Of a DNA stretch of 64,000 nt, positions 1 through 64,000 are shown one piece after another. How positions within the stretch are numbered: position 1 is the stretch's first letter; each line of letters begins with the position of its first letter. This DNA is from a virus (taxonomy: Duplodnaviria; Caudoviricetes): IMG/VR virus record IMGVR_UViG_3300046167_000476, positions 813 through 64,812 of that record, one strand, 5' to 3'. The notes under the pieces were generated by a model, which was not told where the DNA came from, made no database searches, and saw only the letters and a program-made list of their open reading frames with translations. A program made the translations under genes and the position numbers.

Positions 1-804
1 TTTAGCAACAGATATTTTATCTTCACTATTGTAGTATGATACACCGTTGCTTATAGCTATACTTGTATTTATTTTTCTAGGTTGATTTCTATTGTCTGTC
101 CAAAATAAAAGGTTCTCTAGTAGATTAACACCTATAATGGGTTTGTTTGTAGAAAAGTTTAAAAAAGCACCTTCAAGTAATTTAACTCTTTGATTACTTA
201 AAATGTTGTAAGAATATATAAAATTTCTAGCTGCCGTACTGTAAGTAGATACATCTCCAGAGTAAGGATCTGTATAATTTGTAAAAAATAAATAAACAAA
301 ACTAGTAGATTCGTCTACAACATAACCTATACACTCAATATTAAAATCAGAAGCTTTAAGTGTTATTGCTGGTCCAGACGAACCAGTACCTAGTTGGTTT
401 GAATTTACAGTGATAACATCTCCTACAGAATAACCTGAGCCAGACGCTACAACGTTTATAGATACTGTTGTGGCATTGGTAACGGTAGCGCTTAAAACTA
501 AGCCACTACCAGAACCTCCAGAATATGTTGGATTATAAGCTCCCGCTGTACCATTAGAGAGTGAAGTAGTTATACTGCTAGTTAAAACATCAGAGCCTGT
601 AGCAATAACGCCAGCGTCTAAAGCAAAATCACCGTTTACAGTAACAGCGTTACCGAGTATATTTTCTAAAGCTCCTACATCTTCACCTTGAGATCTACTG
701 ACTTGTATATTCTTAGCATCTCTATACTCTCCATTAGGTATAAGTCTAGAATCCAAGTCTTTATTCATCTTGGATTTTATGAAAGCATTTTTAACTTCAG
801 CCAT
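1..804 (-). CDS. Tail stabilisation/muzzle protein (P22 gp10/crAss-like), N-terminal part; runs off the window start
   Basis: ATG at 804, reading MAEVKNAFIKSKMNKDLDSRLIPNGEYRDAKNIQVSRSQGEDVGALENILGN; follows the ring-protein genes; not in the supplied ORF track. Confidence 0.75.
   Translation of the reverse strand, partial: MAEVKNAFIKSKMNKDLDSRLIPNGEYRDAKNIQVSRSQGEDVGALENILGNAVTVNGDFALDAGVIATGSDVLTSSITTSLSNGTAGAYNPTYSGGSGSGLVLSATVTNATTVSINVVASGSGYSVGDVITVNSNQLGTGSSGPAITLKASDFNIECIGYVVDESTSFVYLFFTNYTDPYSGDVSTYSTAARNFIYSYNILSNQRVKLLEGAFLNFSTNKPIIGVNLLENLLFWTDNRNQPRKINTSIAISNGVSYYNSEDKISVAK
340..585 (-). repeat. 82-codon module, copy 1 (in the muzzle gene)
   Basis: LTSSITT...LKASDFN; paralogous to 2212-2457. 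Confidence 0.9.
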
Positions 805-810
805 TTAATT

Positions 811-2040
811 CTAGTGTTTTAACCATTTAGATTTACCTCTCATAGTTTGAACTATTTCATCAAGCTTTATGTTAGATAATCTTATCTTTGCGTTTCTAAG
901 TTTTGCAGACTTTTCTTTCTTAAGTCTTTGTACAATATACTCTGGTTGATTTATTCTAGTAGAAATTATAGCATGTGAAATATAAGCATACATAGCTTCT
1001 TCAATCATTTTAGGTATTCTAGTGTCTAAGCTAGAAGACAAACCATCAGATATATATTCTAAAACTATTAATTTATCAACTAAGTTAGATGAAAAAGAAA
1101 ATTTACCTTCTCTATCATTTATAGTGAACCAACCATTAGCGTTTGCGTATTGAGGATCTAAACCGTAAACCCCTCCATAACCATAACCAACTCCGTTGCC
1201 GTAAAGACCGTTAGCTAAAGCGTTGTCAATGTCAGCTGATTGGTCATTTTTGTAAAAGTTACTTTTCCATCTTTCCTCAACCACTGAAGTACTTTCAATG
1301 TTGTCACTGTTAGCATCTTGAGTAGGTTGACCTTCACTATCCTGTACGGGTGTTTGATATGGGTTTGTTGTTAGTTTTGTTGGGTATATTTTGTGAGCAA
1401 TACCTTGACTATCGTACCAAGACATGCTAACATAGTTAACGTAGTCTTGAGGCATTATAACACTAAGGTTATTAGGTATTGTTAATTCTTGAGAGTTTAT
1501 GCTTTTAAGCGTATCATAACTAAACTCTTGCATTGCGCGTTTAGCGTGAAATATAATATCTGTTCTCTTACAGCTAGGTATTAATTTACCGTTACCAATA
1601 TATGCGACTATAAAGTTATTTATTATGTCATTCAACTTAATGTAACCATAAGACCCGTAGTTATCTTCGGTGGTATTTCCATAAGCTTTTTCGGAAGCTG
1701 TATTACCATATACTCCACCATCTAGTCTTTTTAACTGAACAACTACAGTTGCGCTCGCTGCTATAGCTCCAGTTATAGTCACGGTGTTATTCGACACAGT
1801 GTAAGCTGTAACCTCTGTAAAACTACCACCAACACCAGTTGGGCTTACATAAACCTTAAAATTGTTTAAAGCGTATTGTGGGTCAGTCGTTACAGTAGAG
1901 TAAAATACTAGATTAGTATCGAAAGTGGTGGTAAAACTCTGTCCAGTTAAATCACCAGAAGCTTTTCCCGTGAAACCTTGTGCACCCTCGTAGTATTGTC
2001 TATTGTTTTCGGTTATTAAACCACCATTTGGTAAAGGCAT
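811..2040 (-). CDS. Head-tail connector/ring (tail tubular-like) structural protein
   Basis: 409 aa; lies between capsid and muzzle genes; PQDYVNYV and LEYISDG motifs resemble crAss-like ring proteins. Confidence 0.6.
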   Translation of the reverse strand: MPLPNGGLITENNRQYYEGAQGFTGKASGDLTGQSFTTTFDTNLVFYSTVTTDPQYALNNFKVYVSPTGVGGSFTEVTAYTVSNNTVTITGAIAASATVVVQLKRLDGGVYGNTASEKAYGNTTEDNYGSYGYIKLNDIINNFIVAYIGNGKLIPSCKRTDIIFHAKRAMQEFSYDTLKSINSQELTIPNNLSVIMPQDYVNYVSMSWYDSQGIAHKIYPTKLTTNPYQTPVQDSEGQPTQDANSDNIESTSVVEERWKSNFYKNDQSADIDNALANGLYGNGVGYGYGGVYGLDPQYANANGWFTINDREGKFSFSSNLVDKLIVLEYISDGLSSSLDTRIPKMIEEAMYAYISHAIISTRINQPEYIVQRLKKEKSAKLRNAKIRLSNIKLDEIVQTMRGKSKWLKH

Positions 2041-2046
2041 ATCTTA

Positions 2047-3111
2047 TTAGCTTTTTTGATTTATTTCGTTTTGTTGTACTTCGCTAGCGGCTGCTTGCAC
2101 TATCTGGGGATCTCTTATTATTATACCTGCATACAATAATATTTTAAGTATAAGTCTAGTTTGTTCTGATTCTTGAAGTTCAAAATTTGTAGAACCATAA
2201 GTACTACCACCGTTAAAGTCTGATGCTTTTAAAGTTATAACTGGTTTTTGAGATCCGCTACCAAGTTGACCATTGTTTATAGTAATAACATCACCAATAG
2301 CATATCCAGTGCCAGGTGATACTATATTGACAGAGACGGTAGTTGCATTTGTAACTACAGCACTTAAAGTTAAACCATTACCAGATCCTCCTGTAAAAGT
2401 TGGCGTGTAGGTTCCTGCTGTTCCACTAGCTAAAGGTGTAGTTATACTGCTAGTTAAAGACCCTCCTTTGTTTAAAAGACTTGGATTGTAAATAGTTGGG
2501 TCGTATATATACTGACCTACGCTTCCAGAATAATAACCCCACCTTACGTTAAGTGGTTTTCTTAAAAAGTCTACAGTTATATTACCAGCTTGATTTATGC
2601 TAGTTGGCCTAACGTATAGTTTTTTATTCTCGTATAAATATGTAGGAAAGTCTTTTGTTGATGCTGTTAGTGGTGATTTTTCTATATTGTAAAATTCACT
2701 ACGTGGTAATCTCTGTAGCTCTACTGGTAATCCAATAGAAGGATTATATGTTACAGTACCTAACTTGTAGAAAGAGACTTGGCTAGCGCCAGGCTCTTGA
2801 CCATCATAGAGTATTGTGTTTGAGTAAGTATCCGTAGTTGGCAACTGCCAAGTTCCAGCATTATAAGTGCAGCTTCCAAATGTTTTAAACGGAGATATTT
2901 TCTCATCTATGTTTAACTGTCTATCTGAGTAATCTAGATCGACTTGTGGCACTCGTAACTGTTGGTTTAAATCATCAAAGTATTGATCAAATATGTCAAG
3001 TTGTGATTGTGTAGCTATTCTGTTATACTCTACAGGTGTCATATATCCACGCTGCTCTTTATTTAGTATCAACAAAACGGTTTGATATACAGTATTTACG
3101 TTTATTGCCAT
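2047..3111 (-). CDS. Head-tail connector/ring protein with an inserted GxGY..GD beta-module
   Basis: 354 aa; N-terminal LNKEQRGYMTPVEYN motif; position in the structural operon. Confidence 0.6.
   Translation of the reverse strand: MAINVNTVYQTVLLILNKEQRGYMTPVEYNRIATQSQLDIFDQYFDDLNQQLRVPQVDLDYSDRQLNIDEKISPFKTFGSCTYNAGTWQLPTTDTYSNTILYDGQEPGASQVSFYKLGTVTYNPSIGLPVELQRLPRSEFYNIEKSPLTASTKDFPTYLYENKKLYVRPTSINQAGNITVDFLRKPLNVRWGYYSGSVGQYIYDPTIYNPSLLNKGGSLTSSITTPLASGTAGTYTPTFTGGSGNGLTLSAVVTNATTVSVNIVSPGTGYAIGDVITINNGQLGSGSQKPVITLKASDFNGGSTYGSTNFELQESEQTRLILKILLYAGIIIRDPQIVQAAASEVQQNEINQKS
2212..2457 (-). repeat. 82-codon module, copy 2 (in the ring-protein gene)
   Basis: 58 of 82 residues identical to copy 1 by manual ungapped alignment. 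Confidence 0.9.
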
Positions 3112-3127
3112 TATTTTATATTTAAAT

Positions 3128-3157
3128 ATATGGAGCGGTTTTACCCGCCCCTATATA
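3128..3157 (-). terminator. GC-rich hairpin between the 276-aa gene and the ring-protein gene
   Basis: ATATGGAGCGG-TTTTAC-CCGCCCCTATAT imperfect inverted repeat. Confidence 0.45.
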
Positions 3158-3184
3158 TTATTACCTGTTAATTAATCTTTTTAT
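3156..3184 (-). promoter_or_regulatory. Late promoter motif copy (ATAAA-N15-GTAATAATA)
   Basis: 20-nt spacing between the starts of the two boxes, as in the other copies. Confidence 0.55.
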
Positions 3185-3998
3185 CTATAGATTTATATAT
3201 TTCAACACCTTCATCTGTTTTTAAGAAGTATGCAAATGCTGAATAAGGATTTTCATCGAAAGGAACTTCCATTAATTTTCTCCCGTTACTAGCCCAAGTA
3301 AAGTATCTCTGGTCATCTGACAAGTTTATGATATTAGCCTCAGTGGCTTGTATTGCAAAATTCCTTAATTGTACATTTTCATCATTAGCTAAATCTAAGA
3401 ACAAACCTGGACTCATCTTAGCAAACAATAGTAAATCTCTTTTTAGCTCTTTAGAACTCATCTTAGACACCTTAGATCCTAACTCAACTCTCAATATTGC
3501 TTCAGCATGGTCTATATCCATACCTCTCGCGGCATTTAAAGCATCAATTTGGAGTTCTAATATATCTAGTTCATCTTCTGCTATCTCAACTTGATCAAGT
3601 TCTTTGTATAATCTATTTTTCAAAGGGTGATACAAAGATAATACTTTTTGAAGATTTTGTTTTTCTTTTGGAACAAATAACGCACCATCTTTAAATATAA
3701 TGTGACCTAAAGTAGCTTCACCTTGTTGCTCTTTTACGAACGGAGAAGATTGGTTTGTTGCATATCTTATTTCTTTTTGTTCACCAGTGTTTTTATCAAA
3801 GTGTAGTAAAGCGTGTTTTGACGTGTGTTTACTAGGTATTGTAAATGTTATTGGTGATTTATTAGAATTTAATACGTATGTTCTATCTTTTATTTCCCAA
3901 CTTGGTTTAGCTGGTTGTGTTTTTGTAGGAGCTTTTGCTACTACTTCTTGCTGAGGAGCAACCTCAACTTTCTTTGCTGGTGCTTTTTTTGCAGCCAT
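3168..3998 (-). CDS. Conserved virion-associated protein downstream of the major capsid gene
   Basis: 276 aa; Lys/Ala/Pro-rich N-terminus; synteny. Confidence 0.5.
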   Translation of the reverse strand: MAAKKAPAKKVEVAPQQEVVAKAPTKTQPAKPSWEIKDRTYVLNSNKSPITFTIPSKHTSKHALLHFDKNTGEQKEIRYATNQSSPFVKEQQGEATLGHIIFKDGALFVPKEKQNLQKVLSLYHPLKNRLYKELDQVEIAEDELDILELQIDALNAARGMDIDHAEAILRVELGSKVSKMSSKELKRDLLLFAKMSPGLFLDLANDENVQLRNFAIQATEANIINLSDDQRYFTWASNGRKLMEVPFDENPYSAFAYFLKTDEGVEIYKSIDKKIN

Positions 3999-4034
3999 AA
4001 TATAATATAATTAAATAGTTTATAAGGGTAATAA

Positions 4035-4061
4035 TTACCCCCGTTAGTTCAACGAGGGTAA
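4035..4061 (-). terminator. Hairpin after the major capsid gene
   Basis: TTACCCCCGTT-AGTTC-AACGAGGGTAA inverted repeat. Confidence 0.55.
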
Positions 4062-4088
4062 GAATTACATTTGTTATTTAGTGATTAC
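4060..4088 (-). promoter_or_regulatory. Late promoter motif copy (GTAAT-N15-GTAATTCTT)
   Basis: Same spacing; upstream of the 276-aa gene. Confidence 0.55.
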
Positions 4089-5551
4089 ACACCTTTGAAT
4101 AATACAAAGTTGTTAGCACCTTGTACACATAAACATCTTTCAGATAAGAAGTTTACTTCCATAGCATCTAGATCAGATGTAGAAGCTCCACCGGCAGAAC
4201 CAGTTACCCATTGCTTCATTCTTCTGTCATTTGCTTGAGAAGCTCTATATCTTACGTGTAAGAAAGGACGTCTGATGTTTGTACCTAATACTTGATCATA
4301 AACCGTAGAAGTTCCAGCTGGTACTAATACACCTTCGATAGAAGAAGTTCCAGTCATAGCTCCACGAGTAGAAGCATCGTTTAAGTATTTCCAGTCAGTC
4401 TTATAGAAGTCATAAGAACCTCTTCTGAATCCAGAGAAACCTAAGTTCAATGCCATTTCTTCAGAGTTTTCAAATAATCCATAAGCAGTACCACCTTGAG
4501 CACCTCCAGAGATTGCAGCTAACATATCGTCAAAATCTAAAGACGTTTGTCTTTGTAAGAATAACATGTTTTCTTCAATAGCTCCTTGAGTATCTAAATT
4601 TTTCAAGATATCATCGAAAGTATCAAGACCTGCAGAAGCAGTAAACCCTACGTTTACGTTACCTCTATCTTCGATAGCAGCGAATAAACCTTGAGTACCT
4701 TTATACCCAGCAGCAGCAGCTGATCCAGCGCCAGCTCCTGTAGCTTTTTCTCCTTCTACTACAGACATTTCTAGGTAGTCTTCAAAACGTAGTCTAGTTT
4801 CAGACTCAGCTTTTAAGTACCATAAATATCCAGATGTTCCGTCTTCAGTAGCAACTTCTACCCAACCGATTTGAGCCATATCAGATCCGTTTACAACGTA
4901 TTTATTTCTGATGATGATTGGTGAGTTAGAAAATTGAGTGAAAGAAGGATCTACAGATACATACCCGTCAGCAGCTCCTGCGCTTACAGTAGAGTTAGGT
5001 GTAGATGAACCTTTTCCATATTCAGATCCAAATACAAAAATCTTTACACCTGTAGCAGCTAAACCAGCGATGGTTGCAGCAGAGTAAGGACTTACAACTA
5101 AAGCTCCAGTTGTTAAGTTAGATGAAATTACAACAGCTTTGATTTCAAAACCTGTTGAATCCATAGCAACGATAGTAGCTCCAGGAGATACAACGTTTGC
5201 AACGTAATCTTTAGGATCAGCTGGGTTTAAAGCAACTGGGATAGTAATTGTACTTGTTGTTCCTGCTACACCACTAGTACATCCTTCGTAAGAGATATGT
5301 AATCTATTTTGCTCAGACCAAATTACTTGATCAGAAGTCATTGGCATTTCAGCACCTACCATTCTTAAGAATCCAGATAAAGTTCTGTTTCCGTAACGCT
5401 CTACTTCTTGTTCGTAGATTTCTGGTAAGTATTGTTGTGCGAAAGTATCAGTATTACCTGCACCTCCGTCGTTAAACTTTAGATAATTGCTATCTAAAAT
5501 TTCTTGTTTTTGAGATGGTTTCAATGAACCAAATGTTGGACTTAAACTCAT
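4085..5551 (-). CDS. Major capsid protein (HK97 fold, crAss/Flavobacteriia-phage type)
   Basis: 488 aa after portal and scaffold; GYLWYLK, TQGLFAAIEDRG and GFSGFRRGSYDF motifs; strongly biased codon usage. Confidence 0.85.
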   Translation of the reverse strand: MSLSPTFGSLKPSQKQEILDSNYLKFNDGGAGNTDTFAQQYLPEIYEQEVERYGNRTLSGFLRMVGAEMPMTSDQVIWSEQNRLHISYEGCTSGVAGTTSTITIPVALNPADPKDYVANVVSPGATIVAMDSTGFEIKAVVISSNLTTGALVVSPYSAATIAGLAATGVKIFVFGSEYGKGSSTPNSTVSAGAADGYVSVDPSFTQFSNSPIIIRNKYVVNGSDMAQIGWVEVATEDGTSGYLWYLKAESETRLRFEDYLEMSVVEGEKATGAGAGSAAAAGYKGTQGLFAAIEDRGNVNVGFTASAGLDTFDDILKNLDTQGAIEENMLFLQRQTSLDFDDMLAAISGGAQGGTAYGLFENSEEMALNLGFSGFRRGSYDFYKTDWKYLNDASTRGAMTGTSSIEGVLVPAGTSTVYDQVLGTNIRRPFLHVRYRASQANDRRMKQWVTGSAGGASTSDLDAMEVNFLSERCLCVQGANNFVLFKGV

Positions 5552-5566
5552 TTTTGTTTAATTTTG

Positions 5567-6766
5567 TTAGTTAAATTTTCTAGTTTTTACTTTTAATTTT
5601 GAAGAATCAGCACCGGAAATAGCTCTAACTTTTAAACCATTAATAAACACGTCACCACTACTAGTTTTTCTAGGTTCAGTTGAAATGTTTTTTGATTTGA
5701 CCATAACATCTCTAACAGCATCAGCTTTGCCTTGCTCATAAAAATGTTGTGCTATAGTATCAGCGTTTCTAGCAGCGTATAAAGCTTTGTGGTAACCTTT
5801 AGTATCTTTAACCTCTCCTTTATCATTTAGGAACGTCCCAATGAAATTAGAGATATCAGATTGTGCTTCTGCTACCTTTTGTGGATTTTTCACGCTGTAT
5901 CTAAATTTACTTTCACCAACATTAAAATCAAAACCTTTGAAATCATCAGTTAATAGTTCGTTAGTACGTTTTAAAAAATCCGAGTGTTTTGCTTTACCAG
6001 CTTTCTGCTCTTCGTTATATCGGTTAAAAAAGTCAGTTGCTTTTTGTTGGTCCTGAGTTACGCCTGGTCTCAACTTGATCTCATCGTAATATTTACTCTT
6101 GGTTTCCTCTAAAAAGTTCCTAGCTTTTGCAACTTCTTCTTTAAATGCAAGTTTTTTCTTGCGTATATCTCTTTGCTCGTCAATATCTTCATCATATGAA
6201 AAATCTTCTAGCAAAAGACTTATATCGTCACCTTCTAAATAAGGTTTTGTTTGTTTATAGTATTCTTTTAATAGCGTCTCATTATCGATGTTTGAGTAAT
6301 CGGCATTGAGCCTAACATAATCATTTATATCTCCACCAGTCTCCTCCATAAAGTTTACTAGTTTTTCGATGTTTTCAGGTAAAGGCTTGCCTAATACTTT
6401 TTCATCTCTTACAGCTTCTTTATATTCAGTGGTTACTTTATCAGCCTCTTCGTTATCATCTTCACTTACTAATTGTATTGGTGAATCTACTTCTTCTTCG
6501 GACTCCCGTATTTCTTTAACCACTGCTTCGCCGTTTGAACTGTTTTCGGGTTTTTTGACAATAACATCGCTATCATCTGTCGCTTGTGTTTGAATGGCAT
6601 CAGTTTCTTTTTTTATTACTACCTTTGTGATATCTGGTTCTGTCTCGATTAAAGGCTCTTTCATGCTAACCTTAGTAACATTGTTTTCTGGTGTAGCTAA
6701 TTTTTTAGGTGTCTTTCTTTTTTTTAATTTAAATTCACCCTCTTGTTTTACTGTTTGTTCTGACAT
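5567..6766 (-). CDS. Capsid scaffolding protein
   Basis: 399 aa, acidic and coiled-coil, between portal and capsid genes. Confidence 0.65.
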   Translation of the reverse strand: MSEQTVKQEGEFKLKKRKTPKKLATPENNVTKVSMKEPLIETEPDITKVVIKKETDAIQTQATDDSDVIVKKPENSSNGEAVVKEIRESEEEVDSPIQLVSEDDNEEADKVTTEYKEAVRDEKVLGKPLPENIEKLVNFMEETGGDINDYVRLNADYSNIDNETLLKEYYKQTKPYLEGDDISLLLEDFSYDEDIDEQRDIRKKKLAFKEEVAKARNFLEETKSKYYDEIKLRPGVTQDQQKATDFFNRYNEEQKAGKAKHSDFLKRTNELLTDDFKGFDFNVGESKFRYSVKNPQKVAEAQSDISNFIGTFLNDKGEVKDTKGYHKALYAARNADTIAQHFYEQGKADAVRDVMVKSKNISTEPRKTSSGDVFINGLKVRAISGADSSKLKVKTRKFN

Positions 6767-6797
6767 AATATAATAATATAAAATTAATAAAGTTTTT

Positions 6798-9218
6798 TTA
6801 TCTAGGGTCGAATTGTTCTAATCCGAAACCACCTAGTGAGTCAAAACCTGAAGACTCAAAATTCTTGGGTAGTTCATCGTTCTGACGTTGTGCTATAAGC
6901 TCTGATTGTTGTGTAGCTTGTATTCTAGTTCTTTCGTCTTTACGATCTTCTATATCTTTTTCTTTTACTTTTTCAGCATCAGCTCTGGCTTTAGCTAACT
7001 GAATATTATAGTTAAACTCTTCGGCCATAAGCTCTTTTTTTATCTGAGCTTCAGTCTGCATACGTTGCATCTCAAATTGAGACTTACCTTGTTCTATTTG
7101 AAGAGTTGTTTGAGCTAATGCTTGTTGCTTTTGAACCTCAGCCATAGCAGCTTTTTCAGCACCCTGAGCATTTGCTTGAGCTTGAGCCTGTATATTCTCC
7201 ATTTGAGCTTTTCTATCAGCCTCCATTTTCTGCTTACGTTTTATTTTAAGCATTTGGTTAGCTAACTTAATATTAGATATTTGTCTTAAATCTATAACAT
7301 CTTCAAGGTCAATACCTCCAGACTGTAATGCTATCTGTATATTTCTTTCTAGTATTTGTTTTTCTTCTTCATCAGGCTCTAAATCCAAGAATATACCAAA
7401 CTCGTGCATGTTTAGTTTTTCCACTTGCTCTAAAGTGTTTACATTAAAACTACTTATAGAGTTCATTAAAGCGTTTTTAGTTAAAGGGAAGTTCAACATA
7501 TCAGCCGCTCTTAGACTTATATTCTCACATATCCTAACAGTGATATACATTAATGATTGAAGTATATGTTTAGTAGCTGTGTTTGATGCGGCTGCTGCTA
7601 GTTTTTGTAAACCAACTAAAGAGTCTTTTGCTGGTTGACTACCATCTCTAGCTTCATTAAGCCCTGTGACATCTCTTATCATTTGTAAGTAATACTGATA
7701 AGTTTGTATAAGCGCTTGTATCTTGCTCATACCTGACGATGTTTGTAATTCTTGTATAGGCACTTTAGCTCTGTTAGGATCACCATCTTGTGTTAATGAT
7801 CTACCAACAATACTACCAGTTTGGAAGTACATATTAAGAGCTTCTTGCGGATTATAGTTTGTTCCGTTACCCAAATCAACCTCAGCTAATCCATCTACAT
7901 CCACAAAGACACCGTCTGGCACCATACGCGCTAATACCTGTTGTATCTTCAAATGAGTTAATTGTATCATATCAGCAAAACCAATAGTCTTACTGACTAT
8001 ACTTTCAACTCTACCTTTATACATCCTAGGAGCAGATATAGTGTAGTTCATGTTAACTCTAGTCTGATCACTAAAAGGTCTAGTCATATTTTCTGCTAAC
8101 TCCCATTTTAGCATTTTTTCATAGCCTAATATCTTAGCACCACTATATAATACCTCTATAGATCTACTAACTCTATTAAAGTTATCACTTTCGGGTGGAT
8201 CAAAAGTATCGTCTTTTTCTAAAGCTTTTTCTAAACCTTGATCTGTTTGTTTTATTTTAAATACTTGATTACTATATGTCTTGTATTCAAAATAAAGTAC
8301 TTGTACGTTATCGTAGTTACCGTCTTGGCCATTGAAACTTCTATTATAGCTAGAGTCACCTGGAAATCTTTGTATCTCTATAAGATCCTCATCTGTTAAG
8401 TCTGGAAATTGTTTTTTAACTTCTTCCAACGAAACACTTTTTACTTCACCTACATAATATATATCCTCAAAGTTAGGGTCTTCAGTGTATGAGTAAACCA
8501 AGTTAACTGGATCTACATAATCAACAGTAACTCCATTAGCTAAATTAAAATCAGTTTTACTTGCTCCAACACCTAATACTACTAAATCGTATGCTACTCT
8601 TTTCTTTACCTCTTCATACTTATTATAATCTAACACATTGTTTATAAGCTCTTCTTCAGCTATTTCTACAGCCTGCTTATATGTTAGTTGCATATGTAAC
8701 TCAAGTTCCTCCTTACTTTTAGGTAATTGATCTTTAGGTACATTAGTTCTACTTAAGTCAATTCCAAAATTTTGCTGTGCTTCTTGTATTAAGTCTTGTG
8801 AAAAAGCATCTTCAGCTAAATCAGAGGCGTGTTGTGTTCTTTCTTTTACAGCGAAAGGATCTGAAGCAAACGACTTTATTTCGTATCCCTTATCTGTCAT
8901 CCCATTAACAACAATGTCAACAAACTTAGACAGTACAGCTACAGGTTTCCAGTCTAGATTTAAATAGCTTAAATCACCGTTTATAGATAATTCATCTTTA
9001 TACTTTTGCACGGATTGTTCTCCTCTGGCGTATAATCTTAATTTGTGAAAGTATTGCCAATTGCTTGCGAATCTACCACCAATATTAGTACCTCTATCAC
9101 CCTTGAACCATTCATTTTCAATAGCTCTACCTACAGCATAACCATATTCTAAGGTTTGCTTTTCTGCGTCTGGTACTACCTGACTAGGGAAAGAACTGTT
9201 TGTGTTAGTATAAATCAT
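6798..9218 (-). CDS. Portal protein
   Basis: 806 aa directly after TerL; GLNEARDG motif; long Gln/Ala-rich C-terminal coiled coil as in podoviral portals. Confidence 0.85.
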   Translation of the reverse strand: MIYTNTNSSFPSQVVPDAEKQTLEYGYAVGRAIENEWFKGDRGTNIGGRFASNWQYFHKLRLYARGEQSVQKYKDELSINGDLSYLNLDWKPVAVLSKFVDIVVNGMTDKGYEIKSFASDPFAVKERTQHASDLAEDAFSQDLIQEAQQNFGIDLSRTNVPKDQLPKSKEELELHMQLTYKQAVEIAEEELINNVLDYNKYEEVKKRVAYDLVVLGVGASKTDFNLANGVTVDYVDPVNLVYSYTEDPNFEDIYYVGEVKSVSLEEVKKQFPDLTDEDLIEIQRFPGDSSYNRSFNGQDGNYDNVQVLYFEYKTYSNQVFKIKQTDQGLEKALEKDDTFDPPESDNFNRVSRSIEVLYSGAKILGYEKMLKWELAENMTRPFSDQTRVNMNYTISAPRMYKGRVESIVSKTIGFADMIQLTHLKIQQVLARMVPDGVFVDVDGLAEVDLGNGTNYNPQEALNMYFQTGSIVGRSLTQDGDPNRAKVPIQELQTSSGMSKIQALIQTYQYYLQMIRDVTGLNEARDGSQPAKDSLVGLQKLAAAASNTATKHILQSLMYITVRICENISLRAADMLNFPLTKNALMNSISSFNVNTLEQVEKLNMHEFGIFLDLEPDEEEKQILERNIQIALQSGGIDLEDVIDLRQISNIKLANQMLKIKRKQKMEADRKAQMENIQAQAQANAQGAEKAAMAEVQKQQALAQTTLQIEQGKSQFEMQRMQTEAQIKKELMAEEFNYNIQLAKARADAEKVKEKDIEDRKDERTRIQATQQSELIAQRQNDELPKNFESSGFDSLGGFGLEQFDPR

Positions 9219-11448
9219 TTATTTTATTATTTTTGAAATACTTCCGTTGTTGTCATATCGATTAAAAGATAATTGCACTTTTTTCTTTTGTGTTCTGTAT
9301 ACTGGTGAATACTTATTTTTATTACAAGCCATAGCAGCAAGTCCAGAACTTATCGTAGCATCATGCTTTGTTCTATTATTTATATTAAATCTTGCCCAGT
9401 CTTCAAGTGTTCTTTGAAAGTACATTTGTCCATAACCTTCTCCAGTATAACCAACATGATCTTCTATATATGTTTCTATAGAAGCTGCATGGGCTTGTTT
9501 AATATCTTCACTAGAGTTTGGTATTCCACCAATTTCTTTTTCAGTTACAGATAATTTGTTATATGCTTTATCAGGTCTATTTATAGAGAAGTTTCTATAA
9601 CCTCTTCTTCTTAAATAATATAGTAATCTAGGTTTATTATTCTCTGCTAGTATTGGCATACCATAGAAATGTAATGCCATTAAAACATCTTCAAAAAATA
9701 TCTCAGCTGTTTGCGGTCTAGCTATATACTCTAAAAAAAACATGTTAGATGGAGCATTATCCATATTAAACTTAGTTAAACCATGCAGAGACCCATTAGA
9801 TCCTCTTTTATCTACTGTTCCTGATATATCGTAGCTATCACACCCAAAAGCGCCTATATGCTCGTTACCAGGATATTTAAGACCATTTTTTATAATAACA
9901 TTGTTTTGCAAGTTCATCGATGGAATCCAAGACACGTAAAATCTACCATTGTTGTTTGGTTTAAATTCAACCATAGTGTCTTTAACATCGCCCCTCCATT
10001 GGAAACTACCTCTTGTTACTAAGCTCTTTGTTTCTAACCTCTTCATTGAAATCTATCTGTTCATATATCTTAGTTAGGTTATATAGAGATAATTTTGCTT
10101 CATCTCTAAAAGCATGTTTTTCTGTTCTTGGAAACTGACGGTAGTATTCGTTTAAACCGTCTTGATCACTTTTTAAACCATCTACTTCATTTTCCCAATG
10201 CTCTATTACTCCTGTGGTTATTAATTCACCACTTGGATCGACAGTTTCTTCACTTGGCGTATCGAATACAGGTACTCCATAAGCATCGATGAATCCTTCG
10301 TAATTCCATTCCATAGGTATGAACAAACTATATAATCCTGAGCTAGTCTGTCCGTTGCGGTTTCTCTCCCTGACGTCTGAAGCATAATATAATTTTTTAA
10401 AATTAGAACCACCTTTCTCTAAAGCATTCGATGTACTACCCATCATACACTTTCCTACTATTCTTTTACCTAAACGTAAACAAGTTTTAGTAACCCTCCA
10501 GTTGTTTAGTATATTATCAGGTCTTTCCCACTTACCACTTTCATCGTGGACTAATAGTTTTAATTTTTCCCCGTCGTACGAGTTGTCCCCGGTGTTTTTC
10601 CAGTCGATCGTCGTATCGAGCCCTTGTCTTTCTTCGGAGGCGATACCTTCGTCAAGTTTTTTTCGCGTAAGTTTGGAGGCCGGGACCCTGTACGCAAGCT
10701 CCGTCTTCGGCCTGTCCATACCGTCCTGGATTGGTTTGAAGAAGAACGGATAGTTAACTGAGATGGGTACGACCTTATCTGTAAACATCTTTTTTGCATC
10801 CTGACCAGACTTTGATAAAATGCCGAATCTGGAGTCTGTTGATATTGTAGCTTGATTAACCGTTTCGCCTGAGGCCATGAAAGAAAACCCTGACCGTCTG
10901 TTCTTAAGATAGCACATTCCGTAACAACGAACATCTGATTTACAAGCTTCCCAGAATATAAAGAATAGTCTGTTTGATTCCCTATAGTCTGCTGCCCCAA
11001 CATCAATCTTGGACCACTGCAAGAACATATAGTGAGTGCCAGTAATATAGTTACTATTACCATTATTTTTGAACCAAAAACCTTGCTCTCTTCTTTTAAA
11101 CTCTTCGTCAATATAATCATACCACTTTTCTTTAAATGCGTTAGGATATTTCTCCCAGTCAAATACGCTCTTTATCTTTAAAAGCTCTTTAGGGTAATCT
11201 AACTTTTCCCATTTTTGCTCTTGTTTTTTTCTCGAACGCTCGTATATGTTTTCAGGTTCTAAAGGTAAACCTATAACTAGGTTTTGTATTTGTATGACAT
11301 CACCTAAAGTTCCGTCTTTACTTATTATAACTATATCGTGATCAGGATTATAACCATAACTCCACTTTTTGTGTCTGTTATTTTTCTTTATAACTGATGG
11401 CTTAATATAATTATCTAGTGTTTTTACTAATGTCTGCTCGTACATCAT
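9219..11448 (-). CDS. terL: Terminase large subunit, split by a frameshift near 10010-10045
   Basis: ATPase half 10006-11448 with KNRRSGFS Walker A and LLVHDESGK Walker B; nuclease half 9219-10046 with GCDSYD and HDATISSG motifs. Confidence 0.9.
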
Positions 11449-11714
11449 TTAGACCTCCCTTCCGCAAAACCTTTAAAAGGTTTTTCTTTAGCGTTTTCAG
11501 TATCATTTATCATACTCTTCTCCTCTTCTATTCGAGTGAGTATCTCAAAAGCATCAAATATAGCTAGTTTCTTTGTAGCTGCTGCGTTCTTCAATCTATC
11601 AGCAGTTATATCATCACCTGAATCTACTATAGGTTCCTTAGCTACTTTTATTAATTCCTCAACTGCTCTTTGCCCAGCTTGGATTATATTGAGCTTGGTT
11701 TTCTTTGTGCTCAT
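11445..11714 (-). CDS. Probable terminase small subunit
   Basis: 89 aa helical protein overlapping the TerL start. Confidence 0.5.
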   Translation of the reverse strand: MSTKKTKLNIIQAGQRAVEELIKVAKEPIVDSGDDITADRLKNAAATKKLAIFDAFEILTRIEEEKSMINDTENAKEKPFKGFAEGRSK

Positions 11715-12267
11715 ATTTAATTACAATGTCTTTTGATTTCATACAATATAATAATTCATCGTTAACGACAAATTCAAATTCGCTGTTAGGTGTAAAACCT
11801 ATAACATCTCCTTTGTTTATTTTAAGAGCTTCTAAGGAGCTATTACCATATCTTAGTATTCCAATATGGTTTTTACGCTTCTTTAACTCTAACTCATCCT
11901 TACTAATTATAGGTGCCACAAAGCATCTATTATTGAAAGGTTTCCACGAGTTGTCTTTACCATATAAATATATTTGATCTAATTGACAAAAATATTTATT
12001 ATCTTTAAAGTATTTACTGCTATTTACCTCTTTACCTTTTTGGTTGTAGTATCTTCTAAATACATTGTGGTGAATAATAACCTCATCACCTACTTTTATA
12101 GGGGTTTTAAAGGCTATTGGCACAGATATTACTTTAGCTTTATTATTTATAAATTTGTGACTTTCTATTTTGGAATTTAAAACTAATTTCTTGTCACCTA
12201 TTTTTAACTCGTTGTCGTATCTTTCTCCTACTGGTTCTACAATAAAGTCATATACACTTCTCATCAA
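11659..12267 (-). CDS. Tandem (two-domain) GroES/Cpn10-like protein
   Basis: Domain 1 DFIVEP...AKVISVP...IKVGDEVIIHH; domain 2 KPFNNRCFVAP...INKGDVIGF...LYCMKSKDI. Confidence 0.6.
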   Translation of the reverse strand: MMRSVYDFIVEPVGERYDNELKIGDKKLVLNSKIESHKFINNKAKVISVPIAFKTPIKVGDEVIIHHNVFRRYYNQKGKEVNSSKYFKDNKYFCQLDQIYLYGKDNSWKPFNNRCFVAPIISKDELELKKRKNHIGILRYGNSSLEALKINKGDVIGFTPNSEFEFVVNDELLYCMKSKDIVIKYEHKENQAQYNPSWAKSS

Positions 12268-12491
12268 TACTGAAGATCATACTCAATGGATATTGCCATG
12301 TTAGAATTAAACTTCTTCCATGGCATTACCTCATTGTTTTTTTTGATATGTATATTATAAGAATTGTCTTCTTCGTCTAGCAGTATATAAGCTATCCTGT
12401 GACCGCCATAAACTTCTTGACCTACAGAGTAATGCATCGCATCATTTTTGTAGTCTGAACCTATGCTTATCTTTCTTATAATAGAACTCAC
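12264..12491 (-). CDS. Hypothetical protein
   Basis: 75 aa ORF translationally coupled to its neighbours. Confidence 0.6.
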   Translation of the reverse strand: MSSIIRKISIGSDYKNDAMHYSVGQEVYGGHRIAYILLDEEDNSYNIHIKKNNEVMPWKKFNSNMAISIEYDLQY

Positions 12492-12748
12492 TATTCCGCT
12501 ACTTGAAGAGTTTTTGATTCTTCAGCTTCTACCTTTTCAAAAGATCCATCAGCTAAGTTTACAGTGATATCACCGTATTGTTCCTTTAATTCTGATTTAA
12601 TTTCTTCTAACGCTTTAGCAGCTTCAAAATGTGCTCCTAAGAATTCTGCTTTTTTAGCTTCCAAGAAACCGATTTCAACTAATATAGCGTTAACCTTTCC
12701 TTGTCCTTCTTTTACTGATTTTAATTGTTCTTCTGTTAATTTTCCCAT
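12491..12748 (-). CDS. Hypothetical coiled-coil protein
   Basis: 85 aa; preceded by a late promoter motif. Confidence 0.65.
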   Translation of the reverse strand: MGKLTEEQLKSVKEGQGKVNAILVEIGFLEAKKAEFLGAHFEAAKALEEIKSELKEQYGDITVNLADGSFEKVEAEESKTLQVAE

Positions 12749-12777
12749 TTTATTTAATTTAATTGGTTATTTTTATA

Positions 12778-12806
12778 TATAATCACACTGTTTATTGTAA
12801 AATTAC
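12778..12806 (-). promoter_or_regulatory. Late promoter motif copy (GTAAT-N15-GTGATTATA)
   Basis: Upstream of the terminase/portal operon. Confidence 0.7.
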
Positions 12807-12831
12807 TCATTACGTAATTACTATACTTTAT

Positions 12832-13122
12832 TTACTTCAAAGCTACTATGTCAGTAGCAGTAGTACCTGTAGATAAAACATAGTCCACAATCACATTTAA
12901 AACCGATCCACTTTGAACGTTTTTAAATATAATAGCTTCGTTAGCTGTTGGAAGCCCTGAGCCAGAAGCCCCTGTTACACCAGAAAGTATTACCTTTACA
13001 TCACCACCGGTTCCTACGTACAAGCAAGAACTTTTTAAGTTAGTTGCTACACTTATTGTGTCGTTTTTAGTTACACTAGTAGCAAAAGTGCCAAAGTCTG
13101 GTTGATTTGCGTATTGTCCCAT
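12832..13122 (-). CDS. Head spike-base/decoration protein (RcGTA Rcc01079-like)
   Basis: LYVGTGGDVKV...FKNV.SG...V.STGTTATDIVAL pattern. Confidence 0.55.
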   Translation of the reverse strand: MGQYANQPDFGTFATSVTKNDTISVATNLKSSCLYVGTGGDVKVILSGVTGASGSGLPTANEAIIFKNVQSGSVLNVIVDYVLSTGTTATDIVALK

Positions 13123-13131
13123 TTTTTTTAT

Positions 13132-13539
13132 TTATTTATTTTTATTGAATAGTGGCCCTAGTTTGTCCACAATTTTTTCACCACTCCTACCTATTACATA
13201 ACCTCCAATACCTATTTCCAGTAAACCCCAAAATTGAGGTTCTAATGTAGGTGTTATTAGCTGTGCTGATAGTTGTGATATAAATTTAGTGTATATAATT
13301 ATAAAACCAAACGAAAGCATAAGTATTGGTCTCCAACTTCTCTGTAACCAATTACCACTAGCTTCAGCTACAATAATCTCAGTCTGCATTTTTTGGAGTT
13401 CTAGCTGAGCATCTTGTAACACTTTAAATATTTCATTTCTAGCATTTAATCTTTCTTCCTCGCTAGTGAATAGGTTGTCAACCACATCACCTACCTGTTT
13501 AAAAACTTTAGTACTGAAAAATTCTAATATTTTTTTCAT
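13132..13539 (-). CDS. Holin (3TM, GTA-type)
   Basis: WLQRSWRP motif followed by hydrophobic segments and GGYVIGRSGEK. Confidence 0.75.
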   Translation of the reverse strand: MKKILEFFSTKVFKQVGDVVDNLFTSEEERLNARNEIFKVLQDAQLELQKMQTEIIVAEASGNWLQRSWRPILMLSFGFIIIYTKFISQLSAQLITPTLEPQFWGLLEIGIGGYVIGRSGEKIVDKLGPLFNKNK

Positions 13540-13823
13540 TACATACGGTTAGGGTCGTAGTTTAATTTACCATTTTTAGTAATAGGTCTCGTTTTGCTTC
13601 TGCTAGTATCAAGATTTTTATCTAATTTCTTGAGGTTATCCCCAACTTTTTTTAAACCTCTTGTAACCATATTACCATCCTTGTTTTCGTCTCCTAATAT
13701 AGTGTCGCCACCAAAAATTCCATCTGTGTTTTTCTTTGGGCTTGGATCTTCTAATAAGTTTGGTGATAATCCTCTTCCTGTCTTAGGCATGTTCATTCTA
13801 CCTGGTGATTGTTTATAAGCCAT
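13539..13823 (-). CDS. Small basic hypothetical protein, possible capsid-internal protein
   Basis: 94 aa; N-terminus MAYKQSP. Confidence 0.55.
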   Translation of the reverse strand: MAYKQSPGRMNMPKTGRGLSPNLLEDPSPKKNTDGIFGGDTILGDENKDGNMVTRGLKKVGDNLKKLDKNLDTSRSKTRPITKNGKLNYDPNRM

Positions 13824-13854
13824 AATTTATTTATTTATTTATTTTTTAGTTTGT

Positions 13855-14163
13855 TTATGAATTTCTATACGCCTCAGCTTCCCAAGGTAGGTTTTTAGCT
13901 CCTTCTTTCATTTGAGCTCTTGAATATTTTTTACCTTTCCAATAAACGTAATTATTGTCATAGTCTAAGTCACCACGCTTCATTTGGCATATATGTACCA
14001 TTTCGTGATCTATAACACTTTGTTCTTTATCGGCACTTAAATTCTTATTAAGTATTATAGTACCATTGTTGTTGGCTTTACCTAAGACATTATCCTCCAT
14101 ATCTACTCTATATATAGGTGTATTGTTAATTGAATAAGGTGGATTGTCCAGTTTAAATGCCAT
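13855..14163 (-). CDS. Small zincin-like metallopeptidase
   Basis: HEMVH (HExxH) plus a downstream PWEAEAY motif. Confidence 0.65.
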   Translation of the reverse strand: MAFKLDNPPYSINNTPIYRVDMEDNVLGKANNNGTIILNKNLSADKEQSVIDHEMVHICQMKRGDLDYDNNYVYWKGKKYSRAQMKEGAKNLPWEAEAYRNS

Positions 14164-14185
14164 GAATTTTTTAGTTTATAATATA

Positions 14186-14215
14186 ATAGCAAGGAGCTTT
14201 TAAACTCCCTGCTAT
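14186..14215. terminator. Intergenic hairpin
   Basis: ATAGCAAGGAG-CTTTTAAA-CTCCCTGCTAT inverted repeat. Confidence 0.5.
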
Positions 14216-14229
14216 ATATTGTTTAGTAA

Positions 14230-14523
14230 TTATGCTATAACTACTGCAGTTATCTTAACGCCTGTACTGTTTTGTACAATTGACATGATACCACCTGGAT
14301 TAGCAGTAATTGCTTTTTGAACAGCTTCTGCCCATTCCTTAGCTTTTCCAGTTACAGTAAATAAGAAACTTTTTCCAATACTGTTGTAAACTGTAAATTT
14401 GTTTGCATCTCCAGTACCATTAGCTAAACCTTGTGCTACTGATACAATCTCTCCTAATAATAAATCAGAAGTTAAGTTAGCTACATTTACGTCTGCAGCT
14501 TTAATTTTAATGTAATTTGCCAT
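14230..14523 (-). CDS. Hypothetical, probably structural, protein
   Basis: 97 aa; leader contains tandem TGTTAAA repeats at about 14534-14560. Confidence 0.6.
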   Translation of the reverse strand: MANYIKIKAADVNVANLTSDLLLGEIVSVAQGLANGTGDANKFTVYNSIGKSFLFTVTGKAKEWAEAVQKAITANPGGIMSIVQNSTGVKITAVVIA

Positions 14524-14593
14524 AATGTTTTTTTGTTAAATGTTAAATGTTAAATGTTAATGTTTGGCTGAGTTTTATTACAGATCTCTACTG

Positions 14594-15016
14594 TTATTTA
14601 TTATTTCTAGCTTTTCTAGCCTTAAGCTTATCTACTCTTCTTCTTTTTGCTAGTGCTTTTGAGTTAATACCTTTCTCTGCACCATCCCCTGCTTCTATGC
14701 CTTCCTTAGTTTGTCTAGCTATTTTTTTATCCAACCTAGCGTTTCTTTTAGCTTTACGTTCGTTTTTGCGATCTTCTCTTTTTACTTCACGTTTGGATTT
14801 AGGAGCTTCTTTTTTAGTAGGTTTTGATTTATCTATTTTAGGTGTAGAATCTGATTTAACTCCTTTAGAAATACCTTCAGTCTTAACCGATTTAGCTACT
14901 TTATTTTTACCTGTTTTTTCAAATTCTTTTCTTCTCTTATACTTTGAAGCGTAAGCTTCCATGACTGGATCTTCAATTGTTTCTTTGTTAAAGAAAGGTG
15001 TTATTCTAAACGCCAT
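14594..15016 (-). CDS. Very basic Lys/Arg-rich protein
   Basis: 140 aa; N-terminus MAFRITPF. Confidence 0.55.
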   Translation of the reverse strand: MAFRITPFFNKETIEDPVMEAYASKYKRRKEFEKTGKNKVAKSVKTEGISKGVKSDSTPKIDKSKPTKKEAPKSKREVKREDRKNERKAKRNARLDKKIARQTKEGIEAGDGAEKGINSKALAKRRRVDKLKARKARNNK

Positions 15017-15021
15017 AATAT

Positions 15022-15345
15022 TTATTTTTTAGATTTATTTTTTTGACAAAAGTTTCTAGCAGCTTCTCTACTTCCAAAACCCCATTTTTTAAGCGCTTTA
15101 GCATATGGAGTAGGTTCTCCTTTAGCATTTTTCATAGCCCCTGACATTCCAGCAAACCTACAAGCAAAACCAACCCTTCTAGAGCTTGTGCCTTCAGTTA
15201 ACCTTCTACCCAATGTTTTACCGGTTTCAGCCTTATGCTTTGAACGCATTTTTTTGTTTCTTTTCTCGTACGAGCTTTCTGTTATATAAAAAGGTGATTT
15301 CATATTAGTATGTCCAAAGGACGTTTTGTGATTTATCTTTATCAA
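15022..15345 (-). CDS. Basic conserved phage protein; start probably at MKSPF (15303)
   Basis: RRVGFACRFAGM...ALKKWG motif. Confidence 0.55.
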   Translation of the reverse strand: MIKINHKTSFGHTNMKSPFYITESSYEKRNKKMRSKHKAETGKTLGRRLTEGTSSRRVGFACRFAGMSGAMKNAKGEPTPYAKALKKWGFGSREAARNFCQKNKSKK

Positions 15346-15664
15346 TGTCTACATGTATAAATGTTGAACCCATGCCTATTCTCTTGAAACCAACCTCAAT
15401 TAATATACTAGTGAGTTTAAATCTATCAATAGAGTTTTTACACGCAATATCAACAGCCAAGCCCTTTAAATGAGATGAACCAGGTTTACCACCTACCTCT
15501 TTATTATGCTCAGGTGTTCTATAGCCTGAATTTATAGTTATTGATTTGCCATACTTTTTACGAACAATGTCTAACATATTTATTAGCTCATCACTCACTT
15601 TTTCACCACTACCTTTTAGGCTTGGGCAATCAAATTCATCGTATGTAAAATACTTAAACTTCAT
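15305..15664 (-). CDS. Peptidase M15A-family endolysin
   Basis: INSGYR, SSHLKGLAVDI and FIHVD zinc-peptidase motifs. Confidence 0.85.
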   Translation of the reverse strand: MKFKYFTYDEFDCPSLKGSGEKVSDELINMLDIVRKKYGKSITINSGYRTPEHNKEVGGKPGSSHLKGLAVDIACKNSIDRFKLTSILIEVGFKRIGMGSTFIHVDIDKDKSQNVLWTY

Positions 15665-15868
15665 CTACTTATACGCCTTAGCTCTTAAAGTGATAGGCAT
15701 TTGATGACTACCGCATCCACAGTCCGCCTTACTAACTTCTAATCCTTGAGAACCTGAGCTAGATCCTTTACCCATTGGAAAACCTTCTTTACTTAAAGGC
15801 CCATCCCATACAGCGTTTTCACCTATTTGACCGGCTAAGTCTGCTTTTAGTTGTTTAATGTTTTTCAT
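15665..15868 (-). CDS. Hypothetical protein
   Basis: ATG at 15868 (MKNIKQLK...), in frame with the longer track ORF and directly after the upstream gene's stop. Confidence 0.5.
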   Translation of the reverse strand: MKNIKQLKADLAGQIGENAVWDGPLSKEGFPMGKGSSSGSQGLEVSKADCGCGSHQMPITLRAKAYK

Positions 15869-15869
15869 A

Positions 15870-16181
15870 TTAATATTTTTTATTACAGTTCTTTTTTGCA
15901 AGCGCGCTACCAAAAGTTCCAGGCACTTGTTGACCGAACATATTATCAGCAACTTGTTTTGTTTGATCTGAAAATAATTGTCTAGCACCACCCATCTCGT
16001 TTGATGGTTGGAATTTTGATATCGGCACACCTGTCATTGGGTCGATTATCGCTTGATTCACTGGGGCATCATAACCCATTTGAGCTGGTGCACCTTTACC
16101 TTCTTTAGCTTCTATAGCTGCTTTTAATCCTTCATTCAGGTTAGCCTCTTGCTTAGCATTTAAATCTAGTGGTGTGTACAT
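15870..16181 (-). CDS. Hypothetical protein
   Basis: 103 aa ORF within the operon. Confidence 0.55.
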   Translation of the reverse strand: MYTPLDLNAKQEANLNEGLKAAIEAKEGKGAPAQMGYDAPVNQAIIDPMTGVPISKFQPSNEMGGARQLFSDQTKQVADNMFGQQVPGTFGSALAKKNCNKKY

Positions 16182-16182
16182 A

Positions 16183-16626
16183 TTATCTATTTTTATCTCT
16201 ATTAATGTTTCTTATTGATGTTCTTAACACTTTATCAGTGTAAGTTTCCCCTGTTATAATACTATTTGATTTACCTGTCGGTATATCTTCTTCACCTAGC
16301 ATTACTTTGTATATTCTATTTATAAGTTGCTTACACTTGAAAGATACTTTATATATACTATATTTTATATCCTTTCTATTTCTATGACGCCAAACTGTTA
16401 TCCAACCTTCTTTCAAAAGTCTGTTCCAACGCCTGTTATCCCAACTATAAGAGTATACACCCATTTTAAAGTCATACTTTGAAAACAGGTCCATACAATC
16501 AAGATATATTAATAGCTCTAAATCAGCATCATTAATGTTGTTGTTTCTGCAAGCCCACCGTCTTATTATTCGATAGTGTTTCAACAAGTTCATATCTTTT
16601 ACGTCCCTTGCTTCTAGCCTTTTCAT
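16183..16626 (-). CDS. Hypothetical basic protein, possible winged-helix DNA-binding protein
   Basis: DLELLIYL...RLLKEGWI...Y.VS.K pattern resembles MarR-type wHTH. Confidence 0.45.
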   Translation of the reverse strand: MKRLEARDVKDMNLLKHYRIIRRWACRNNNINDADLELLIYLDCMDLFSKYDFKMGVYSYSWDNRRWNRLLKEGWITVWRHRNRKDIKYSIYKVSFKCKQLINRIYKVMLGEEDIPTGKSNSIITGETYTDKVLRTSIRNINRDKNR

Positions 16627-16886
16627 AAAACAACAACTACATCTTGAAATCTTATAATGTGATATTTTTCACCCTTATGTTCTATACCGTGACCAGCGTG
16701 TTTATCGTAGTATATTTGATCCCCAGCTTTAACACCTTCAACCTCGTTACCAACACTTACAACATCAGCCTGTATATAACGTATATCCTCTCTTTGAGAT
16801 TCAGCAAGTAGTAAACCACCTTTTGTTTTAGCAGTACCTACTTTATGTTTATTTATTATTAAATTTCTACCTATTGCTATCATCAA
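16623..16886 (-). CDS. groES: Co-chaperonin GroES
   Basis: TKGGLLL mobile loop, [14 protein letters not shown]; adjacent to groEL. Confidence 0.85.
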
Positions 16887-18420
16887 TCCTTAAATTATTA
16901 ATTACACAATCAGTAGATAATATTGTTGAAGCGACAGATGCCGCGTTTCTTAACGCACTTTTAGTTACTAATAAAGGATCTATAATACCAGGAACCTATC
17001 ATGTTAACTGTACTACCCGTAACAACATCTAAACCTTCGCCCTCTTTTTTAGGTTTTTTGTATTCTTCAATACCAGCATTGTTCAGTATTGTATTAAACG
17101 GTGCTTTTATAGCTTTTAACAAAACTTGTTCTCCTATAGTGCTTGCTTTTATTTTGCTTGAAGCATTTAAAAGTGCAATACCACCACCTGAAACAATACC
17201 TTCTTTTATAGCCGCTTTAGTTGCGCATATAGCGTCTTCGACTCTATCCTGCTTTTCTTTTAATTCTATTTCAGAATTAGCACCAACTTTTACTATAGCT
17301 ACTTTAGCTGATATTCTACCAAGCCTTCTTTCAAGCCTTATGACTTCGTTAGGATTTTTAGTAGTTTCTATTTGATCTCTTAGGTCCTTAACTAACTTTT
17401 CTACATCTGGATTATTTTCCTCTACCTGTATTATAGTCTCTAGATCTGTTGTAATGCTTTTTAAGCAACTTCCTAGATATTCTGGTTGTATAAGGTCCAT
17501 ATCATCTCCAAGATCCTCATTTATCACTGTAGCACCTGTTAAAAGAGCTAAGTCATTTAATGTATCTTTCTTACTTACACCGTACGTAGGCGCGTTGATA
17601 ATATTTACTTTTATATTTCCTTTAACCTTGTTCATTGCTAAAGCAGAAATAACACTCTGTTCGCAATCAGCTATTATAATAAAGATTTATTATTCTTTAT
17701 AACGTACTCTAAAACACTTTGTATTTTTCTTATAGACTCAACTGGTGATTCCACTATTAATACTAATGCGTTTTCAAGCTCTGCTGCTCTTTTAGTTTTA
17801 CTAGTAACAAAATGTGAATTTACAAGTCCTTTGTCATACTCCACACCTTCAACTAGTTCAACTGAGGTTTCGTTATCCTCTGTCGGTTCCATAACAACAA
17901 CACCTGTTAAATCAACTAATCTAAAAGCATCACCAATTATTTTACCTAATTCAGGATCATTATTGGTTGATATTGTAGCTACTTGATCTAGCATGTCATC
18001 AGTTACTTCTACAGAGCTTTCTTTCAAGTAATCAACAACAGCTTCAACAGATTTATCAATACCCTCTTTTAAAGCTCTAGTGTTTGTTTTATCTAACACT
18101 TCGTAAGCCTCTGTAAGTATTGCGTGAGCAAGTACTGTAGCTGTGGTTGTACCATCACCAGCTTCTTTTACGGTTTTACGAGCTGCTTCTTTTAAAAGCG
18201 TAGCCCCCATATTTTCAACTGGATCTCTTAATATAACAGATTCTGCCACAGTAACACCATCTTTTGTTATAATGGGTTTACCTGTGTGATCTTCTAGCAT
18301 CACGCATTTACCGCTAGCACCTAAAGTAGAGCTAACGGCTTTAGTTAGCTTGTCTATACCTTTATAGACGTTTTTTCTAGCCTTCTCTCCGAAGTTTAGA
18401 TTTTTAACTATTGCATCCAT
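16867..18420 (-). CDS. groEL: Chaperonin GroEL, about 517 aa, with frameshifts near 17675 and 16990
   Basis: [21 protein letters not shown] and GIVSGGG motifs; shifted frame ends [30 protein letters not shown]...TAG at 16867. Confidence 0.93.
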
Positions 18421-18470
18421 AGTTTATTTAATTAAATTTTATTTGATTGTACCTATATAACTAGTAATTA

Positions 18471-18499
18471 TATTATTACTTGTTTTATAGTTTTTTTAC
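18471..18499 (-). promoter_or_regulatory. Late promoter motif copy (GTAAA-N15-GTAATAATA)
   Basis: Upstream of groEL. Confidence 0.7.
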
Positions 18500-18503
18500 C
18501 TAA

Positions 18504-18899
18504 CTACTCTTCAGCTTCAGGTTCAGGAGATTCTTCAACCTCAGGTTGTGGTGGTACAGGCTCTCCGATAGTTAGTGTAACACTTGTAGGTGTAATCAAA
18601 CTATCTATCTGACTTTGTATGCTCGCTTCAATGCTAGCAACTTGTTCGTCACCCATCGCTCCTTTAGTCCAAGCAACTACTTCATCATTTGTTAATTGAT
18701 CAAATGGTATGAAATTTGTTATTTGGCTTGTATCTAGAGTTTGTGTTCCAATGTTTGTAGCTGAGTAAAAGTCACCTTGTGGATCTTTTTGATCTGATAC
18801 ACCTGTTACAATCCAGTGCACATTGTACACTACATCCGCTTCGTTGTCTTGTTCTGGGTAGCAATCTACTGTTTTGCAATTCCAATTGTAAGTTGTCAT
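18504..18899 (-). CDS. Tail-fibre-associated protein
   Basis: VVYNVHW and FIPFDQLT motifs; downstream of the fibre genes. Confidence 0.5.
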   Translation of the reverse strand: MTTYNWNCKTVDCYPEQDNEADVVYNVHWIVTGVSDQKDPQGDFYSATNIGTQTLDTSQITNFIPFDQLTNDEVVAWTKGAMGDEQVASIEASIQSQIDSLITPTSVTLTIGEPVPPQPEVEESPEPEAEE

Positions 18900-18945
18900 A
18901 ATTTTTGTTTTAGTTTTGGTTTATTTATTTATTTATTTATTTATT

Positions 18946-19347
18946 TTAACACGATAATGTTGATCCTGCCCAAGCTGATCCAGTCCAGTACCTATAAAGT
19001 ATACTAACTTTCCACCATCCTGCGGGTGCAAGTGTTCCTGATGTATCAGAATATATAGGATCATTAAAATCAAAAGCTTGAACAGTGGGATGTTGTTGAT
19101 ATATTATTTCAGTTAATGATAAAGAGCATATATTAGTAAGTGTTGATTGAGTACCGGCCGCATAATCCCAATACTGTTCACCTCCATAGTTTCTAAAATT
19201 AAGTAAGTTATTTTTACTACCACTGTAATTAGAATCAAAACTAGAACTTGTTGCGTCTGCGAAGCAATCAACTAAATCATCTGTCGTTGGATTAACCTCA
19301 TCAACAACGTTCTGCAGCGTAAAAGTAGTTGTATTTGGTACTGCCAT
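18946..19347 (-). CDS. Hypothetical virion protein, possible fibre tip partner
   Basis: 133 aa coupled to the stop of fibre 2. Confidence 0.5.
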   Translation of the reverse strand: MAVPNTTTFTLQNVVDEVNPTTDDLVDCFADATSSSFDSNYSGSKNNLLNFRNYGGEQYWDYAAGTQSTLTNICSLSLTEIIYQQHPTVQAFDFNDPIYSDTSGTLAPAGWWKVSILYRYWTGSAWAGSTLSC

Positions 19348-22300
19348 TATTTTTCTAGTTTTTCTAATCTTGCTTCTAACTCAGCAATTTTAGCAATTAG
19401 TAAATCTATATAAGCTACAGACTTAAATCCTTGACTGTCTTCTCTTACAAACTCAGGGTTAGTCTTTTCTAACTCTTGAGCTATAACACCATATCTTTTC
19501 TGCCCTTTTTCTGTTTTTAATTCAAAAGTTTTCCAATCTGCTTTAACTCTATTATCACATACTTTTTCAACATTTTCTTTTAGTCTTTCATCAGAAGATA
19601 GTATGAAGTTTGTAGCGGTTACAGTGGAAGTAAAAGTAGTGGCTCCGTTATTTGCAATACGCATTTTTTCAGAAACAGTGTATGGAGCACTAGGTAGAGA
19701 CGTGCTAAAAATAAAGTCGTTACTTGTATCTGCAGTTATTTTGTTACCATAACCTGCTGCTGCACTACCTGCAAAAATAATACCATCAGTTCTATTTACA
19801 CCTAATGTACCATTTACTTCAAGTTTATAATCAGGACTCGTCGTCCCAATCCCGACGTTTTTACTTGTGTCTATAGTAACTGCAGTTGCATTGTTTTGAA
19901 CAAGTACAACTTGAGTATTTGAGTCAGAACCTATTCTTGTAGTATTACCTTCTTGCTGGAATATACCAGCACCAGCATTTGTATCGTTTATATATATATA
20001 AGGGTTTGATGCATTTGCAACTGTTACATTGGTTCCATTTACAGCAACGGTACCTGCAAAAGTTGCATTACCAGTTGTGTGGTCAAGTGTAACAGCATCT
20101 ATAACGCTTTCGTGAGTAATATAAAACTTACCATTTGATGCGGAACTAAATCCTCCCTGCAACTTCTAACTTTTGGCTAGGACTAGTAGTTCCAATCCCT
20201 ACTTTACCGTCGGAAAGTATAGCTACTCTAGAAACACTGTTAGTCGTAAGATCAAAAGACTTCGCGTCAGAAGTTCCTATATTAAAATCCCCTCCTGTTG
20301 AAATTATATTATTAAGACCACTACCCGTTGATGGCGCTACGAAATTAGTTGTTATATTCTGTGACCCACTTACTGCTTTTATAACGTTACCATAGCTTCC
20401 AACAACCTCTAACTTAACACCAGGACTAGTTCCGATCCCGACGTTGCCTGGATTTGTAAAATAAGCGTGTGTGTTGTTTCCGTTTAAAGTTAAATATGAA
20501 GCCAAACCGCCAGATCCATCATCACAAGTAAATACAATATGTCCATCATCTTGTCTATTTCTAATTGTTAAACTACCTGTATAGTTATCAATAAATGAAT
20601 CAGTACCATTGTGAAATATTTGAAGATCTTGTGAAGCACCAAATCTAGCATAAACCTGATCACCGTAATTAGTATGATCATTAAATTGGGTTACCCCAGT
20701 CATTGTCCCACCAGCTAGCGGTAACCAAGGACCTATAGAACTACCAGCTGTACTTTTTACTACATTACCACTCGCGTCTGTACCTAGTATATGTGTTGGG
20801 CTACCTGTGTTATTTGTGCCGTCGTAAGCATTGAATTTAATTACTCCAGAACTATCAATACGCATTTTTTCCGTCAGATTTGTATAAAGCGCAAGAGCAT
20901 CATTACTTACTGAACCAATTACAACTGCACCTATATTAGTGTCAAGTAATCCCGTTCTTGTGCCATCACTCCATTGTAATTTATAAGAGGGTGTGCAGTT
21001 TATTCCAACGTTACCTTCGTGAGTAATACGCATTTTTTCAACTAAAGAGCCTGCTGAAGTCCCGTTGCCAAAATCAAAGGTAATATCACCTGAAGTATTA
21101 CCTGAAACAGAATCTAACACTCCAAATATTCCGCCTATAGAATATTGATTATATCCTCCAAATTGCATTCCGTATTTTTCACCAACAGTACCGCCTGTGT
21201 TATTTAAAAACAGTCCAGTATGTGTATCCTGTGACGCTGTTTGTAATTCTTACAGGTTGATTAGTATTAAGAGCATCGCCTTTAATTGTTAACTTAACCT
21301 CAGGGCTAGTCGTTCCTATTCCTACGTTACCACCGTTTGGGTTAAGTAAAAAAGGATACTCAGCACCTAAATCTGTTCTATCTGTTGATTGTAGCCAAGA
21401 CCTGCCAGATGAACTAATACCAAAATCTATAACAGCTGAAGCGCCTGTTGAACTGGCTATCCTAAATCTTGTACCAGTGCTTGGAGTTGTACCAGAAGTT
21501 GCTGGATTTGAGGTTGTTCCAGCTCCACGTATATCGAGAAGAGTTACAGGGTTAGTAGTCCCAATACCTACGTTACCAGCAGAGGTAATACGCATTCTTT
21601 CTGTATTGGATGTTAAAGATATTATATCCGCTGTGTTGACCTTAAGTTTTATATCTTTATTTTGACCATTATCACCTAAATAAACAGCACTATCAAACCA
21701 TCCAACTTTAGCTCTATCATTAAACTGTATGGAAGCAGTGTCACCAATAGCATTATTATTAGTATCTATGTAAACAACCACATCATCCGTGGAACCTTTC
21801 ACGTGTAGTGGTCCACTAGGGCTTGGAGTTCCGATCCCTACGTTGCCGTTATCTTTTAACGTCATAACTGTAGTAGCAGCGCTATTAGTTCTAAACCTTA
21901 AAGTTTGGTCATTATAAAAAGGTGTAATAGACCAATCGTTATCTGTGGATGGATTAGTGTTTATAAGAGTAATTTCTGATGTAGCGTTATTTGTACCAGA
22001 CACTGTAAGCCTACTGCCAGGACTAGTCGTACCAATCCCGACGTTACCCGCGGAGGTAATGCGCATTCTTTCATCTGCATTTCCAGTAGAAAAAGAAATA
22101 CTGCTATTGGTTTTAGCTGTTGCCATTTCCAATACCCTAGAACTATATTTCCATCTTAAGTAAGCTGCAAAATTATCGCTTGGCGATGTCCAAACTAAAC
22201 CTGCGTTAGCCGAATCTGGATTTAAAAATCTTAAATAGTTAGTTGTATCACTTTCTATTATAGCAGATGTTCCAGTGTCCACAGAGCTTACTCCTGAGTC

Positions 22301-22801
22301 ACCTGATTTTGCATGTAACTTTGCTAAAGGACTAGTCGTCCCGATCCCAACGTTACCGCCCAATGGATTAATAGCCAAAGTGCCAAGACTACTTGCATAC
22401 TGTTGATCGGGGTGCCCGGATTGAATCCAAGATTTTCTGTCATTAGCTGTTCCAGATACTCCAAAACCTAATCCATTACTATTAGAAGCTCCTTCTAACA
22501 TTATAGCTGAACTTGTGTTCCACGCAGTGCTATTATTACTTGTTGTTATACTACTTATACCGTTAGGAGCAAAATTTATACTTAAAGGGTTAGCTGGCGA
22601 TGTTGTCTTGATCCCGACGTTACCTGAATTGCTATTATATATATTGTTACCACTAGTAACCCAGAGACCTGTTCCAGGCACTGTATTAGCGTCAACCCAG
22701 TCTATACCTGTTGAAGTTGTTGATAATATTTGACCTTCGGTTCCTCTATTATTATTACTGTCTAATAGGTATTTAGTTGAATATGTTTTTCCTGTACTCA
22801 T
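19347..22801 (-). CDS. Tail fibre 2 with GNVGIGT repeats and a C-terminal S74 intramolecular chaperone; frameshifts near 21200 and 20155
   Basis: Three consecutive ORFs (533, 340, 271 aa) share one repeat; C-terminus SSDERLKEN...GVIAQELE...coiled coil. Confidence 0.85.
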
Positions 22802-25800
22802 TTAATATGTATTTCTTACTATGTTAACCCATTCGTATGTTGAACTACCTGTTTGCATACACATATCTGCGTAGCTTGCGTCTTCTGCTGTCTACTTCTA
22901 TTACCGATGCATTGTCCACTGAAAACTCACAATCACCTACTCCATATAAATAAAAGGTACCGCCTGTTATAGTAGATGTTACTGTATAATTATACTCGCC
23001 ATTTGCGCCGATTGAAGCAATAACTTGAGACGCTCCAAATTGAACTTGCAAAGATCCAGAAGTATAATTACTAACATCAATACGCACATTATATATTTTT
23101 CCAGTTGTTACGCCAAATGAAGGTTGAGATAGCGCTGTACTTGAGGCGTTATCTACAGATGCTTTCCCATTAGCTATAGTCCAACCAGTTCCTTTTACCC
23201 AATTAGTATCAGTATCAAAACCGGGATTTGGTAATATTTCCGTACCCGTAACTTCTACATACTCTGTACCAGTTCTGTATCGCATTGTACCTACTTTAGC
23301 AGCTGAAGCTGTAGCTGTATCATTAGCCATTTGTATACCACCAGCAACTTGTAGTTTTGATTGAGGACTAGTCGTACCAATTCCTAATCTGCCATTAGCT
23401 CCTGATAGAGTTATTAAATTACCACTATCTAAATCAGAGCTAGTGCCAATCATAAAATTACTACCATTAGCACCTAAAGCAAAATCTGTTGCTGAAGAAT
23501 TAAATGCTAAAAATATTTCACTAGCACTATTGTCGCCTATTGTTACATTCCCTGCAAAAGTTGCGTTACCAGTATCTAAAAATGATACTGTTGGACTTGT
23601 GTCAGCACTATTGAAAAAATTAAGGTCACCATCAACATCTACTCCAATATCCCAACTTTCGTTTGCTGAATCATTTTCTAAAATTCTTATAGCTCTATGC
23701 GCGGTATCTGAATTTATTGATAAAGGTCTGCCAGGATCAGTCGTACCTATACCTACGTTACCGTCTTTATTAATACGCATTTGGCTGCTGCCGTCTTTTC
23801 TAATATCAAAATAGTTTGCACCAGATCCAGCGAATGATCTATCTATTATAAAACCGTGTCCTCCATCGCTATCACTGTCTTGGTAAGCAGTTAGCTTTAT
23901 GTTGCTATCATTAACAAAAGTTTCAAGTCTCTCGCTAGCATTTCTACCTACTTGCATAGATTGACTACTTGTATTTGAGTAAAAAGTAGCATCTTGACCT
24001 ATAACGTGTATTTTTGATGTAGGACTAGTCGTTCCGATACCCACGTTACCGCCATTGAAATACGAATTACCTGCTGAAGCAAACCTTATAGTTTCTGTTG
24101 CTGCATCATTGTGCATAGACATTCTTGAAGCATTACCACTTGCTCCTACATAAAATTCAAACCTTTGCTCATTGTTGTCTGCTCTAAATCTTACAAATTT
24201 ATTTGTAGTTGTTGTTAATACTTCTAACCTAGCATCAGGACTAGTAGTTCCGATACCGACGCTGCCGTCTGAGTCTATAGTCATTTTACTATCTGATAAA
24301 GTAGCATCACTATCTCCAAGAGTGTTATTGTTCAAGAAATGCATTTTACCAATACCCCAACTAGTTTCTCTTTCAAGAACTAAACCTGCTTTTACAGCGG
24401 CGTTTGTTGCGATATATCCAGATAACCCAATACCTGTAAATTCTCCTACAGCATTTCCAGCACCTGCTACTATAGCAAATTCATCTCCACTCGAGTAACT
24501 TGCTAGCTTGTAACTAGGACTAGTAGTCCCGATCCCGACGTTACCTGTGTTTCCTTTTATATATAATCTATCTGTATTATTTGTTTGAAATTTTAAAGCC
24601 CTTCCAGCACTATCACTACCTATAGTAGTTGCTGTATCATCCATGTGAAAAGAAGTCGTATACCCACTTGTGCTGTTAGCTGAAAAATCAAAATGAGCTG
24701 AAGGAAAATCTATACCTACCGCTGTGGTATCATTGGGTGCATTTACAGTTAGCTTATGCGTAGGATTAGTCGTCCCAATACCTACGTTACCACCGTGTAA
24801 AACAGTAATAGCTTCTCCTCCTACTGTACTTGTTCCGTTATCATTAAGAGGTTTTATTTGATATTTTCCATCTAACACCTGAGTAGAAAAAACTCTTTCA
24901 TTTGCAGTTGCTGTATTGTCAGATAAAATAACTGCTGCAAAATCATTTCCTTCAATTATCATTTGTCCTCTATCGGTACCACCGTCTATGTGTAGCCTTG
25001 TAGTACCGTAAGATGCATTATGTAAAGTTCCAGGCAAAGTCGTTCCTATTCCTACGTTTCCGGTTGAGGTAATACGCATTCTTTCTGAATTCGAACCTTG
25101 TGTAATAGTGTTATTACAGCCTGTTGCAAAACTCATAAACGAACAAGCCCCATTTAAGGTTTCACTACCAAATCTTATCTCCGAGTCAATATATCCATTA
25201 GTTGCCGTATATTGTGCACCAATACTTGCATAACCTTCAGCTAAAGTATTATCATGAAATATAGTGATTGCTCTTTGAGTTGTTTGAGAACCTGCAGCTT
25301 TAACTGTAAGTCGTGAACTTGGACTCGTAGTCCCGATACCAACATTGCCGTCAGCATCAAAACGCATTGTCTCATACCATCCACCATTATAGCGACCAAT
25401 ACCAAGTTCAGCATTAGCAACACGAGTAAATACAATGTCTCTTGAATTTGGATTATTCCCTAAGTAATAAGAAGTGCCACTACCAATTGAACTAGTATCA
25501 CCGTAAGCTAATACACCACCTGCAATTACTAGTTTTTCACCTGGAGCTGTAGTACCGATACCTACGTTACCTCCGTCGTCTATAATAAGTTTAATATCTG
25601 AACCTGGATTACCTTTACCTATTTGAAAACTTGACTGAGAGCCACCGCCATTTCTTATATAATATTGCTCGGTATTATTCGTATTGTCAAATAATATTGC
25701 TCCGTTACTTGGCAAATCAATATTACCTGTTTTAATACCTGTGTTTGTAGTTTCAAACTTTTTATTACCGCTATAATATAGATCAACTGAGCCTCCGTCT

Positions 25801-27481
25801 GTAAACGAGGCCTGAAGATGACTCATGTCTGCGTCATAGATTTTTGTAAGTGATGCTACAATCCTTAAATCACCTGTTCCTGCGTCTTTTATATAACTAT
25901 CATTTCCGGTGTGGTATATTTGAAGGTCTGCAGAATCTCCAAAATACGCTCCTACATCATCAAAATGTCGTGTTGATTTTAAAAATCTAGTTTCAACTGC
26001 ACCACCATCAACTCTAAAATATGTAGCTGTACCTCCAGAACCATCGTCAGATTTAAAGATTATATCTTTATCGTCAGCGTAATTTACAATTTGTAAGTCT
26101 CCTGTGTAATTTTCAATATAAGTATCAGTTGCGTTGTGTCTTATAGCTAAGTCGTCATTGTTTCCCCAATATGAAAACACATTATCATTGTGTTTTGTAT
26201 TCCCAGTCATTGTACCACCAGCTAGTGGCAAGTAAGGGCCGCCAGCGCCGCCGCCACTTGATACTGTAATATTACCAGAAGCATCTGATACTAGAGTACC
26301 TGCAGTATATGTATTTAATTTAAGTGCTCCAGTTGAACTAAGAGTCATAGCAACTGTGCCAAGCGTACCGTTACCGCCTGTTTCTATAATCATACCTCTA
26401 CTCTCCGTTCCATAGATAGAACCTAAAAGGCTTTGACTAACATTTTTAAAAGTTACAGCTGGTCTTGAAGCACCTGCTCCTTTTAATGTTAATCCTGTAT
26501 AATTAGAAAGATTACCGATTTCAAGTTTATCACTTGGACTAGTCGTCCCTATACCTACGTTGCCATTACCATTTGGATTTATTAATATGTCTGAGTTAGT
26601 TGCTGAGGAAGTTATACTTAGATCGCTACTTAATTTTGAGATTCTACCATATTCAGTGCCTGCCGATTTTAACACTATGTCACCACCTCCAGCATCTAAT
26701 CTAATATCATCTGGTGCATCTATTGTAAAATCACCATTACCACTTTCTGTAAGAGTAACAGCGTTACTTCCATCACCTGTTATAGATAAAGAACCACCTT
26801 GTAGTTTTATGTCATCAGCCGTACCAATAAGTTTTACAGCGCCAGCATTCCAATCTATTTCTCCATTAGTAGACATTTTAAGATCGTGACCAACTGTAAC
26901 ATTACCTGCAAAAGTTGCGTTTTGTGGTCTAACTATTAAAGCATCTGTCGTACCTCCATTTACATTACCATTACTTACTCTAAATGCCCAAAAACTACCA
27001 ACAGTATCTCCCGCAAAAGAAGTTTTTAAAGCCATTTTTCTTCCTGATTGAGTAACTTCCAAAATATTATCATCTGGAGCAGTATCTACTTTAAATATTC
27101 CATCTGTTGTTACATCACCTGAAAAAGTAGCGTTTTGTGAAGAGTTAATTGTTAAAGCAGTACTACCACCTGTACTTACAATGTAAGTATCTGCGCCACT
27201 AAATCCAAAGTAACTGTTAGCGTTCCTGCAAAAGTTGCACTTACCTGAAGTATTTACATTTAAATAATTAGAACTCCAACTACTACCATTGTAATATCTT
27301 AATTCCATCCATTAGAACCATCAAATAATTGCTGCCATTTGTTACCAGCGTTTATTAAAGTTTAAAACAAATGTATCTTGCGCTTCAATATTCCATGATA
27401 AATATATTCTGGTATAAAAATACCTCCTGTACCTCCAATAGTTAAGTCTCCACCAGTAGATACAGTACCTGCAAAAGTTGC
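19830..27481 (-). repeat. About 20 GNVGIGTTxP junction repeats and 5 exact CCTGCAAAAGTTGC copies across both fibre genes
   Basis: 14-mer at 20053, 23551, 26905, 27225 and 27468; GGACTAGT.GT.CC.AT.CC.ACGTT.CC-like repeats, e.g. at 22020, 22329 and 24517. Confidence 0.9.
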
Positions 27482-27505
27482 GTTATTTAAAAATTTTAAT
27501 GCCAT
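22802..27505 (-). CDS. Tail fibre 1, about 1560 aa, with GNVGIGT repeats and a C-terminal carbohydrate-binding-like domain; several frameshifts
   Basis: ATG at 27505 (MALKFLNNATFAG); 1487-aa core ORF; shifted end YADMCMQTGSSTYEWVNIVRNTY-TAA at 22802; EILPNPGFD...W...SVDNASV jelly-roll-like segment. Confidence 0.8.
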
Positions 27506-27526
27506 GTATTGAAGGTATTAGTTAGT

Positions 27527-29176
27527 TTATACGTACGTTAATAGTACCTTATATGCGTCGTTTGCTACAGAACCTGTAAATATTACAGATATACTAGCTG
27601 ATCCACTTCTTGTTACATCAGCAAATACTGTTTGAAAAGGTGACGAACCTTCTGTTACTTCGACTTTAACGTTTTCAGCTAAAGCACCTGATCCGAATAA
27701 CGATGCGTCCGCTAGATTTATTGTAAACGTGGTAAGACCTCCAGACTCAACTCTTGCCGATGGTGAAGTATTGTTAAGAGCTTGCTTAGCCCCGTAAGGA
27801 TTTGCTTGAGGTTTTAGTTGTACCCAACCACTTGCTGATACTGAAAAGCTTGCTGAATCAAAACCAGCTACACCTTTTTCTGTAGCACCGTCTGTTGATC
27901 CTGCACCTGCTATGTTAGCGTCTGCTAAAACAAAAGTATATTGAGTTGAGGCTGGGGTTGATGATGCTGTAATTGCAGCGTTTGCAAATATAAAATCTCC
28001 AACTTCTACAGAAACTGTAGTATCGCTGAACGTTATATCACCATCGTGTGTTACTATGAAATAATCCCCTTGGTCTAATGCAATGTTAGATGAACCACTG
28101 ATAGCCGGCGAACCTGGATCGCTAGTAGCATTATAACCACCTTTGAAAACACCTACACCTGCGACAAGTAATTCTACTTGCCCTAAGTTAACCGCATCTG
28201 TTGATGCTGTACCAGTAGCAAGATTAGTAATCTTATTACTATTCATGTTAAGCTTACTAGCTAAGCTATTTGTTTCACCTGATTGACTTTGCGTTATAAC
28301 ACCTCCAACAGTTAAGTCATCTACTATAGTAACATCATCTGGCATATCAATAGTGATATTACCATTGTTACCTACTGTCTCAGTTATATTTATTCTACCG
28401 GTTGTACCTTTGAATTCTACGGTAGATTTAATACCTGATCCACTTCCACCAGCTGTTAAATCAATTTTAGCTGAGTTCGCGGCACCTACAGAAACAGGTA
28501 GTGTATATGTTTCGTTAGTGGCAGCTGCAGCGGTGTCTGCGTAAGCAGTTGTAGCTATTTTTGTACTATTGTCACCTGCTGATTGTGTTACTCCTGTAGT
28601 GGCAGTATTTATTGTGCCATTTAAGTCACCTAAAAGTGTTGTTGCGTATACCGATGACCATTTTTTCGTAGCGCTACCTAAAGCAATTGTGTTAGTAGTT
28701 ACTGGATAGAATTTTGTTGAATCCATATTAGCTACCTGAGTATTGCTTGACGTGAACGCTATTTTACTAGCTTCAAAACTAATAGCGTTTACACTAGAAG
28801 CTCCACCGATTTCTAAGCCATCATAGTATATACTTGTTATACCTGTTTGAGCAGGTGTTACAGCAATATCATCAGCATTGACAGTTATACCTGTTCCAGC
28901 TCCTGCGTTTAATGTAGGTATAGGTCCAGATAGATTTGTACCTGTTAGACCGGCTCCAGCTATAATAGCGGTTAAATCCCCTGATACACTTGACCAGACC
29001 GCGTTTGCTCCTCCTGATATACTTGCTGTTGTACATATCTTTAATATGCTGTCCGTCGTATTGTAGTACACTTGACCTAATACTCCAGTAGTTGGATCTG
29101 AGGCTAGGTTGTGAATAGCGGCTTGCTGTAGTTGATTCTTATTAAGATCAACTGTATTTAAATAATTAATTGCCAT
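27527..29176 (-). CDS. Tail/fibre-associated structural protein
   Basis: 549 aa, Ser/Thr/Gly-rich; GDNSTKIATTAY and KITNLA.GT..TDAVN fibre motifs. Confidence 0.7.
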   Translation of the reverse strand: MAINYLNTVDLNKNQLQQAAIHNLASDPTTGVLGQVYYNTTDSILKICTTASISGGANAVWSSVSGDLTAIIAGAGLTGTNLSGPIPTLNAGAGTGITVNADDIAVTPAQTGITSIYYDGLEIGGASSVNAISFEASKIAFTSSNTQVANMDSTKFYPVTTNTIALGSATKKWSSVYATTLLGDLNGTINTATTGVTQSAGDNSTKIATTAYADTAAAATNETYTLPVSVGAANSAKIDLTAGGSGSGIKSTVEFKGTTGRINITETVGNNGNITIDMPDDVTIVDDLTVGGVITQSQSGETNSLASKLNMNSNKITNLATGTASTDAVNLGQVELLVAGVGVFKGGYNATSDPGSPAISGSSNIALDQGDYFIVTHDGDITFSDTTVSVEVGDFIFANAAITASSTPASTQYTFVLADANIAGAGSTDGATEKGVAGFDSASFSVSASGWVQLKPQANPYGAKQALNNTSPSARVESGGLTTFTINLADASLFGSGALAENVKVEVTEGSSPFQTVFADVTRSGSASISVIFTGSVANDAYKVLLTYV

Positions 29177-29181
29177 GCTTG

Positions 29182-29682
29182 TTAGTTTAGGTATGCTTTA
29201 CCGGCAAATCCTGCCGAGAACGTTAATGTTACTTTATTTATATCTGTGTATGTATATTCTCCTATAACTACGGTATCCGCAGTATCTATTACTGTAATAG
29301 AGGGAAATTTTCCTAAGTTATGTTGTATAACCCATGTTGTGGAAGGTGTACCCTGGACGAACACGAAGTTTTTATCCGCTTCAGCCCAGTGATTATCTCC
29401 TCTTAGGAATTTAGTATTATCAGGCGTACCAGTAGCTGACAATGATGCTGTGACTACTACGTCACCCGTGGCAGGTGATGCAGGTGTCATGTTTATAAAT
29501 GTAGTATTGGACGTGTCAACGCTCTCGACGCTACCAACACCAATAACTGTACCTATATAAATGGCTAAATCATCCACTGTTACACTCCTAGTAGGTCTCT
29601 TATGTAGATCAGTGTCACTTATAAGCAACAAGTCCTCACCTTCTACCTCATTTATTTCAGGATATGTATATATTATCGCCAT
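29182..29682 (-). CDS. Tail-associated structural protein
   Basis: C-terminal WVIQHNLGKFPSITVID...FAGKAYLN module. Confidence 0.6.
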   Translation of the reverse strand: MAIIYTYPEINEVEGEDLLLISDTDLHKRPTRSVTVDDLAIYIGTVIGVGSVESVDTSNTTFINMTPASPATGDVVVTASLSATGTPDNTKFLRGDNHWAEADKNFVFVQGTPSTTWVIQHNLGKFPSITVIDTADTVVIGEYTYTDINKVTLTFSAGFAGKAYLN

Positions 29683-29691
29683 GTTTGTATT

Positions 29692-30015
29692 TTATTTCTT
29701 TTTTCTGTCGTTTTTAGTACCATCTCCGCTGTCTCCTCTGTTGCTACCAACTGGTACTCTCTTTGTTTTACCTAATTTACCACCAACGTGGTGCAAATCT
29801 GTACTACTATTTTGCCCTATTCTTTGATTCTCTGCTTTTTTCTCTTTTCTTTGCAAAGAACTTGTCGATGTTCCTTTACCAGATTTAGAACAAGTACCAG
29901 TATCACTGTTCCATACCCAGCCTTTAGCGTAGCATACGTCTCTAGCAGCTTTTCTAGCTCGCCCAGTAGGCGATAACTTTTGCTTAGGTCCTCCTTCTTT
30001 TCTTGGTTTAGCCAT
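29692..30015 (-). CDS. Small basic protein with a degenerate HNH-like C-terminus; first late gene
   Basis: DLHH...SNRG motif; directly behind the late promoter motif at 30036-30064. Confidence 0.45.
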   Translation of the reverse strand: MAKPRKEGGPKQKLSPTGRARKAARDVCYAKGWVWNSDTGTCSKSGKGTSTSSLQRKEKKAENQRIGQNSSTDLHHVGGKLGKTKRVPVGSNRGDSGDGTKNDRKKK

Positions 30016-30035
30016 ATTTGCTTTATTATAGTATA

Positions 30036-30064
30036 TATACTCACATAAAACCGCTATTATTTAC
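30036..30064 (-). promoter_or_regulatory. Late promoter motif copy (GTAAA-N15-GTGAGTATA)
   Basis: Head of the leftward structural arm. Confidence 0.7.
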
Positions 30065-30069
30065 AATAG

Positions 30070-30115
30070 TGTGACAATAGCCCCTTACTATATACTCTAT
30101 AAGGCTAATGTCATA
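30070..30115. promoter_or_regulatory. Operator-like palindrome O1
   Basis: TGTGACAATAGCC-N20-GGCTAATGTCATA. Confidence 0.75.
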
Positions 30116-30298
30116 GTTTTCGTTAGATATTTAGGAGTAGGGGACTGCACCTTATTTTTCACTTTACAAAACATTTTCGCAAATCATTTTCATTTCACCG
30201 GGTCCCCCTTGTTTTTACGTTTACGTTTGTATATATACGCATCGTTTATATGTTTTCATTATATCTTTTGTGTTTCTTCTATATATTTCAAACTAATT

Positions 30299-30340
30299 TT
30301 ACAAACAAAATAGTTTACATGTTGGATAATATAAATGTAA
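30299..30340 (+). promoter_or_regulatory. Early promoter motif E1
   Basis: TTACAAACAAAA-N12-TGGATAATA-TAAATGTAA. Confidence 0.8.
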
Positions 30341-30376
30341 TTAATAACTAATAATAATAACTTAAATAAATAAATT

Positions 30377-30607
30377 ATGTCAATCTTAAAATCAAAAAGA
30401 TTTGTTGTTCGCAAATCACTAATCGGAAAAAATCAAATCATTGAAGTAACATTCAAAAATGGAAAAGTTGCAAAGTATAATCATGATGATGTATACAATG
30501 TTATGAAAACAAAACTTGAAACTATGAACTGTTGGGCTAAGTATAAATCATACACTTCATCTACTTCAATGCCAGTTATTGCTCGTGAACTACTAATCAC
30601 TGAGTAG
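30377..30607 (+). CDS. Early hypothetical protein
   Basis: 76 aa; first ORF after E1. Confidence 0.7.
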   Translation: MSILKSKRFVVRKSLIGKNQIIEVTFKNGKVAKYNHDDVYNVMKTKLETMNCWAKYKSYTSSTSMPVIARELLITE

Positions 30608-30617
30608 TATATAAAAC

Positions 30618-30664
30618 TGTGACAATAGCCTGTTACTATCTTAATCTAATAGGCTAATGTCACA
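30618..30664. promoter_or_regulatory. Operator-like palindrome O2
   Basis: TGTGACAATAGCC-N21-GGCTAATGTCACA. Confidence 0.75.
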
Positions 30665-30848
30665 CTTTTTGTAACACTACATTTAGTGTGTTCCATTGCA
30701 GGCCTGATTCTGAAACAAGATCGGAAGAGTATACTCCACTTTACACCATATTTAACTATAAGTAAAACTTATTGAAATGTGTTATACTATAAGAGATAGT
30801 GCATAAGATCTCTCTAACTATTTTAACTAACAAATAATTATACACCTT

Positions 30849-30890
30849 TTACAAACAAAACAATATTCTATCTGGATAATATATATGTAA
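30849..30890 (+). promoter_or_regulatory. Early promoter motif E2
   Basis: TTACAAACAAAA-N12-TGGATAATA-TATATGTAA. Confidence 0.8.
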
Positions 30891-30907
30891 ACAAACTAAT
30901 AAATAAT

Positions 30908-31045
30908 ATGAAATTTATACTAACTTGTAATAATGGTAAAAAAATAGATATGTCAACAGATATACTATTACAAATGGAAGGTAAGATATCTCGATGTGAA
31001 GTACTTACAAGAATTAACTTTTATAAATCAACTAACAATGACTAA
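30908..31045 (+). CDS. Small early protein (45 aa)
   Basis: MKFILTCNNGKK...; ATG directly after E2; below the ORF-track cutoff. Confidence 0.55.
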   Translation: MKFILTCNNGKKIDMSTDILLQMEGKISRCEVLTRINFYKSTNND

Positions 31046-31310
31046 AACTTATAGAAATATAGAATATACTTATATAGTAAGTGAGACTTGGAATGGTATA
31101 AAGTTTGATAACTATCACTGTAATGACAAAAACTTACTAGATGGTTTAGATACAAGTATGTTTACTAAACTAAGTGAGCAAGATATGAAAGATGAAATAG
31201 ATCACTTGATCGATCAAAGACAAGATCTATTACAAATACAAGATCTAGTGCATGAAGCGCGAAGAGATTGGTATTCTAATACATACTCAGGTGAGTATAC
31301 AGGCGACTAA
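31038..31310 (+). CDS. Early hypothetical protein
   Basis: ATG at 31038 (MTKTYRN) overlapping the previous stop. Confidence 0.6.
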   Translation: MTKTYRNIEYTYIVSETWNGIKFDNYHCNDKNLLDGLDTSMFTKLSEQDMKDEIDHLIDQRQDLLQIQDLVHEARRDWYSNTYSGEYTGD

Positions 31311-31336
31311 AATTAATAACTAATAAATAATAAACA

Positions 31337-31435
31337 ATGAGAAAATTTTCACACAAAGTACTATTTGTACTAAAACGAGCAAACAAAGTATTAACTAAAC
31401 TAGGTAGTGCTGCTGCTTGGGCGATAAGAAACTAA
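31337..31435 (+). CDS. Small basic amphipathic peptide (32 aa)
   Basis: MRKFSHKVLFVLKRANKVLTKLGSAAAWAIRN with an A-rich leader. Confidence 0.45.
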   Translation: MRKFSHKVLFVLKRANKVLTKLGSAAAWAIRN

Positions 31436-31437
31436 CC

Positions 31438-31617
31438 ATGAGTTTATTCTATTGGTCAGAAGAAACTATAAGTCACTTTAAATTTATAAGTAGCTATTTA
31501 AGTAAAAAACAAACTATTCGCAAGATCGAGCTATTTGTAGAGATGGATTGTATTCCTGCAGAGGAAGAGACTGAAGACATGCTAGTGCAAGATCTAATAA
31601 GTGTAATATACAAGTAA
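31438..31617 (+). CDS. Early hypothetical protein
   Basis: ATG at 31438 (MSLFYWSEE). Confidence 0.55.
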   Translation: MSLFYWSEETISHFKFISSYLSKKQTIRKIELFVEMDCIPAEEETEDMLVQDLISVIYK

Positions 31618-31622
31618 AAAAG

Positions 31623-31664
31623 TTACAAACAAAATAATATTTCTATTGGATAATATAAATGTAA
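31623..31664 (+). promoter_or_regulatory. Early promoter motif E3
   Basis: TTACAAACAAAA-N12-TGGATAATA-TAAATGTAA. Confidence 0.8.
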
Positions 31665-31681
31665 ATAATAAATAATAAACT

Positions 31682-31876
31682 ATGCAGAAAATTAAATTTC
31701 AAAATTCAAGTACAATAAAACTCAACGGTACAACCTATAAAGGCTATACTGTAGGTAATCTACCAAAAAGATTTGCCTTCATCTATGACGAGAACAAAGA
31801 TCAAGAAGGTATTACTCAATGGTTCAACTACAAAGGTTTAACTTATGTTGAAAAATCTACTAATCCATGGGCGTAA
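31682..31876 (+). CDS. Early hypothetical protein
   Basis: 64 aa; first ORF after E3. Confidence 0.65.
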   Translation: MQKIKFQNSSTIKLNGTTYKGYTVGNLPKRFAFIYDENKDQEGITQWFNYKGLTYVEKSTNPWA

Positions 31877-32133
31877 TATCTAACCCGAGAACTATGAAAG
31901 AGCTACTAGCTTACTCGGAACTACAGAAAAAATCACGAGCAGACGGGCATAGACGTACTGTTCGAGCAAACGGTGCATGTGGTGGACTCACTGACAAAGA
32001 ATACAATAGTATTACAACTCGTCAGAAATCTAACTTCGCAAAAGCTAGAAAGTTCACCCACAGCCGTATGTGGCAAGAAACTCACAAGAAGTTTGACACA
32101 AAGCAATTATTAATAATAAAAAAGACACTATAA
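31867..32133 (+). CDS. Early hypothetical basic protein
   Basis: 88 aa coupled ORF. Confidence 0.55.
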   Translation: MGVISNPRTMKELLAYSELQKKSRADGHRRTVRANGACGGLTDKEYNSITTRQKSNFAKARKFTHSRMWQETHKKFDTKQLLIIKKTL

Positions 32134-32345
32134 TGAGTGATTCAGTAAGTAAATGGCACGAAATACAAGAAGATAAACAAACACTATCAGAAGAACATAT
32201 AGATTCTATTGCTATGCAAATGGATTTAAAGATGTGGGAAGGTTTTAGCAGTATTATAAGTAACACTTTAGAATACGAGCAAGCTATGTATATAACAGAC
32301 AGAGATATACTATTAATAAAAGAAAGAGTTAAAAAATACTTATAA
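32133..32345 (+). CDS. Early hypothetical protein
   Basis: 70 aa; TAATG coupling. Confidence 0.6.
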   Translation: MSDSVSKWHEIQEDKQTLSEEHIDSIAMQMDLKMWEGFSSIISNTLEYEQAMYITDRDILLIKERVKKYL

Positions 32346-32470
32346 TGAACGAAGAACCAGTTAAAAACCCGTGGGATTTAGTATACGAGGCGTATAAAGA
32401 TCACTATTCAAGAGAACAGATAGATGAAATGCTATTTAATGAAGTACAAGAACTAATAAATCAATTATAG
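32345..32470 (+). CDS. Small early protein (41 aa)
   Basis: MNEEPVKNPWDLVYEAY...; TAATG coupling. Confidence 0.5.
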   Translation: MNEEPVKNPWDLVYEAYKDHYSREQIDEMLFNEVQELINQL

Positions 32471-32472
32471 AT

Positions 32473-32727
32473 ATGAAAGAGTGGATGAAACAAGATACAA
32501 GAATTAACGGATGGGATTTTGAGTATGTAGAAAATGACTACGACGATAAGTTTTTTCAGTGCAGAGGAGAAGTAATGTATGACGACGAGCACGATGAAAT
32601 GCCAGAACCAAGTCTTTGGCGAGCAGCTTTGGAATTAGAGAAAAAATTGTTTGCAGATGGTTTAATTTGCGAAGCAACTCACAGTGAAAAAGGTTGGGTC
32701 GAAGTAATAATATTAAATAAAAAGTAA
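32473..32727 (+). CDS. Early acidic hypothetical protein
   Basis: 84 aa ORF. Confidence 0.6.
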   Translation: MKEWMKQDTRINGWDFEYVENDYDDKFFQCRGEVMYDDEHDEMPEPSLWRAALELEKKLFADGLICEATHSEKGWVEVIILNKK

Positions 32728-32921
32728 TGAGTAAAATGAAAGAAATAGACGAAATAGCACAAGGTATTGCTGACGTCACTAAGGAATTAATGGAAGACAG
32801 TATTGATTGGCAAATAGCAGATCAACCTGTTAACGGAGACGAGTATAACGATCTACATAGTTATGTAATGAATAAAGCTATAGAATATCTTTACAAACAA
32901 AACAAAATAACTACTGGATAA
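32727..32921 (+). CDS. Early hypothetical protein
   Basis: 64 aa; TAATG coupling; 3' end overlaps E4. Confidence 0.55.
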   Translation: MSKMKEIDEIAQGIADVTKELMEDSIDWQIADQPVNGDEYNDLHSYVMNKAIEYLYKQNKITTG

Positions 32922-32932
32922 TATATATGTAA
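32891..32932 (+). promoter_or_regulatory. Early promoter motif E4
   Basis: TTACAAACAAAA-N12-TGGATAATA-TATATGTAA. Confidence 0.8.
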
Positions 32933-32950
32933 TAAATAAAATAATAAACT

Positions 32951-33139
32951 ATGTACTGTAAATGCGGCGACGAAGTCCACCCTTATCGACTAAACTTAGG
33001 ATATAAAACATGTCCTCCTTGTTCTGAAGTAAAAAAACATTCTTATGTTCCTATTACTTACCACAAAACAGGTAATACAATTCAAATAGTAAGCCAAGAG
33101 CTAAGTGCGCTTGTACATAAATCACAGAGAAGAAGATAA
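32951..33139 (+). CDS. Small Zn-finger protein (DksA/TraR-C4-like spacing)
   Basis: CKCG...RL.LG..TCPPCS; first ORF after E4. Confidence 0.5.
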   Translation: MYCKCGDEVHPYRLNLGYKTCPPCSEVKKHSYVPITYHKTGNTIQIVSQELSALVHKSQRRR

Positions 33140-33140
33140 T

Positions 33141-33594
33141 ATGAAAACACTAACACAACACCAAGCTCACCGAAAAGAGCTAGAAGACAAATACGTAGAG
33201 TTAATGCTTGCTAAGTACCCACTACTAACTGATGTAACTACAAATACACAGCGTAGAAAATGGTACTAGAACGTTCCAACTTAACCATAAAAAGTATGGT
33301 TTATGTAAATTCGCTACATACAAATCAGGTATGGTGCGTAAAATAATAAGAAGTAGGTTTAAGGATTTATCTTGCTATCAACTAAATCCTCAAAGATCAA
33401 TAACTAATTATTATATGACACTTAGTGACAATAGCGAGTTAAATATGAGGTCTTATGTGGGTAAACAAAGAGTGAAAATAACTAACGGCCTTGCTAGATT
33501 AGTGTATCTAGAAAAATACTTAATAAAAAACTACGACTTAGACTCAGTGCAAGACGTAATCGAGGTTGATGGTGTATTATATAAAAGAATATAA
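33141..33594 (+). CDS. Early hypothetical protein with a frameshift near 33260
   Basis: MKTLTQHQ... joins the 33331-33594 ORF if one A of an A-run is removed. Confidence 0.5.
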
Positions 33595-33782
33595 ACACGG
33601 TGGAGGGCTTAGTACGGCTACGGTATTTTAAGTAGTTAAGCTAACGAAGATCTTCTAATGTGTTTATTAGTCAGCGAATAAATAACGACCGCGACAAAGT
33701 GTGGGGAATGTCTGGCGAATAGTAGAGTTTTACGGTATATAGCTCTCTCTAAATAAGAAAACCGACAACTAGGTCAGGCAAA
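33595..33782 (+). ncRNA. Candidate structured non-coding RNA
   Basis: ORF-free, GC-enriched spacer with several stems, including TGTCTGGC/GTCAGGCA, and a possible CGGT/ACCG pseudoknot. Confidence 0.4.
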
Positions 33783-33810
33783 AAATATAAATGTAATTAA
33801 ATAAATAAAA

Positions 33811-34059
33811 ATGTCAAGATTAACAATTTACGAAAGGCTAAAACCTGAAATCAAACAAGCCCTAGCTTCACAAGAAAAAAAATACAGTACTTCTGTAAGA
33901 TCAATTATAACTACGCTTAGCAGTACTAAGTTCTATAGTGACTTAAAAATATGTGACGTTAGCTCGTTATATACTTTTGCTGATATAGAGTTGCACAAAG
34001 TTTCTGCATGGGATTTTAAGTATGGTGATAACATTTTAATATCAGAAAAAAATGACTAA
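33811..34059 (+). CDS. Early hypothetical protein
   Basis: 82 aa ORF. Confidence 0.6.
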   Translation: MSRLTIYERLKPEIKQALASQEKKYSTSVRSIITTLSSTKFYSDLKICDVSSLYTFADIELHKVSAWDFKYGDNILISEKND

Positions 34060-34708
34060 GTATATAACAGATGAGTTAATAGCTAAAAAAATGGCTGAAA
34101 AAGGTTGGATTGAAGGCTGTGACGATGAGCATGCTAGAAACCAAGTACTTGTACACTATGAGTGTGAAGTAACTGATCAATGGCAAAACCCTGACTTTAG
34201 TGTATACGAAGAATCAACAGCTGATGGTTACTCTGTGTGGATTGCTACTGCTAATGACAAAAGTATAAATGTTAGTGAAGATGTATACTACTACGAAAAC
34301 GAACTTACAGACGTATTATACGAAGCTATACCTGATTACAGCAATATATACTGTGACAACTACGACTTTGTTGAAGACGCTATTACTAGACACTATGAAG
34401 ATTTAATGTGTAGAATAGAAGATGAAACTATAGATGAATTGCTTGATGAAGGCTACAACCATAAAATAACTGACCCTATAAATACACTGCAATACATAGA
34501 GATGATCTCTCAAGATTGTAGTTTTTTAGACGGTAGCTCAAGAGCTATAAATCTAACAGTAGATGAAGACTATAGGTACTTAAACTATGCTAGTCAAATA
34601 ATTAAAGACAGAGCCAGGTATGAGATTGTAGCTAATCATTATGGTCTAACTATCGAAAGAGCTGTTAAAGGTGAATTAATATTTAAAGAATTAAAAAATG
34701 AAAACTAA
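34052..34708 (+). CDS. Highly acidic hypothetical protein
   Basis: 218 aa, Asp/Glu/Tyr-rich. Confidence 0.65.
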   Translation: MTKYITDELIAKKMAEKGWIEGCDDEHARNQVLVHYECEVTDQWQNPDFSVYEESTADGYSVWIATANDKSINVSEDVYYYENELTDVLYEAIPDYSNIYCDNYDFVEDAITRHYEDLMCRIEDETIDELLDEGYNHKITDPINTLQYIEMISQDCSFLDGSSRAINLTVDEDYRYLNYASQIIKDRARYEIVANHYGLTIERAVKGELIFKELKNEN

Positions 34709-34961
34709 AGAACAAACAGTACCTAAGTGGTTTAAAGGTATGATTTACGACAAAGGTGAATTAGTAACAAACCCTTTCAGTGGAGATAGCTATGAACTCA
34801 ATGGTGTTGAGCTATCAATGTATGACTTCATAATGGGTAGTCAATATGTAATGGAGGTAGCACCTAAAACAGTTACTGAAAAACAAATTAACGAGTTTCA
34901 TAAAGCATTATCTTGGTTTCGTAAGAACAACAGTGATGCGTATATGACGTTACTTGATTAA
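34698..34961 (+). CDS. Conserved phage hypothetical protein
   Basis: NPFSG...YDFIMG...WFRKNN..AYMTLLD. Confidence 0.65.
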   Translation: MKTKEQTVPKWFKGMIYDKGELVTNPFSGDSYELNGVELSMYDFIMGSQYVMEVAPKTVTEKQINEFHKALSWFRKNNSDAYMTLLD

Positions 34962-34962
34962 T

Positions 34963-34995
34963 TTACAAACAAAATTTATTCACTAATGGATAATA
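34963..34995 (+). promoter_or_regulatory. Early promoter motif E5
   Basis: TTACAAACAAAA-N12-TGGATAATA. Confidence 0.8.
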
Positions 34996-35026
34996 AACTA
35001 AATATTAACAATTAAATTAAATACTT

Positions 35027-35260
35027 ATGAACAGATTAGTTTTACCAATGCAGACTGTAGACGTTAACTCTACAGCAATTGACAGAGCAAGTTACAAGTA
35101 CGACAACTACAGACTTACTCTTACGTTTAACAACGGTGGCCGTTATAATTACGAAGGCGTACCGAACCATGTCTTTGAAGGTTTAAGATCTTCACAGTCA
35201 AAGGGTAAATTCATTAACAAGTATGTCTTACCAGTTTACAAATGTAATACTGCTAACTAA
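35027..35260 (+). CDS. KTSC domain protein
   Basis: STAI..ASY...L.LTF..G..Y.Y.GVP...F......SKGKFIN. Confidence 0.8.
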   Translation: MNRLVLPMQTVDVNSTAIDRASYKYDNYRLTLTFNNGGRYNYEGVPNHVFEGLRSSQSKGKFINKYVLPVYKCNTAN

Positions 35261-35515
35261 ATGACAGACAAAGAGTTAGACGTTTTAGCTAATAAAGTTG
35301 CTGATATTATTCTAACTGCTTTACAAAAAAAGCAAGACGAATGGGATCAGCAATTTAATATTAGTGTCGAGCAAGAGACAAAAGAGCTAGTGCTTGAAGA
35401 GATATACCACTGGAAAGGAGAATTAAAGAGAGCTGAAGAACAAGAAGATTATGCTAAAGCTGCTCTTATACACGGAAAAATAAAATACTTAGAAAATAAA
35501 ATAAAAGAATTATGA
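35261..35515 (+). CDS. UVR (UvrB/UvrC-motif) domain protein
   Basis: LKRAEEQEDYAKAALIHGKIK. Confidence 0.65.
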   Translation: MTDKELDVLANKVADIILTALQKKQDEWDQQFNISVEQETKELVLEEIYHWKGELKRAEEQEDYAKAALIHGKIKYLENKIKEL

Positions 35516-36339
35516 TAAAACCTATGCTCGCATACAAAGTAGACAAAAAACCTGTCGACTGGTCCGAGAAAGTTTTCTTACAACCTAAGCTAGATGGCGT
35601 GCGTTGTATATTTACCAAAGACGGTGCTTACTCACGTACAGGTAAGGAGTTTAAAAACGTAAGACATATAATGTATGACTTACAGGGCTTCTTCTCTAAA
35701 CATCCGTTTACAGTACTAGACGGTGAGCTTTACAACCACGCGTTAAGCAATGACTTTGAGAAAATTATATCTTTAGTTAGAAAACAAACTCCAACTGAAG
35801 ATGATATGAGAGACGCACAGCATCTTGTACAATATCATGTTTATGATACTATTGCAGAAGGTCCTGTGTATGAACAAAGATTTAATTGGCTGACTACAAA
35901 TCTACCGATAGCTGCTTCATTAACTCTTATTAAAAATACATTAGTCGAAAGTTATGACGAGGCTAAGATGTTACACAACGTACATTTAGCTCAGGGCTAC
36001 GAAGGCTCTATACTTAGACTAAATAAAAGTTACGAACAAAAACGTTCTTACAACTTACAAAAGTTCAAAGACTTTCACGACACTGAAGCTACTATTGTAG
36101 ACTACGTAGAAGGTAAAGGTAAGCGACAAGGCACACTTGGTAAGTTTATAATGCTAGATGACGAAGGTATAAGGTTTGGTTGTCCACCAGGTAAAGGCTA
36201 CAACTACAAGGATTTAGCAAACATACTCATTAACATTAATGACTACATAGGTCAGCGTGCTACCTTTACTTACTTCGAACGTACTAAGGCTAATAGCTAC
36301 AGGCATCCGTTCTTCAAAACAATTAGAAATTATGAGTAA
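35512..36339 (+). CDS. ATP-dependent DNA ligase
   Basis: KLDGVR, LDGELY, YEGSILR and KFKDF motifs. Confidence 0.9.
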   Translation: MIKPMLAYKVDKKPVDWSEKVFLQPKLDGVRCIFTKDGAYSRTGKEFKNVRHIMYDLQGFFSKHPFTVLDGELYNHALSNDFEKIISLVRKQTPTEDDMRDAQHLVQYHVYDTIAEGPVYEQRFNWLTTNLPIAASLTLIKNTLVESYDEAKMLHNVHLAQGYEGSILRLNKSYEQKRSYNLQKFKDFHDTEATIVDYVEGKGKRQGTLGKFIMLDDEGIRFGCPPGKGYNYKDLANILININDYIGQRATFTYFERTKANSYRHPFFKTIRNYE

Positions 36340-36420
36340 GTTAATATGGAAATTATATAACGAAAACATGATAAGTAAGGAAGTAGCTATGATTTTATTA
36401 GATAAACATTACGAGTAATT

Positions 36421-36911
36421 ATGAATATATTTTATTTACACAGAGATCCAGTTAAAGCTGCTAGAATACAATACAATAAGCATGTAGTTAAGATGATCTT
36501 AGAATCAGCTCAGATGCTTTGTACTGCGCATCATCATTACGACAATGACCTATGGTAGATGTTCCGTATAAGAAAGCGCATTATAATCATCCGTCAACTA
36601 TATGGTGTAGACAGAACTCACATCAATACATGTGGTTGTATAAACATATGTTAGCGTTAGGAGAAGAATATACTAAAAGATATAACAAAACACATTTAAC
36701 AATTACAAAATGCAAAGAAGTTTTAAAACATTTGCCTCTAGGCATGCCGGTGGGTACTTTTACAGAACCTCCTCAATGTATGCCGGACGAATACAAAGTG
36801 CAAGACGATAGCGTATCCGCATACTGGAATTATTACGAAAATGAAAAACATAAAATAAAGAATAAAGATGAGCAGAAAATTATACGTACACAACTTGACA
36901 ACCAATTTTAG
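36421..36911 (+). CDS. Pyrimidine-dimer DNA glycosylase/endonuclease V-like protein; frameshift near 36550
   Basis: MNIFYL...KHVVKMILESAQMLCTAH plus YKKAHYNHPSTIW. Confidence 0.75.
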
Positions 36912-36968
36912 AGGTATAAAAAATAAGATTGAAAATCTTAAAAAAAATAAAACTAATAAAAAAGGGAC

Positions 36969-37014
36969 TGTGACAACAGCCCATAAGGTTATATAGTAAG
37001 GGGCTAATGTCATA
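36969..37014. promoter_or_regulatory. Operator-like palindrome O3, overlapping the ATG of the HTH gene
   Basis: TGTGACAACAGCC-N20-GGCTAATGTCATA; the ATG at 37007 lies in the right arm. Confidence 0.75.
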
Positions 37015-37627
37015 TAAAAGAAACATAAAGTATTTAGTAAGTAGAGGCATCGTATATAGGCAAGATCCTATAAGCGATGTACCTACTGTAGATACTGACA
37101 AGTATATGTTCTTTGAAAATGGTACTTACGAATGCTATACATTGTTTAACACTAATGCTAAGATAACATCTTACAAAAGTCTTAAATGGCATTTGTATGT
37201 TTTATGGTATCTAAATACCACCATGAATCAAGATCAATTTGACAACATGGCTAAAGTTATATGTGATAAAAAAAATGGATTTGTTACCTTTGATATTAGC
37301 TCTTGGCACTATGAAAAAATAGTATATGATGTATTAATGAGTGATCTTGATGAACCACCTAAAAACAAATTACGTAAAGTAATATTTAAAGATCATAACA
37401 TGCTGACTGTTAGTGAGAAACTTAGTATAGTTGGCAAACTGATAGGTAAGTCTAGTAATGTAGACAGTGAAGCAATTTATCAATGTATGCTAGATATTAA
37501 TGAGTTTGGTAAAAAAATAACTATAACTAATCTTGCTAGCTTGCTTAATTGCTCAACTAGAACTATATACAGAAACATGAACAATACACTAAAGAAAGAA
37601 AAAGAATTATTAAACCAACAATTATGA
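37007..37627 (+). CDS. DNA-binding protein with a C-terminal HTH (regulator or replication initiator)
   Basis: KITITNLASLLNCSTRTIYRN HTH; start codon lies within palindrome O3. Confidence 0.65.
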   Translation: MSYKRNIKYLVSRGIVYRQDPISDVPTVDTDKYMFFENGTYECYTLFNTNAKITSYKSLKWHLYVLWYLNTTMNQDQFDNMAKVICDKKNGFVTFDISSWHYEKIVYDVLMSDLDEPPKNKLRKVIFKDHNMLTVSEKLSIVGKLIGKSSNVDSEAIYQCMLDINEFGKKITITNLASLLNCSTRTIYRNMNNTLKKEKELLNQQL

Positions 37628-37720
37628 GACAAAACTTTAATGAGTGGATGGCTAAGATAGGTAATATACATTACGCTAACGATAATTTAATGGCTAAAGC
37701 TTTTGAAAAAATAGATCAAT

Positions 37721-38500
37721 ATGAAGAAATATAATGTGCAGAATTACGTGAGATACAAAAAAGATGTTAAAACATCTATAGCAAATCTCGAAGGTAAGTT
37801 CTACGATGAGTATACTAGAGATGAACTTATAATTAAGTTCTTGCCTTTAGTAGAAAATCTAGCTAGAAAATTCTCTACATCCGATCAAGCCTCTGGTATA
37901 TTAAGTATAAATGACTTAATACAAATAGGTAGTGAAGCATTAGTAAAAGCTGTTAATAAAATAGACTGGCTTGTTATAGATGAATCACCAGATGTTGAAA
38001 AAACTTTAAAATCATTTTTAAGTAAAAGAGTTAAAGGCGCAATACGTAGAAGAATAGATATAAATAAAGGTGGTATGAGAATACCAGAACATAAACTAAA
38101 CGAAATACGTAAAAATCCAGACAATGAAGATCTAAATAAAATATTTATAACAAGTATGTTTGCTTCACTAGATAACAAACACACGAGCAAAACTAATACT
38201 TATAAGAACGACGACAACGAGATGACTTATGATGTTCCAGATGAAACTAAATCTTATAACATAGATTTAATGAATGCATACCTTATGGGTATAATGAAAC
38301 AGTACTTAAGTAACGCAGAATACGAGGTGATAAGACTAAGTTATGGAATGGACTGCGACAAGCACTCAGCTAAACAAATAGCTGTTAAATTAAATATAAC
38401 TGGAGTTAGTAATTACGTGCGAATATCTGAGATAAAAAAGGCTGCAATAGATAAATTAATAGCCAACGTAGATAGCTCGCAAGTGATTGACTTTCTGTAA
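37721..38500 (+). CDS. Phage sigma70-family RNA polymerase sigma factor
   Basis: Region 2 LPLVENLARKF...DLIQIG..AL.KAV; MRIP; region 4 LS..EYEVIRLSYG...KQIA..L...RIS.IK..AI.KL. Confidence 0.88.
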   Translation: MKKYNVQNYVRYKKDVKTSIANLEGKFYDEYTRDELIIKFLPLVENLARKFSTSDQASGILSINDLIQIGSEALVKAVNKIDWLVIDESPDVEKTLKSFLSKRVKGAIRRRIDINKGGMRIPEHKLNEIRKNPDNEDLNKIFITSMFASLDNKHTSKTNTYKNDDNEMTYDVPDETKSYNIDLMNAYLMGIMKQYLSNAEYEVIRLSYGMDCDKHSAKQIAVKLNITGVSNYVRISEIKKAAIDKLIANVDSSQVIDFL

Positions 38501-38519
38501 GTTAAGTGAAAAAATTTAT

Positions 38520-38548
38520 GTAAAACCTAAAATTAATATGTAATTATA
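38520..38548 (+). promoter_or_regulatory. Late/middle promoter motif copy (GTAAA-N15-GTAATTATA)
   Basis: Immediately after the sigma gene and upstream of the replication operon. Confidence 0.7.
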
Positions 38549-38563
38549 TATGTATAGACTAAT

Positions 38564-39115
38564 ATGAAATTAAATACTTTAAATGACAAACTGGCGTCAG
38601 TCCAGACAAGATTTAAATCGAAAAAAAGTAGATTTAATTCATTCGGCAAGTACAACTTCAGATCTGCCGAAGACATCCTAGAAGCAATAAAACCCTTTCT
38701 GTTAGAGTTAGGAGTTAGTGTAAGAATCAATGAAGAAATTATCAGTGTTGATCCATTACCAATGATGCAATCAACCGCTACAATTAGTGACGGTGATAAC
38801 GCTATAAACGCTACATCTATAGTTGGCGTAGATTTGAATCAAAAAGGTATGAATGTACCTCAGCAATTTGGTAGTGCATCTTCGTACGCAAAAAAATATG
38901 CGTTAGGTAATTTATTTCTAATTGATGACACTGCAGACAGTGATGCAACGAACACTCACGGTAAAGCACCGAAAGCTAAAAACACATTAACCTCAGAGAA
39001 AGATCCAGCTTATCCAAAAGCAGTGGATTTCATTAAAAAAGGAGGTAAGTTATCAGCTATAAAAGCTAAATACAATATCTCAAAAGAGATAGAAACTAAA
39101 TTAACAACTTTATAA
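38564..39115 (+). CDS. erf: ERF-family single-strand annealing protein
   Basis: N.FGKY.FRSAEDI and QQFGSASSYAKKYAL motifs. Confidence 0.85.
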   Translation: MKLNTLNDKLASVQTRFKSKKSRFNSFGKYNFRSAEDILEAIKPFLLELGVSVRINEEIISVDPLPMMQSTATISDGDNAINATSIVGVDLNQKGMNVPQQFGSASSYAKKYALGNLFLIDDTADSDATNTHGKAPKAKNTLTSEKDPAYPKAVDFIKKGGKLSAIKAKYNISKEIETKLTTL

Positions 39116-39116
39116 T

Positions 39117-39857
39117 ATGGACGATTTAACAAGAAAAGATATATTAGAAAAGCTTAAGATAGATGAGCATTACTATGGAGAGTTTGGTCAACAGTTTAGA
39201 AGTAACTCTGATATATCTACATTGTTAAAAAACCCTTTAGCCCTTAACCAACGTCAAGGTACTAATATTAATTTTTTAGTTGGTGGTTATTTCCACACTG
39301 CTATATTAGAGCCGGATAAACTAAAGAATTTTAAAATAGTAGAATCTACGACAAGAAATACAAAGGCTTATAAGGAGATTTCAGGTGGTGAAATGTGTCT
39401 ACTACAACACGAGGTAGACAAGACAGAGCTACTAATTGATACAATGAAACAAAACAAAGTTTGTATGGATCTAATCAATGGTATTAATGTCGAGTATGAA
39501 CAACCTGGAGTTAAACAGATTGAAGGGTTATGGTGGAAAGGTAAAGCAGATATCGTTAATCACGATGAAAAATTAGTTATTGATCTTAAAACAACAGGTG
39601 ATATATCAAAATTTAGAAGCTCAGCTTTTCGCTATAACTACGACAGTCAAGCGTACATTTATCGAAGACTGTTCGGCTATGACTTAGTGTTTATAGCTAT
39701 AGATAAGAACACACATCAAATAGGAATATTCGACTGTTCAGATGCTTTCTATGAAAGCGGTTTAGATAAAGTACAAAGAGCTGTAGAGCAGTATAAACTG
39801 TTTTACGAAACACCGGATTTCGATCCACAACAATTTTTTATTAACAAGACTTTATAA
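39117..39857 (+). CDS. PD-(D/E)xK exonuclease (RecE/DUF3799-like)
   Basis: G..FHT.ILEP, KGKAD, IDLKTT and Y..QAYIY motifs. Confidence 0.8.
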   Translation: MDDLTRKDILEKLKIDEHYYGEFGQQFRSNSDISTLLKNPLALNQRQGTNINFLVGGYFHTAILEPDKLKNFKIVESTTRNTKAYKEISGGEMCLLQHEVDKTELLIDTMKQNKVCMDLINGINVEYEQPGVKQIEGLWWKGKADIVNHDEKLVIDLKTTGDISKFRSSAFRYNYDSQAYIYRRLFGYDLVFIAIDKNTHQIGIFDCSDAFYESGLDKVQRAVEQYKLFYETPDFDPQQFFINKTL

Positions 39858-39869
39858 CAAAAGGAAATT

Positions 39870-40181
39870 ATGGCAAGTATTATTAAAGCAAACATCAACT
39901 TAAATGAAATACCTAAAGACAAAATCTACAAGGGTAAAAAAGGTAACTATCTACCAATTACAATAACAATCAACGATGAAGTTGACAACTATGGTAACCA
40001 AGGACCTGTAGTAGTAGAACAGTCTAAGGAAGAACGTGAGGCTAAAGCGCCGAAGGTTTATTTAGGTAACGTAAAGGTTGTATGGACTAATGGTGACAAT
40101 GTTGCCGCTGCTCCAAGAGATGGTCAACCGCAACAAGCGGCTCCACAGTTAACTGCTCAAGAAGATGATCTTCCGTTTTAA
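39870..40181 (+). CDS. ssb: Single-stranded DNA-binding protein
   Basis: Small beta-rich protein with an acidic EDDLPF tail, in the recombination module. Confidence 0.65.
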   Translation: MASIIKANINLNEIPKDKIYKGKKGNYLPITITINDEVDNYGNQGPVVVEQSKEEREAKAPKVYLGNVKVVWTNGDNVAAAPRDGQPQQAAPQLTAQEDDLPF

Positions 40182-40288
40182 TGTATAGAAATAACGGAGA
40201 GACAGCGTGTCAAGTATGTCATGCTGAAATGGATGTAGAAGAATTTGAATTCTGTGACATATGTCCTCATTGTAGAGATGGAGAATAA
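40181..40288 (+). CDS. Small Zn-ribbon protein (35 aa)
   Basis: CQVC...CDICPHC; TAATG coupling. Confidence 0.45.
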   Translation: MYRNNGETACQVCHAEMDVEEFEFCDICPHCRDGE

Positions 40289-40312
40289 TTAAATTAAATT
40301 AAATTAAATTAA

Positions 40313-42034
40313 ATGCAGACAACAGAGATCAATGGATTTGCTATTGAAAATTTCAATCAGCATGGCCTAGAAGAGGGTAAGAAACAGGGTACATGCCCTT
40401 TATGCTCTCACAATAGGAAACCCAAAAATCAAAAAGCAAAATGTGCTTCTTATGATTGGGAACGGGGTCTCGGTACTTGTCACAACTGTAACAAATCATT
40501 TCAATTACACACTTATCAGCGTAAAGGTAAAGCTGAGAAAGTATATGTTAAACCTGAAATCAAAACAAATCCAGATAAGCCTGAGTTTGTAAGTGATAAG
40601 GTTATCGAATGGTTTGGAACAAGAGGTATATCAGCTCAGACTCTTATTGATTTACAAATCAGCGAGGGTCCTGAGTGGATGCCACAGACCGGTAAAACCG
40701 AGAATGTTATAAAGTTCAATTATTTTATGGGCGGTGAGTTAACAAACGTTAAATACCGAGATGGAAGAAAGAACTTTAAATTATATAAAGGGGCTGAGAA
40801 AGTATTTTATAATATAGATAGTATTGTAGGATATGAATATTGCGTTATAGTAGAAGGTGAAATGGATGTATTAGCATTACACGAAGCAGGTATTACAAAC
40901 GCTATATCAGTTCCAAATGGAGCAACACTTAACTCTAATAACTTAGACTACTTAGATAGTTGTATTGATTACTTTGAAGACAAAGAAAAGATTATATTAG
41001 CTGTAGATTCTGATGAAGCTGGACAAGCATTACAAACAGAGTTAATTAGAAGGCTAGGATCTGAGGTTTGTTTTCTATCAACATTTGAAGACTGTAAAGA
41101 TGCAAATGAATACTTACAAAAATATGGCAAAGAAAAACTTACAGAAAGAATCACAGGCGCGAGGCCCGTACCTCTTGAAAACGTTACTACGTTCAGAGAT
41201 ATCGAGGATGAAGTCACTGACTTTGTTCGCAATGGTTTTAAACCTGGCTTTCAAATTGGTTTACAGAACTTTGACGATATATTTTCTACGTATACTGGTC
41301 AATTTATTACTGTCACTGGAATACCTTCTTCAGGGAAGTCGGATTTCGTGGATCAAATGGTTGTTGGCTATAACGCGAACTACGGTTGGAAAACAGCTTT
41401 CGCATCTCCAGAGAATGTACCGACATATCTACACGCTCATAAATTAATGCGTAAGACTTGGCAAGGTATGCCAACTAAAGAGGATATTGGTGGAGATAAA
41501 TGGAATCAAATAGCAGATCATTGTAATAGTAATTACTTTCACATTGATATGGAACGTTATACTTTAGAGTCAGTGCTTAAAAAAGCTGCTGAGCTAGTTA
41601 AACGTAAAGGTATTAAATGCCTAGTTATAGATCCGTTTAATAAAGTTAGAGACGTAGACTGTAAGACAGAGGATGTTAACCGTTATACAATGGAGTATCT
41701 TACTAAGATAGAAACATTTGCTAAGAAGTTTGATGTACTTGTATTTATTGTAGCTCACCCAACTAAAATGTATAAAGACAAAGATGGTAAGATTGAAGAG
41801 CCTACAATGTATAACATTAAGGGTGGTGGTGAATGGTACGATGCATCTTATCACGGTTTGTTAGTACATAGAGATTATGAGAACAAAACAGTTAAAGCTA
41901 AAGTGCTTAAGATAAAGTTTCAAAACCTCGGTGAAAACGGAGCTGAAGCACATTTTAAGTGGGAACCAAGATCAGGTTGTTTTCTTCCTCATGAACCTTT
42001 AGATGTATCAGCTGATAAAATGCCTTGGGAATAA
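40313..42034 (+). CDS. Primase-helicase (T7 gp4/Twinkle-like)
   Basis: CPLC...CHNC zinc domain, TOPRIM EGEMD/DSDEAG, Walker A GIPSSGKS, IDP, VAHP. Confidence 0.92.
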   Translation: MQTTEINGFAIENFNQHGLEEGKKQGTCPLCSHNRKPKNQKAKCASYDWERGLGTCHNCNKSFQLHTYQRKGKAEKVYVKPEIKTNPDKPEFVSDKVIEWFGTRGISAQTLIDLQISEGPEWMPQTGKTENVIKFNYFMGGELTNVKYRDGRKNFKLYKGAEKVFYNIDSIVGYEYCVIVEGEMDVLALHEAGITNAISVPNGATLNSNNLDYLDSCIDYFEDKEKIILAVDSDEAGQALQTELIRRLGSEVCFLSTFEDCKDANEYLQKYGKEKLTERITGARPVPLENVTTFRDIEDEVTDFVRNGFKPGFQIGLQNFDDIFSTYTGQFITVTGIPSSGKSDFVDQMVVGYNANYGWKTAFASPENVPTYLHAHKLMRKTWQGMPTKEDIGGDKWNQIADHCNSNYFHIDMERYTLESVLKKAAELVKRKGIKCLVIDPFNKVRDVDCKTEDVNRYTMEYLTKIETFAKKFDVLVFIVAHPTKMYKDKDGKIEEPTMYNIKGGGEWYDASYHGLLVHRDYENKTVKAKVLKIKFQNLGENGAEAHFKWEPRSGCFLPHEPLDVSADKMPWE

Positions 42035-42292
42035 ATGGGTAAGAAAAAGTCACCATGGGATATGGGTGATTATACTCCGACAAACGAAGAGGCTGAAGCT
42101 ATGAGATGGTGTGTAAGAAATCAAATATACATATCACCAGTAGCTATAAGAGAGTCTAGATGGACTATAGAGATACTAAATAACGGTAAGACTAGTACAG
42201 ATCCAAATAACTATAAGAAGTTAGATATATGGATTAAGATGTACAGCTACTATAAATATTATTACAACAAGTATGAAAACAAGATTCAATAA
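42035..42292 (+). CDS. Hypothetical protein
   Basis: 85 aa in the operon. Confidence 0.6.
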   Translation: MGKKKSPWDMGDYTPTNEEAEAMRWCVRNQIYISPVAIRESRWTIEILNNGKTSTDPNNYKKLDIWIKMYSYYKYYYNKYENKIQ

Positions 42293-42914
42293 TGCTAATG
42301 AAGCATATGAGGGTGTTATAGATGAAATACTACAAAAAGGTATTGACTTTGGTGACACAAAGGCTATATTCAATTGTGGTTTTTATATAGATAATCCTTC
42401 AGACAAGGTTATAACAAACGTTGAGCGTAAGTGGAATAAAAAGTATGCTGCAGCTGAATGGGCTTGGTATTTATCTGGCGATCCTAGTATTAATAAATTA
42501 GGAGAACTATACGGTAGTATACCACCTATATGGAAACGTATGGCTGATAAATATGGTTTAGTTAATTCTAATTATGGTTATCAATGGCAAAGAAATAACC
42601 AATTAGGTTATGTAGTAGATAAACTAAGAGAGGACACAGACACAAGGCAAGCAGCTATAAGTATATATGATGCCAAAGAGCATAACAGGTTTACAAACGA
42701 TACACCTTGTACTTATGCTATACAGTTTTCTATCATAGACGAAAAGCTCTGTATGTCTGTCTATATGCGTTCTAATGACATCTGGTACGGTTTCTGTAAT
42801 GATCAGTATCAATTTGCATCATTGCAGGAGATGGTTGCAGATATGTTATCTATTGAAACGGGTTGGTATTATCACCACGCCCACAATATGCACCTGTATA
42901 ACAATAAACTATAA
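42273..42914 (+). CDS. Thymidylate-synthase-family enzyme with a dCMP hydroxymethylase-type signature
   Basis: NSNYG, TRQA, catalytic PCT, MRSNDIWYGFCND and H.YN motifs. Confidence 0.75.
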   Translation: MKTRFNNANEAYEGVIDEILQKGIDFGDTKAIFNCGFYIDNPSDKVITNVERKWNKKYAAAEWAWYLSGDPSINKLGELYGSIPPIWKRMADKYGLVNSNYGYQWQRNNQLGYVVDKLREDTDTRQAAISIYDAKEHNRFTNDTPCTYAIQFSIIDEKLCMSVYMRSNDIWYGFCNDQYQFASLQEMVADMLSIETGWYYHHAHNMHLYNNKL

Positions 42915-42918
42915 AATT

Positions 42919-43668
42919 ATGTATTATTTATACCACATACCAGGTAAAAAGATCGGTGTTACACGTGATCTTAATAGTCGGGTAACTCTTCAACAGGGTT
43001 ATAAACCAGACGAATACGAAGTTCTACTTACTAGCAAAGATATAGATTATATATCTGACAAGGAAATAGAACTTCAAAAGTCTTATGGCTACAAAGTAGA
43101 TATAAAACCATACAAAAAACTATTTAATCAAATGAATATAAACGCAACAGAACAAACATCAACATTTCCAGTACCTTTAAATAAACTTAAAGGACAACTT
43201 ATGGATAATATAGGCTTAAAATGGCCCACTGACAATGGAGTATTTAGCTTAGATAATCAAACTATTGACTGGATAGTTAAAAATGCTAGAACATCTATGT
43301 TTAATGTAAACAGATGTTATATATATAATAAAGCATATGCTAATAAATTTATAGAGCAAAATACAGAATCAAGCAGGTTTGATGATATACGTCAATGGGC
43401 TAGAGACAAAGGTATATATAAATCAGGTGATGCCAGAACTCAGTTCGTAAAACTTATGGAAGAGGCCGGTGAGCTTGCTCAAGCTATATTAAAGAACGAT
43501 GAGCCTGAAGTAATAGACGCTATTGGCGATATGGTTGTTGTATTAACTAACTTAGCAGAGCTTAGAGGCTATAGCATAGAAAAATGTATAGACAGCGCAT
43601 ATGACGTTATAAAGTCTAGACAGGGTAAAATGGTTAATGGAACGTTTGTTAAACAAGAAAGCTTATAA
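42919..43668 (+). CDS. Fusion of an N-terminal GIY-YIG-like domain and a C-terminal MazG-like NTP pyrophosphatase
   Basis: Start at 42919, MYYLYHIPGKKIGVTRDL..R..Q; C-terminal KLMEEAGELA...DAIGD. Confidence 0.7.
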   Translation: MYYLYHIPGKKIGVTRDLNSRVTLQQGYKPDEYEVLLTSKDIDYISDKEIELQKSYGYKVDIKPYKKLFNQMNINATEQTSTFPVPLNKLKGQLMDNIGLKWPTDNGVFSLDNQTIDWIVKNARTSMFNVNRCYIYNKAYANKFIEQNTESSRFDDIRQWARDKGIYKSGDARTQFVKLMEEAGELAQAILKNDEPEVIDAIGDMVVVLTNLAELRGYSIEKCIDSAYDVIKSRQGKMVNGTFVKQESL

Positions 43669-43670
43669 TT

Positions 43671-44030
43671 ATGAAGATAAAAACAAAAGATGAAATAGTA
43701 CGAAAAGTACTTAGAAAGATGGATGAACGTAGCTTGGTAGGTCAAAAAAAGTATGGAGCTACAATGATGCAAGAAATAGAAGGCCAAGAGAAAGATCTTA
43801 ATAGGTTTTTAGTCGATGTTCAAGAAGAGTTAATGGATGCGTTGTTATATATCGAAGCTGCTAAGCGTTGTTTATCAGATGAGGTTGAAGAGTTGATGTT
43901 AAAGCATCACGCTTATGAAGATGAAAGAATGAAAGTTATAACACAAAACGGAAACAGTGGTTTACATTACGATAACTTAGGGGACTTGGAAGTTAACTAT
44001 GAAGTAATTGGTTATCATGATAAGAGGTAA
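43671..44030 (+). CDS. All-alpha NTP-PPase (MazG-like) protein
   Basis: RS..G.KKYG...QEELMDALLY. Confidence 0.55.
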   Translation: MKIKTKDEIVRKVLRKMDERSLVGQKKYGATMMQEIEGQEKDLNRFLVDVQEELMDALLYIEAAKRCLSDEVEELMLKHHAYEDERMKVITQNGNSGLHYDNLGDLEVNYEVIGYHDKR

Positions 44031-44472
44031 GAGACCTTTTAAAAAGAAAAGAGGTCCTGTTGTAAGTAAAAAAGTTACTTATGACGGGATCAAATTTGCT
44101 TCAGGCTTAGAACGTTATATGTATATGGCGTTAAAAAAAGCCAAGATAAAAGCCAAGTATGAGGGAGAAACGTTCGTACTGCTAAGTGGCTTTCATTTTG
44201 AGAATGAAGTATACGAAAGACAATCAAATGGAAAGGGTGAATACAAAAATAGAGGATGCAAACGTATCTTACCTATTAAGTATACACCTGATTTCATAGG
44301 AGATGATTTTATAATAGAGACAAAAGGTAGAGCTAACGAGTCTTTTCCAATGAGATGGAAATTGTTTAAGAGGTTAGTTATGAATCAGTTTCCAACAGTT
44401 ACATTATATAAACCACAAAATCAAAAAGAATGCGACAGAACGATAGAGCTAATCCTTTCCAAAAGAAAATAA
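44017..44472 (+). CDS. T7 endonuclease I-like Holliday junction resolvase
   Basis: FASGLE, YTPDF and IIETKG motifs. Confidence 0.8.
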   Translation: MIRGKRPFKKKRGPVVSKKVTYDGIKFASGLERYMYMALKKAKIKAKYEGETFVLLSGFHFENEVYERQSNGKGEYKNRGCKRILPIKYTPDFIGDDFIIETKGRANESFPMRWKLFKRLVMNQFPTVTLYKPQNQKECDRTIELILSKRK

Positions 44473-44910
44473 TAGCTAGACAAAGATATGCAGAGAGAAA
44501 AATTGACAAATGGGTTAAATGGAGCTGGGAAGTAAAAGGCAAAGTAAGATCAAGAGATATAGAACAATTACATAAAAGATATAATATTATATGCACATGA
44601 AAGAAAACGAAGAAGAAACAGCTTGGATAATAGAAGTAGGATTTTACCCAGGAGTATTACTTGGATTTAGATCTTACGTAGAAGAAGAATTTTCAATACA
44701 CGTATTTTATATACCGTTTTTTGATATATCACTAAAGGTATTTAAATAATGGACAAGGACTTAGTAATAGAAAGCGTAAGACTGTTTATAGACAACGTGC
44801 TTTACGACATGAAAAACGTATCTAAGTCTACTACTAAGCCTATAATATTGGCTCATATAGATGCTTGGAGAAATGAATTAGAAACAATAAAACAATTTAC
44901 AAAAACATAA
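44430..44910 (+). other. Three short coupled ORFs of about 52-57 aa, hypothetical
   Basis: MRQNDRANPF..., MHMKENEEE... and MDKDLVIES... fill the gap up to nrdB. Confidence 0.45.
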
Positions 44911-45878
44911 TGGGATTATTTAATGAAAGAATAGCATACAAGCCATTTGAATACCCTGAGTACTACACTGAGGGTTGGTTAAAACAAGCACAAGCATTTT
45001 GGTTACATACTGAGATCTCAATGCAAAGCGATATAAAAGATTGGAATGAAAAACTTACAGAAAAAGAAAAGCACCTCGTCGGAAACATTTTACTTGGGTT
45101 CGCTCAGACAGAATGCGCAGTGTCCGACTATTGGACTCAAAAAGTTGTTGGATGGTTTCCGAAACACGAGATCCAGCAAATGGCAATGATGTTTGGCTCG
45201 CAAGAGACTGTACATGCTGTTGCTTATAGTTATTTAAACGAAACTTTAAAATTAGAAGATTATGAAGCATTTTTACACGAACCTGCTACGGCAGATCGTT
45301 TTGATAACCTCGTTTCTTACGATGGCAACAATACAACTGGTATTGCTAAATCTCTTGCTGTATTCTCAGCCTTCGCTGAAGGTGTTAGTCTTTATTCTGC
45401 CTTTGCAGTGTTGTATTCTTTTCAGTTACGTAATTTACTTAAAGGAATTGGGCAGCAAATGAAATGGTCTGTAAGAGATGAATCATTGCACAGTAAAATG
45501 GGTTGTCAACTATTTAGGCATATGTGTCAGGAAGACAATCAGTTACTTAATTTATGCAGAGAAGATGTTATAAAGGCTGCAGAAACAATGGTTGATTTAG
45601 AGATTAAATATATCGAGAAGATGTTTGAAATGGGCGATATAGAAGGTATATCAGCTAATGATCTAAAGCATTTTATAAAAAAGAGAACAAATGAAAAACT
45701 TGTGGAACTTGGTTATGTCGACCTGGGTAACTACTTCGCGTATGACGAGAAGGCAGCAGCTAATCTTGATTGGTTTTACCATCTTACCGGGGGCGTCACT
45801 CATACTGATTTTTTTGCTATTAGGCCGACTGATTATTCAAAAGCTGGAGAAGATGAAGACTACGAAGACATTTGGTAA
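44910..45878 (+). CDS. nrdB: Ribonucleotide reductase class I beta subunit
   Basis: AFW, metal ligands in QTE / ETVH / AEG / DESLH, radical Tyr in HAVAY, DFF..R.TDY. Confidence 0.92.
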   Translation: MGLFNERIAYKPFEYPEYYTEGWLKQAQAFWLHTEISMQSDIKDWNEKLTEKEKHLVGNILLGFAQTECAVSDYWTQKVVGWFPKHEIQQMAMMFGSQETVHAVAYSYLNETLKLEDYEAFLHEPATADRFDNLVSYDGNNTTGIAKSLAVFSAFAEGVSLYSAFAVLYSFQLRNLLKGIGQQMKWSVRDESLHSKMGCQLFRHMCQEDNQLLNLCREDVIKAAETMVDLEIKYIEKMFEMGDIEGISANDLKHFIKKRTNEKLVELGYVDLGNYFAYDEKAAANLDWFYHLTGGVTHTDFFAIRPTDYSKAGEDEDYEDIW

Positions 45879-45916
45879 AATAGAATTAAATAAAAATGAA
45901 ATTATAAAACAATTAT

Positions 45917-46147
45917 ATGAAAGAACAGACACTGATTGAGATGAAGAATAAGATTGAAACCTTAGGCTTGATCAATCAAAAACTAATAAGTGAATTAAAC
46001 CAGACAGCTACAATAGCTATAGGTGTATTAGAAACAATTAAACAAATGCCAGATTATGATAAAGCGATCGAAAGAGTTAAGGAACAGGCTGCTAAACAAG
46101 CTAGTGAGGCAAAAGCGGTTAACTCCTTGGAAGAGATTAGCGACTAG
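45917..46147 (+). CDS. Hypothetical coiled-coil protein
   Basis: 76 aa between nrdB and nrdA. Confidence 0.55.
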   Translation: MKEQTLIEMKNKIETLGLINQKLISELNQTATIAIGVLETIKQMPDYDKAIERVKEQAAKQASEAKAVNSLEEISD

Positions 46148-46322
46148 GGCAGGATATATGGGCAGTGGTTTTTTAATCGCTGCTCAATGGACTATAGATC
46201 CAAAACTTTATATGGTAGGATTTATACTAGTAATAATACAGACAAGCTCTAGGAAACAATGGAACTTAGTAGCTTTAAATATAAATGGGTTAATAGCCTG
46301 GTTAATACACTCAATTACATAA
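46104..46322 (+). CDS. Small membrane protein with 2-3 TM segments; start uncertain
   Basis: Hydrophobic segments; stop coupled to the nrdA ATG (TAATG). Confidence 0.5.
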   Translation: MRQKRLTPWKRLATRAGYMGSGFLIAAQWTIDPKLYMVGFILVIIQTSSRKQWNLVALNINGLIAWLIHSIT

Positions 46323-48040
46323 TGTGGAACAATGAATGGAAAAAAGGAGAAGATTACCCTTCGTGGGGTAATACGGACGTATACAAGAAGACAATATCCG
46401 GGGGATATTTACTTGACGGAGAAACGCCTAGAGAGGCATACCAAAGAGTCGCTAAAACAGTTGCTCGTAGACTTTATAAGCCGGAAATGGCTGAAACCTT
46501 TTTTAATTATATTTGGAATGGTTGGCTTTGTCTTGCTTCTCCTGTCCTTTCCAATACTGGTACAGATCGCGGTCTTCCTATTAGTTGCTTTGGTATCGAT
46601 GTTGCTGACTCTATACAAGACATAGGACAGAAAAATCTAGAGATGATGCTACTCGCTAAGCACGGCGGTGGAGTTGGTATCGGTATAAATCAAATCAGAC
46701 CCGCTGGCGCTAGAATAACAGGTAATGGAACATCAGATGGAGTCGTACCTTTCTGCAAGATATATGACTCAACAATTCTTGCAACTAATCAAGGGAGTGT
46801 CCGTCGTGGAGCTGCCTCAGTTAATATCAACATTGAACATGATGACTTCGAGGAGTGGCTTGAAATCAGGGAACCTAAAGGAGATGTTAACAGACAGTCG
46901 CTTAACTTACATCAGTGCGCAATTGTTGGTGACAAGTTTATGCGTAAGCTTGAACAAGGAGATAAGGACGCAAGATCTAGATGGAGTAAATTACTTAGAA
47001 AACGAAAAGCAACTGGAGAACCGTATATTATGTTTAAAGGAAATGTTAACAAAGCAAATCCAGAAGCATATAAAGACAACGGATTAAAAGTACATATGAC
47101 TAACATATGTTCAGAAATTACATTACACACCGATGAGAATCACAGCTTTGTTTGCTGTTTATCATCATTAAATTTAGCAAAATATGAAGAATGGAAAGAC
47201 ACTAACCTTATATACGACGCCACGTGGTTTCTTGACGGGGTTATGGAGGAATTTATTCAAAGAGCAAAAGGACTTAGAGGTTTTGAAAATGCCGTTCGTT
47301 CTGCTCAAAAAGGAAGAGCAATCGGACTGGGTGTTCTTGGATGGCACACATATCTCCAAGAAAAAGGAGTTCCTTTTGAAGGTTTACTTGCTCAGTTTGA
47401 AACTAGGAAAATATTTTCACAAATTAAAATTGAAAGCGAAAGAGCATCAATGGACTTGGCAGAAATTTACGGAGAGCCTTTATGGTGTGTTGGTACCGGT
47501 ATGCGTAATACTCATCTCCGTGCTATTGCTCCTACTGTTTCTAATAGCAAGCTTAGTGGTAATGTTTCACCGGGTGTTGAGCCGTGGGCTGCAAATGTTT
47601 TTACAGAGCAAAGTGCGAAAGGGACTTTCATTAGGAAAAACCCGACGTTAGTTAAATTATTAAAGAAACACAAACTAAATACAAATGAAACGTGGAATAA
47701 AATACTGGCTGACGGAGGTAGCATACAGGATATCAATGCTTTGGATAATATTACTATGGGGCACGACATCCCAGTTAAAGAGGTTTTTAAAACTTTTAAA
47801 GAAATTAATCAACTAGAGTTAGTTAATCAAGCTGGTCTTAGGCAGCAATACGTGGATCAGTCGGTTAGTTTAAACCTAGCTTTTCCATCTGAAGCTACAC
47901 CTAAGTGGTTAAATAAAGTTCATTTTGATGCTTGGAAAAAAGGTGTTAAAACCTTATATTATACTAGAACAGAATCTGTTTTACGCGGTGATATAGCTCA
48001 GCAAGCTATGAGTGAAGATTGTTTAGCTTGTGATGGCTAA
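46322..48040 (+). CDS. nrdA: Ribonucleotide reductase class I alpha subunit without an ATP cone
   Basis: ISCF, GGGVG, NICSEI, CCLSS, APTVSNS, KTLYY and C-terminal CLAC; start at 46322. Confidence 0.93.
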   Translation: MWNNEWKKGEDYPSWGNTDVYKKTISGGYLLDGETPREAYQRVAKTVARRLYKPEMAETFFNYIWNGWLCLASPVLSNTGTDRGLPISCFGIDVADSIQDIGQKNLEMMLLAKHGGGVGIGINQIRPAGARITGNGTSDGVVPFCKIYDSTILATNQGSVRRGAASVNINIEHDDFEEWLEIREPKGDVNRQSLNLHQCAIVGDKFMRKLEQGDKDARSRWSKLLRKRKATGEPYIMFKGNVNKANPEAYKDNGLKVHMTNICSEITLHTDENHSFVCCLSSLNLAKYEEWKDTNLIYDATWFLDGVMEEFIQRAKGLRGFENAVRSAQKGRAIGLGVLGWHTYLQEKGVPFEGLLAQFETRKIFSQIKIESERASMDLAEIYGEPLWCVGTGMRNTHLRAIAPTVSNSKLSGNVSPGVEPWAANVFTEQSAKGTFIRKNPTLVKLLKKHKLNTNETWNKILADGGSIQDINALDNITMGHDIPVKEVFKTFKEINQLELVNQAGLRQQYVDQSVSLNLAFPSEATPKWLNKVHFDAWKKGVKTLYYTRTESVLRGDIAQQAMSEDCLACDG

Positions 48041-48118
48041 AGGCTAAAAGTTATGACTTTTTTATACATATAAAAACCAATGTGTATAAAAAACTCAATA
48101 TGCTATACACATTAAATA

Positions 48119-48150
48119 GAAAAAGGGCTCTCAATACGAGGGCCCTTTTC
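48119..48150. terminator. Bidirectional rho-independent terminator where the two arms converge
   Basis: GAAAAAGGGCTCTC-AATAC-GAGGGCCCTTTTC; a second inverted repeat TTTTTATACAT...ATGTGTATAAAAA at about 48058-48093. Confidence 0.8.
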
Positions 48151-48193
48151 ATTATAGGAATTGCAGGTATGGTACGCCTGATAATCTTTACTC

Positions 48194-48514
48194 CTATTTA
48201 TTCAATTCATTAATTACTTTTTGTATATCTTTGGGATCTACTGTTAACTTCATTGTTAAGCCGGCTTGCCATATTTTTTTTAGCTTTTTATTTTTATCAA
48301 ATAATATTATAGCAGGTACTGAACTTATAGCTTCTTTAAATTTTTTAGGCTGTGAATCGTAGTCCACTTCTAAGACTTTGACACCTTTTATTAGCTTTAA
48401 AAATTGATAGTCGTTTTTGTGGTTCCAGTCTGAATTCATATAAAGCAATGTAGCTTCTTGAGAAAACATGTTAAAAGATAATATAAATGCGATTAAAATT
48501 AAAATACTTTTCAT
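48194..48514 (-). CDS. Exported thioredoxin-fold-like protein lacking CxxC
   Basis: Signal peptide; VLEVDYD...ISSVPAIILF pattern. Confidence 0.45.
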   Translation of the reverse strand: MKSILILIAFILSFNMFSQEATLLYMNSDWNHKNDYQFLKLIKGVKVLEVDYDSQPKKFKEAISSVPAIILFDKNKKLKKIWQAGLTMKLTVDPKDIQKVINELNK

Positions 48515-48516
48515 GG

Positions 48517-48798
48517 TTATTTGTTTATGATCTCAAATAGTTTTTCATCTATTTTGTCTAGTTTTTTACTGTTATTGTCTACTTTTTCATTTATGTTTAT
48601 TATAGTTTCTCGAACAAGTTGATCTTTTAAATCGTATTCAGTTCTATCTATTGGTGGTTTAGGTAGTTCCTTAGCTAGCTGTATATCTGATTGCAAAGCA
48701 AAATATACTGAAGCTAAAGATATAGCGCCACCAACTATTATACCTATTGTTTTCAAGTCTAATGTAACTTGAGTACTCTCTGATATTTTATTAGTCAT
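48517..48798 (-). CDS. Membrane-anchored coiled-coil protein, possibly lysis-related
   Basis: One TM segment plus a coiled coil. Confidence 0.5.
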   Translation of the reverse strand: MTNKISESTQVTLDLKTIGIIVGGAISLASVYFALQSDIQLAKELPKPPIDRTEYDLKDQLVRETIININEKVDNNSKKLDKIDEKLFEIINK

Positions 48799-48830
48799 AG
48801 TTATCTTAAGTAAGTAATTTTATGTTTTGT

Positions 48831-48954
48831 TTATTTTGGCACGCAATTAGGAACTTTTCTATTTCCCTTCTTCTTCATACCAACTTGCTTATAATTTTTC
48901 CAGCAAGGACCCTTTTTTAATCAACTTCTTTAGTAATGGTGTGTTTTCTTTCAT
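48831..48954 (-). CDS. Small basic protein with a PCWKNYKQVGMKKKG..KVPNCVP motif; frameshift near 48910
   Basis: Motif recovered after correcting one extra base. Confidence 0.5.
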
Positions 48955-48973
48955 AATATCTTAGTTAAATTCA

Positions 48974-51900
48974 TCAATGTTTAATTCCCTCCGGATTAAG
49001 TTTTTTTCTTTTTTGTAGTTTTCTTTTTCTTACTCTTTTTATCTCTTTTCTATACCCTAACTCCCAATCTTGCCAACCAGCAGCCATAGCTATTCTTTCC
49101 CACATATCATAGTCTTCATTTAAAGCACCTTGTATATTTTGTGATTTACGTAAAGCTCTATCAACAGGAATGTTTGTCGTAGCTGAAATAACATTAGCTA
49201 TAGCCATATATGCTTGATTATCTAAACTAAATTTCATGTCATCAAATGCTCCATACTCAGCTGCTTTTAACGCGTTTGCTATTTTCTTATACTTAGATCC
49301 CACTGTTGGAGATATGCTGACTACTTCTTTGATAGCTTTAGAGTATTTAGGATTCTTTTTGCTAGACTCACTGTTTATAACCATAAGAGCATTCTTCACT
49401 TGAGCTGTTATTGCCCCTGGTATACCAGTACCTCTAAGTAATGAGTCAGCCATACCGTTAGCAACTCTTCCTGATTTAGATAATAGCTTTTCATCTTGTT
49501 CGTCATCAGCAAAAGCTAAGCCAAATAAAGCATTTTGTATTGCGTTAAATATTAAGTTTTGCACAAAGCCGTAGTAAACAATCTTAGATGTATTCTCTCT
49601 CCAATCACCTCTTTTATTAGCAAGGTCTAGCATAGCTTTTTTCTGCAGTCTAGCATACTGCATTGGTGTATTAGCAAAAGCTAAAACAACTCTACCTAAG
49701 TTACCAGCCTGTTGTTGACTTATCTTGTCTGTTCTAGACGACTGTTGAGATTGTTCAGATATCTCCTTGAAATCTACAAAAGCTTTTTCTTTAGCCTCCA
49801 TCTCAGATAGCCCTTGCTTTTTATAAGTATTTATTCTATTTCTATAGAAAGTTGCACCACCCGAAGCTATAGCAAAACTATCAGCATACTTAGTAAATAC
49901 AAAACCTTTTTTTAGTATTGTATTTATTATACCTTTAGCACCTGAGTCAGCAGCTATTTCAGCCTCACTTACATTTAACTTTAATCCATCACGTCTAGCT
50001 GTTAAGTAGTCAGAGTTCATTATCTCTAAGAAATCTTTAGAATATTGCTTTACATCTACTAACCTAGCACTGGCTTTTAAAGGATTGTTATCTGTCCAGT
50101 TTATAAAGTTTATACTAGACAATGTCTGTAAAACTGCTGATCTTGTGTTTAAAAACATTATAGCACCCACAGAATTATTTATATAATCCAAAGCTCTGTC
50201 ACCCGCAGTATTCTGTGAACTTCTATTTCTACCAGACTGCATTCTCTGTAAAGTACCTTCTAATGCTTTTCTATATTTCTTACCATAAGCTGCCTCTAGC
50301 TTATTCAAATTAGCTTCTGAAAATATTTCATCTTTGTTTTGTTTCCACTGCTCTAAATACTTAGCTCTTTTAACTTTACCAAGCAGTGTTCTAGCATCGC
50401 TAGTTAATGTACCACTAAGCCAATTTTTACCTGGTTCAGCCCAACCATCACCTTTAGTTGTTGATAAGAGTTCATTAGCAAAAGCTTCATACGTAGGGTT
50501 ATCTTTTATAACTTTATTTAGTTCAGCTAAATCAGATTTGCTTAAACCAGGAACTTCTACACCCATTTTTGTCCACATGCGAACTCTTAAAGCCTGCTCA
50601 TTTGTAAAACCTGTTTCATTCTTCTTTCTTAGTTTTTTAGGTATAACACCTAATCTACTTTTCAAAGCTCTAACATCATTGACTAACGACATTTGATCTC
50701 TAATGATATTGTCTTCAGCTCTAGCGAATGGATCGAATAAGTTTTCTTTGTAGAACTTAAGGGCGTCTTCACCTTTTTTACCTTTTGGCAGAGTCTTATA
50801 TAGTAGACCAGCAAAATCCTCAGCTGTTGGTGATATAAATATATCAAACCTGCCTTTTCCTTTACCCATTATCTCAGCTTTAGCTGCTCCAAAAGTTTTT
50901 TCTGAAGCTATGCCTGTTTTTTCTTGTATTATATCGTTAAATGTTTTTCCTAGCTTTTCTGTGCTAATTGCTAATTGTACTTTACTCTTAACATCTACTA
51001 CACTTAATATATCTTTAACAGCTTTAACATTACCTAAGTGATCATCAGCAAAGTAAAAGTCATTATAACCTTGAGCTGCTTTCTCAAGCATCCAGTTAGC
51101 TTTAGCCGATGGAGCTCCATTTGCTAAACCTGTTATGTTTTCTAACGGTATATCTAAACCTAGTCCTTTTAAAAAACTTCTTATAGCTGGAGCTGCATTT
51201 GCTGGTCTAGCAGTTAACACGAACATATCTCTTTCTCCTGGGCTTTCACTTATAAACTTTGCCACCTCAAATAAAGGTCCTTTTTTACCTTCCATTACTT
51301 TACTAAACTCAGAGAAATCAAACTTAGCTCCTTCTGCTTCTAAGGACTCAGATCTTTTAGCAAATTCATTTGCATTAAGTTTTCCTTTAGTACCGTCAGG
51401 CATTGTATAAAGCACGTTAGATTTAGATCTAGCTAGTGTATCATCGAAATCAAAAACTCTAGCTTTTTTAGTTTCTTTTAATTTCTTCTGAGCCAACCTA
51501 ATAGCTTTATCTCTGTTGTTTAACTTGTCGAGTAATTCAGCATTACTAGAGTTCTTGTTATCTAAAGTACCTGCTTTCTTAGACAACTCAACATTAGCTT
51601 TCCAACTAGACTTAACATCTGCTTTATTATTTAAAGAACTTTTTAGTATAACTTCATTAGATTTACTAGGTTCTAAAGATATTGCAGCAACTTTATCTTT
51701 CATCCAAGGCACATTCAGCTCTCTTAATTTTGCTCCAACTCGCTGAGCATTCTGTGTCATTAACTTATCGTATAAAGTTTCTTTAAAGCCACTTTCAACT
51801 GTTACATAGTCCTTTAAATTTTCGAGATCTAAAACCATCCTAGCTAAACCAGAGGTGTTTGTAGTACCGCCTAGCCTATCTATTACGTCTAGGTATTTTT

Positions 51901-54900
51901 TAAAAGATATAATGCCCTTATAGTCGTTCATTATTTTTTTACCATCTTTCATCCATCTACCTTCTACAATAGCTTTAGCTTCTTGCATCGACTGCTCTAA
52001 AGAAGACTTTAAATGTTCCAACTTCATTCTACCAGGTTCACCTGTTTTCTTTACAGCCATGATTGGCACAAACTGTCTACCATAACCAGAAGTAGCTCCA
52101 CTATTTTCAGCCGCTAATTGATATATAACTTTTGCTCTTTTTTCGAATTCAGCTGGAGTTTTAGCATCATATAAATATCTTTGCTTAGCAACACCCATAG
52201 CGTAATAAACATCTGATTTATATGCATTATCTTTAGAGTTTATGTATTTATTAAGAACATTTATATCTCCAGTATTTTGAAATTTTTGTAACGCATTCTT
52301 TTGCTGTGCATCACTCATAAAATCTCCAGGCTCTATATTATCAAATACACCTTTCTCATACAATTTACCTAGATTATCTACTATTCTTTCATACTGACCT
52401 TTACTAAGATCACTCTCTGATATCAACTTACCTTCTGTGGTTATTTTTCTAGCATCCTTACCTACATTTCTAGCGGTACCTCTACTAGTACTTCCAAACG
52501 ACTGTAGTAGAACCTCTTTAGTAAAATATTTCTGTAAATCTTCAGGGTAATACTTTGAAAGTTCACTTATTCCATCTAAAAAGGTTTCAAGTCTAGCTGT
52601 ATCAAATATAGATCTTTTCATCTCAGGACCTTCAGTACCTTTTATAAATACTCCTTTTTTAAACTTACCAGTTTTTCTTTTAAAAGTCTCTGTTGAACGC
52701 ATAGACTTACCGGTGTTGCCATCTATGATATTGCTTATATCAACGCCTTTAGGCGCACCATTTATCTCCGCTATTTTAATATCAGCTTTATCTGAAGTCT
52801 TAAATGTTGGAGCGTCAGCTTTGCCTTCTTCAGCCTTAGCTATATTATCTTGTATAATTTCGCTTTCAAATCTTTCTACAAAAGTAGGATTAGTTTCTCT
52901 TAACTTTTCTCTATCTACTAAAAAATTACCAATTAATCTTTTAATAGTAACTTCGTTTAGTCCAGGTGTATTTTTTAATTTACCTAGCACCTGTTGAGCT
53001 AGCATAGGATTTTTACCATCAGCTAACTTCTGTAACTCTATAGCTGTTGCTCCTTCTATTTTCATATTTGATCTAGCAACGTTATTCACCAGACCTCTAA
53101 ACACTAACTCCGCTAAGCCTTTTATCTGTTGAACTTGTTTATCTCTATATAATTTACCTTCTGGCTCTTTTAGTAAATCTTTTACATCCTTTATACTTAT
53201 GTTTTTCTTTAATTCATATACGTTCTTACTACCTATTTTTCTTTTATTGTAAAATGCTTCTTGTATAGAGTTTGGCACACCTGTAGACTTTTTATCCAAC
53301 GTGTAACCTTCAGGTAAAATATTAAGTACCATTTGAGCATTTTTGTTTAGCTCAGATCTTAATTTTCTAAAACCTTCCATAGAACCTTGGGGTAAGTTTC
53401 TAGCGGGTACCGTGAACCACTTTGGTAGTAAATCTCCTTTAACCTTTTTACCATCAGATGTTGTTTTATCTTTTTCACGTATATCGTATGCCTTCGCTAG
53501 AGCTTTAGCAGCGTTTTCCCCTAGTCTTAAAGATTTATATGTTTCTTTAGTTAAGCTTTTTTCTTGTAAATCTTTCTGTATTTCAGGTACTAAATCATTT
53601 ACAACATCTATACTTAATTCTAGTTTTTTAGGATCTGTTTTTTTTGTTTTCCGAAACAATTTTTTCATCAAAATCTCTAGTCTCCTCAGACATCACAGAT
53701 TGTGCTTCTTTACTTTCAAGATCTTTATTAAATAAGTCACCTTGCTGGCCTAGTCTTTTTAGTATATTACCAAGTCTACCTCCACCAAACGCACCGCCAC
53801 CAAACAAGGCTTGTCTAGCATAAGCGCCAAACGGCACGTCTTTTAATTTAGCATCTCTTTTTAAATAAGTACCGAGAATTTTATCGTATATCTCTGATCC
53901 AACCTCCATTTCAAACATCTCTCTTGATACACCTAATCCTTTTACAAATTTTCTATTTACAAAGCTTTGTATTAAACCTTGATTATTTTCATAAACCTTA
54001 CCTATAAGATCCGTTTTGTTTCCAGTTGATTCAAACTCTTCAAAAGCTTTTTTATTTGCATTAGATAGGTCTAAAGACTCTTGTTTTAACTCTTTTTGAG
54101 CAGTTTTATCTATGTTTAATACTTTACCAGTCTGTTTCTCAATTAGTTTCTTACCGTCTTTAGTTATTTCTATATCTTGAAATCGCTTTATTAATTTTGG
54201 GCTATAGTTACCTTTACCAAAGTCTTTACTTAGTCTAGATAAAAACTTGACAACAGCATCAGGATTATTTAGTTCAGGTAATAAAACCTTACCTAGCTTT
54301 GTATTTTCTAAAGCAGTACCTGTTAAAGATTTTTCTAAAAAAGTATTTATATTTTGCTTTAGAGATCCTAAGACGTTGTTTTCTATTAACATGTCTCTAT
54401 TTTCAGGTCTACTTAGCAAGTCAATTAAGTTAGCGTTAAATTCCTCAAAAGTTGAATCCTTATCTTGTGTTTTTTCGTAAGCTTCTTTAACTGCTTCAGG
54501 TAAGTTTTCTATATTTCTTACTTCTCCAGTTCTTGGATCAACAGTTTCAAAATTCATTTTACCAACAGACTTAGCTAATCCTTCTTGTAGTGCTTTTTGT
54601 ACACCTACATCTTTACCGAAAGTTAGACGCGAAACAACGTGATATATTTCATGAGGAAGCGTACCTTCATTCATTTTAGAAACATCAACATTTACGTGTA
54701 GTTTACCATTACGTTTTGTAACAGCTGCTGATTCTCCTTCACCTAGCTTCATACCTCTACCGTTGGTAGATACATTCATAGTAAAAGCCTCTGTGCCATT
54801 TTCTTTTTTATACTGCTTGTTGAATTTCTGTAATAAACCTTGAGTCTCCGCTGCCAACACGTTTTTATCTAAGAATCTTTCTCTATTTTCAGCTACTCTT

Positions 54901-57701
54901 ATTTGATTTATTAATTCATTTCTTAATTGAAATTGGTTACCTAATTGATCTGTCGCATCTCCTTTTTCTAACCTACTAGTTATTTCTTTGTTTGTTTTAA
55001 GTAATAGATTTCTTTTAGACTGCATAGTCAAACTCCTGTCAGCCTTACTAGCATGTGTTAATCCAATCATACTAAACTGCAAAACCTCCATAAAAGTGTG
55101 CTTAGCCCAGTCCTCCATATCACCATACTTCTCCTCTACAAAAGTGTCGAAAGATTTTTTGTTTTGAAGGTCAGCTATTAGGGCTTCTAATGGAGCAGCT
55201 GTTTGTGCACCAGCAGCACCACCTAAACCGGAGTATAAACCTTTTTCTAAAGCAGTATTCATCGCTGCGGCTCCAGAGAAACCTTTAAACACATTAGTAG
55301 GTAATATTTTTCTCATAGCGTGACCACCAATTACAAAACCAGCACCTGCGCCAGTAGGCATATCAACGCCAAAAATAGGATATAGTAACGCCATCTTACC
55401 TTCTTCTTGAGCTCCTTGAATAAACAATGCTTGGGCCTTGTTGAATGCAGTACCTGTGGCTTTACTGAAGCCTTTCGACTTAGCGTATGCATCAATACTC
55501 ATTTTAGCTTTTTTAGCTCTAGCTGCCATAATGGCTCTAGATACAGGTGTTACGCTGTTTCTACCAGCTTTAGCTAAGTAGGTTACGTTTTTTAATTTAC
55601 TTAAATAGTTAGCCATACCAAAAGCGTTACCCATACCTCCAGTCATAGCACTAACTAAACCTAATTCCGCGATCATAGGTACAAAACCACCTAGACCAGT
55701 CCAAAACTGTTCTCCGAAGCCCTGCTTGAAAGAATCCATTTGCTCAGCAGATAACTCAAAAGGCTTTTGATCTGGTTCTAATGTTGTATTTATCTTACTT
55801 ATTAATGCCTCTGCATCATTCAAGTCATCTCTATCTGTTCTAAATAAATTATCTTTTCTAAAACTATCAGAACCAGCATTACCTTGTCCAGGCATTGCGT
55901 CTAGTGCACCAGCTAAAAAATTACCAGCTTGACTTACAACATCGTCAGCTTTTATTGAGCCTGGATCTACATTCAAAAGATACAATTGCTTCCATGCGGC
56001 GTGCTCTGTAGACAGTCTTTTTTGAGTTTGTCTTGTGTTTTCTACGTATCTATGCAAATCACTCATTTGAACAGTAGCTTCACCGTTTTTAGCCTCAGGT
56101 TTATCTATTTTTAAAGTATTTTTAACTTCATTAGAAGGTATAGATGATAAGCTAGATAACAAGTCCTTTAACTTAACACCTTTTATAACTCCAGCAGAAC
56201 CTTCTTTTTTACTTATTGAATAACCTTTATCGTAAAGACTAGCCATCCATATGTTTGGAGTAACCTGTATGTCAAACTCTTTAGTGTTTATCTCTTCTTG
56301 AAAACCACTAAATTCAGCCAAGTGTATTCTGTAATCATTTTGTACTGTTTGAGAGTCTGAGGTGTCTAGTTTCTTTTTTAACTCAACTTTAGCTATATCG
56401 TAGTCTTTTGTTAAATCAACAACGTCTATACCACTTGCTTTAGCTAATGCAGGTGAAATTCTAGTTCCGTCTGGGGCAAATAAAAACTCAGCATCTTCAT
56501 CTATAGCTTGTTTTAGTAGAAGCGAAGATCTTTCTTTTAGTTTTTCAAATTCATCTGATAAAGCACTTTGAGACACATCACCAACACCTGTATTAGGTTG
56601 ATTTAGGCTTTCTTTTATTTTAATTAATCTATCATTAACCTTAGCAAGTTCTTTTTGTTTAGGGTCTTTTATACTATTTATATGTTGTAACTTCTCTCTG
56701 TTGCTAGCTTCTAACCAATTTCCAGACTCTTTAAGTGGTTTAACATATTGCTCAATGATATTATATTCATTTAATTGCTCTTCTTTAGCAGACATGTCTT
56801 GTAACATTTTATCTACTAATTTATCAGGTTGAGTACCTGTTAAACCAATGTCTTCAGAATTTATACCACCAAAAAAACCAGAGCCTGATATGTCTCTATT
56901 TTCAGCATATTTCTCAACAGAGTTTTTTCTTACATAATCTCTAAAACCATCTGACTGCATCAAAGAGTTTATAGGCATAGTGGGATCATAAGGAATATCT
57001 TCAGATTCAATATAATCATAAGCCAATTGCTCTATATTGTCAGTTATAGAACTTTCAAATTTTTTAATATTTTTTTGATTTTGTACATTTAAATCCTCAT
57101 TGAAGTTGTCTTTTAGAAAATTATTTATAACTTCTTGAGGATCGTCCCCAATACCTTGCTGGGGAGAGGTTTTACTACCTGACAAATCGAACGGATCAGC
57201 TTGCCTCATACGCGCTTGAGCCATAGGATTTGAAAGACCCTTAGTATTTACCGTTATAGATTCACCGTTTAAAGCTTTTATAGTTACGTTATTTACATTT
57301 GAAGTAAATTCAAATCCACCATTCTTACCACCATACATTTGATTATAAGCGTTAGCTATATCTTTAGGTGATTGTTTTTTAAAATTTGGAATTTGAAATA
57401 TTTTACCGTATTTTCTATCTTTAGGTGGTTTAACTTTTACTGAATCCAAAGAAGTATCTTCCGAAGGTAACTCCGTAACGCCTGCTTGTGATGCTGTCAT
57501 TGGCTGCACTACATCCGCATCCGCTGCAGCGCTTGTTGGAAAATCCTGTGGTTCGTTTTCAACCTCTTGCTCTATAACCATACCTTTTTCATCTAGAACG
57601 CCCATAAAAACAGCATTACTAAATTTACTTAAAAAATCTTGCTCCTTAGCTTCAGATACATCATAAGGATTACCGTCGACTTCATATCTTTTTACTGGCA
57701 T
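48974..57701 (-). CDS. Giant (~2900 aa) internal virion/ejection protein with HExxH, sigma-region-2-like and HAD segments; frameshift near 53640-53670
   Basis: The 1357-aa and 1565-aa ORFs overlap at T-homopolymers; last and largest gene of the GNAT-pilot-ejection cassette. Confidence 0.7.
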
Positions 57702-57721
57702 ATTTTATTTAATTTTATTAG

Positions 57722-59424
57722 TTATAATCTTGGTTTGCGTTAGTTTTTTTACTCATAGTTGCTTTTAGTATCCTATCTACTTCTCCAGCTTTTATTCCTG
57801 GATTTAGCAACTCTATTATTGTTTTACGCATAGTGGTAGGGCTTGATAAGTCCACACCTATTACTCTCTTACCCCTCATATATGCTAAAGGTGTTTTTGG
57901 ACTTTGATCTTTCCACGCTTCTTTCGCCTCCTCCTGTGTAAACCCATCAGCTTTATATTGACTTAAAAACTGACTTTCTAGATCTGGGGGTGTTTACTAT
58001 TTTTTCATCTGTAGCTAAACGCTTTTTATTTAATATAGTTAAAAAGGAACCTTGTTCTTCTAAAGTAAACTTTTTACTACCTCGCTCTTTTGTTTCGCCT
58101 GTTGAAGAAAGTACTTCATTTAAAGTTTCATTTGCAAAATTAACTTTATTATTGAACTTAATCTGTGTACTTGTTGGATCATCTTCATCCGGAGCTTTTA
58201 CAGCTGTAATTTTTCCAATGTTCTTAGTGTATATTCTGTTTGGTATTTTTTGGCCATCTTTTTCAATATACTTTTTAAGACCAGGTATATTTTTTACATC
58301 TTCATCCGTAACTTCTCTAGACTCACCCATAGCTTCAAGATCTTTTCGCGTGACTTGATCTATTAAAAAAGCTTCTCTTTGCTTCATAGTAGCGTTTTCA
58401 TAAGCTTCTGCTGTATCACTTGTCCATTTTAATCTACCGGTGATAAACTGTCTTTGTTGTTTAATATCTTGAGACATTAACCCTTTTGCGTTAGCTTTTA
58501 ATAGGTCCATATAAGCAACATTACTTCTTAATGATTGCTCATCAATAACCTGCTCTCTATACTGAAAACCACCTGCAGTTCTTGTAGTTATGTTTTGAAA
58601 CACAAAATCTTTGGTAAGATTTTCTTTCTCATCAACTATACCAATTTCTTGAAATCTTTTATTTCTATCACTAAAGCTCATTATAGGTTGAAAAAATGTA
58701 CCATCCCATTTAGATAGATCACGCTCAAACTTTACATTAACGTAACCGTTAGATTCTTCATATTCATCTAGTTGACCAGATTCTTTAAATTTATTATACA
58801 CTTCGCTACCAACTTTTATTCGTGAGTTTACTGTTAGTATATTTGAGTTGTTATCATTAGCAATTACGCTTACCTCACTTTCAATACCTGGTGTTTTTCT
58901 ACCACTAATAGCTACTACGCCTATTAGATTGGAAACTTCATCACCACTAGCAGGTGCGTGGCCATTTACTATTTGGTCTATAGTAGCTTCATTAAACTCT
59001 TGAGCTCCAGTAGATATATTGTTTATTTGATTTTTAGTGTTGGTCATGTAAGACTGAAAATCAGTAATAGATTTTCTATACTTTTGCCTTTGCTGTTTAC
59101 TTAAATTAGTATTTATACCTAATTCTGCTGAAGCTGCCATAGCGGCAGCACTTTTATCTTGGAATATTTTAGTGAGTTCTGATTTAACCCTATGTCTTTT
59201 ACCCCTGATACAATTTTTAATATATCCTTATCTTGTTGTAACTCAGTGTTAACTAAATAATCTATTTTCAGCTTCTTTTATTTTTTTTGCTTTTCTGCAG
59301 CTATTTTTTTGCTTCACCGTATTTATGTTATACCAGCGCTAACAATATCACCTATTTTACTAACACCTTGAGCCCATATCTCAGCTGATCTATCTACTAT
59401 TATTTGTGGGTTTCTATAACTCAT
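57722..59424 (-). CDS. Second ejection (internal virion) protein; several frameshifts, ends approximate
   Basis: Start MSYRNPQIIVD at 59424; 395-aa core 57953-59140. Confidence 0.5.
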
Positions 59425-59429
59425 ATTAT

Positions 59430-60165
59430 ACTTTATTTTTAAAGATCTGCCTCTATTACTGAGGAGGGCTATATTACCAACACCACTCATCGCATTGCTC
59501 CATGCAGACGCTTTAGCTTGATTAGCTGAAGCTTCAGCCGCTTGCGCTTGTGATATTTGACTAGCTGCTCTATCAAGATCCATGTTAGTTCTATTTTCTT
59601 CGGCTTGAAACATAAACTGTTGACCAGCGGCTTCTGCTGCTTGCACTCTTTGACCCTCTGATATAGCTACGCTCTGCATACGTTGTTGTTCAGACATTTT
59701 AGCGTTCATTAAGTTTTGTTCTCCTTGAGCTCTTAGTTTTTCGTTTTGAGCTTCTTGCTGTTCTATGCTAGCCGCAACACCTTGTTTGCTTTGCAAAGCT
59801 GCTTGAGCTAAAGCAGTAGCTCCACCAGCTGAAGCACCTGTAGCTCTCAATGTGTCTAGTGTATTTGCTAAAGATATATCAGCTTGTTCTATTTGTATCT
59901 CAGCTGCTTTAGTTGCAACACCTAAGCTCTCAAATGGATTAGATAGTTGGCTACTAAGGTCAGTAGCTAAACTACTAAGATCTTCAGTAGAGGCGTATGG
60001 ATTTGTTATCTCCTGTCTAGATTCTTTAATAGACTCTAACTCAGCCTCAGCTCTTTGCTTTTCTCCTCTAGCTCTCCTAGCTGCCTTACCAGCTGCTCCT
60101 CCAGCTATAGCACCACCCGCTAAACTTGCTGCTGCTCCTACAGCCATTGCCGTTACTACACCCAT
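59430..60165 (-). CDS. DNA pilot/first ejection protein; true stop obscured by a frameshift
   Basis: Gly/Ala-rich hydrophobic N-terminus, Gln/Ala coiled coil, GASAGGATALAQAA. Confidence 0.65.
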
Positions 60166-60168
60166 AAT

Positions 60169-60573
60169 TTATATTTTTTTTACTAATTCCCTAGAAGACT
60201 TGCTGTCTACGTTCCAACCAAGCTCTTCGTGTATATTTATTAATGATTCATTTCTACCTATAGAGAACATATACTTTACACCATTACTTCTACAAACTTC
60301 TTCAGCTGCATTTATTAAAAGCGCTATAGCTTGTTTTCTGTCAGCTTCTCTATAATCAGGATTAGATACAACCCATTCTAGTAAAGCTCCCTTAGAGTTA
60401 GTGTAATATATGAAACCCGCCACAATAGGCACGTCTTTTTCAACCATTAAACCTCCTTTACCATTATCAGGTAAAAAATCTCTAGGTGGATTTTGCCATT
60501 CAGGCCATTCATCCCACCAAGAACATAAGGTTTCCCAGTCGCTCTCTTTTAATTTTCTAATATTTAATTGCAT
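60169..60573 (-). CDS. GNAT-family acetyltransferase-like protein (T7 gp13-like position)
   Basis: IRKLKESDW...LEWVVSNPDYR...LLINAAEE...LGW. Confidence 0.7.
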   Translation of the reverse strand: MQLNIRKLKESDWETLCSWWDEWPEWQNPPRDFLPDNGKGGLMVEKDVPIVAGFIYYTNSKGALLEWVVSNPDYREADRKQAIALLINAAEEVCRSNGVKYMFSIGRNESLINIHEELGWNVDSKSSRELVKKI

Positions 60574-60583
60574 TTAATTGTAT

Positions 60584-61957
60584 TTAATAAGCAGATGTCA
60601 CATAATCTGATGACACTGCAAATAATTCAAGTGGCAAACTTCTGTTGTCACTATCTGATTTTATTGTAACTGTTGAATAATAACCCTTAACACCAGTCAT
60701 ACTAGCACCAAATACAACTTCTCCAGTAGTAGCTGGACTAGAGTTAACTAAATTAGCGTAGTACTTACCTTCTTTTTTATCAAACCCAGCATGTACTTTT
60801 ACTCCATAAGTTGGATCTATATAAGCACCATCGTCAAAACTTAGCACAGGTTTAGACGTGTCATTTGACTCAAAACTTCTAGCCGCATTAAAGCTTGAAA
60901 CTTCCCAGCCATTAGAGCCTTCGTAGTTCACAGTTTTAAATACTTTTGATGTACTAGGGCTTGGATTAAACACGAACTCTATAGATGAATCGTATTGAAA
61001 TCCGTATAAGTTATTTCTAAGTGCTGTTGGTGAATAGTGTTGCCATAATTTACCGCTTTTAACAGAGTAGTAATTACTACCTAAGCTAAAAACCTGCTCT
61101 GGGTTGTAGTCAAAGAAACTAGTCCAACCAAGTACAGCTTCGTCAAAAGACAATGTATTATAACTACTTGTTTTTTGTAAGCTTAAAACATACTGCTTAT
61201 TATGAATATCCCAAGCTCCAATAGCTTTTCCAGGTATAGATATATTATCTAAAGTTGATAATTCATCTCTAAAATAATCAACCATACCATAGTTAGATAT
61301 TTCAGTTATACCATCTCTTGATAATCTTAAAACAGCATTTCTATTTTTATCTGTAAAGTATTTTCTATAACCATATACAGCAAAGCTTTCTGGGTTTTTA
61401 CTTATACCGAAGTTTCCTGCGTAAGGTACTATTTGACCTATAACTAAGTTAGATGAAGTAACACTACCGCCTCCTTCAGCGGAGTATATAGCGTCTTTAT
61501 CTATCAATGCTCTACTGACTTTATTTTCTTGAAATACAATTAAGTTAGTGTCTTCAGCATAAAGCTTTTGTATACTACCATTAGCTGGATCTACGGACTT
61601 TGTTATATCTTTACCAACACTAAATACATTAGTATCGTTTACACCTGTTCTAGAGTTAAATATACCTGAGTATATCATTGAGTTAGATCTAGTTGATGAG
61701 TTAGGCTCGTCTTCAACTAAATAAGCTCTAACACCGTAAGACACGTTTGTATTGTTGTAACCTCCTCTAATCCTAGCTTCTTCAACGTAGTAACTATAGT
61801 TTTGATTAACTGTGTTTGATGCTAAAACAGGGTAACCTACCAGCCTACACCTGCTAGGTACACCAGTGGATCCGTTCCAAACAGGAACATTACTATCGTT
61901 CTGAGTCTTCTTTAAGATAAAAGAGTTAAAAAACTTAACTTCTATTACTGCCGCCAT
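60584..61957 (-). CDS. Tail stabilisation/muzzle protein, C-terminal-like subunit
   Basis: GISKNPESFA.YG...YFTDK...VLRLS.DG, W.SFFDY.P and KVFKT..YEG motifs. Confidence 0.7.
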   Translation of the reverse strand: MAAVIEVKFFNSFILKKTQNDSNVPVWNGSTGVPSRCRLVGYPVLASNTVNQNYSYYVEEARIRGGYNNTNVSYGVRAYLVEDEPNSSTRSNSMIYSGIFNSRTGVNDTNVFSVGKDITKSVDPANGSIQKLYAEDTNLIVFQENKVSRALIDKDAIYSAEGGGSVTSSNLVIGQIVPYAGNFGISKNPESFAVYGYRKYFTDKNRNAVLRLSRDGITEISNYGMVDYFRDELSTLDNISIPGKAIGAWDIHNKQYVLSLQKTSSYNTLSFDEAVLGWTSFFDYNPEQVFSLGSNYYSVKSGKLWQHYSPTALRNNLYGFQYDSSIEFVFNPSPSTSKVFKTVNYEGSNGWEVSSFNAARSFESNDTSKPVLSFDDGAYIDPTYGVKVHAGFDKKEGKYYANLVNSSPATTGEVVFGASMTGVKGYYSTVTIKSDSDNRSLPLELFAVSSDYVTSAY

Positions 61958-61962
61958 TGTTT

Positions 61963-61991
61963 TATAATTACTTGTTGATTAGATAAATTAC
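61963..61991 (-). promoter_or_regulatory. Late promoter motif copy (GTAAT-N15-GTAATTATA)
   Basis: Upstream of the 457-aa tail gene and the ejection operon. Confidence 0.65.
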
Positions 61992-64000
61992 TAAAAAGGT
62001 TCAGGATCATTTACTTCTTCAAAATTAACACTAAATGTTTTTGTAACACTTAAGTTTGATGGGCTACCACCATCCTCTAGCTTTAGCTGAAAAGTTCCAT
62101 CACCTACAGATGTTTGATTAGTATTTATAACCGATACACCATCTGTTGTATCTATCTCAAAACTACCAGCACCAGATTGTGCACTTATTGAAAATATTAA
62201 ATTATCTGTTGATTTACCACCAGCTGGGTTCGAACCGTTTACACCTGTTGCTTTACCGGTAGGTGTACCACCTACTAAAGGTACGTCTCTAGCGCCTTTA
62301 GATAACATTATAGTGTCATTATTGTTGTTGCTTATAATAGGAACTATATTTGTTAATGATTGATTTAGTTTAGAAACATTGCTTGTTGCATCTCCATCGC
62401 TTATAACGACTGAAAAAACAAAATTAAAAATATTCTTAAGGCTGTTGGTGTCGTAGTAAAAATACTCGCCATCTGCTGTTTTCACCTTAAAAGAGTTATT
62501 AGTTGATGAACCGGCATTTCTAATTAGGTTGAATCTTGAAGTAACATCTTCGTTAGCGCTGTTAGTTACACTCATCGTAGCACTGTATATACCTGAAATG
62601 CTACCACCTAGAACATCTTGAAACGCAAAATCACCTGTTATATCTTGCTCATCACTCATGTTTTCTGAGTGGTTATAGATCCATCCAGATATAAGAGCTG
62701 CTTGAGTACTACCTTGATTTATAGCTTGATTTAACTCGGATACTAAACCAGAGGTTGAAGTCTCCCAGTATATATCAAGTCTAGATGTCACTGGTTTTGT
62801 TTCTAGTATAGACAAATTGTCAAACTTAGTGTAAACCCAGCTATTAGTATAAGCACTGTTTATTGCGCCAAACTGATTATCAGAGTCTTGAGACGTTATT
62901 AGTTCCGCTATAAATGGATTAGATTCCGATCTATAAAACGCATAATAAGGATTGTTACTGTTTGTAACTGGAGGTGCTGTACCTGTGGCATCAAAATCTG
63001 CAACGTCAAATAAATCAAATAAATTTTCTATAGTGTTTGTTGTAAAAGATTTTCTACCTGGAAAATATTGTGCATTTTTTCCTGGATATGTTCCTGGATT
63101 AAATGTAGGATCTGCTAAATCTACCCTACCAAAAAGTACTACAGAACTTCTAAACTGCTTATCTTGAGGTCCCACCTCAGTTAAATCTCTAGGTATTTTA
63201 TTTATATTATCATTTATAAGTGTTATAAACGATGCGTTTTGTTCACTTGGATTAGAATCTGAAATAGGGTTTGAACTATTAGCTAAATAATTAGGCATCC
63301 CTTTCATAGCACTAGGAGCATACACATTATAGTACTCTTGCTCGTTTTGTTTTATAACTATCTTGTAAGAATACCAACCAAGTGGATTATAATCCGGGCT
63401 AGTAGCATTACCATTGTAAAGACCAGGCTCGCCGTTTGCTTCGTTTTTATCAAAACCAACACCACTAAACACTGCATTAAACTTTGTTTTTATAGAATTA
63501 CCAAGAAAAGTTATAGAGTTATTAGTAGAATTATAAGGTAGATATACTGTATCAGATCCAAAACCAGAGCTTAAATTACTTGTATTGTTTGAAAGTATAA
63601 CTGTAGACTGTCTACCAAACTTATCTGCTAATACCACACCAACTTGATAATTTCTATTTTCTTTTACGTTATGGTTTGGATATTCTACTGTAGACTTAGC
63701 AGAGCCTGCTACGGAGGTAGATAGCTTATCACCAACAGAAACTTGATAATCTATAAAATTAGGTGGAGTATGTTTATTTTGGAAGTTGCTATAAACAACT
63801 CTATTGCTAATTATCTCTTGACCAAGCGCTTTGATAGGTATCTTGTCATAAACCCTTATTATTTCATCTGAAGGTAGTGTTTTGTAAGGTTTTTGAGAAG
63901 TATAGGTGTAAATATACGTAGATGAACTTCCGCCTATGCTAGAGACTGGTATGGTTTCTACAACTTGGACAACATTAGAATCAGACTCCTTGTATATAAT
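61991..64000 (-). CDS. Tail stabilisation/muzzle protein, central part; open to the window end
   Basis: 670 open codons; IIYKESD...KPYKTLP...RVYDKIP.KA..QE...NRVVYSN...YQVGVVLADKFGRQS. Confidence 0.7.
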   Translation of the reverse strand: MIYKESDSNVVQVVETIPVSSIGGSSSTYIYTYTSQKPYKTLPSDEIIRVYDKIPIKALGQEIISNRVVYSNFQNKHTPPNFIDYQVSVGDKLSTSVAGSAKSTVEYPNHNVKENRNYQVGVVLADKFGRQSTVILSNNTSNLSSGFGSDTVYLPYNSTNNSITFLGNSIKTKFNAVFSGVGFDKNEANGEPGLYNGNATSPDYNPLGWYSYKIVIKQNEQEYYNVYAPSAMKGMPNYLANSSNPISDSNPSEQNASFITLINDNINKIPRDLTEVGPQDKQFRSSVVLFGRVDLADPTFNPGTYPGKNAQYFPGRKSFTTNTIENLFDLFDVADFDATGTAPPVTNSNNPYYAFYRSESNPFIAELITSQDSDNQFGAINSAYTNSWVYTKFDNLSILETKPVTSRLDIYWETSTSGLVSELNQAINQGSTQAALISGWIYNHSENMSDEQDITGDFAFQDVLGGSISGIYSATMSVTNSANEDVTSRFNLIRNAGSSTNNSFKVKTADGEYFYYDTNSLKNIFNFVFSVVISDGDATSNVSKLNQSLTNIVPIISNNNNDTIMLSKGARDVPLVGGTPTGKATGVNGSNPAGGKSTDNLIFSISAQSGAGSFEIDTTDGVSVINTNQTSVGDGTFQLKLEDGGSPSNLSVTKTFSVNFEEVNDPEPF

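Follow-up and report, generated by a model that had tools for sequence, protein, structure and literature searches.

The DNA analysed here is a stretch of 64,000 nucleotides (hereafter the window; positions 813 to 64,812 of IMG/VR record IMGVR_UViG_3300046167_000476, Caudoviricetes), from a record that CheckV rates as 100% complete. All but one of its TerL matches (86 of 87) are phages of Flavobacteriia, and this uncultured marine phage probably infects Flavobacteriia. Searches for cultured relatives among phages (megablast and tblastn of P0001, tblastn of P0004; both are described below) returned no match.

A giant gene on the minus strand (48974..57701) closes the tail/muzzle operon; the record splits it into two open reading frames, P0001 (53628-57701, minus strand, 1357 aa) and P0002 (48974-53671, minus strand, 1565 aa). 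A preliminary description of this DNA spoke of one protein of about 2900 residues interrupted by a frameshift at about 53650, and we agree on the single protein. The apparent break is present in the record, where positions 53638..53645 are a run of eight T (eight A on the coding strand), but it is an error of the record rather than biology, one base of this homopolymer being extra. Protein P0003 and two relatives that are 98% identical to the sigma2-like domain of the giant protein (L002 and L003) have seven bases there and an uninterrupted reading frame, and the base at 53638 is absent from the Logan contigs of all four runs compared (X1, X10 and X13, DNA; X15, an RNA library), some of which may be the record's own source. 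The three DNA contigs are otherwise identical over 1001 bases. Since both the relatives and the contigs are one base shorter at this run, the giant gene is a single open reading frame of about 2,900 aa, and the full-length homologues (2,791-2,979 aa) are collinear with P0001 plus P0002. On the same evidence we reject two separate overlapping genes, as well as programmed frameshifting, at the A-run. The contigs of X15 over this stretch are no proof of transcription, since DNA can occur in RNA libraries.

The gene of a tail 'muzzle'-type protein (60584..61957, minus strand; Pfam crAss_MUZ_C, 7.2e-14; phrog_14478, virion structural protein, 2e-52) is found upstream in the same operon, and it is by this neighbour that the giant gene is assigned to the virion module. 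Among phages, the sole match of P0002, a weak one, is a 2,482-aa protein of Tenacibaculum phage Gundel_1 that the annotation labels 'structural protein' (26.6% identity over P0002 aa 1220-1394); the basis of this label may stand in the supplements of PMC8776804. We found no convincing copy of the sigma2-like domain in the Gundel_1 protein, the best i-E being 0.006 in a one-sequence search with a low-complexity alignment.

The idea that the giant protein is itself an RNA polymerase was considered and rejected. Neither D-x-D-x-D nor D-x-D-G-D occurs in P0001 plus P0002, in agreement with the preliminary description, which had seen no DxDGD motif in the window; Pfam recognises no family in three full-length homologues, nor in P0001 or P0002, and the giant protein has no sequence relative in the PDB. 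A search of the record for a T7-type RNA polymerase (PF00940) gave no match either, but it shows little, because its control also matched nowhere.

A conserved region of the giant protein (P0001 aa 940-1180; 54162..54884, minus strand) carries the HExxH motif that had been noted about 210 residues upstream of the segment discussed below; it reads HEIYH (P0001 aa 1017-1021; 54639-54653, minus strand) and lies 215 residues upstream. HExxH is kept in 13 of the 17 homologues that cover the motif and is replaced by QExxH in the other four, and a conserved EE[FY] follows about 70 residues downstream in the alignment. This region, which no Pfam family matches, may be a zincin-like protease.

A conserved sigma2-like domain

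The preliminary description had read by eye, between 53740 and 54015, a peptide resembling region 2 of sigma-70 factors. The peptide is there: it starts with LIGKVYENN at residue 1232 of P0001 (54008) and finishes with RLGNILKRL, whose last residue is 1317 (53751), thus occupying 53751-54008 of the minus strand. It lies inside what we call the sigma2-like domain (P0001 aa 1207-1325; 53727..54083, minus strand), described from an AF2 model and VIA-align, whose helices can be matched to sigma regions 1.2-2.4.

This segment is a conserved domain, beyond what chance would give. A query of 458 residues around it matches 32 cluster representatives, 14 of which were aligned, and an HMM built from the 14 homologues finds the domain in all ten giant open reading frames of related IMG/VR loci (E 1e-33 to 1e-65). 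A later HMM of the domain core matches 18 of the 22 giant homologues examined and detects no copy in the other four (P0027, P0028, P0033 and P0034). The domain is conserved in homologous proteins, as the preliminary description required. Helices corresponding to regions 2.1-2.3 are strongly conserved, and the invariant columns of the alignment are N65, N66, G68, F89, V93, Y105, Y120, L125, R135, G137 and L140. Runs from 16 studies contain the segment; there are 20 such runs, of which 12 are flagged as potentially the origin of this DNA. A search of genome contigs gave no relatives of the domain.

The expectation of a sigma profile match for this segment, by contrast, failed with every method used (Pfam, NCBIfam, PDB profile and hhalign). 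Pfam gives nothing on P0001 at E<=1, Sigma70_r2 included (P0002 was also searched), and the domain does not reach the curated cut-off of the Sigma70_r2 profile (PF04542). None of the 14 aligned members matches a Pfam sigma family at E<=10, or a sigma model of NCBIfam; a sigma was not found in the PHROGs search of the giant protein, nor among PDB sequences by phmmer or by the domain profile. With hhalign, the comparison of the domain with the phage's own sigma family (P0004) gives a probability of 0.2%, and that with six E. coli sigmas plus the P0004 family gives 0.28%, with E 0.22. What stands of the by-eye match is its register, which is that of the sole hhalign alignment reported, but this alignment is not significant; in it, a conserved F and an invariant Y of the domain fall on aromatic positions of E. 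coli RpoD.

Predicted structure

The case for a sigma2-like fold comes from structure prediction. An AF2 model of the domain, built from 14 sequences, has a mean pLDDT of 73, rising to 80-93 over model residues 35-145. Compared by VIA-align with 48,161 PDB representative chains, residues 33-151 of the model match sigma2 domains with Z up to 9.2, although the tool itself warns that common arrangements of helices can produce Z values of 6-9. Ranks 1-30 (Z 9.2-6.0) are sigma factor, sigma/anti-sigma or holoenzyme entries, the chain identities being taken from entry titles, together with 9n9q and 3les, the latter an engineered scaffold; the first unrelated row stands at rank 31, with Z 5.9. The matches include 8x6g_H (Z 9.2; rmsd 2.7 over 91 aa), 4x8k_A (Z 8.3), 8hkc_E (Z 8.2), 7d7d_F (Z 8.2; rmsd 3.0 over 94 residues) and 8b3z_A, covered over 80 of its 80 residues, and most sigma matches have an rmsd of 2.4-3.7 Å over 77-95 residues, often the whole solved domain. 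A contrast model from the same giant protein, a block of P0002 that lies downstream of the domain, reaches a best VIA Z of 4.6, with mixed matches.

Foldseek is less favourable: the domain model has no match at E<=0.001 in the PDB or BFVD, all E values being above 0.6, and the weak top rows in both are mostly sigma factors. In the ESM-Atlas feature search, PF04542 is found in nine of the 30 nearest clusters (score 0.94, 130 of 256 features), and among the named clusters in 21 of 30, the remaining nine coming from the set without a common Pfam family, of which the displayed cluster is named 'sigma factor'; these matches share 125-131 of the 256 features, which is under the usual level for true family members. 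The claim of a sigma region-2-like domain is supported by the VIA-align matches of the AlphaFold model, but by no significant Foldseek or profile match. The predicted structure is a sigma2 fold, and we consider it likely that the domain has this fold.

Some features of the domain depart from an ordinary sigma factor. A Gly-rich loop, GGGAFGGGR (53775..53801, minus strand; alignments and model secondary structure), cuts through the expected sigma 2.3/2.4 helix; most members retain it in the form GGGx[FY]GGGR. The tryptophan pair seen in group-1 sigmas is missing. Nor did we find the region 4 that might have been expected alongside region 2: there is no six-frame match to PF04545 in the record, and none of six members of the conserved block downstream of the domain (P0002 aa 70-300; 52772..53464, minus strand; jackhmmer and alignment) matches a sigma3 or sigma4 Pfam family. 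For P0002 aa 40-330, AF2 with six sequences gives a model (the contrast model above) with a mean pLDDT of 47 and unrelated VIA rows; these searches and this model are together too weak to show that the fold differs from that of a sigma.

Co-folding with the beta-prime subunit of a Flavobacterium polymerase had been proposed as a check. The predicted complex of the domain with RPOC_FLAJ1 1-420 scores 0.49 (runs 0.49, 0.58 and 0.49), against 0.06 for the best control; no fewer than 94% of contacts are shared between the runs, with a partner pLDDT of at least 78 (ESMFold2). The score lies above a pass mark that 58 of 80 solved complexes and 2 of 110 mismatches attain, but in a range, at or below 0.60, which holds just seven of the 80 solved pairs together with both passing mismatches. 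A pass at this level is wrong more often than it is correct, and the present one may moreover be the model's memory of solved sigma/beta-prime structures. The verdict of the method is weak support for docking of the domain on Flavobacterium beta-prime.

Early promoters and a free-standing sigma factor

The preliminary description rested in part on five early promoters (E1-E5) that share a motif unlike the Bacteroidota consensus. The five are near-identical and of two-box type, TTACAAACAAAA-N12-TGGATAAT, and the motif is real: it recurs in 10 copies in G001 and in seven in the distant relative G004, with none in the controls. The Bacteroidota -7 motif, TAnnTTTG, is not enriched in the window, which contains 89 copies for 90.5 expected, and it is absent from all five early promoters. 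At 30222, one copy lacks a TTG at the usual spacing.

The phage also encodes a complete, free-standing sigma-70-family factor, P0004 (37721..38500, plus strand, 259 aa), recognised from Pfam, PHROGs and the names of its homologues. It scores 19.3-19.8 bits against Pfam Sigma70_r2, under the cut-off of 24, and 2e-17 against phrog_351, 'RNA polymerase sigma factor'; the homologues bear sigma-70 family names, with PF04542 or PF04545 present in some of them. This gene had been overlooked in the preliminary description. P0004 is 57% identical in G004, against 34% for the sigma2-like domain, and, being the better conserved of the two, it could equally explain the conserved early promoters. It is a rival candidate for reading either promoter class, a second class, GTAAW-N15-GTAATWATA, beginning 20 nt after P0004; the gene order (early promoters, P0004, second promoter class) suggests a cascade. 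Thousands of close homologues of P0004 occur in public metagenomes, some of them labelled Tara.

Discussion

In true sigma factors, sigma2 grips RNA polymerase at its beta-prime clamp helices, and it opens the -10 element. Our preferred reading, which in our judgement stands an even chance of being right, is that residues ~1207-1325 of the giant protein are a conserved, extremely diverged copy of sigma2, ejected with the DNA and docking on the host RNA polymerase. The giant protein would be packed in the virion and would enter with the genome, as its gene position and its weak similarity to an annotated 'structural protein' suggest; once in the cell, the domain would dock on the host core enzyme in the manner of sigma2, and the entering genome would in this way capture a host polymerase. 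The domain could then act either as a minimal specificity factor for the early promoters or as a mere tether or competitor of the host sigma.

Several known systems help to evaluate this proposal. Domain 2 of sigma-70 factors (SigB, sigma32, and the ECF factors SigW, AlgU and SigE) has the same predicted fold, and the ESM features agree; the phage domain differs in that it has no profile-level similarity, lies internally in a ~2,900-aa protein and has a 2.3/2.4 helix broken by a Gly loop, with no sigma4 detected. The gp55 protein of phage T4 is a minimal late sigma factor consisting of sigma2 only that confers promoter choice; the infected cell makes it as a small, separate protein, which works with gp33 and the sliding clamp. 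We take 7d7d_F to be this protein, from the title of the entry. Like gp55, the present domain would be a phage-borne module of sigma2 type in which no sigma4 was found, predicted from its fold; unlike gp55, it is part of a giant protein of the virion module and has no known partner. The N4 vRNAP and the giant vRNAP proteins of crAss-like phages are virion RNA polymerases delivered with the DNA. Our protein resembles them in being giant, encoded next to the tail/muzzle genes, and presumably ejected and linked to early transcription, but no polymerase motif or family was found in it, and it would capture the host polymerase instead of substituting for it. Finally, free-standing phage sigmas (P0004, phrog_351) redirect the host RNA polymerase and would belong to the same superfamily as the domain; however, P0004 is an ordinary 259-aa product, and the embedded domain has no detectable sequence relation to it.

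The original proposal was bolder than ours: a true sigma factor, injected with the genome, would steer the host core polymerase to TTACAAACAAAA-N12-TGGATAAT before any phage expression and would replace a virion RNA polymerase, perhaps after release by the HExxH region. The evidence of fold from AF2, VIA-align and ESM, with the low docking pass, is compatible with this scenario, and so are near-identical two-box early promoters that persist in a distant relative, a host-type motif that occurs at chance level in the window and is missing from these promoters, and a gene order in which P0004 would relay transcription to the second promoter class; T4 gp55, matched at Z 8.2, is a precedent for a sigma2-only factor that works. 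Nevertheless, we regard it as unlikely. No sigma4 or other recognised DNA-binding domain is available for the upstream box, the helix that would recognise the -10 element is interrupted by the Gly-rich loop, and P0004 or an alternative host sigma could read the early promoters; the domain is moreover held mid-chain in a protein of 2,900 residues whose packaging is deduced from position and weak similarity, and the HExxH motif that might free it is not universal. In its fullest form, in which widespread marine flavobacterial phages that have no polymerase of their own inject a stripped-down sigma within a giant cargo protein, load the host core enzyme onto TTACAAAC...TGGATAAT at DNA entry and leave the middle and late genes to P0004, we would call this scenario a doubtful one; it would amount to a third immediate-early strategy, beside the host holoenzyme and the virion RNA polymerase.

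On a more sceptical reading, the domain has the architecture of sigma2, as a relic or by convergence, and never touches RNA polymerase, serving instead as a structural or spacer module or binding some other partner. In sequence, the domain resembles no sigma significantly, helical bundles commonly give moderate Z values, the docking score is low and possibly a memory of solved complexes, and in four of the 22 giant homologues no copy is detected. We nevertheless consider this somewhat improbable, because the first 30 VIA ranks are uniformly sigma-related, with several matches that span the whole of sigma2 at about 2-3 Z over the first unrelated row, because an independent language-model search also arrives at Sigma70_r2 clusters, and because conservation is strong precisely in the helices mapped to regions 2.1-2.3. 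More radically, the fold itself could be an artefact, a shallow alignment of AT-rich, helix-prone sequence having been laid on a familiar fold, and the by-eye match a coincidence. Points in its favour are a model built from just 14 sequences, Foldseek E values above 0.6 throughout, an hhalign E of 0.22 and ESM matches that share fewer features than true members usually do. It agrees poorly with a pLDDT of 80-93 in the core, with the confidence of the ESMFold2 partner, with the failure of another, less conserved part of the giant protein to drift towards sigma, and with a domain that is clearly conserved, and we think it very unlikely.

To our knowledge, phage transcription starts in one of two ways, either with the host holoenzyme on host-like promoters or with an injected RNA polymerase (N4, crAss-like and jumbo phages). 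If our reading were correct, the present phage would follow a different route: by means of a sigma2 that is part of a giant ejected protein, it would take hold of the host polymerase as its DNA enters. This would explain how phages with crAss-type tails that have no polymerase read early promoters unlike the host consensus. We found no description of a virion-delivered sigma in the open-access literature.

The giant protein has at least one other recognisable part, a HAD-phosphatase-like domain (P0002 aa 728-912; 50936..51490, minus strand) that matches phrog_415, polynucleotide kinase, with E 1.2e-4; its DFDDTL motif is kept in the relatives.

A single giant gene

The record (64,812 bases, 100% complete according to CheckV) splits the giant gene into two open reading frames on the minus strand, P0001 (53628-57701, 1357 aa) and P0002 (48974-53671, 1565 aa), which overlap by 44 bases and meet at eight A on the coding strand (an A8/T8 homopolymer, 53638-53645). 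This split is an assembly error of the record, consisting of one extra homopolymer base, and the true gene product is a single protein of about 2,900 aa. Indeed, the protein of a close relative (P0003) reads uninterrupted across the junction, the related loci L002 and L003 (both 98% identical in the sigma2-like domain) have seven A there, single giant ORFs are present in L003, L004, L006, L008 and L011 (2,917, 2,909, 2,871, 2,869 and 2,791 aa, respectively), and database homologues of full length match P0001 and then P0002 in collinear order. Logan contigs from four of four public runs (three DNA libraries and one RNA library, from four studies) also have one base fewer at 53638; the three DNA contigs are otherwise identical over 1001 bases, and some may be the record's own source. 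The frameshift placed near 53650 in the preliminary description is therefore present in the record as one surplus base. A separate break of the giant ORF lies further downstream in L002 (10244-10260, giving 2,608 + 523 aa), where a further homopolymer or assembly error is the probable cause.

A conserved domain with a predicted sigma2 fold

The peptide likened by eye to sigma70 region 2 occupies P0001 aa 1232-1317 (window 54008-53751, minus strand), and the HExxH segment announced about 210 aa upstream is found, as HEIYH, 215 aa upstream (aa 1017-1021, 54639-54653, minus strand); the observation itself was correct, since both sit where they had been placed. Searched with P0001 aa 900-1357, a set of 1.84 billion representatives yielded 32 proteins, many of them 2,400-3,057 aa long. 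Fourteen stretches could be aligned (26-49% identity to the window, 11 invariant columns), and an HMM built from them finds the domain in 10/10 giant ORFs of related IMG/VR contigs. With an HMM of the domain core, a copy is detectable in 18 of 22 giant homologues, database and IMG/VR sets taken together, and none was detected in P0027, P0028, P0033 and P0034. Judged from these alignments the segment is a conserved domain.

Sequence comparisons do not show descent of this domain from a sigma factor, plausible as such descent is. Pfam gave no sigma family on P0001 (E<=1) or on any of the 14 aligned members (E<=10), NCBIfam gave none on the same 14, and the domain profile had no sigma match among PDB sequences. 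In profile-profile comparison the probability was 0.2% with the sigma family of the phage itself (that of P0004) and 0.28% (E 0.22) with this family plus six E. coli sigma-70-family proteins; the sole alignment reported for the latter follows the register originally proposed (regions 2.1 to 2.3) and is statistically weightless.

The predicted structure speaks in favour of a sigma region 2 where the sequence profiles do not. An AlphaFold2 model built from the 14 sequences consists of helices throughout and reaches pLDDT 80-93 over residues 35-145. Foldseek found no match at E<=0.001 in the PDB or among viral models, the weak top rows being mostly sigma in both. In an exhaustive VIA-align comparison with 48,161 PDB representatives (Z at least 8 in 5 chains, at least 5 in 40), ranks 1-30 are all sigma, sigma/anti-sigma or holoenzyme entries, as read from entry titles, save 3les (an engineered scaffold) and 9n9q. 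The Z scores of SigB (9.2), pro-sigmaK (8.6), SigA domain 2 and SigI6 (both 8.3), sigma32 and the T4 late complex (both 8.2) and SigW (8.0) belong to a range, below about 13, that can be trivial for helical bundles; the weight of the result lies in the uniformity of the list, which continues with AlgU, SigE, sigma28, BldN, sigmaE, CnrH, SigK, SigC, SigR and others, and in the gap over unrelated rows, the first of which is rank 31 (Z 5.9). Several matches cover the entire solved sigma2 domain (80/80, 94/96, 88/89 and 77/78 residues). By contrast, a second model from the giant protein, that of a downstream block, returned matches of mixed kinds, with Z no higher than 4.6. A protein-language-model search, independent of the structure comparison, puts the segment in the neighbourhood of Sigma70_r2 clusters: PF04542 occurs in 9 of the 30 nearest clusters, and among the best 30 named clusters in 21, the other 9 falling in a set that lacks a common Pfam family and whose displayed cluster bears the name 'sigma factor' (scores 0.93-0.94, with only 125-131 of 256 features shared). 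We consider it likely, from these models, that the domain has a sigma2 fold; that the fold is an artefact of prediction, as the missing Foldseek matches might suggest, seems to us very improbable.

Early promoters and a free-standing sigma factor

The five early promoters are as first described, TTACAAACAAAA followed by 12 variable bases and TGGATAAT. The motif, TTACAAAC(A/T)AAA...TGGATAAT, is shared with distant relatives and spans 30299-34995 (plus) in the window, 47295-55429 (minus) in the 98%-related genome G001 and 8215-13730 (minus) in G004, with 10 copies in G001, 7 in G004, 1 in G003 and 0 in reversed-pattern controls. G004 uses the form TTACAAACTAAATACGA-N7-TGGATAAT, with five further spacer bases fixed (TACGA). 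The Bacteroidota -7 motif shows no enrichment, with 89 copies in the window versus 90.5 expected.

The preliminary description overlooked P0004 (37721-38500, plus strand, 259 aa), a free-standing sigma-70-family protein that matches the PHROG family 'RNA polymerase sigma factor' at 2e-17 and scores 19.3-19.8 bits with Sigma70_r2, under the cut-off of 24. It has thousands of homologues in public metagenomes, some with PF04542 or PF04545, and the contigs that carry close ones measure 60-73 kb, some of them bearing a Tara label. A second promoter-like class, GTAAW-N15-GTAATWATA (seven sites, window 3156-61991), precedes replication and structural units, and one copy starts 20 nt past the P0004 stop.

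Possible roles of the domain

The conserved domain, probably of sigma2 fold, lies within a giant protein whose gene belongs to the virion module, and its most likely role, at roughly even chances, would be docking on RNA polymerase. The host is likely a member of the Flavobacteriia, since 86 of 87 matches of the large terminase to deposited phages are phages of Flavobacterium, Cellulophaga, Tenacibaculum or Maribacter. Co-folded with Flavobacterium johnsoniae beta-prime residues 1-420, as had been suggested, the domain scores 0.49 (runs 0.49, 0.58 and 0.49; 'weak support'), with contact agreement of at least 94% and partner pLDDT of at least 78, against 0.06 for the best control; of the 80 solved complexes, however, just 7 passed at so low a level, as did both of the passing mismatched pairs, and the model may be remembering solved sigma/beta-prime complexes. 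A structural role without RNA polymerase, to which so low a docking score would be no obstacle, is less likely in our view.

The domain might also act on the early promoters as a genuine sigma factor, which we consider possible but rather unlikely. The -10-reading surface would be remodelled at best, because the helix matching regions 2.3/2.4 is short, and after it come a conserved Gly-rich loop (GGGx[FY]GGGR) and a second short helix (GNILK). Searches for a region 4, with PF04545 in six frames of the record and with sigma families on the conserved downstream block (52772-53464, minus strand, ~230 aa), had no hit. This block, with motifs such as LLPxG...[ST]TGV...FYxK and GK[SN], occurs in 11 homologues, and the pLDDT of its model (47) is too low for a confident fold. 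In a possible cascade, the injected module would read the early class and P0004 would then read the second class. Reading of the early class by P0004 or by a host sigma agrees with the data just as well: in G004, P0004 is 57% identical and placed alike relative to the early promoters, and the sigma2-like domain is only 34% identical. The original interpretation is supported in part: the early promoters and the conserved domain with its probable sigma2 fold stand, and searches returned neither a sigma family match nor a region 4. Our searches of the open-access literature turned up no account of a sigma factor delivered by the virion.

The giant protein and its neighbourhood

The giant protein has no sequence relative in the PDB, no Pfam family was found on it or on three full-length homologues, and a D-x-D-x-D scan of it found none, in line with the reported lack of a polymerase motif. 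The same operon encodes, further upstream, a protein with the crAss-virus muzzle C-terminal domain that has a second match to a PHROG virion structural protein, and the C-terminal part of the giant protein is 26.6% identical, over 11% of the length, to a 2,482-aa protein of Tenacibaculum phage Gundel_1 that carries the annotation label 'structural protein' (related paper: PMC8776804). From gene position and annotation, on which this rests, we infer that the giant protein is packaged in the virion.

Among 17 homologues covering the HEIYH site, 13 have HExxH and 4 have QExxH (P0027, P0030, P0034 and P0036). Release of the sigma-like module by this segment, as first suggested, would be conjectural. 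In P0027 and P0034, QExxH coincides with the lack of any sigma2-like domain that could be detected, a hint that both features may be lost together. The giant protein also contains a HAD-phosphatase-like domain (DFDDTL; 50936-51490, minus strand), which is kept in L002-L004, L006, L008 and L011.
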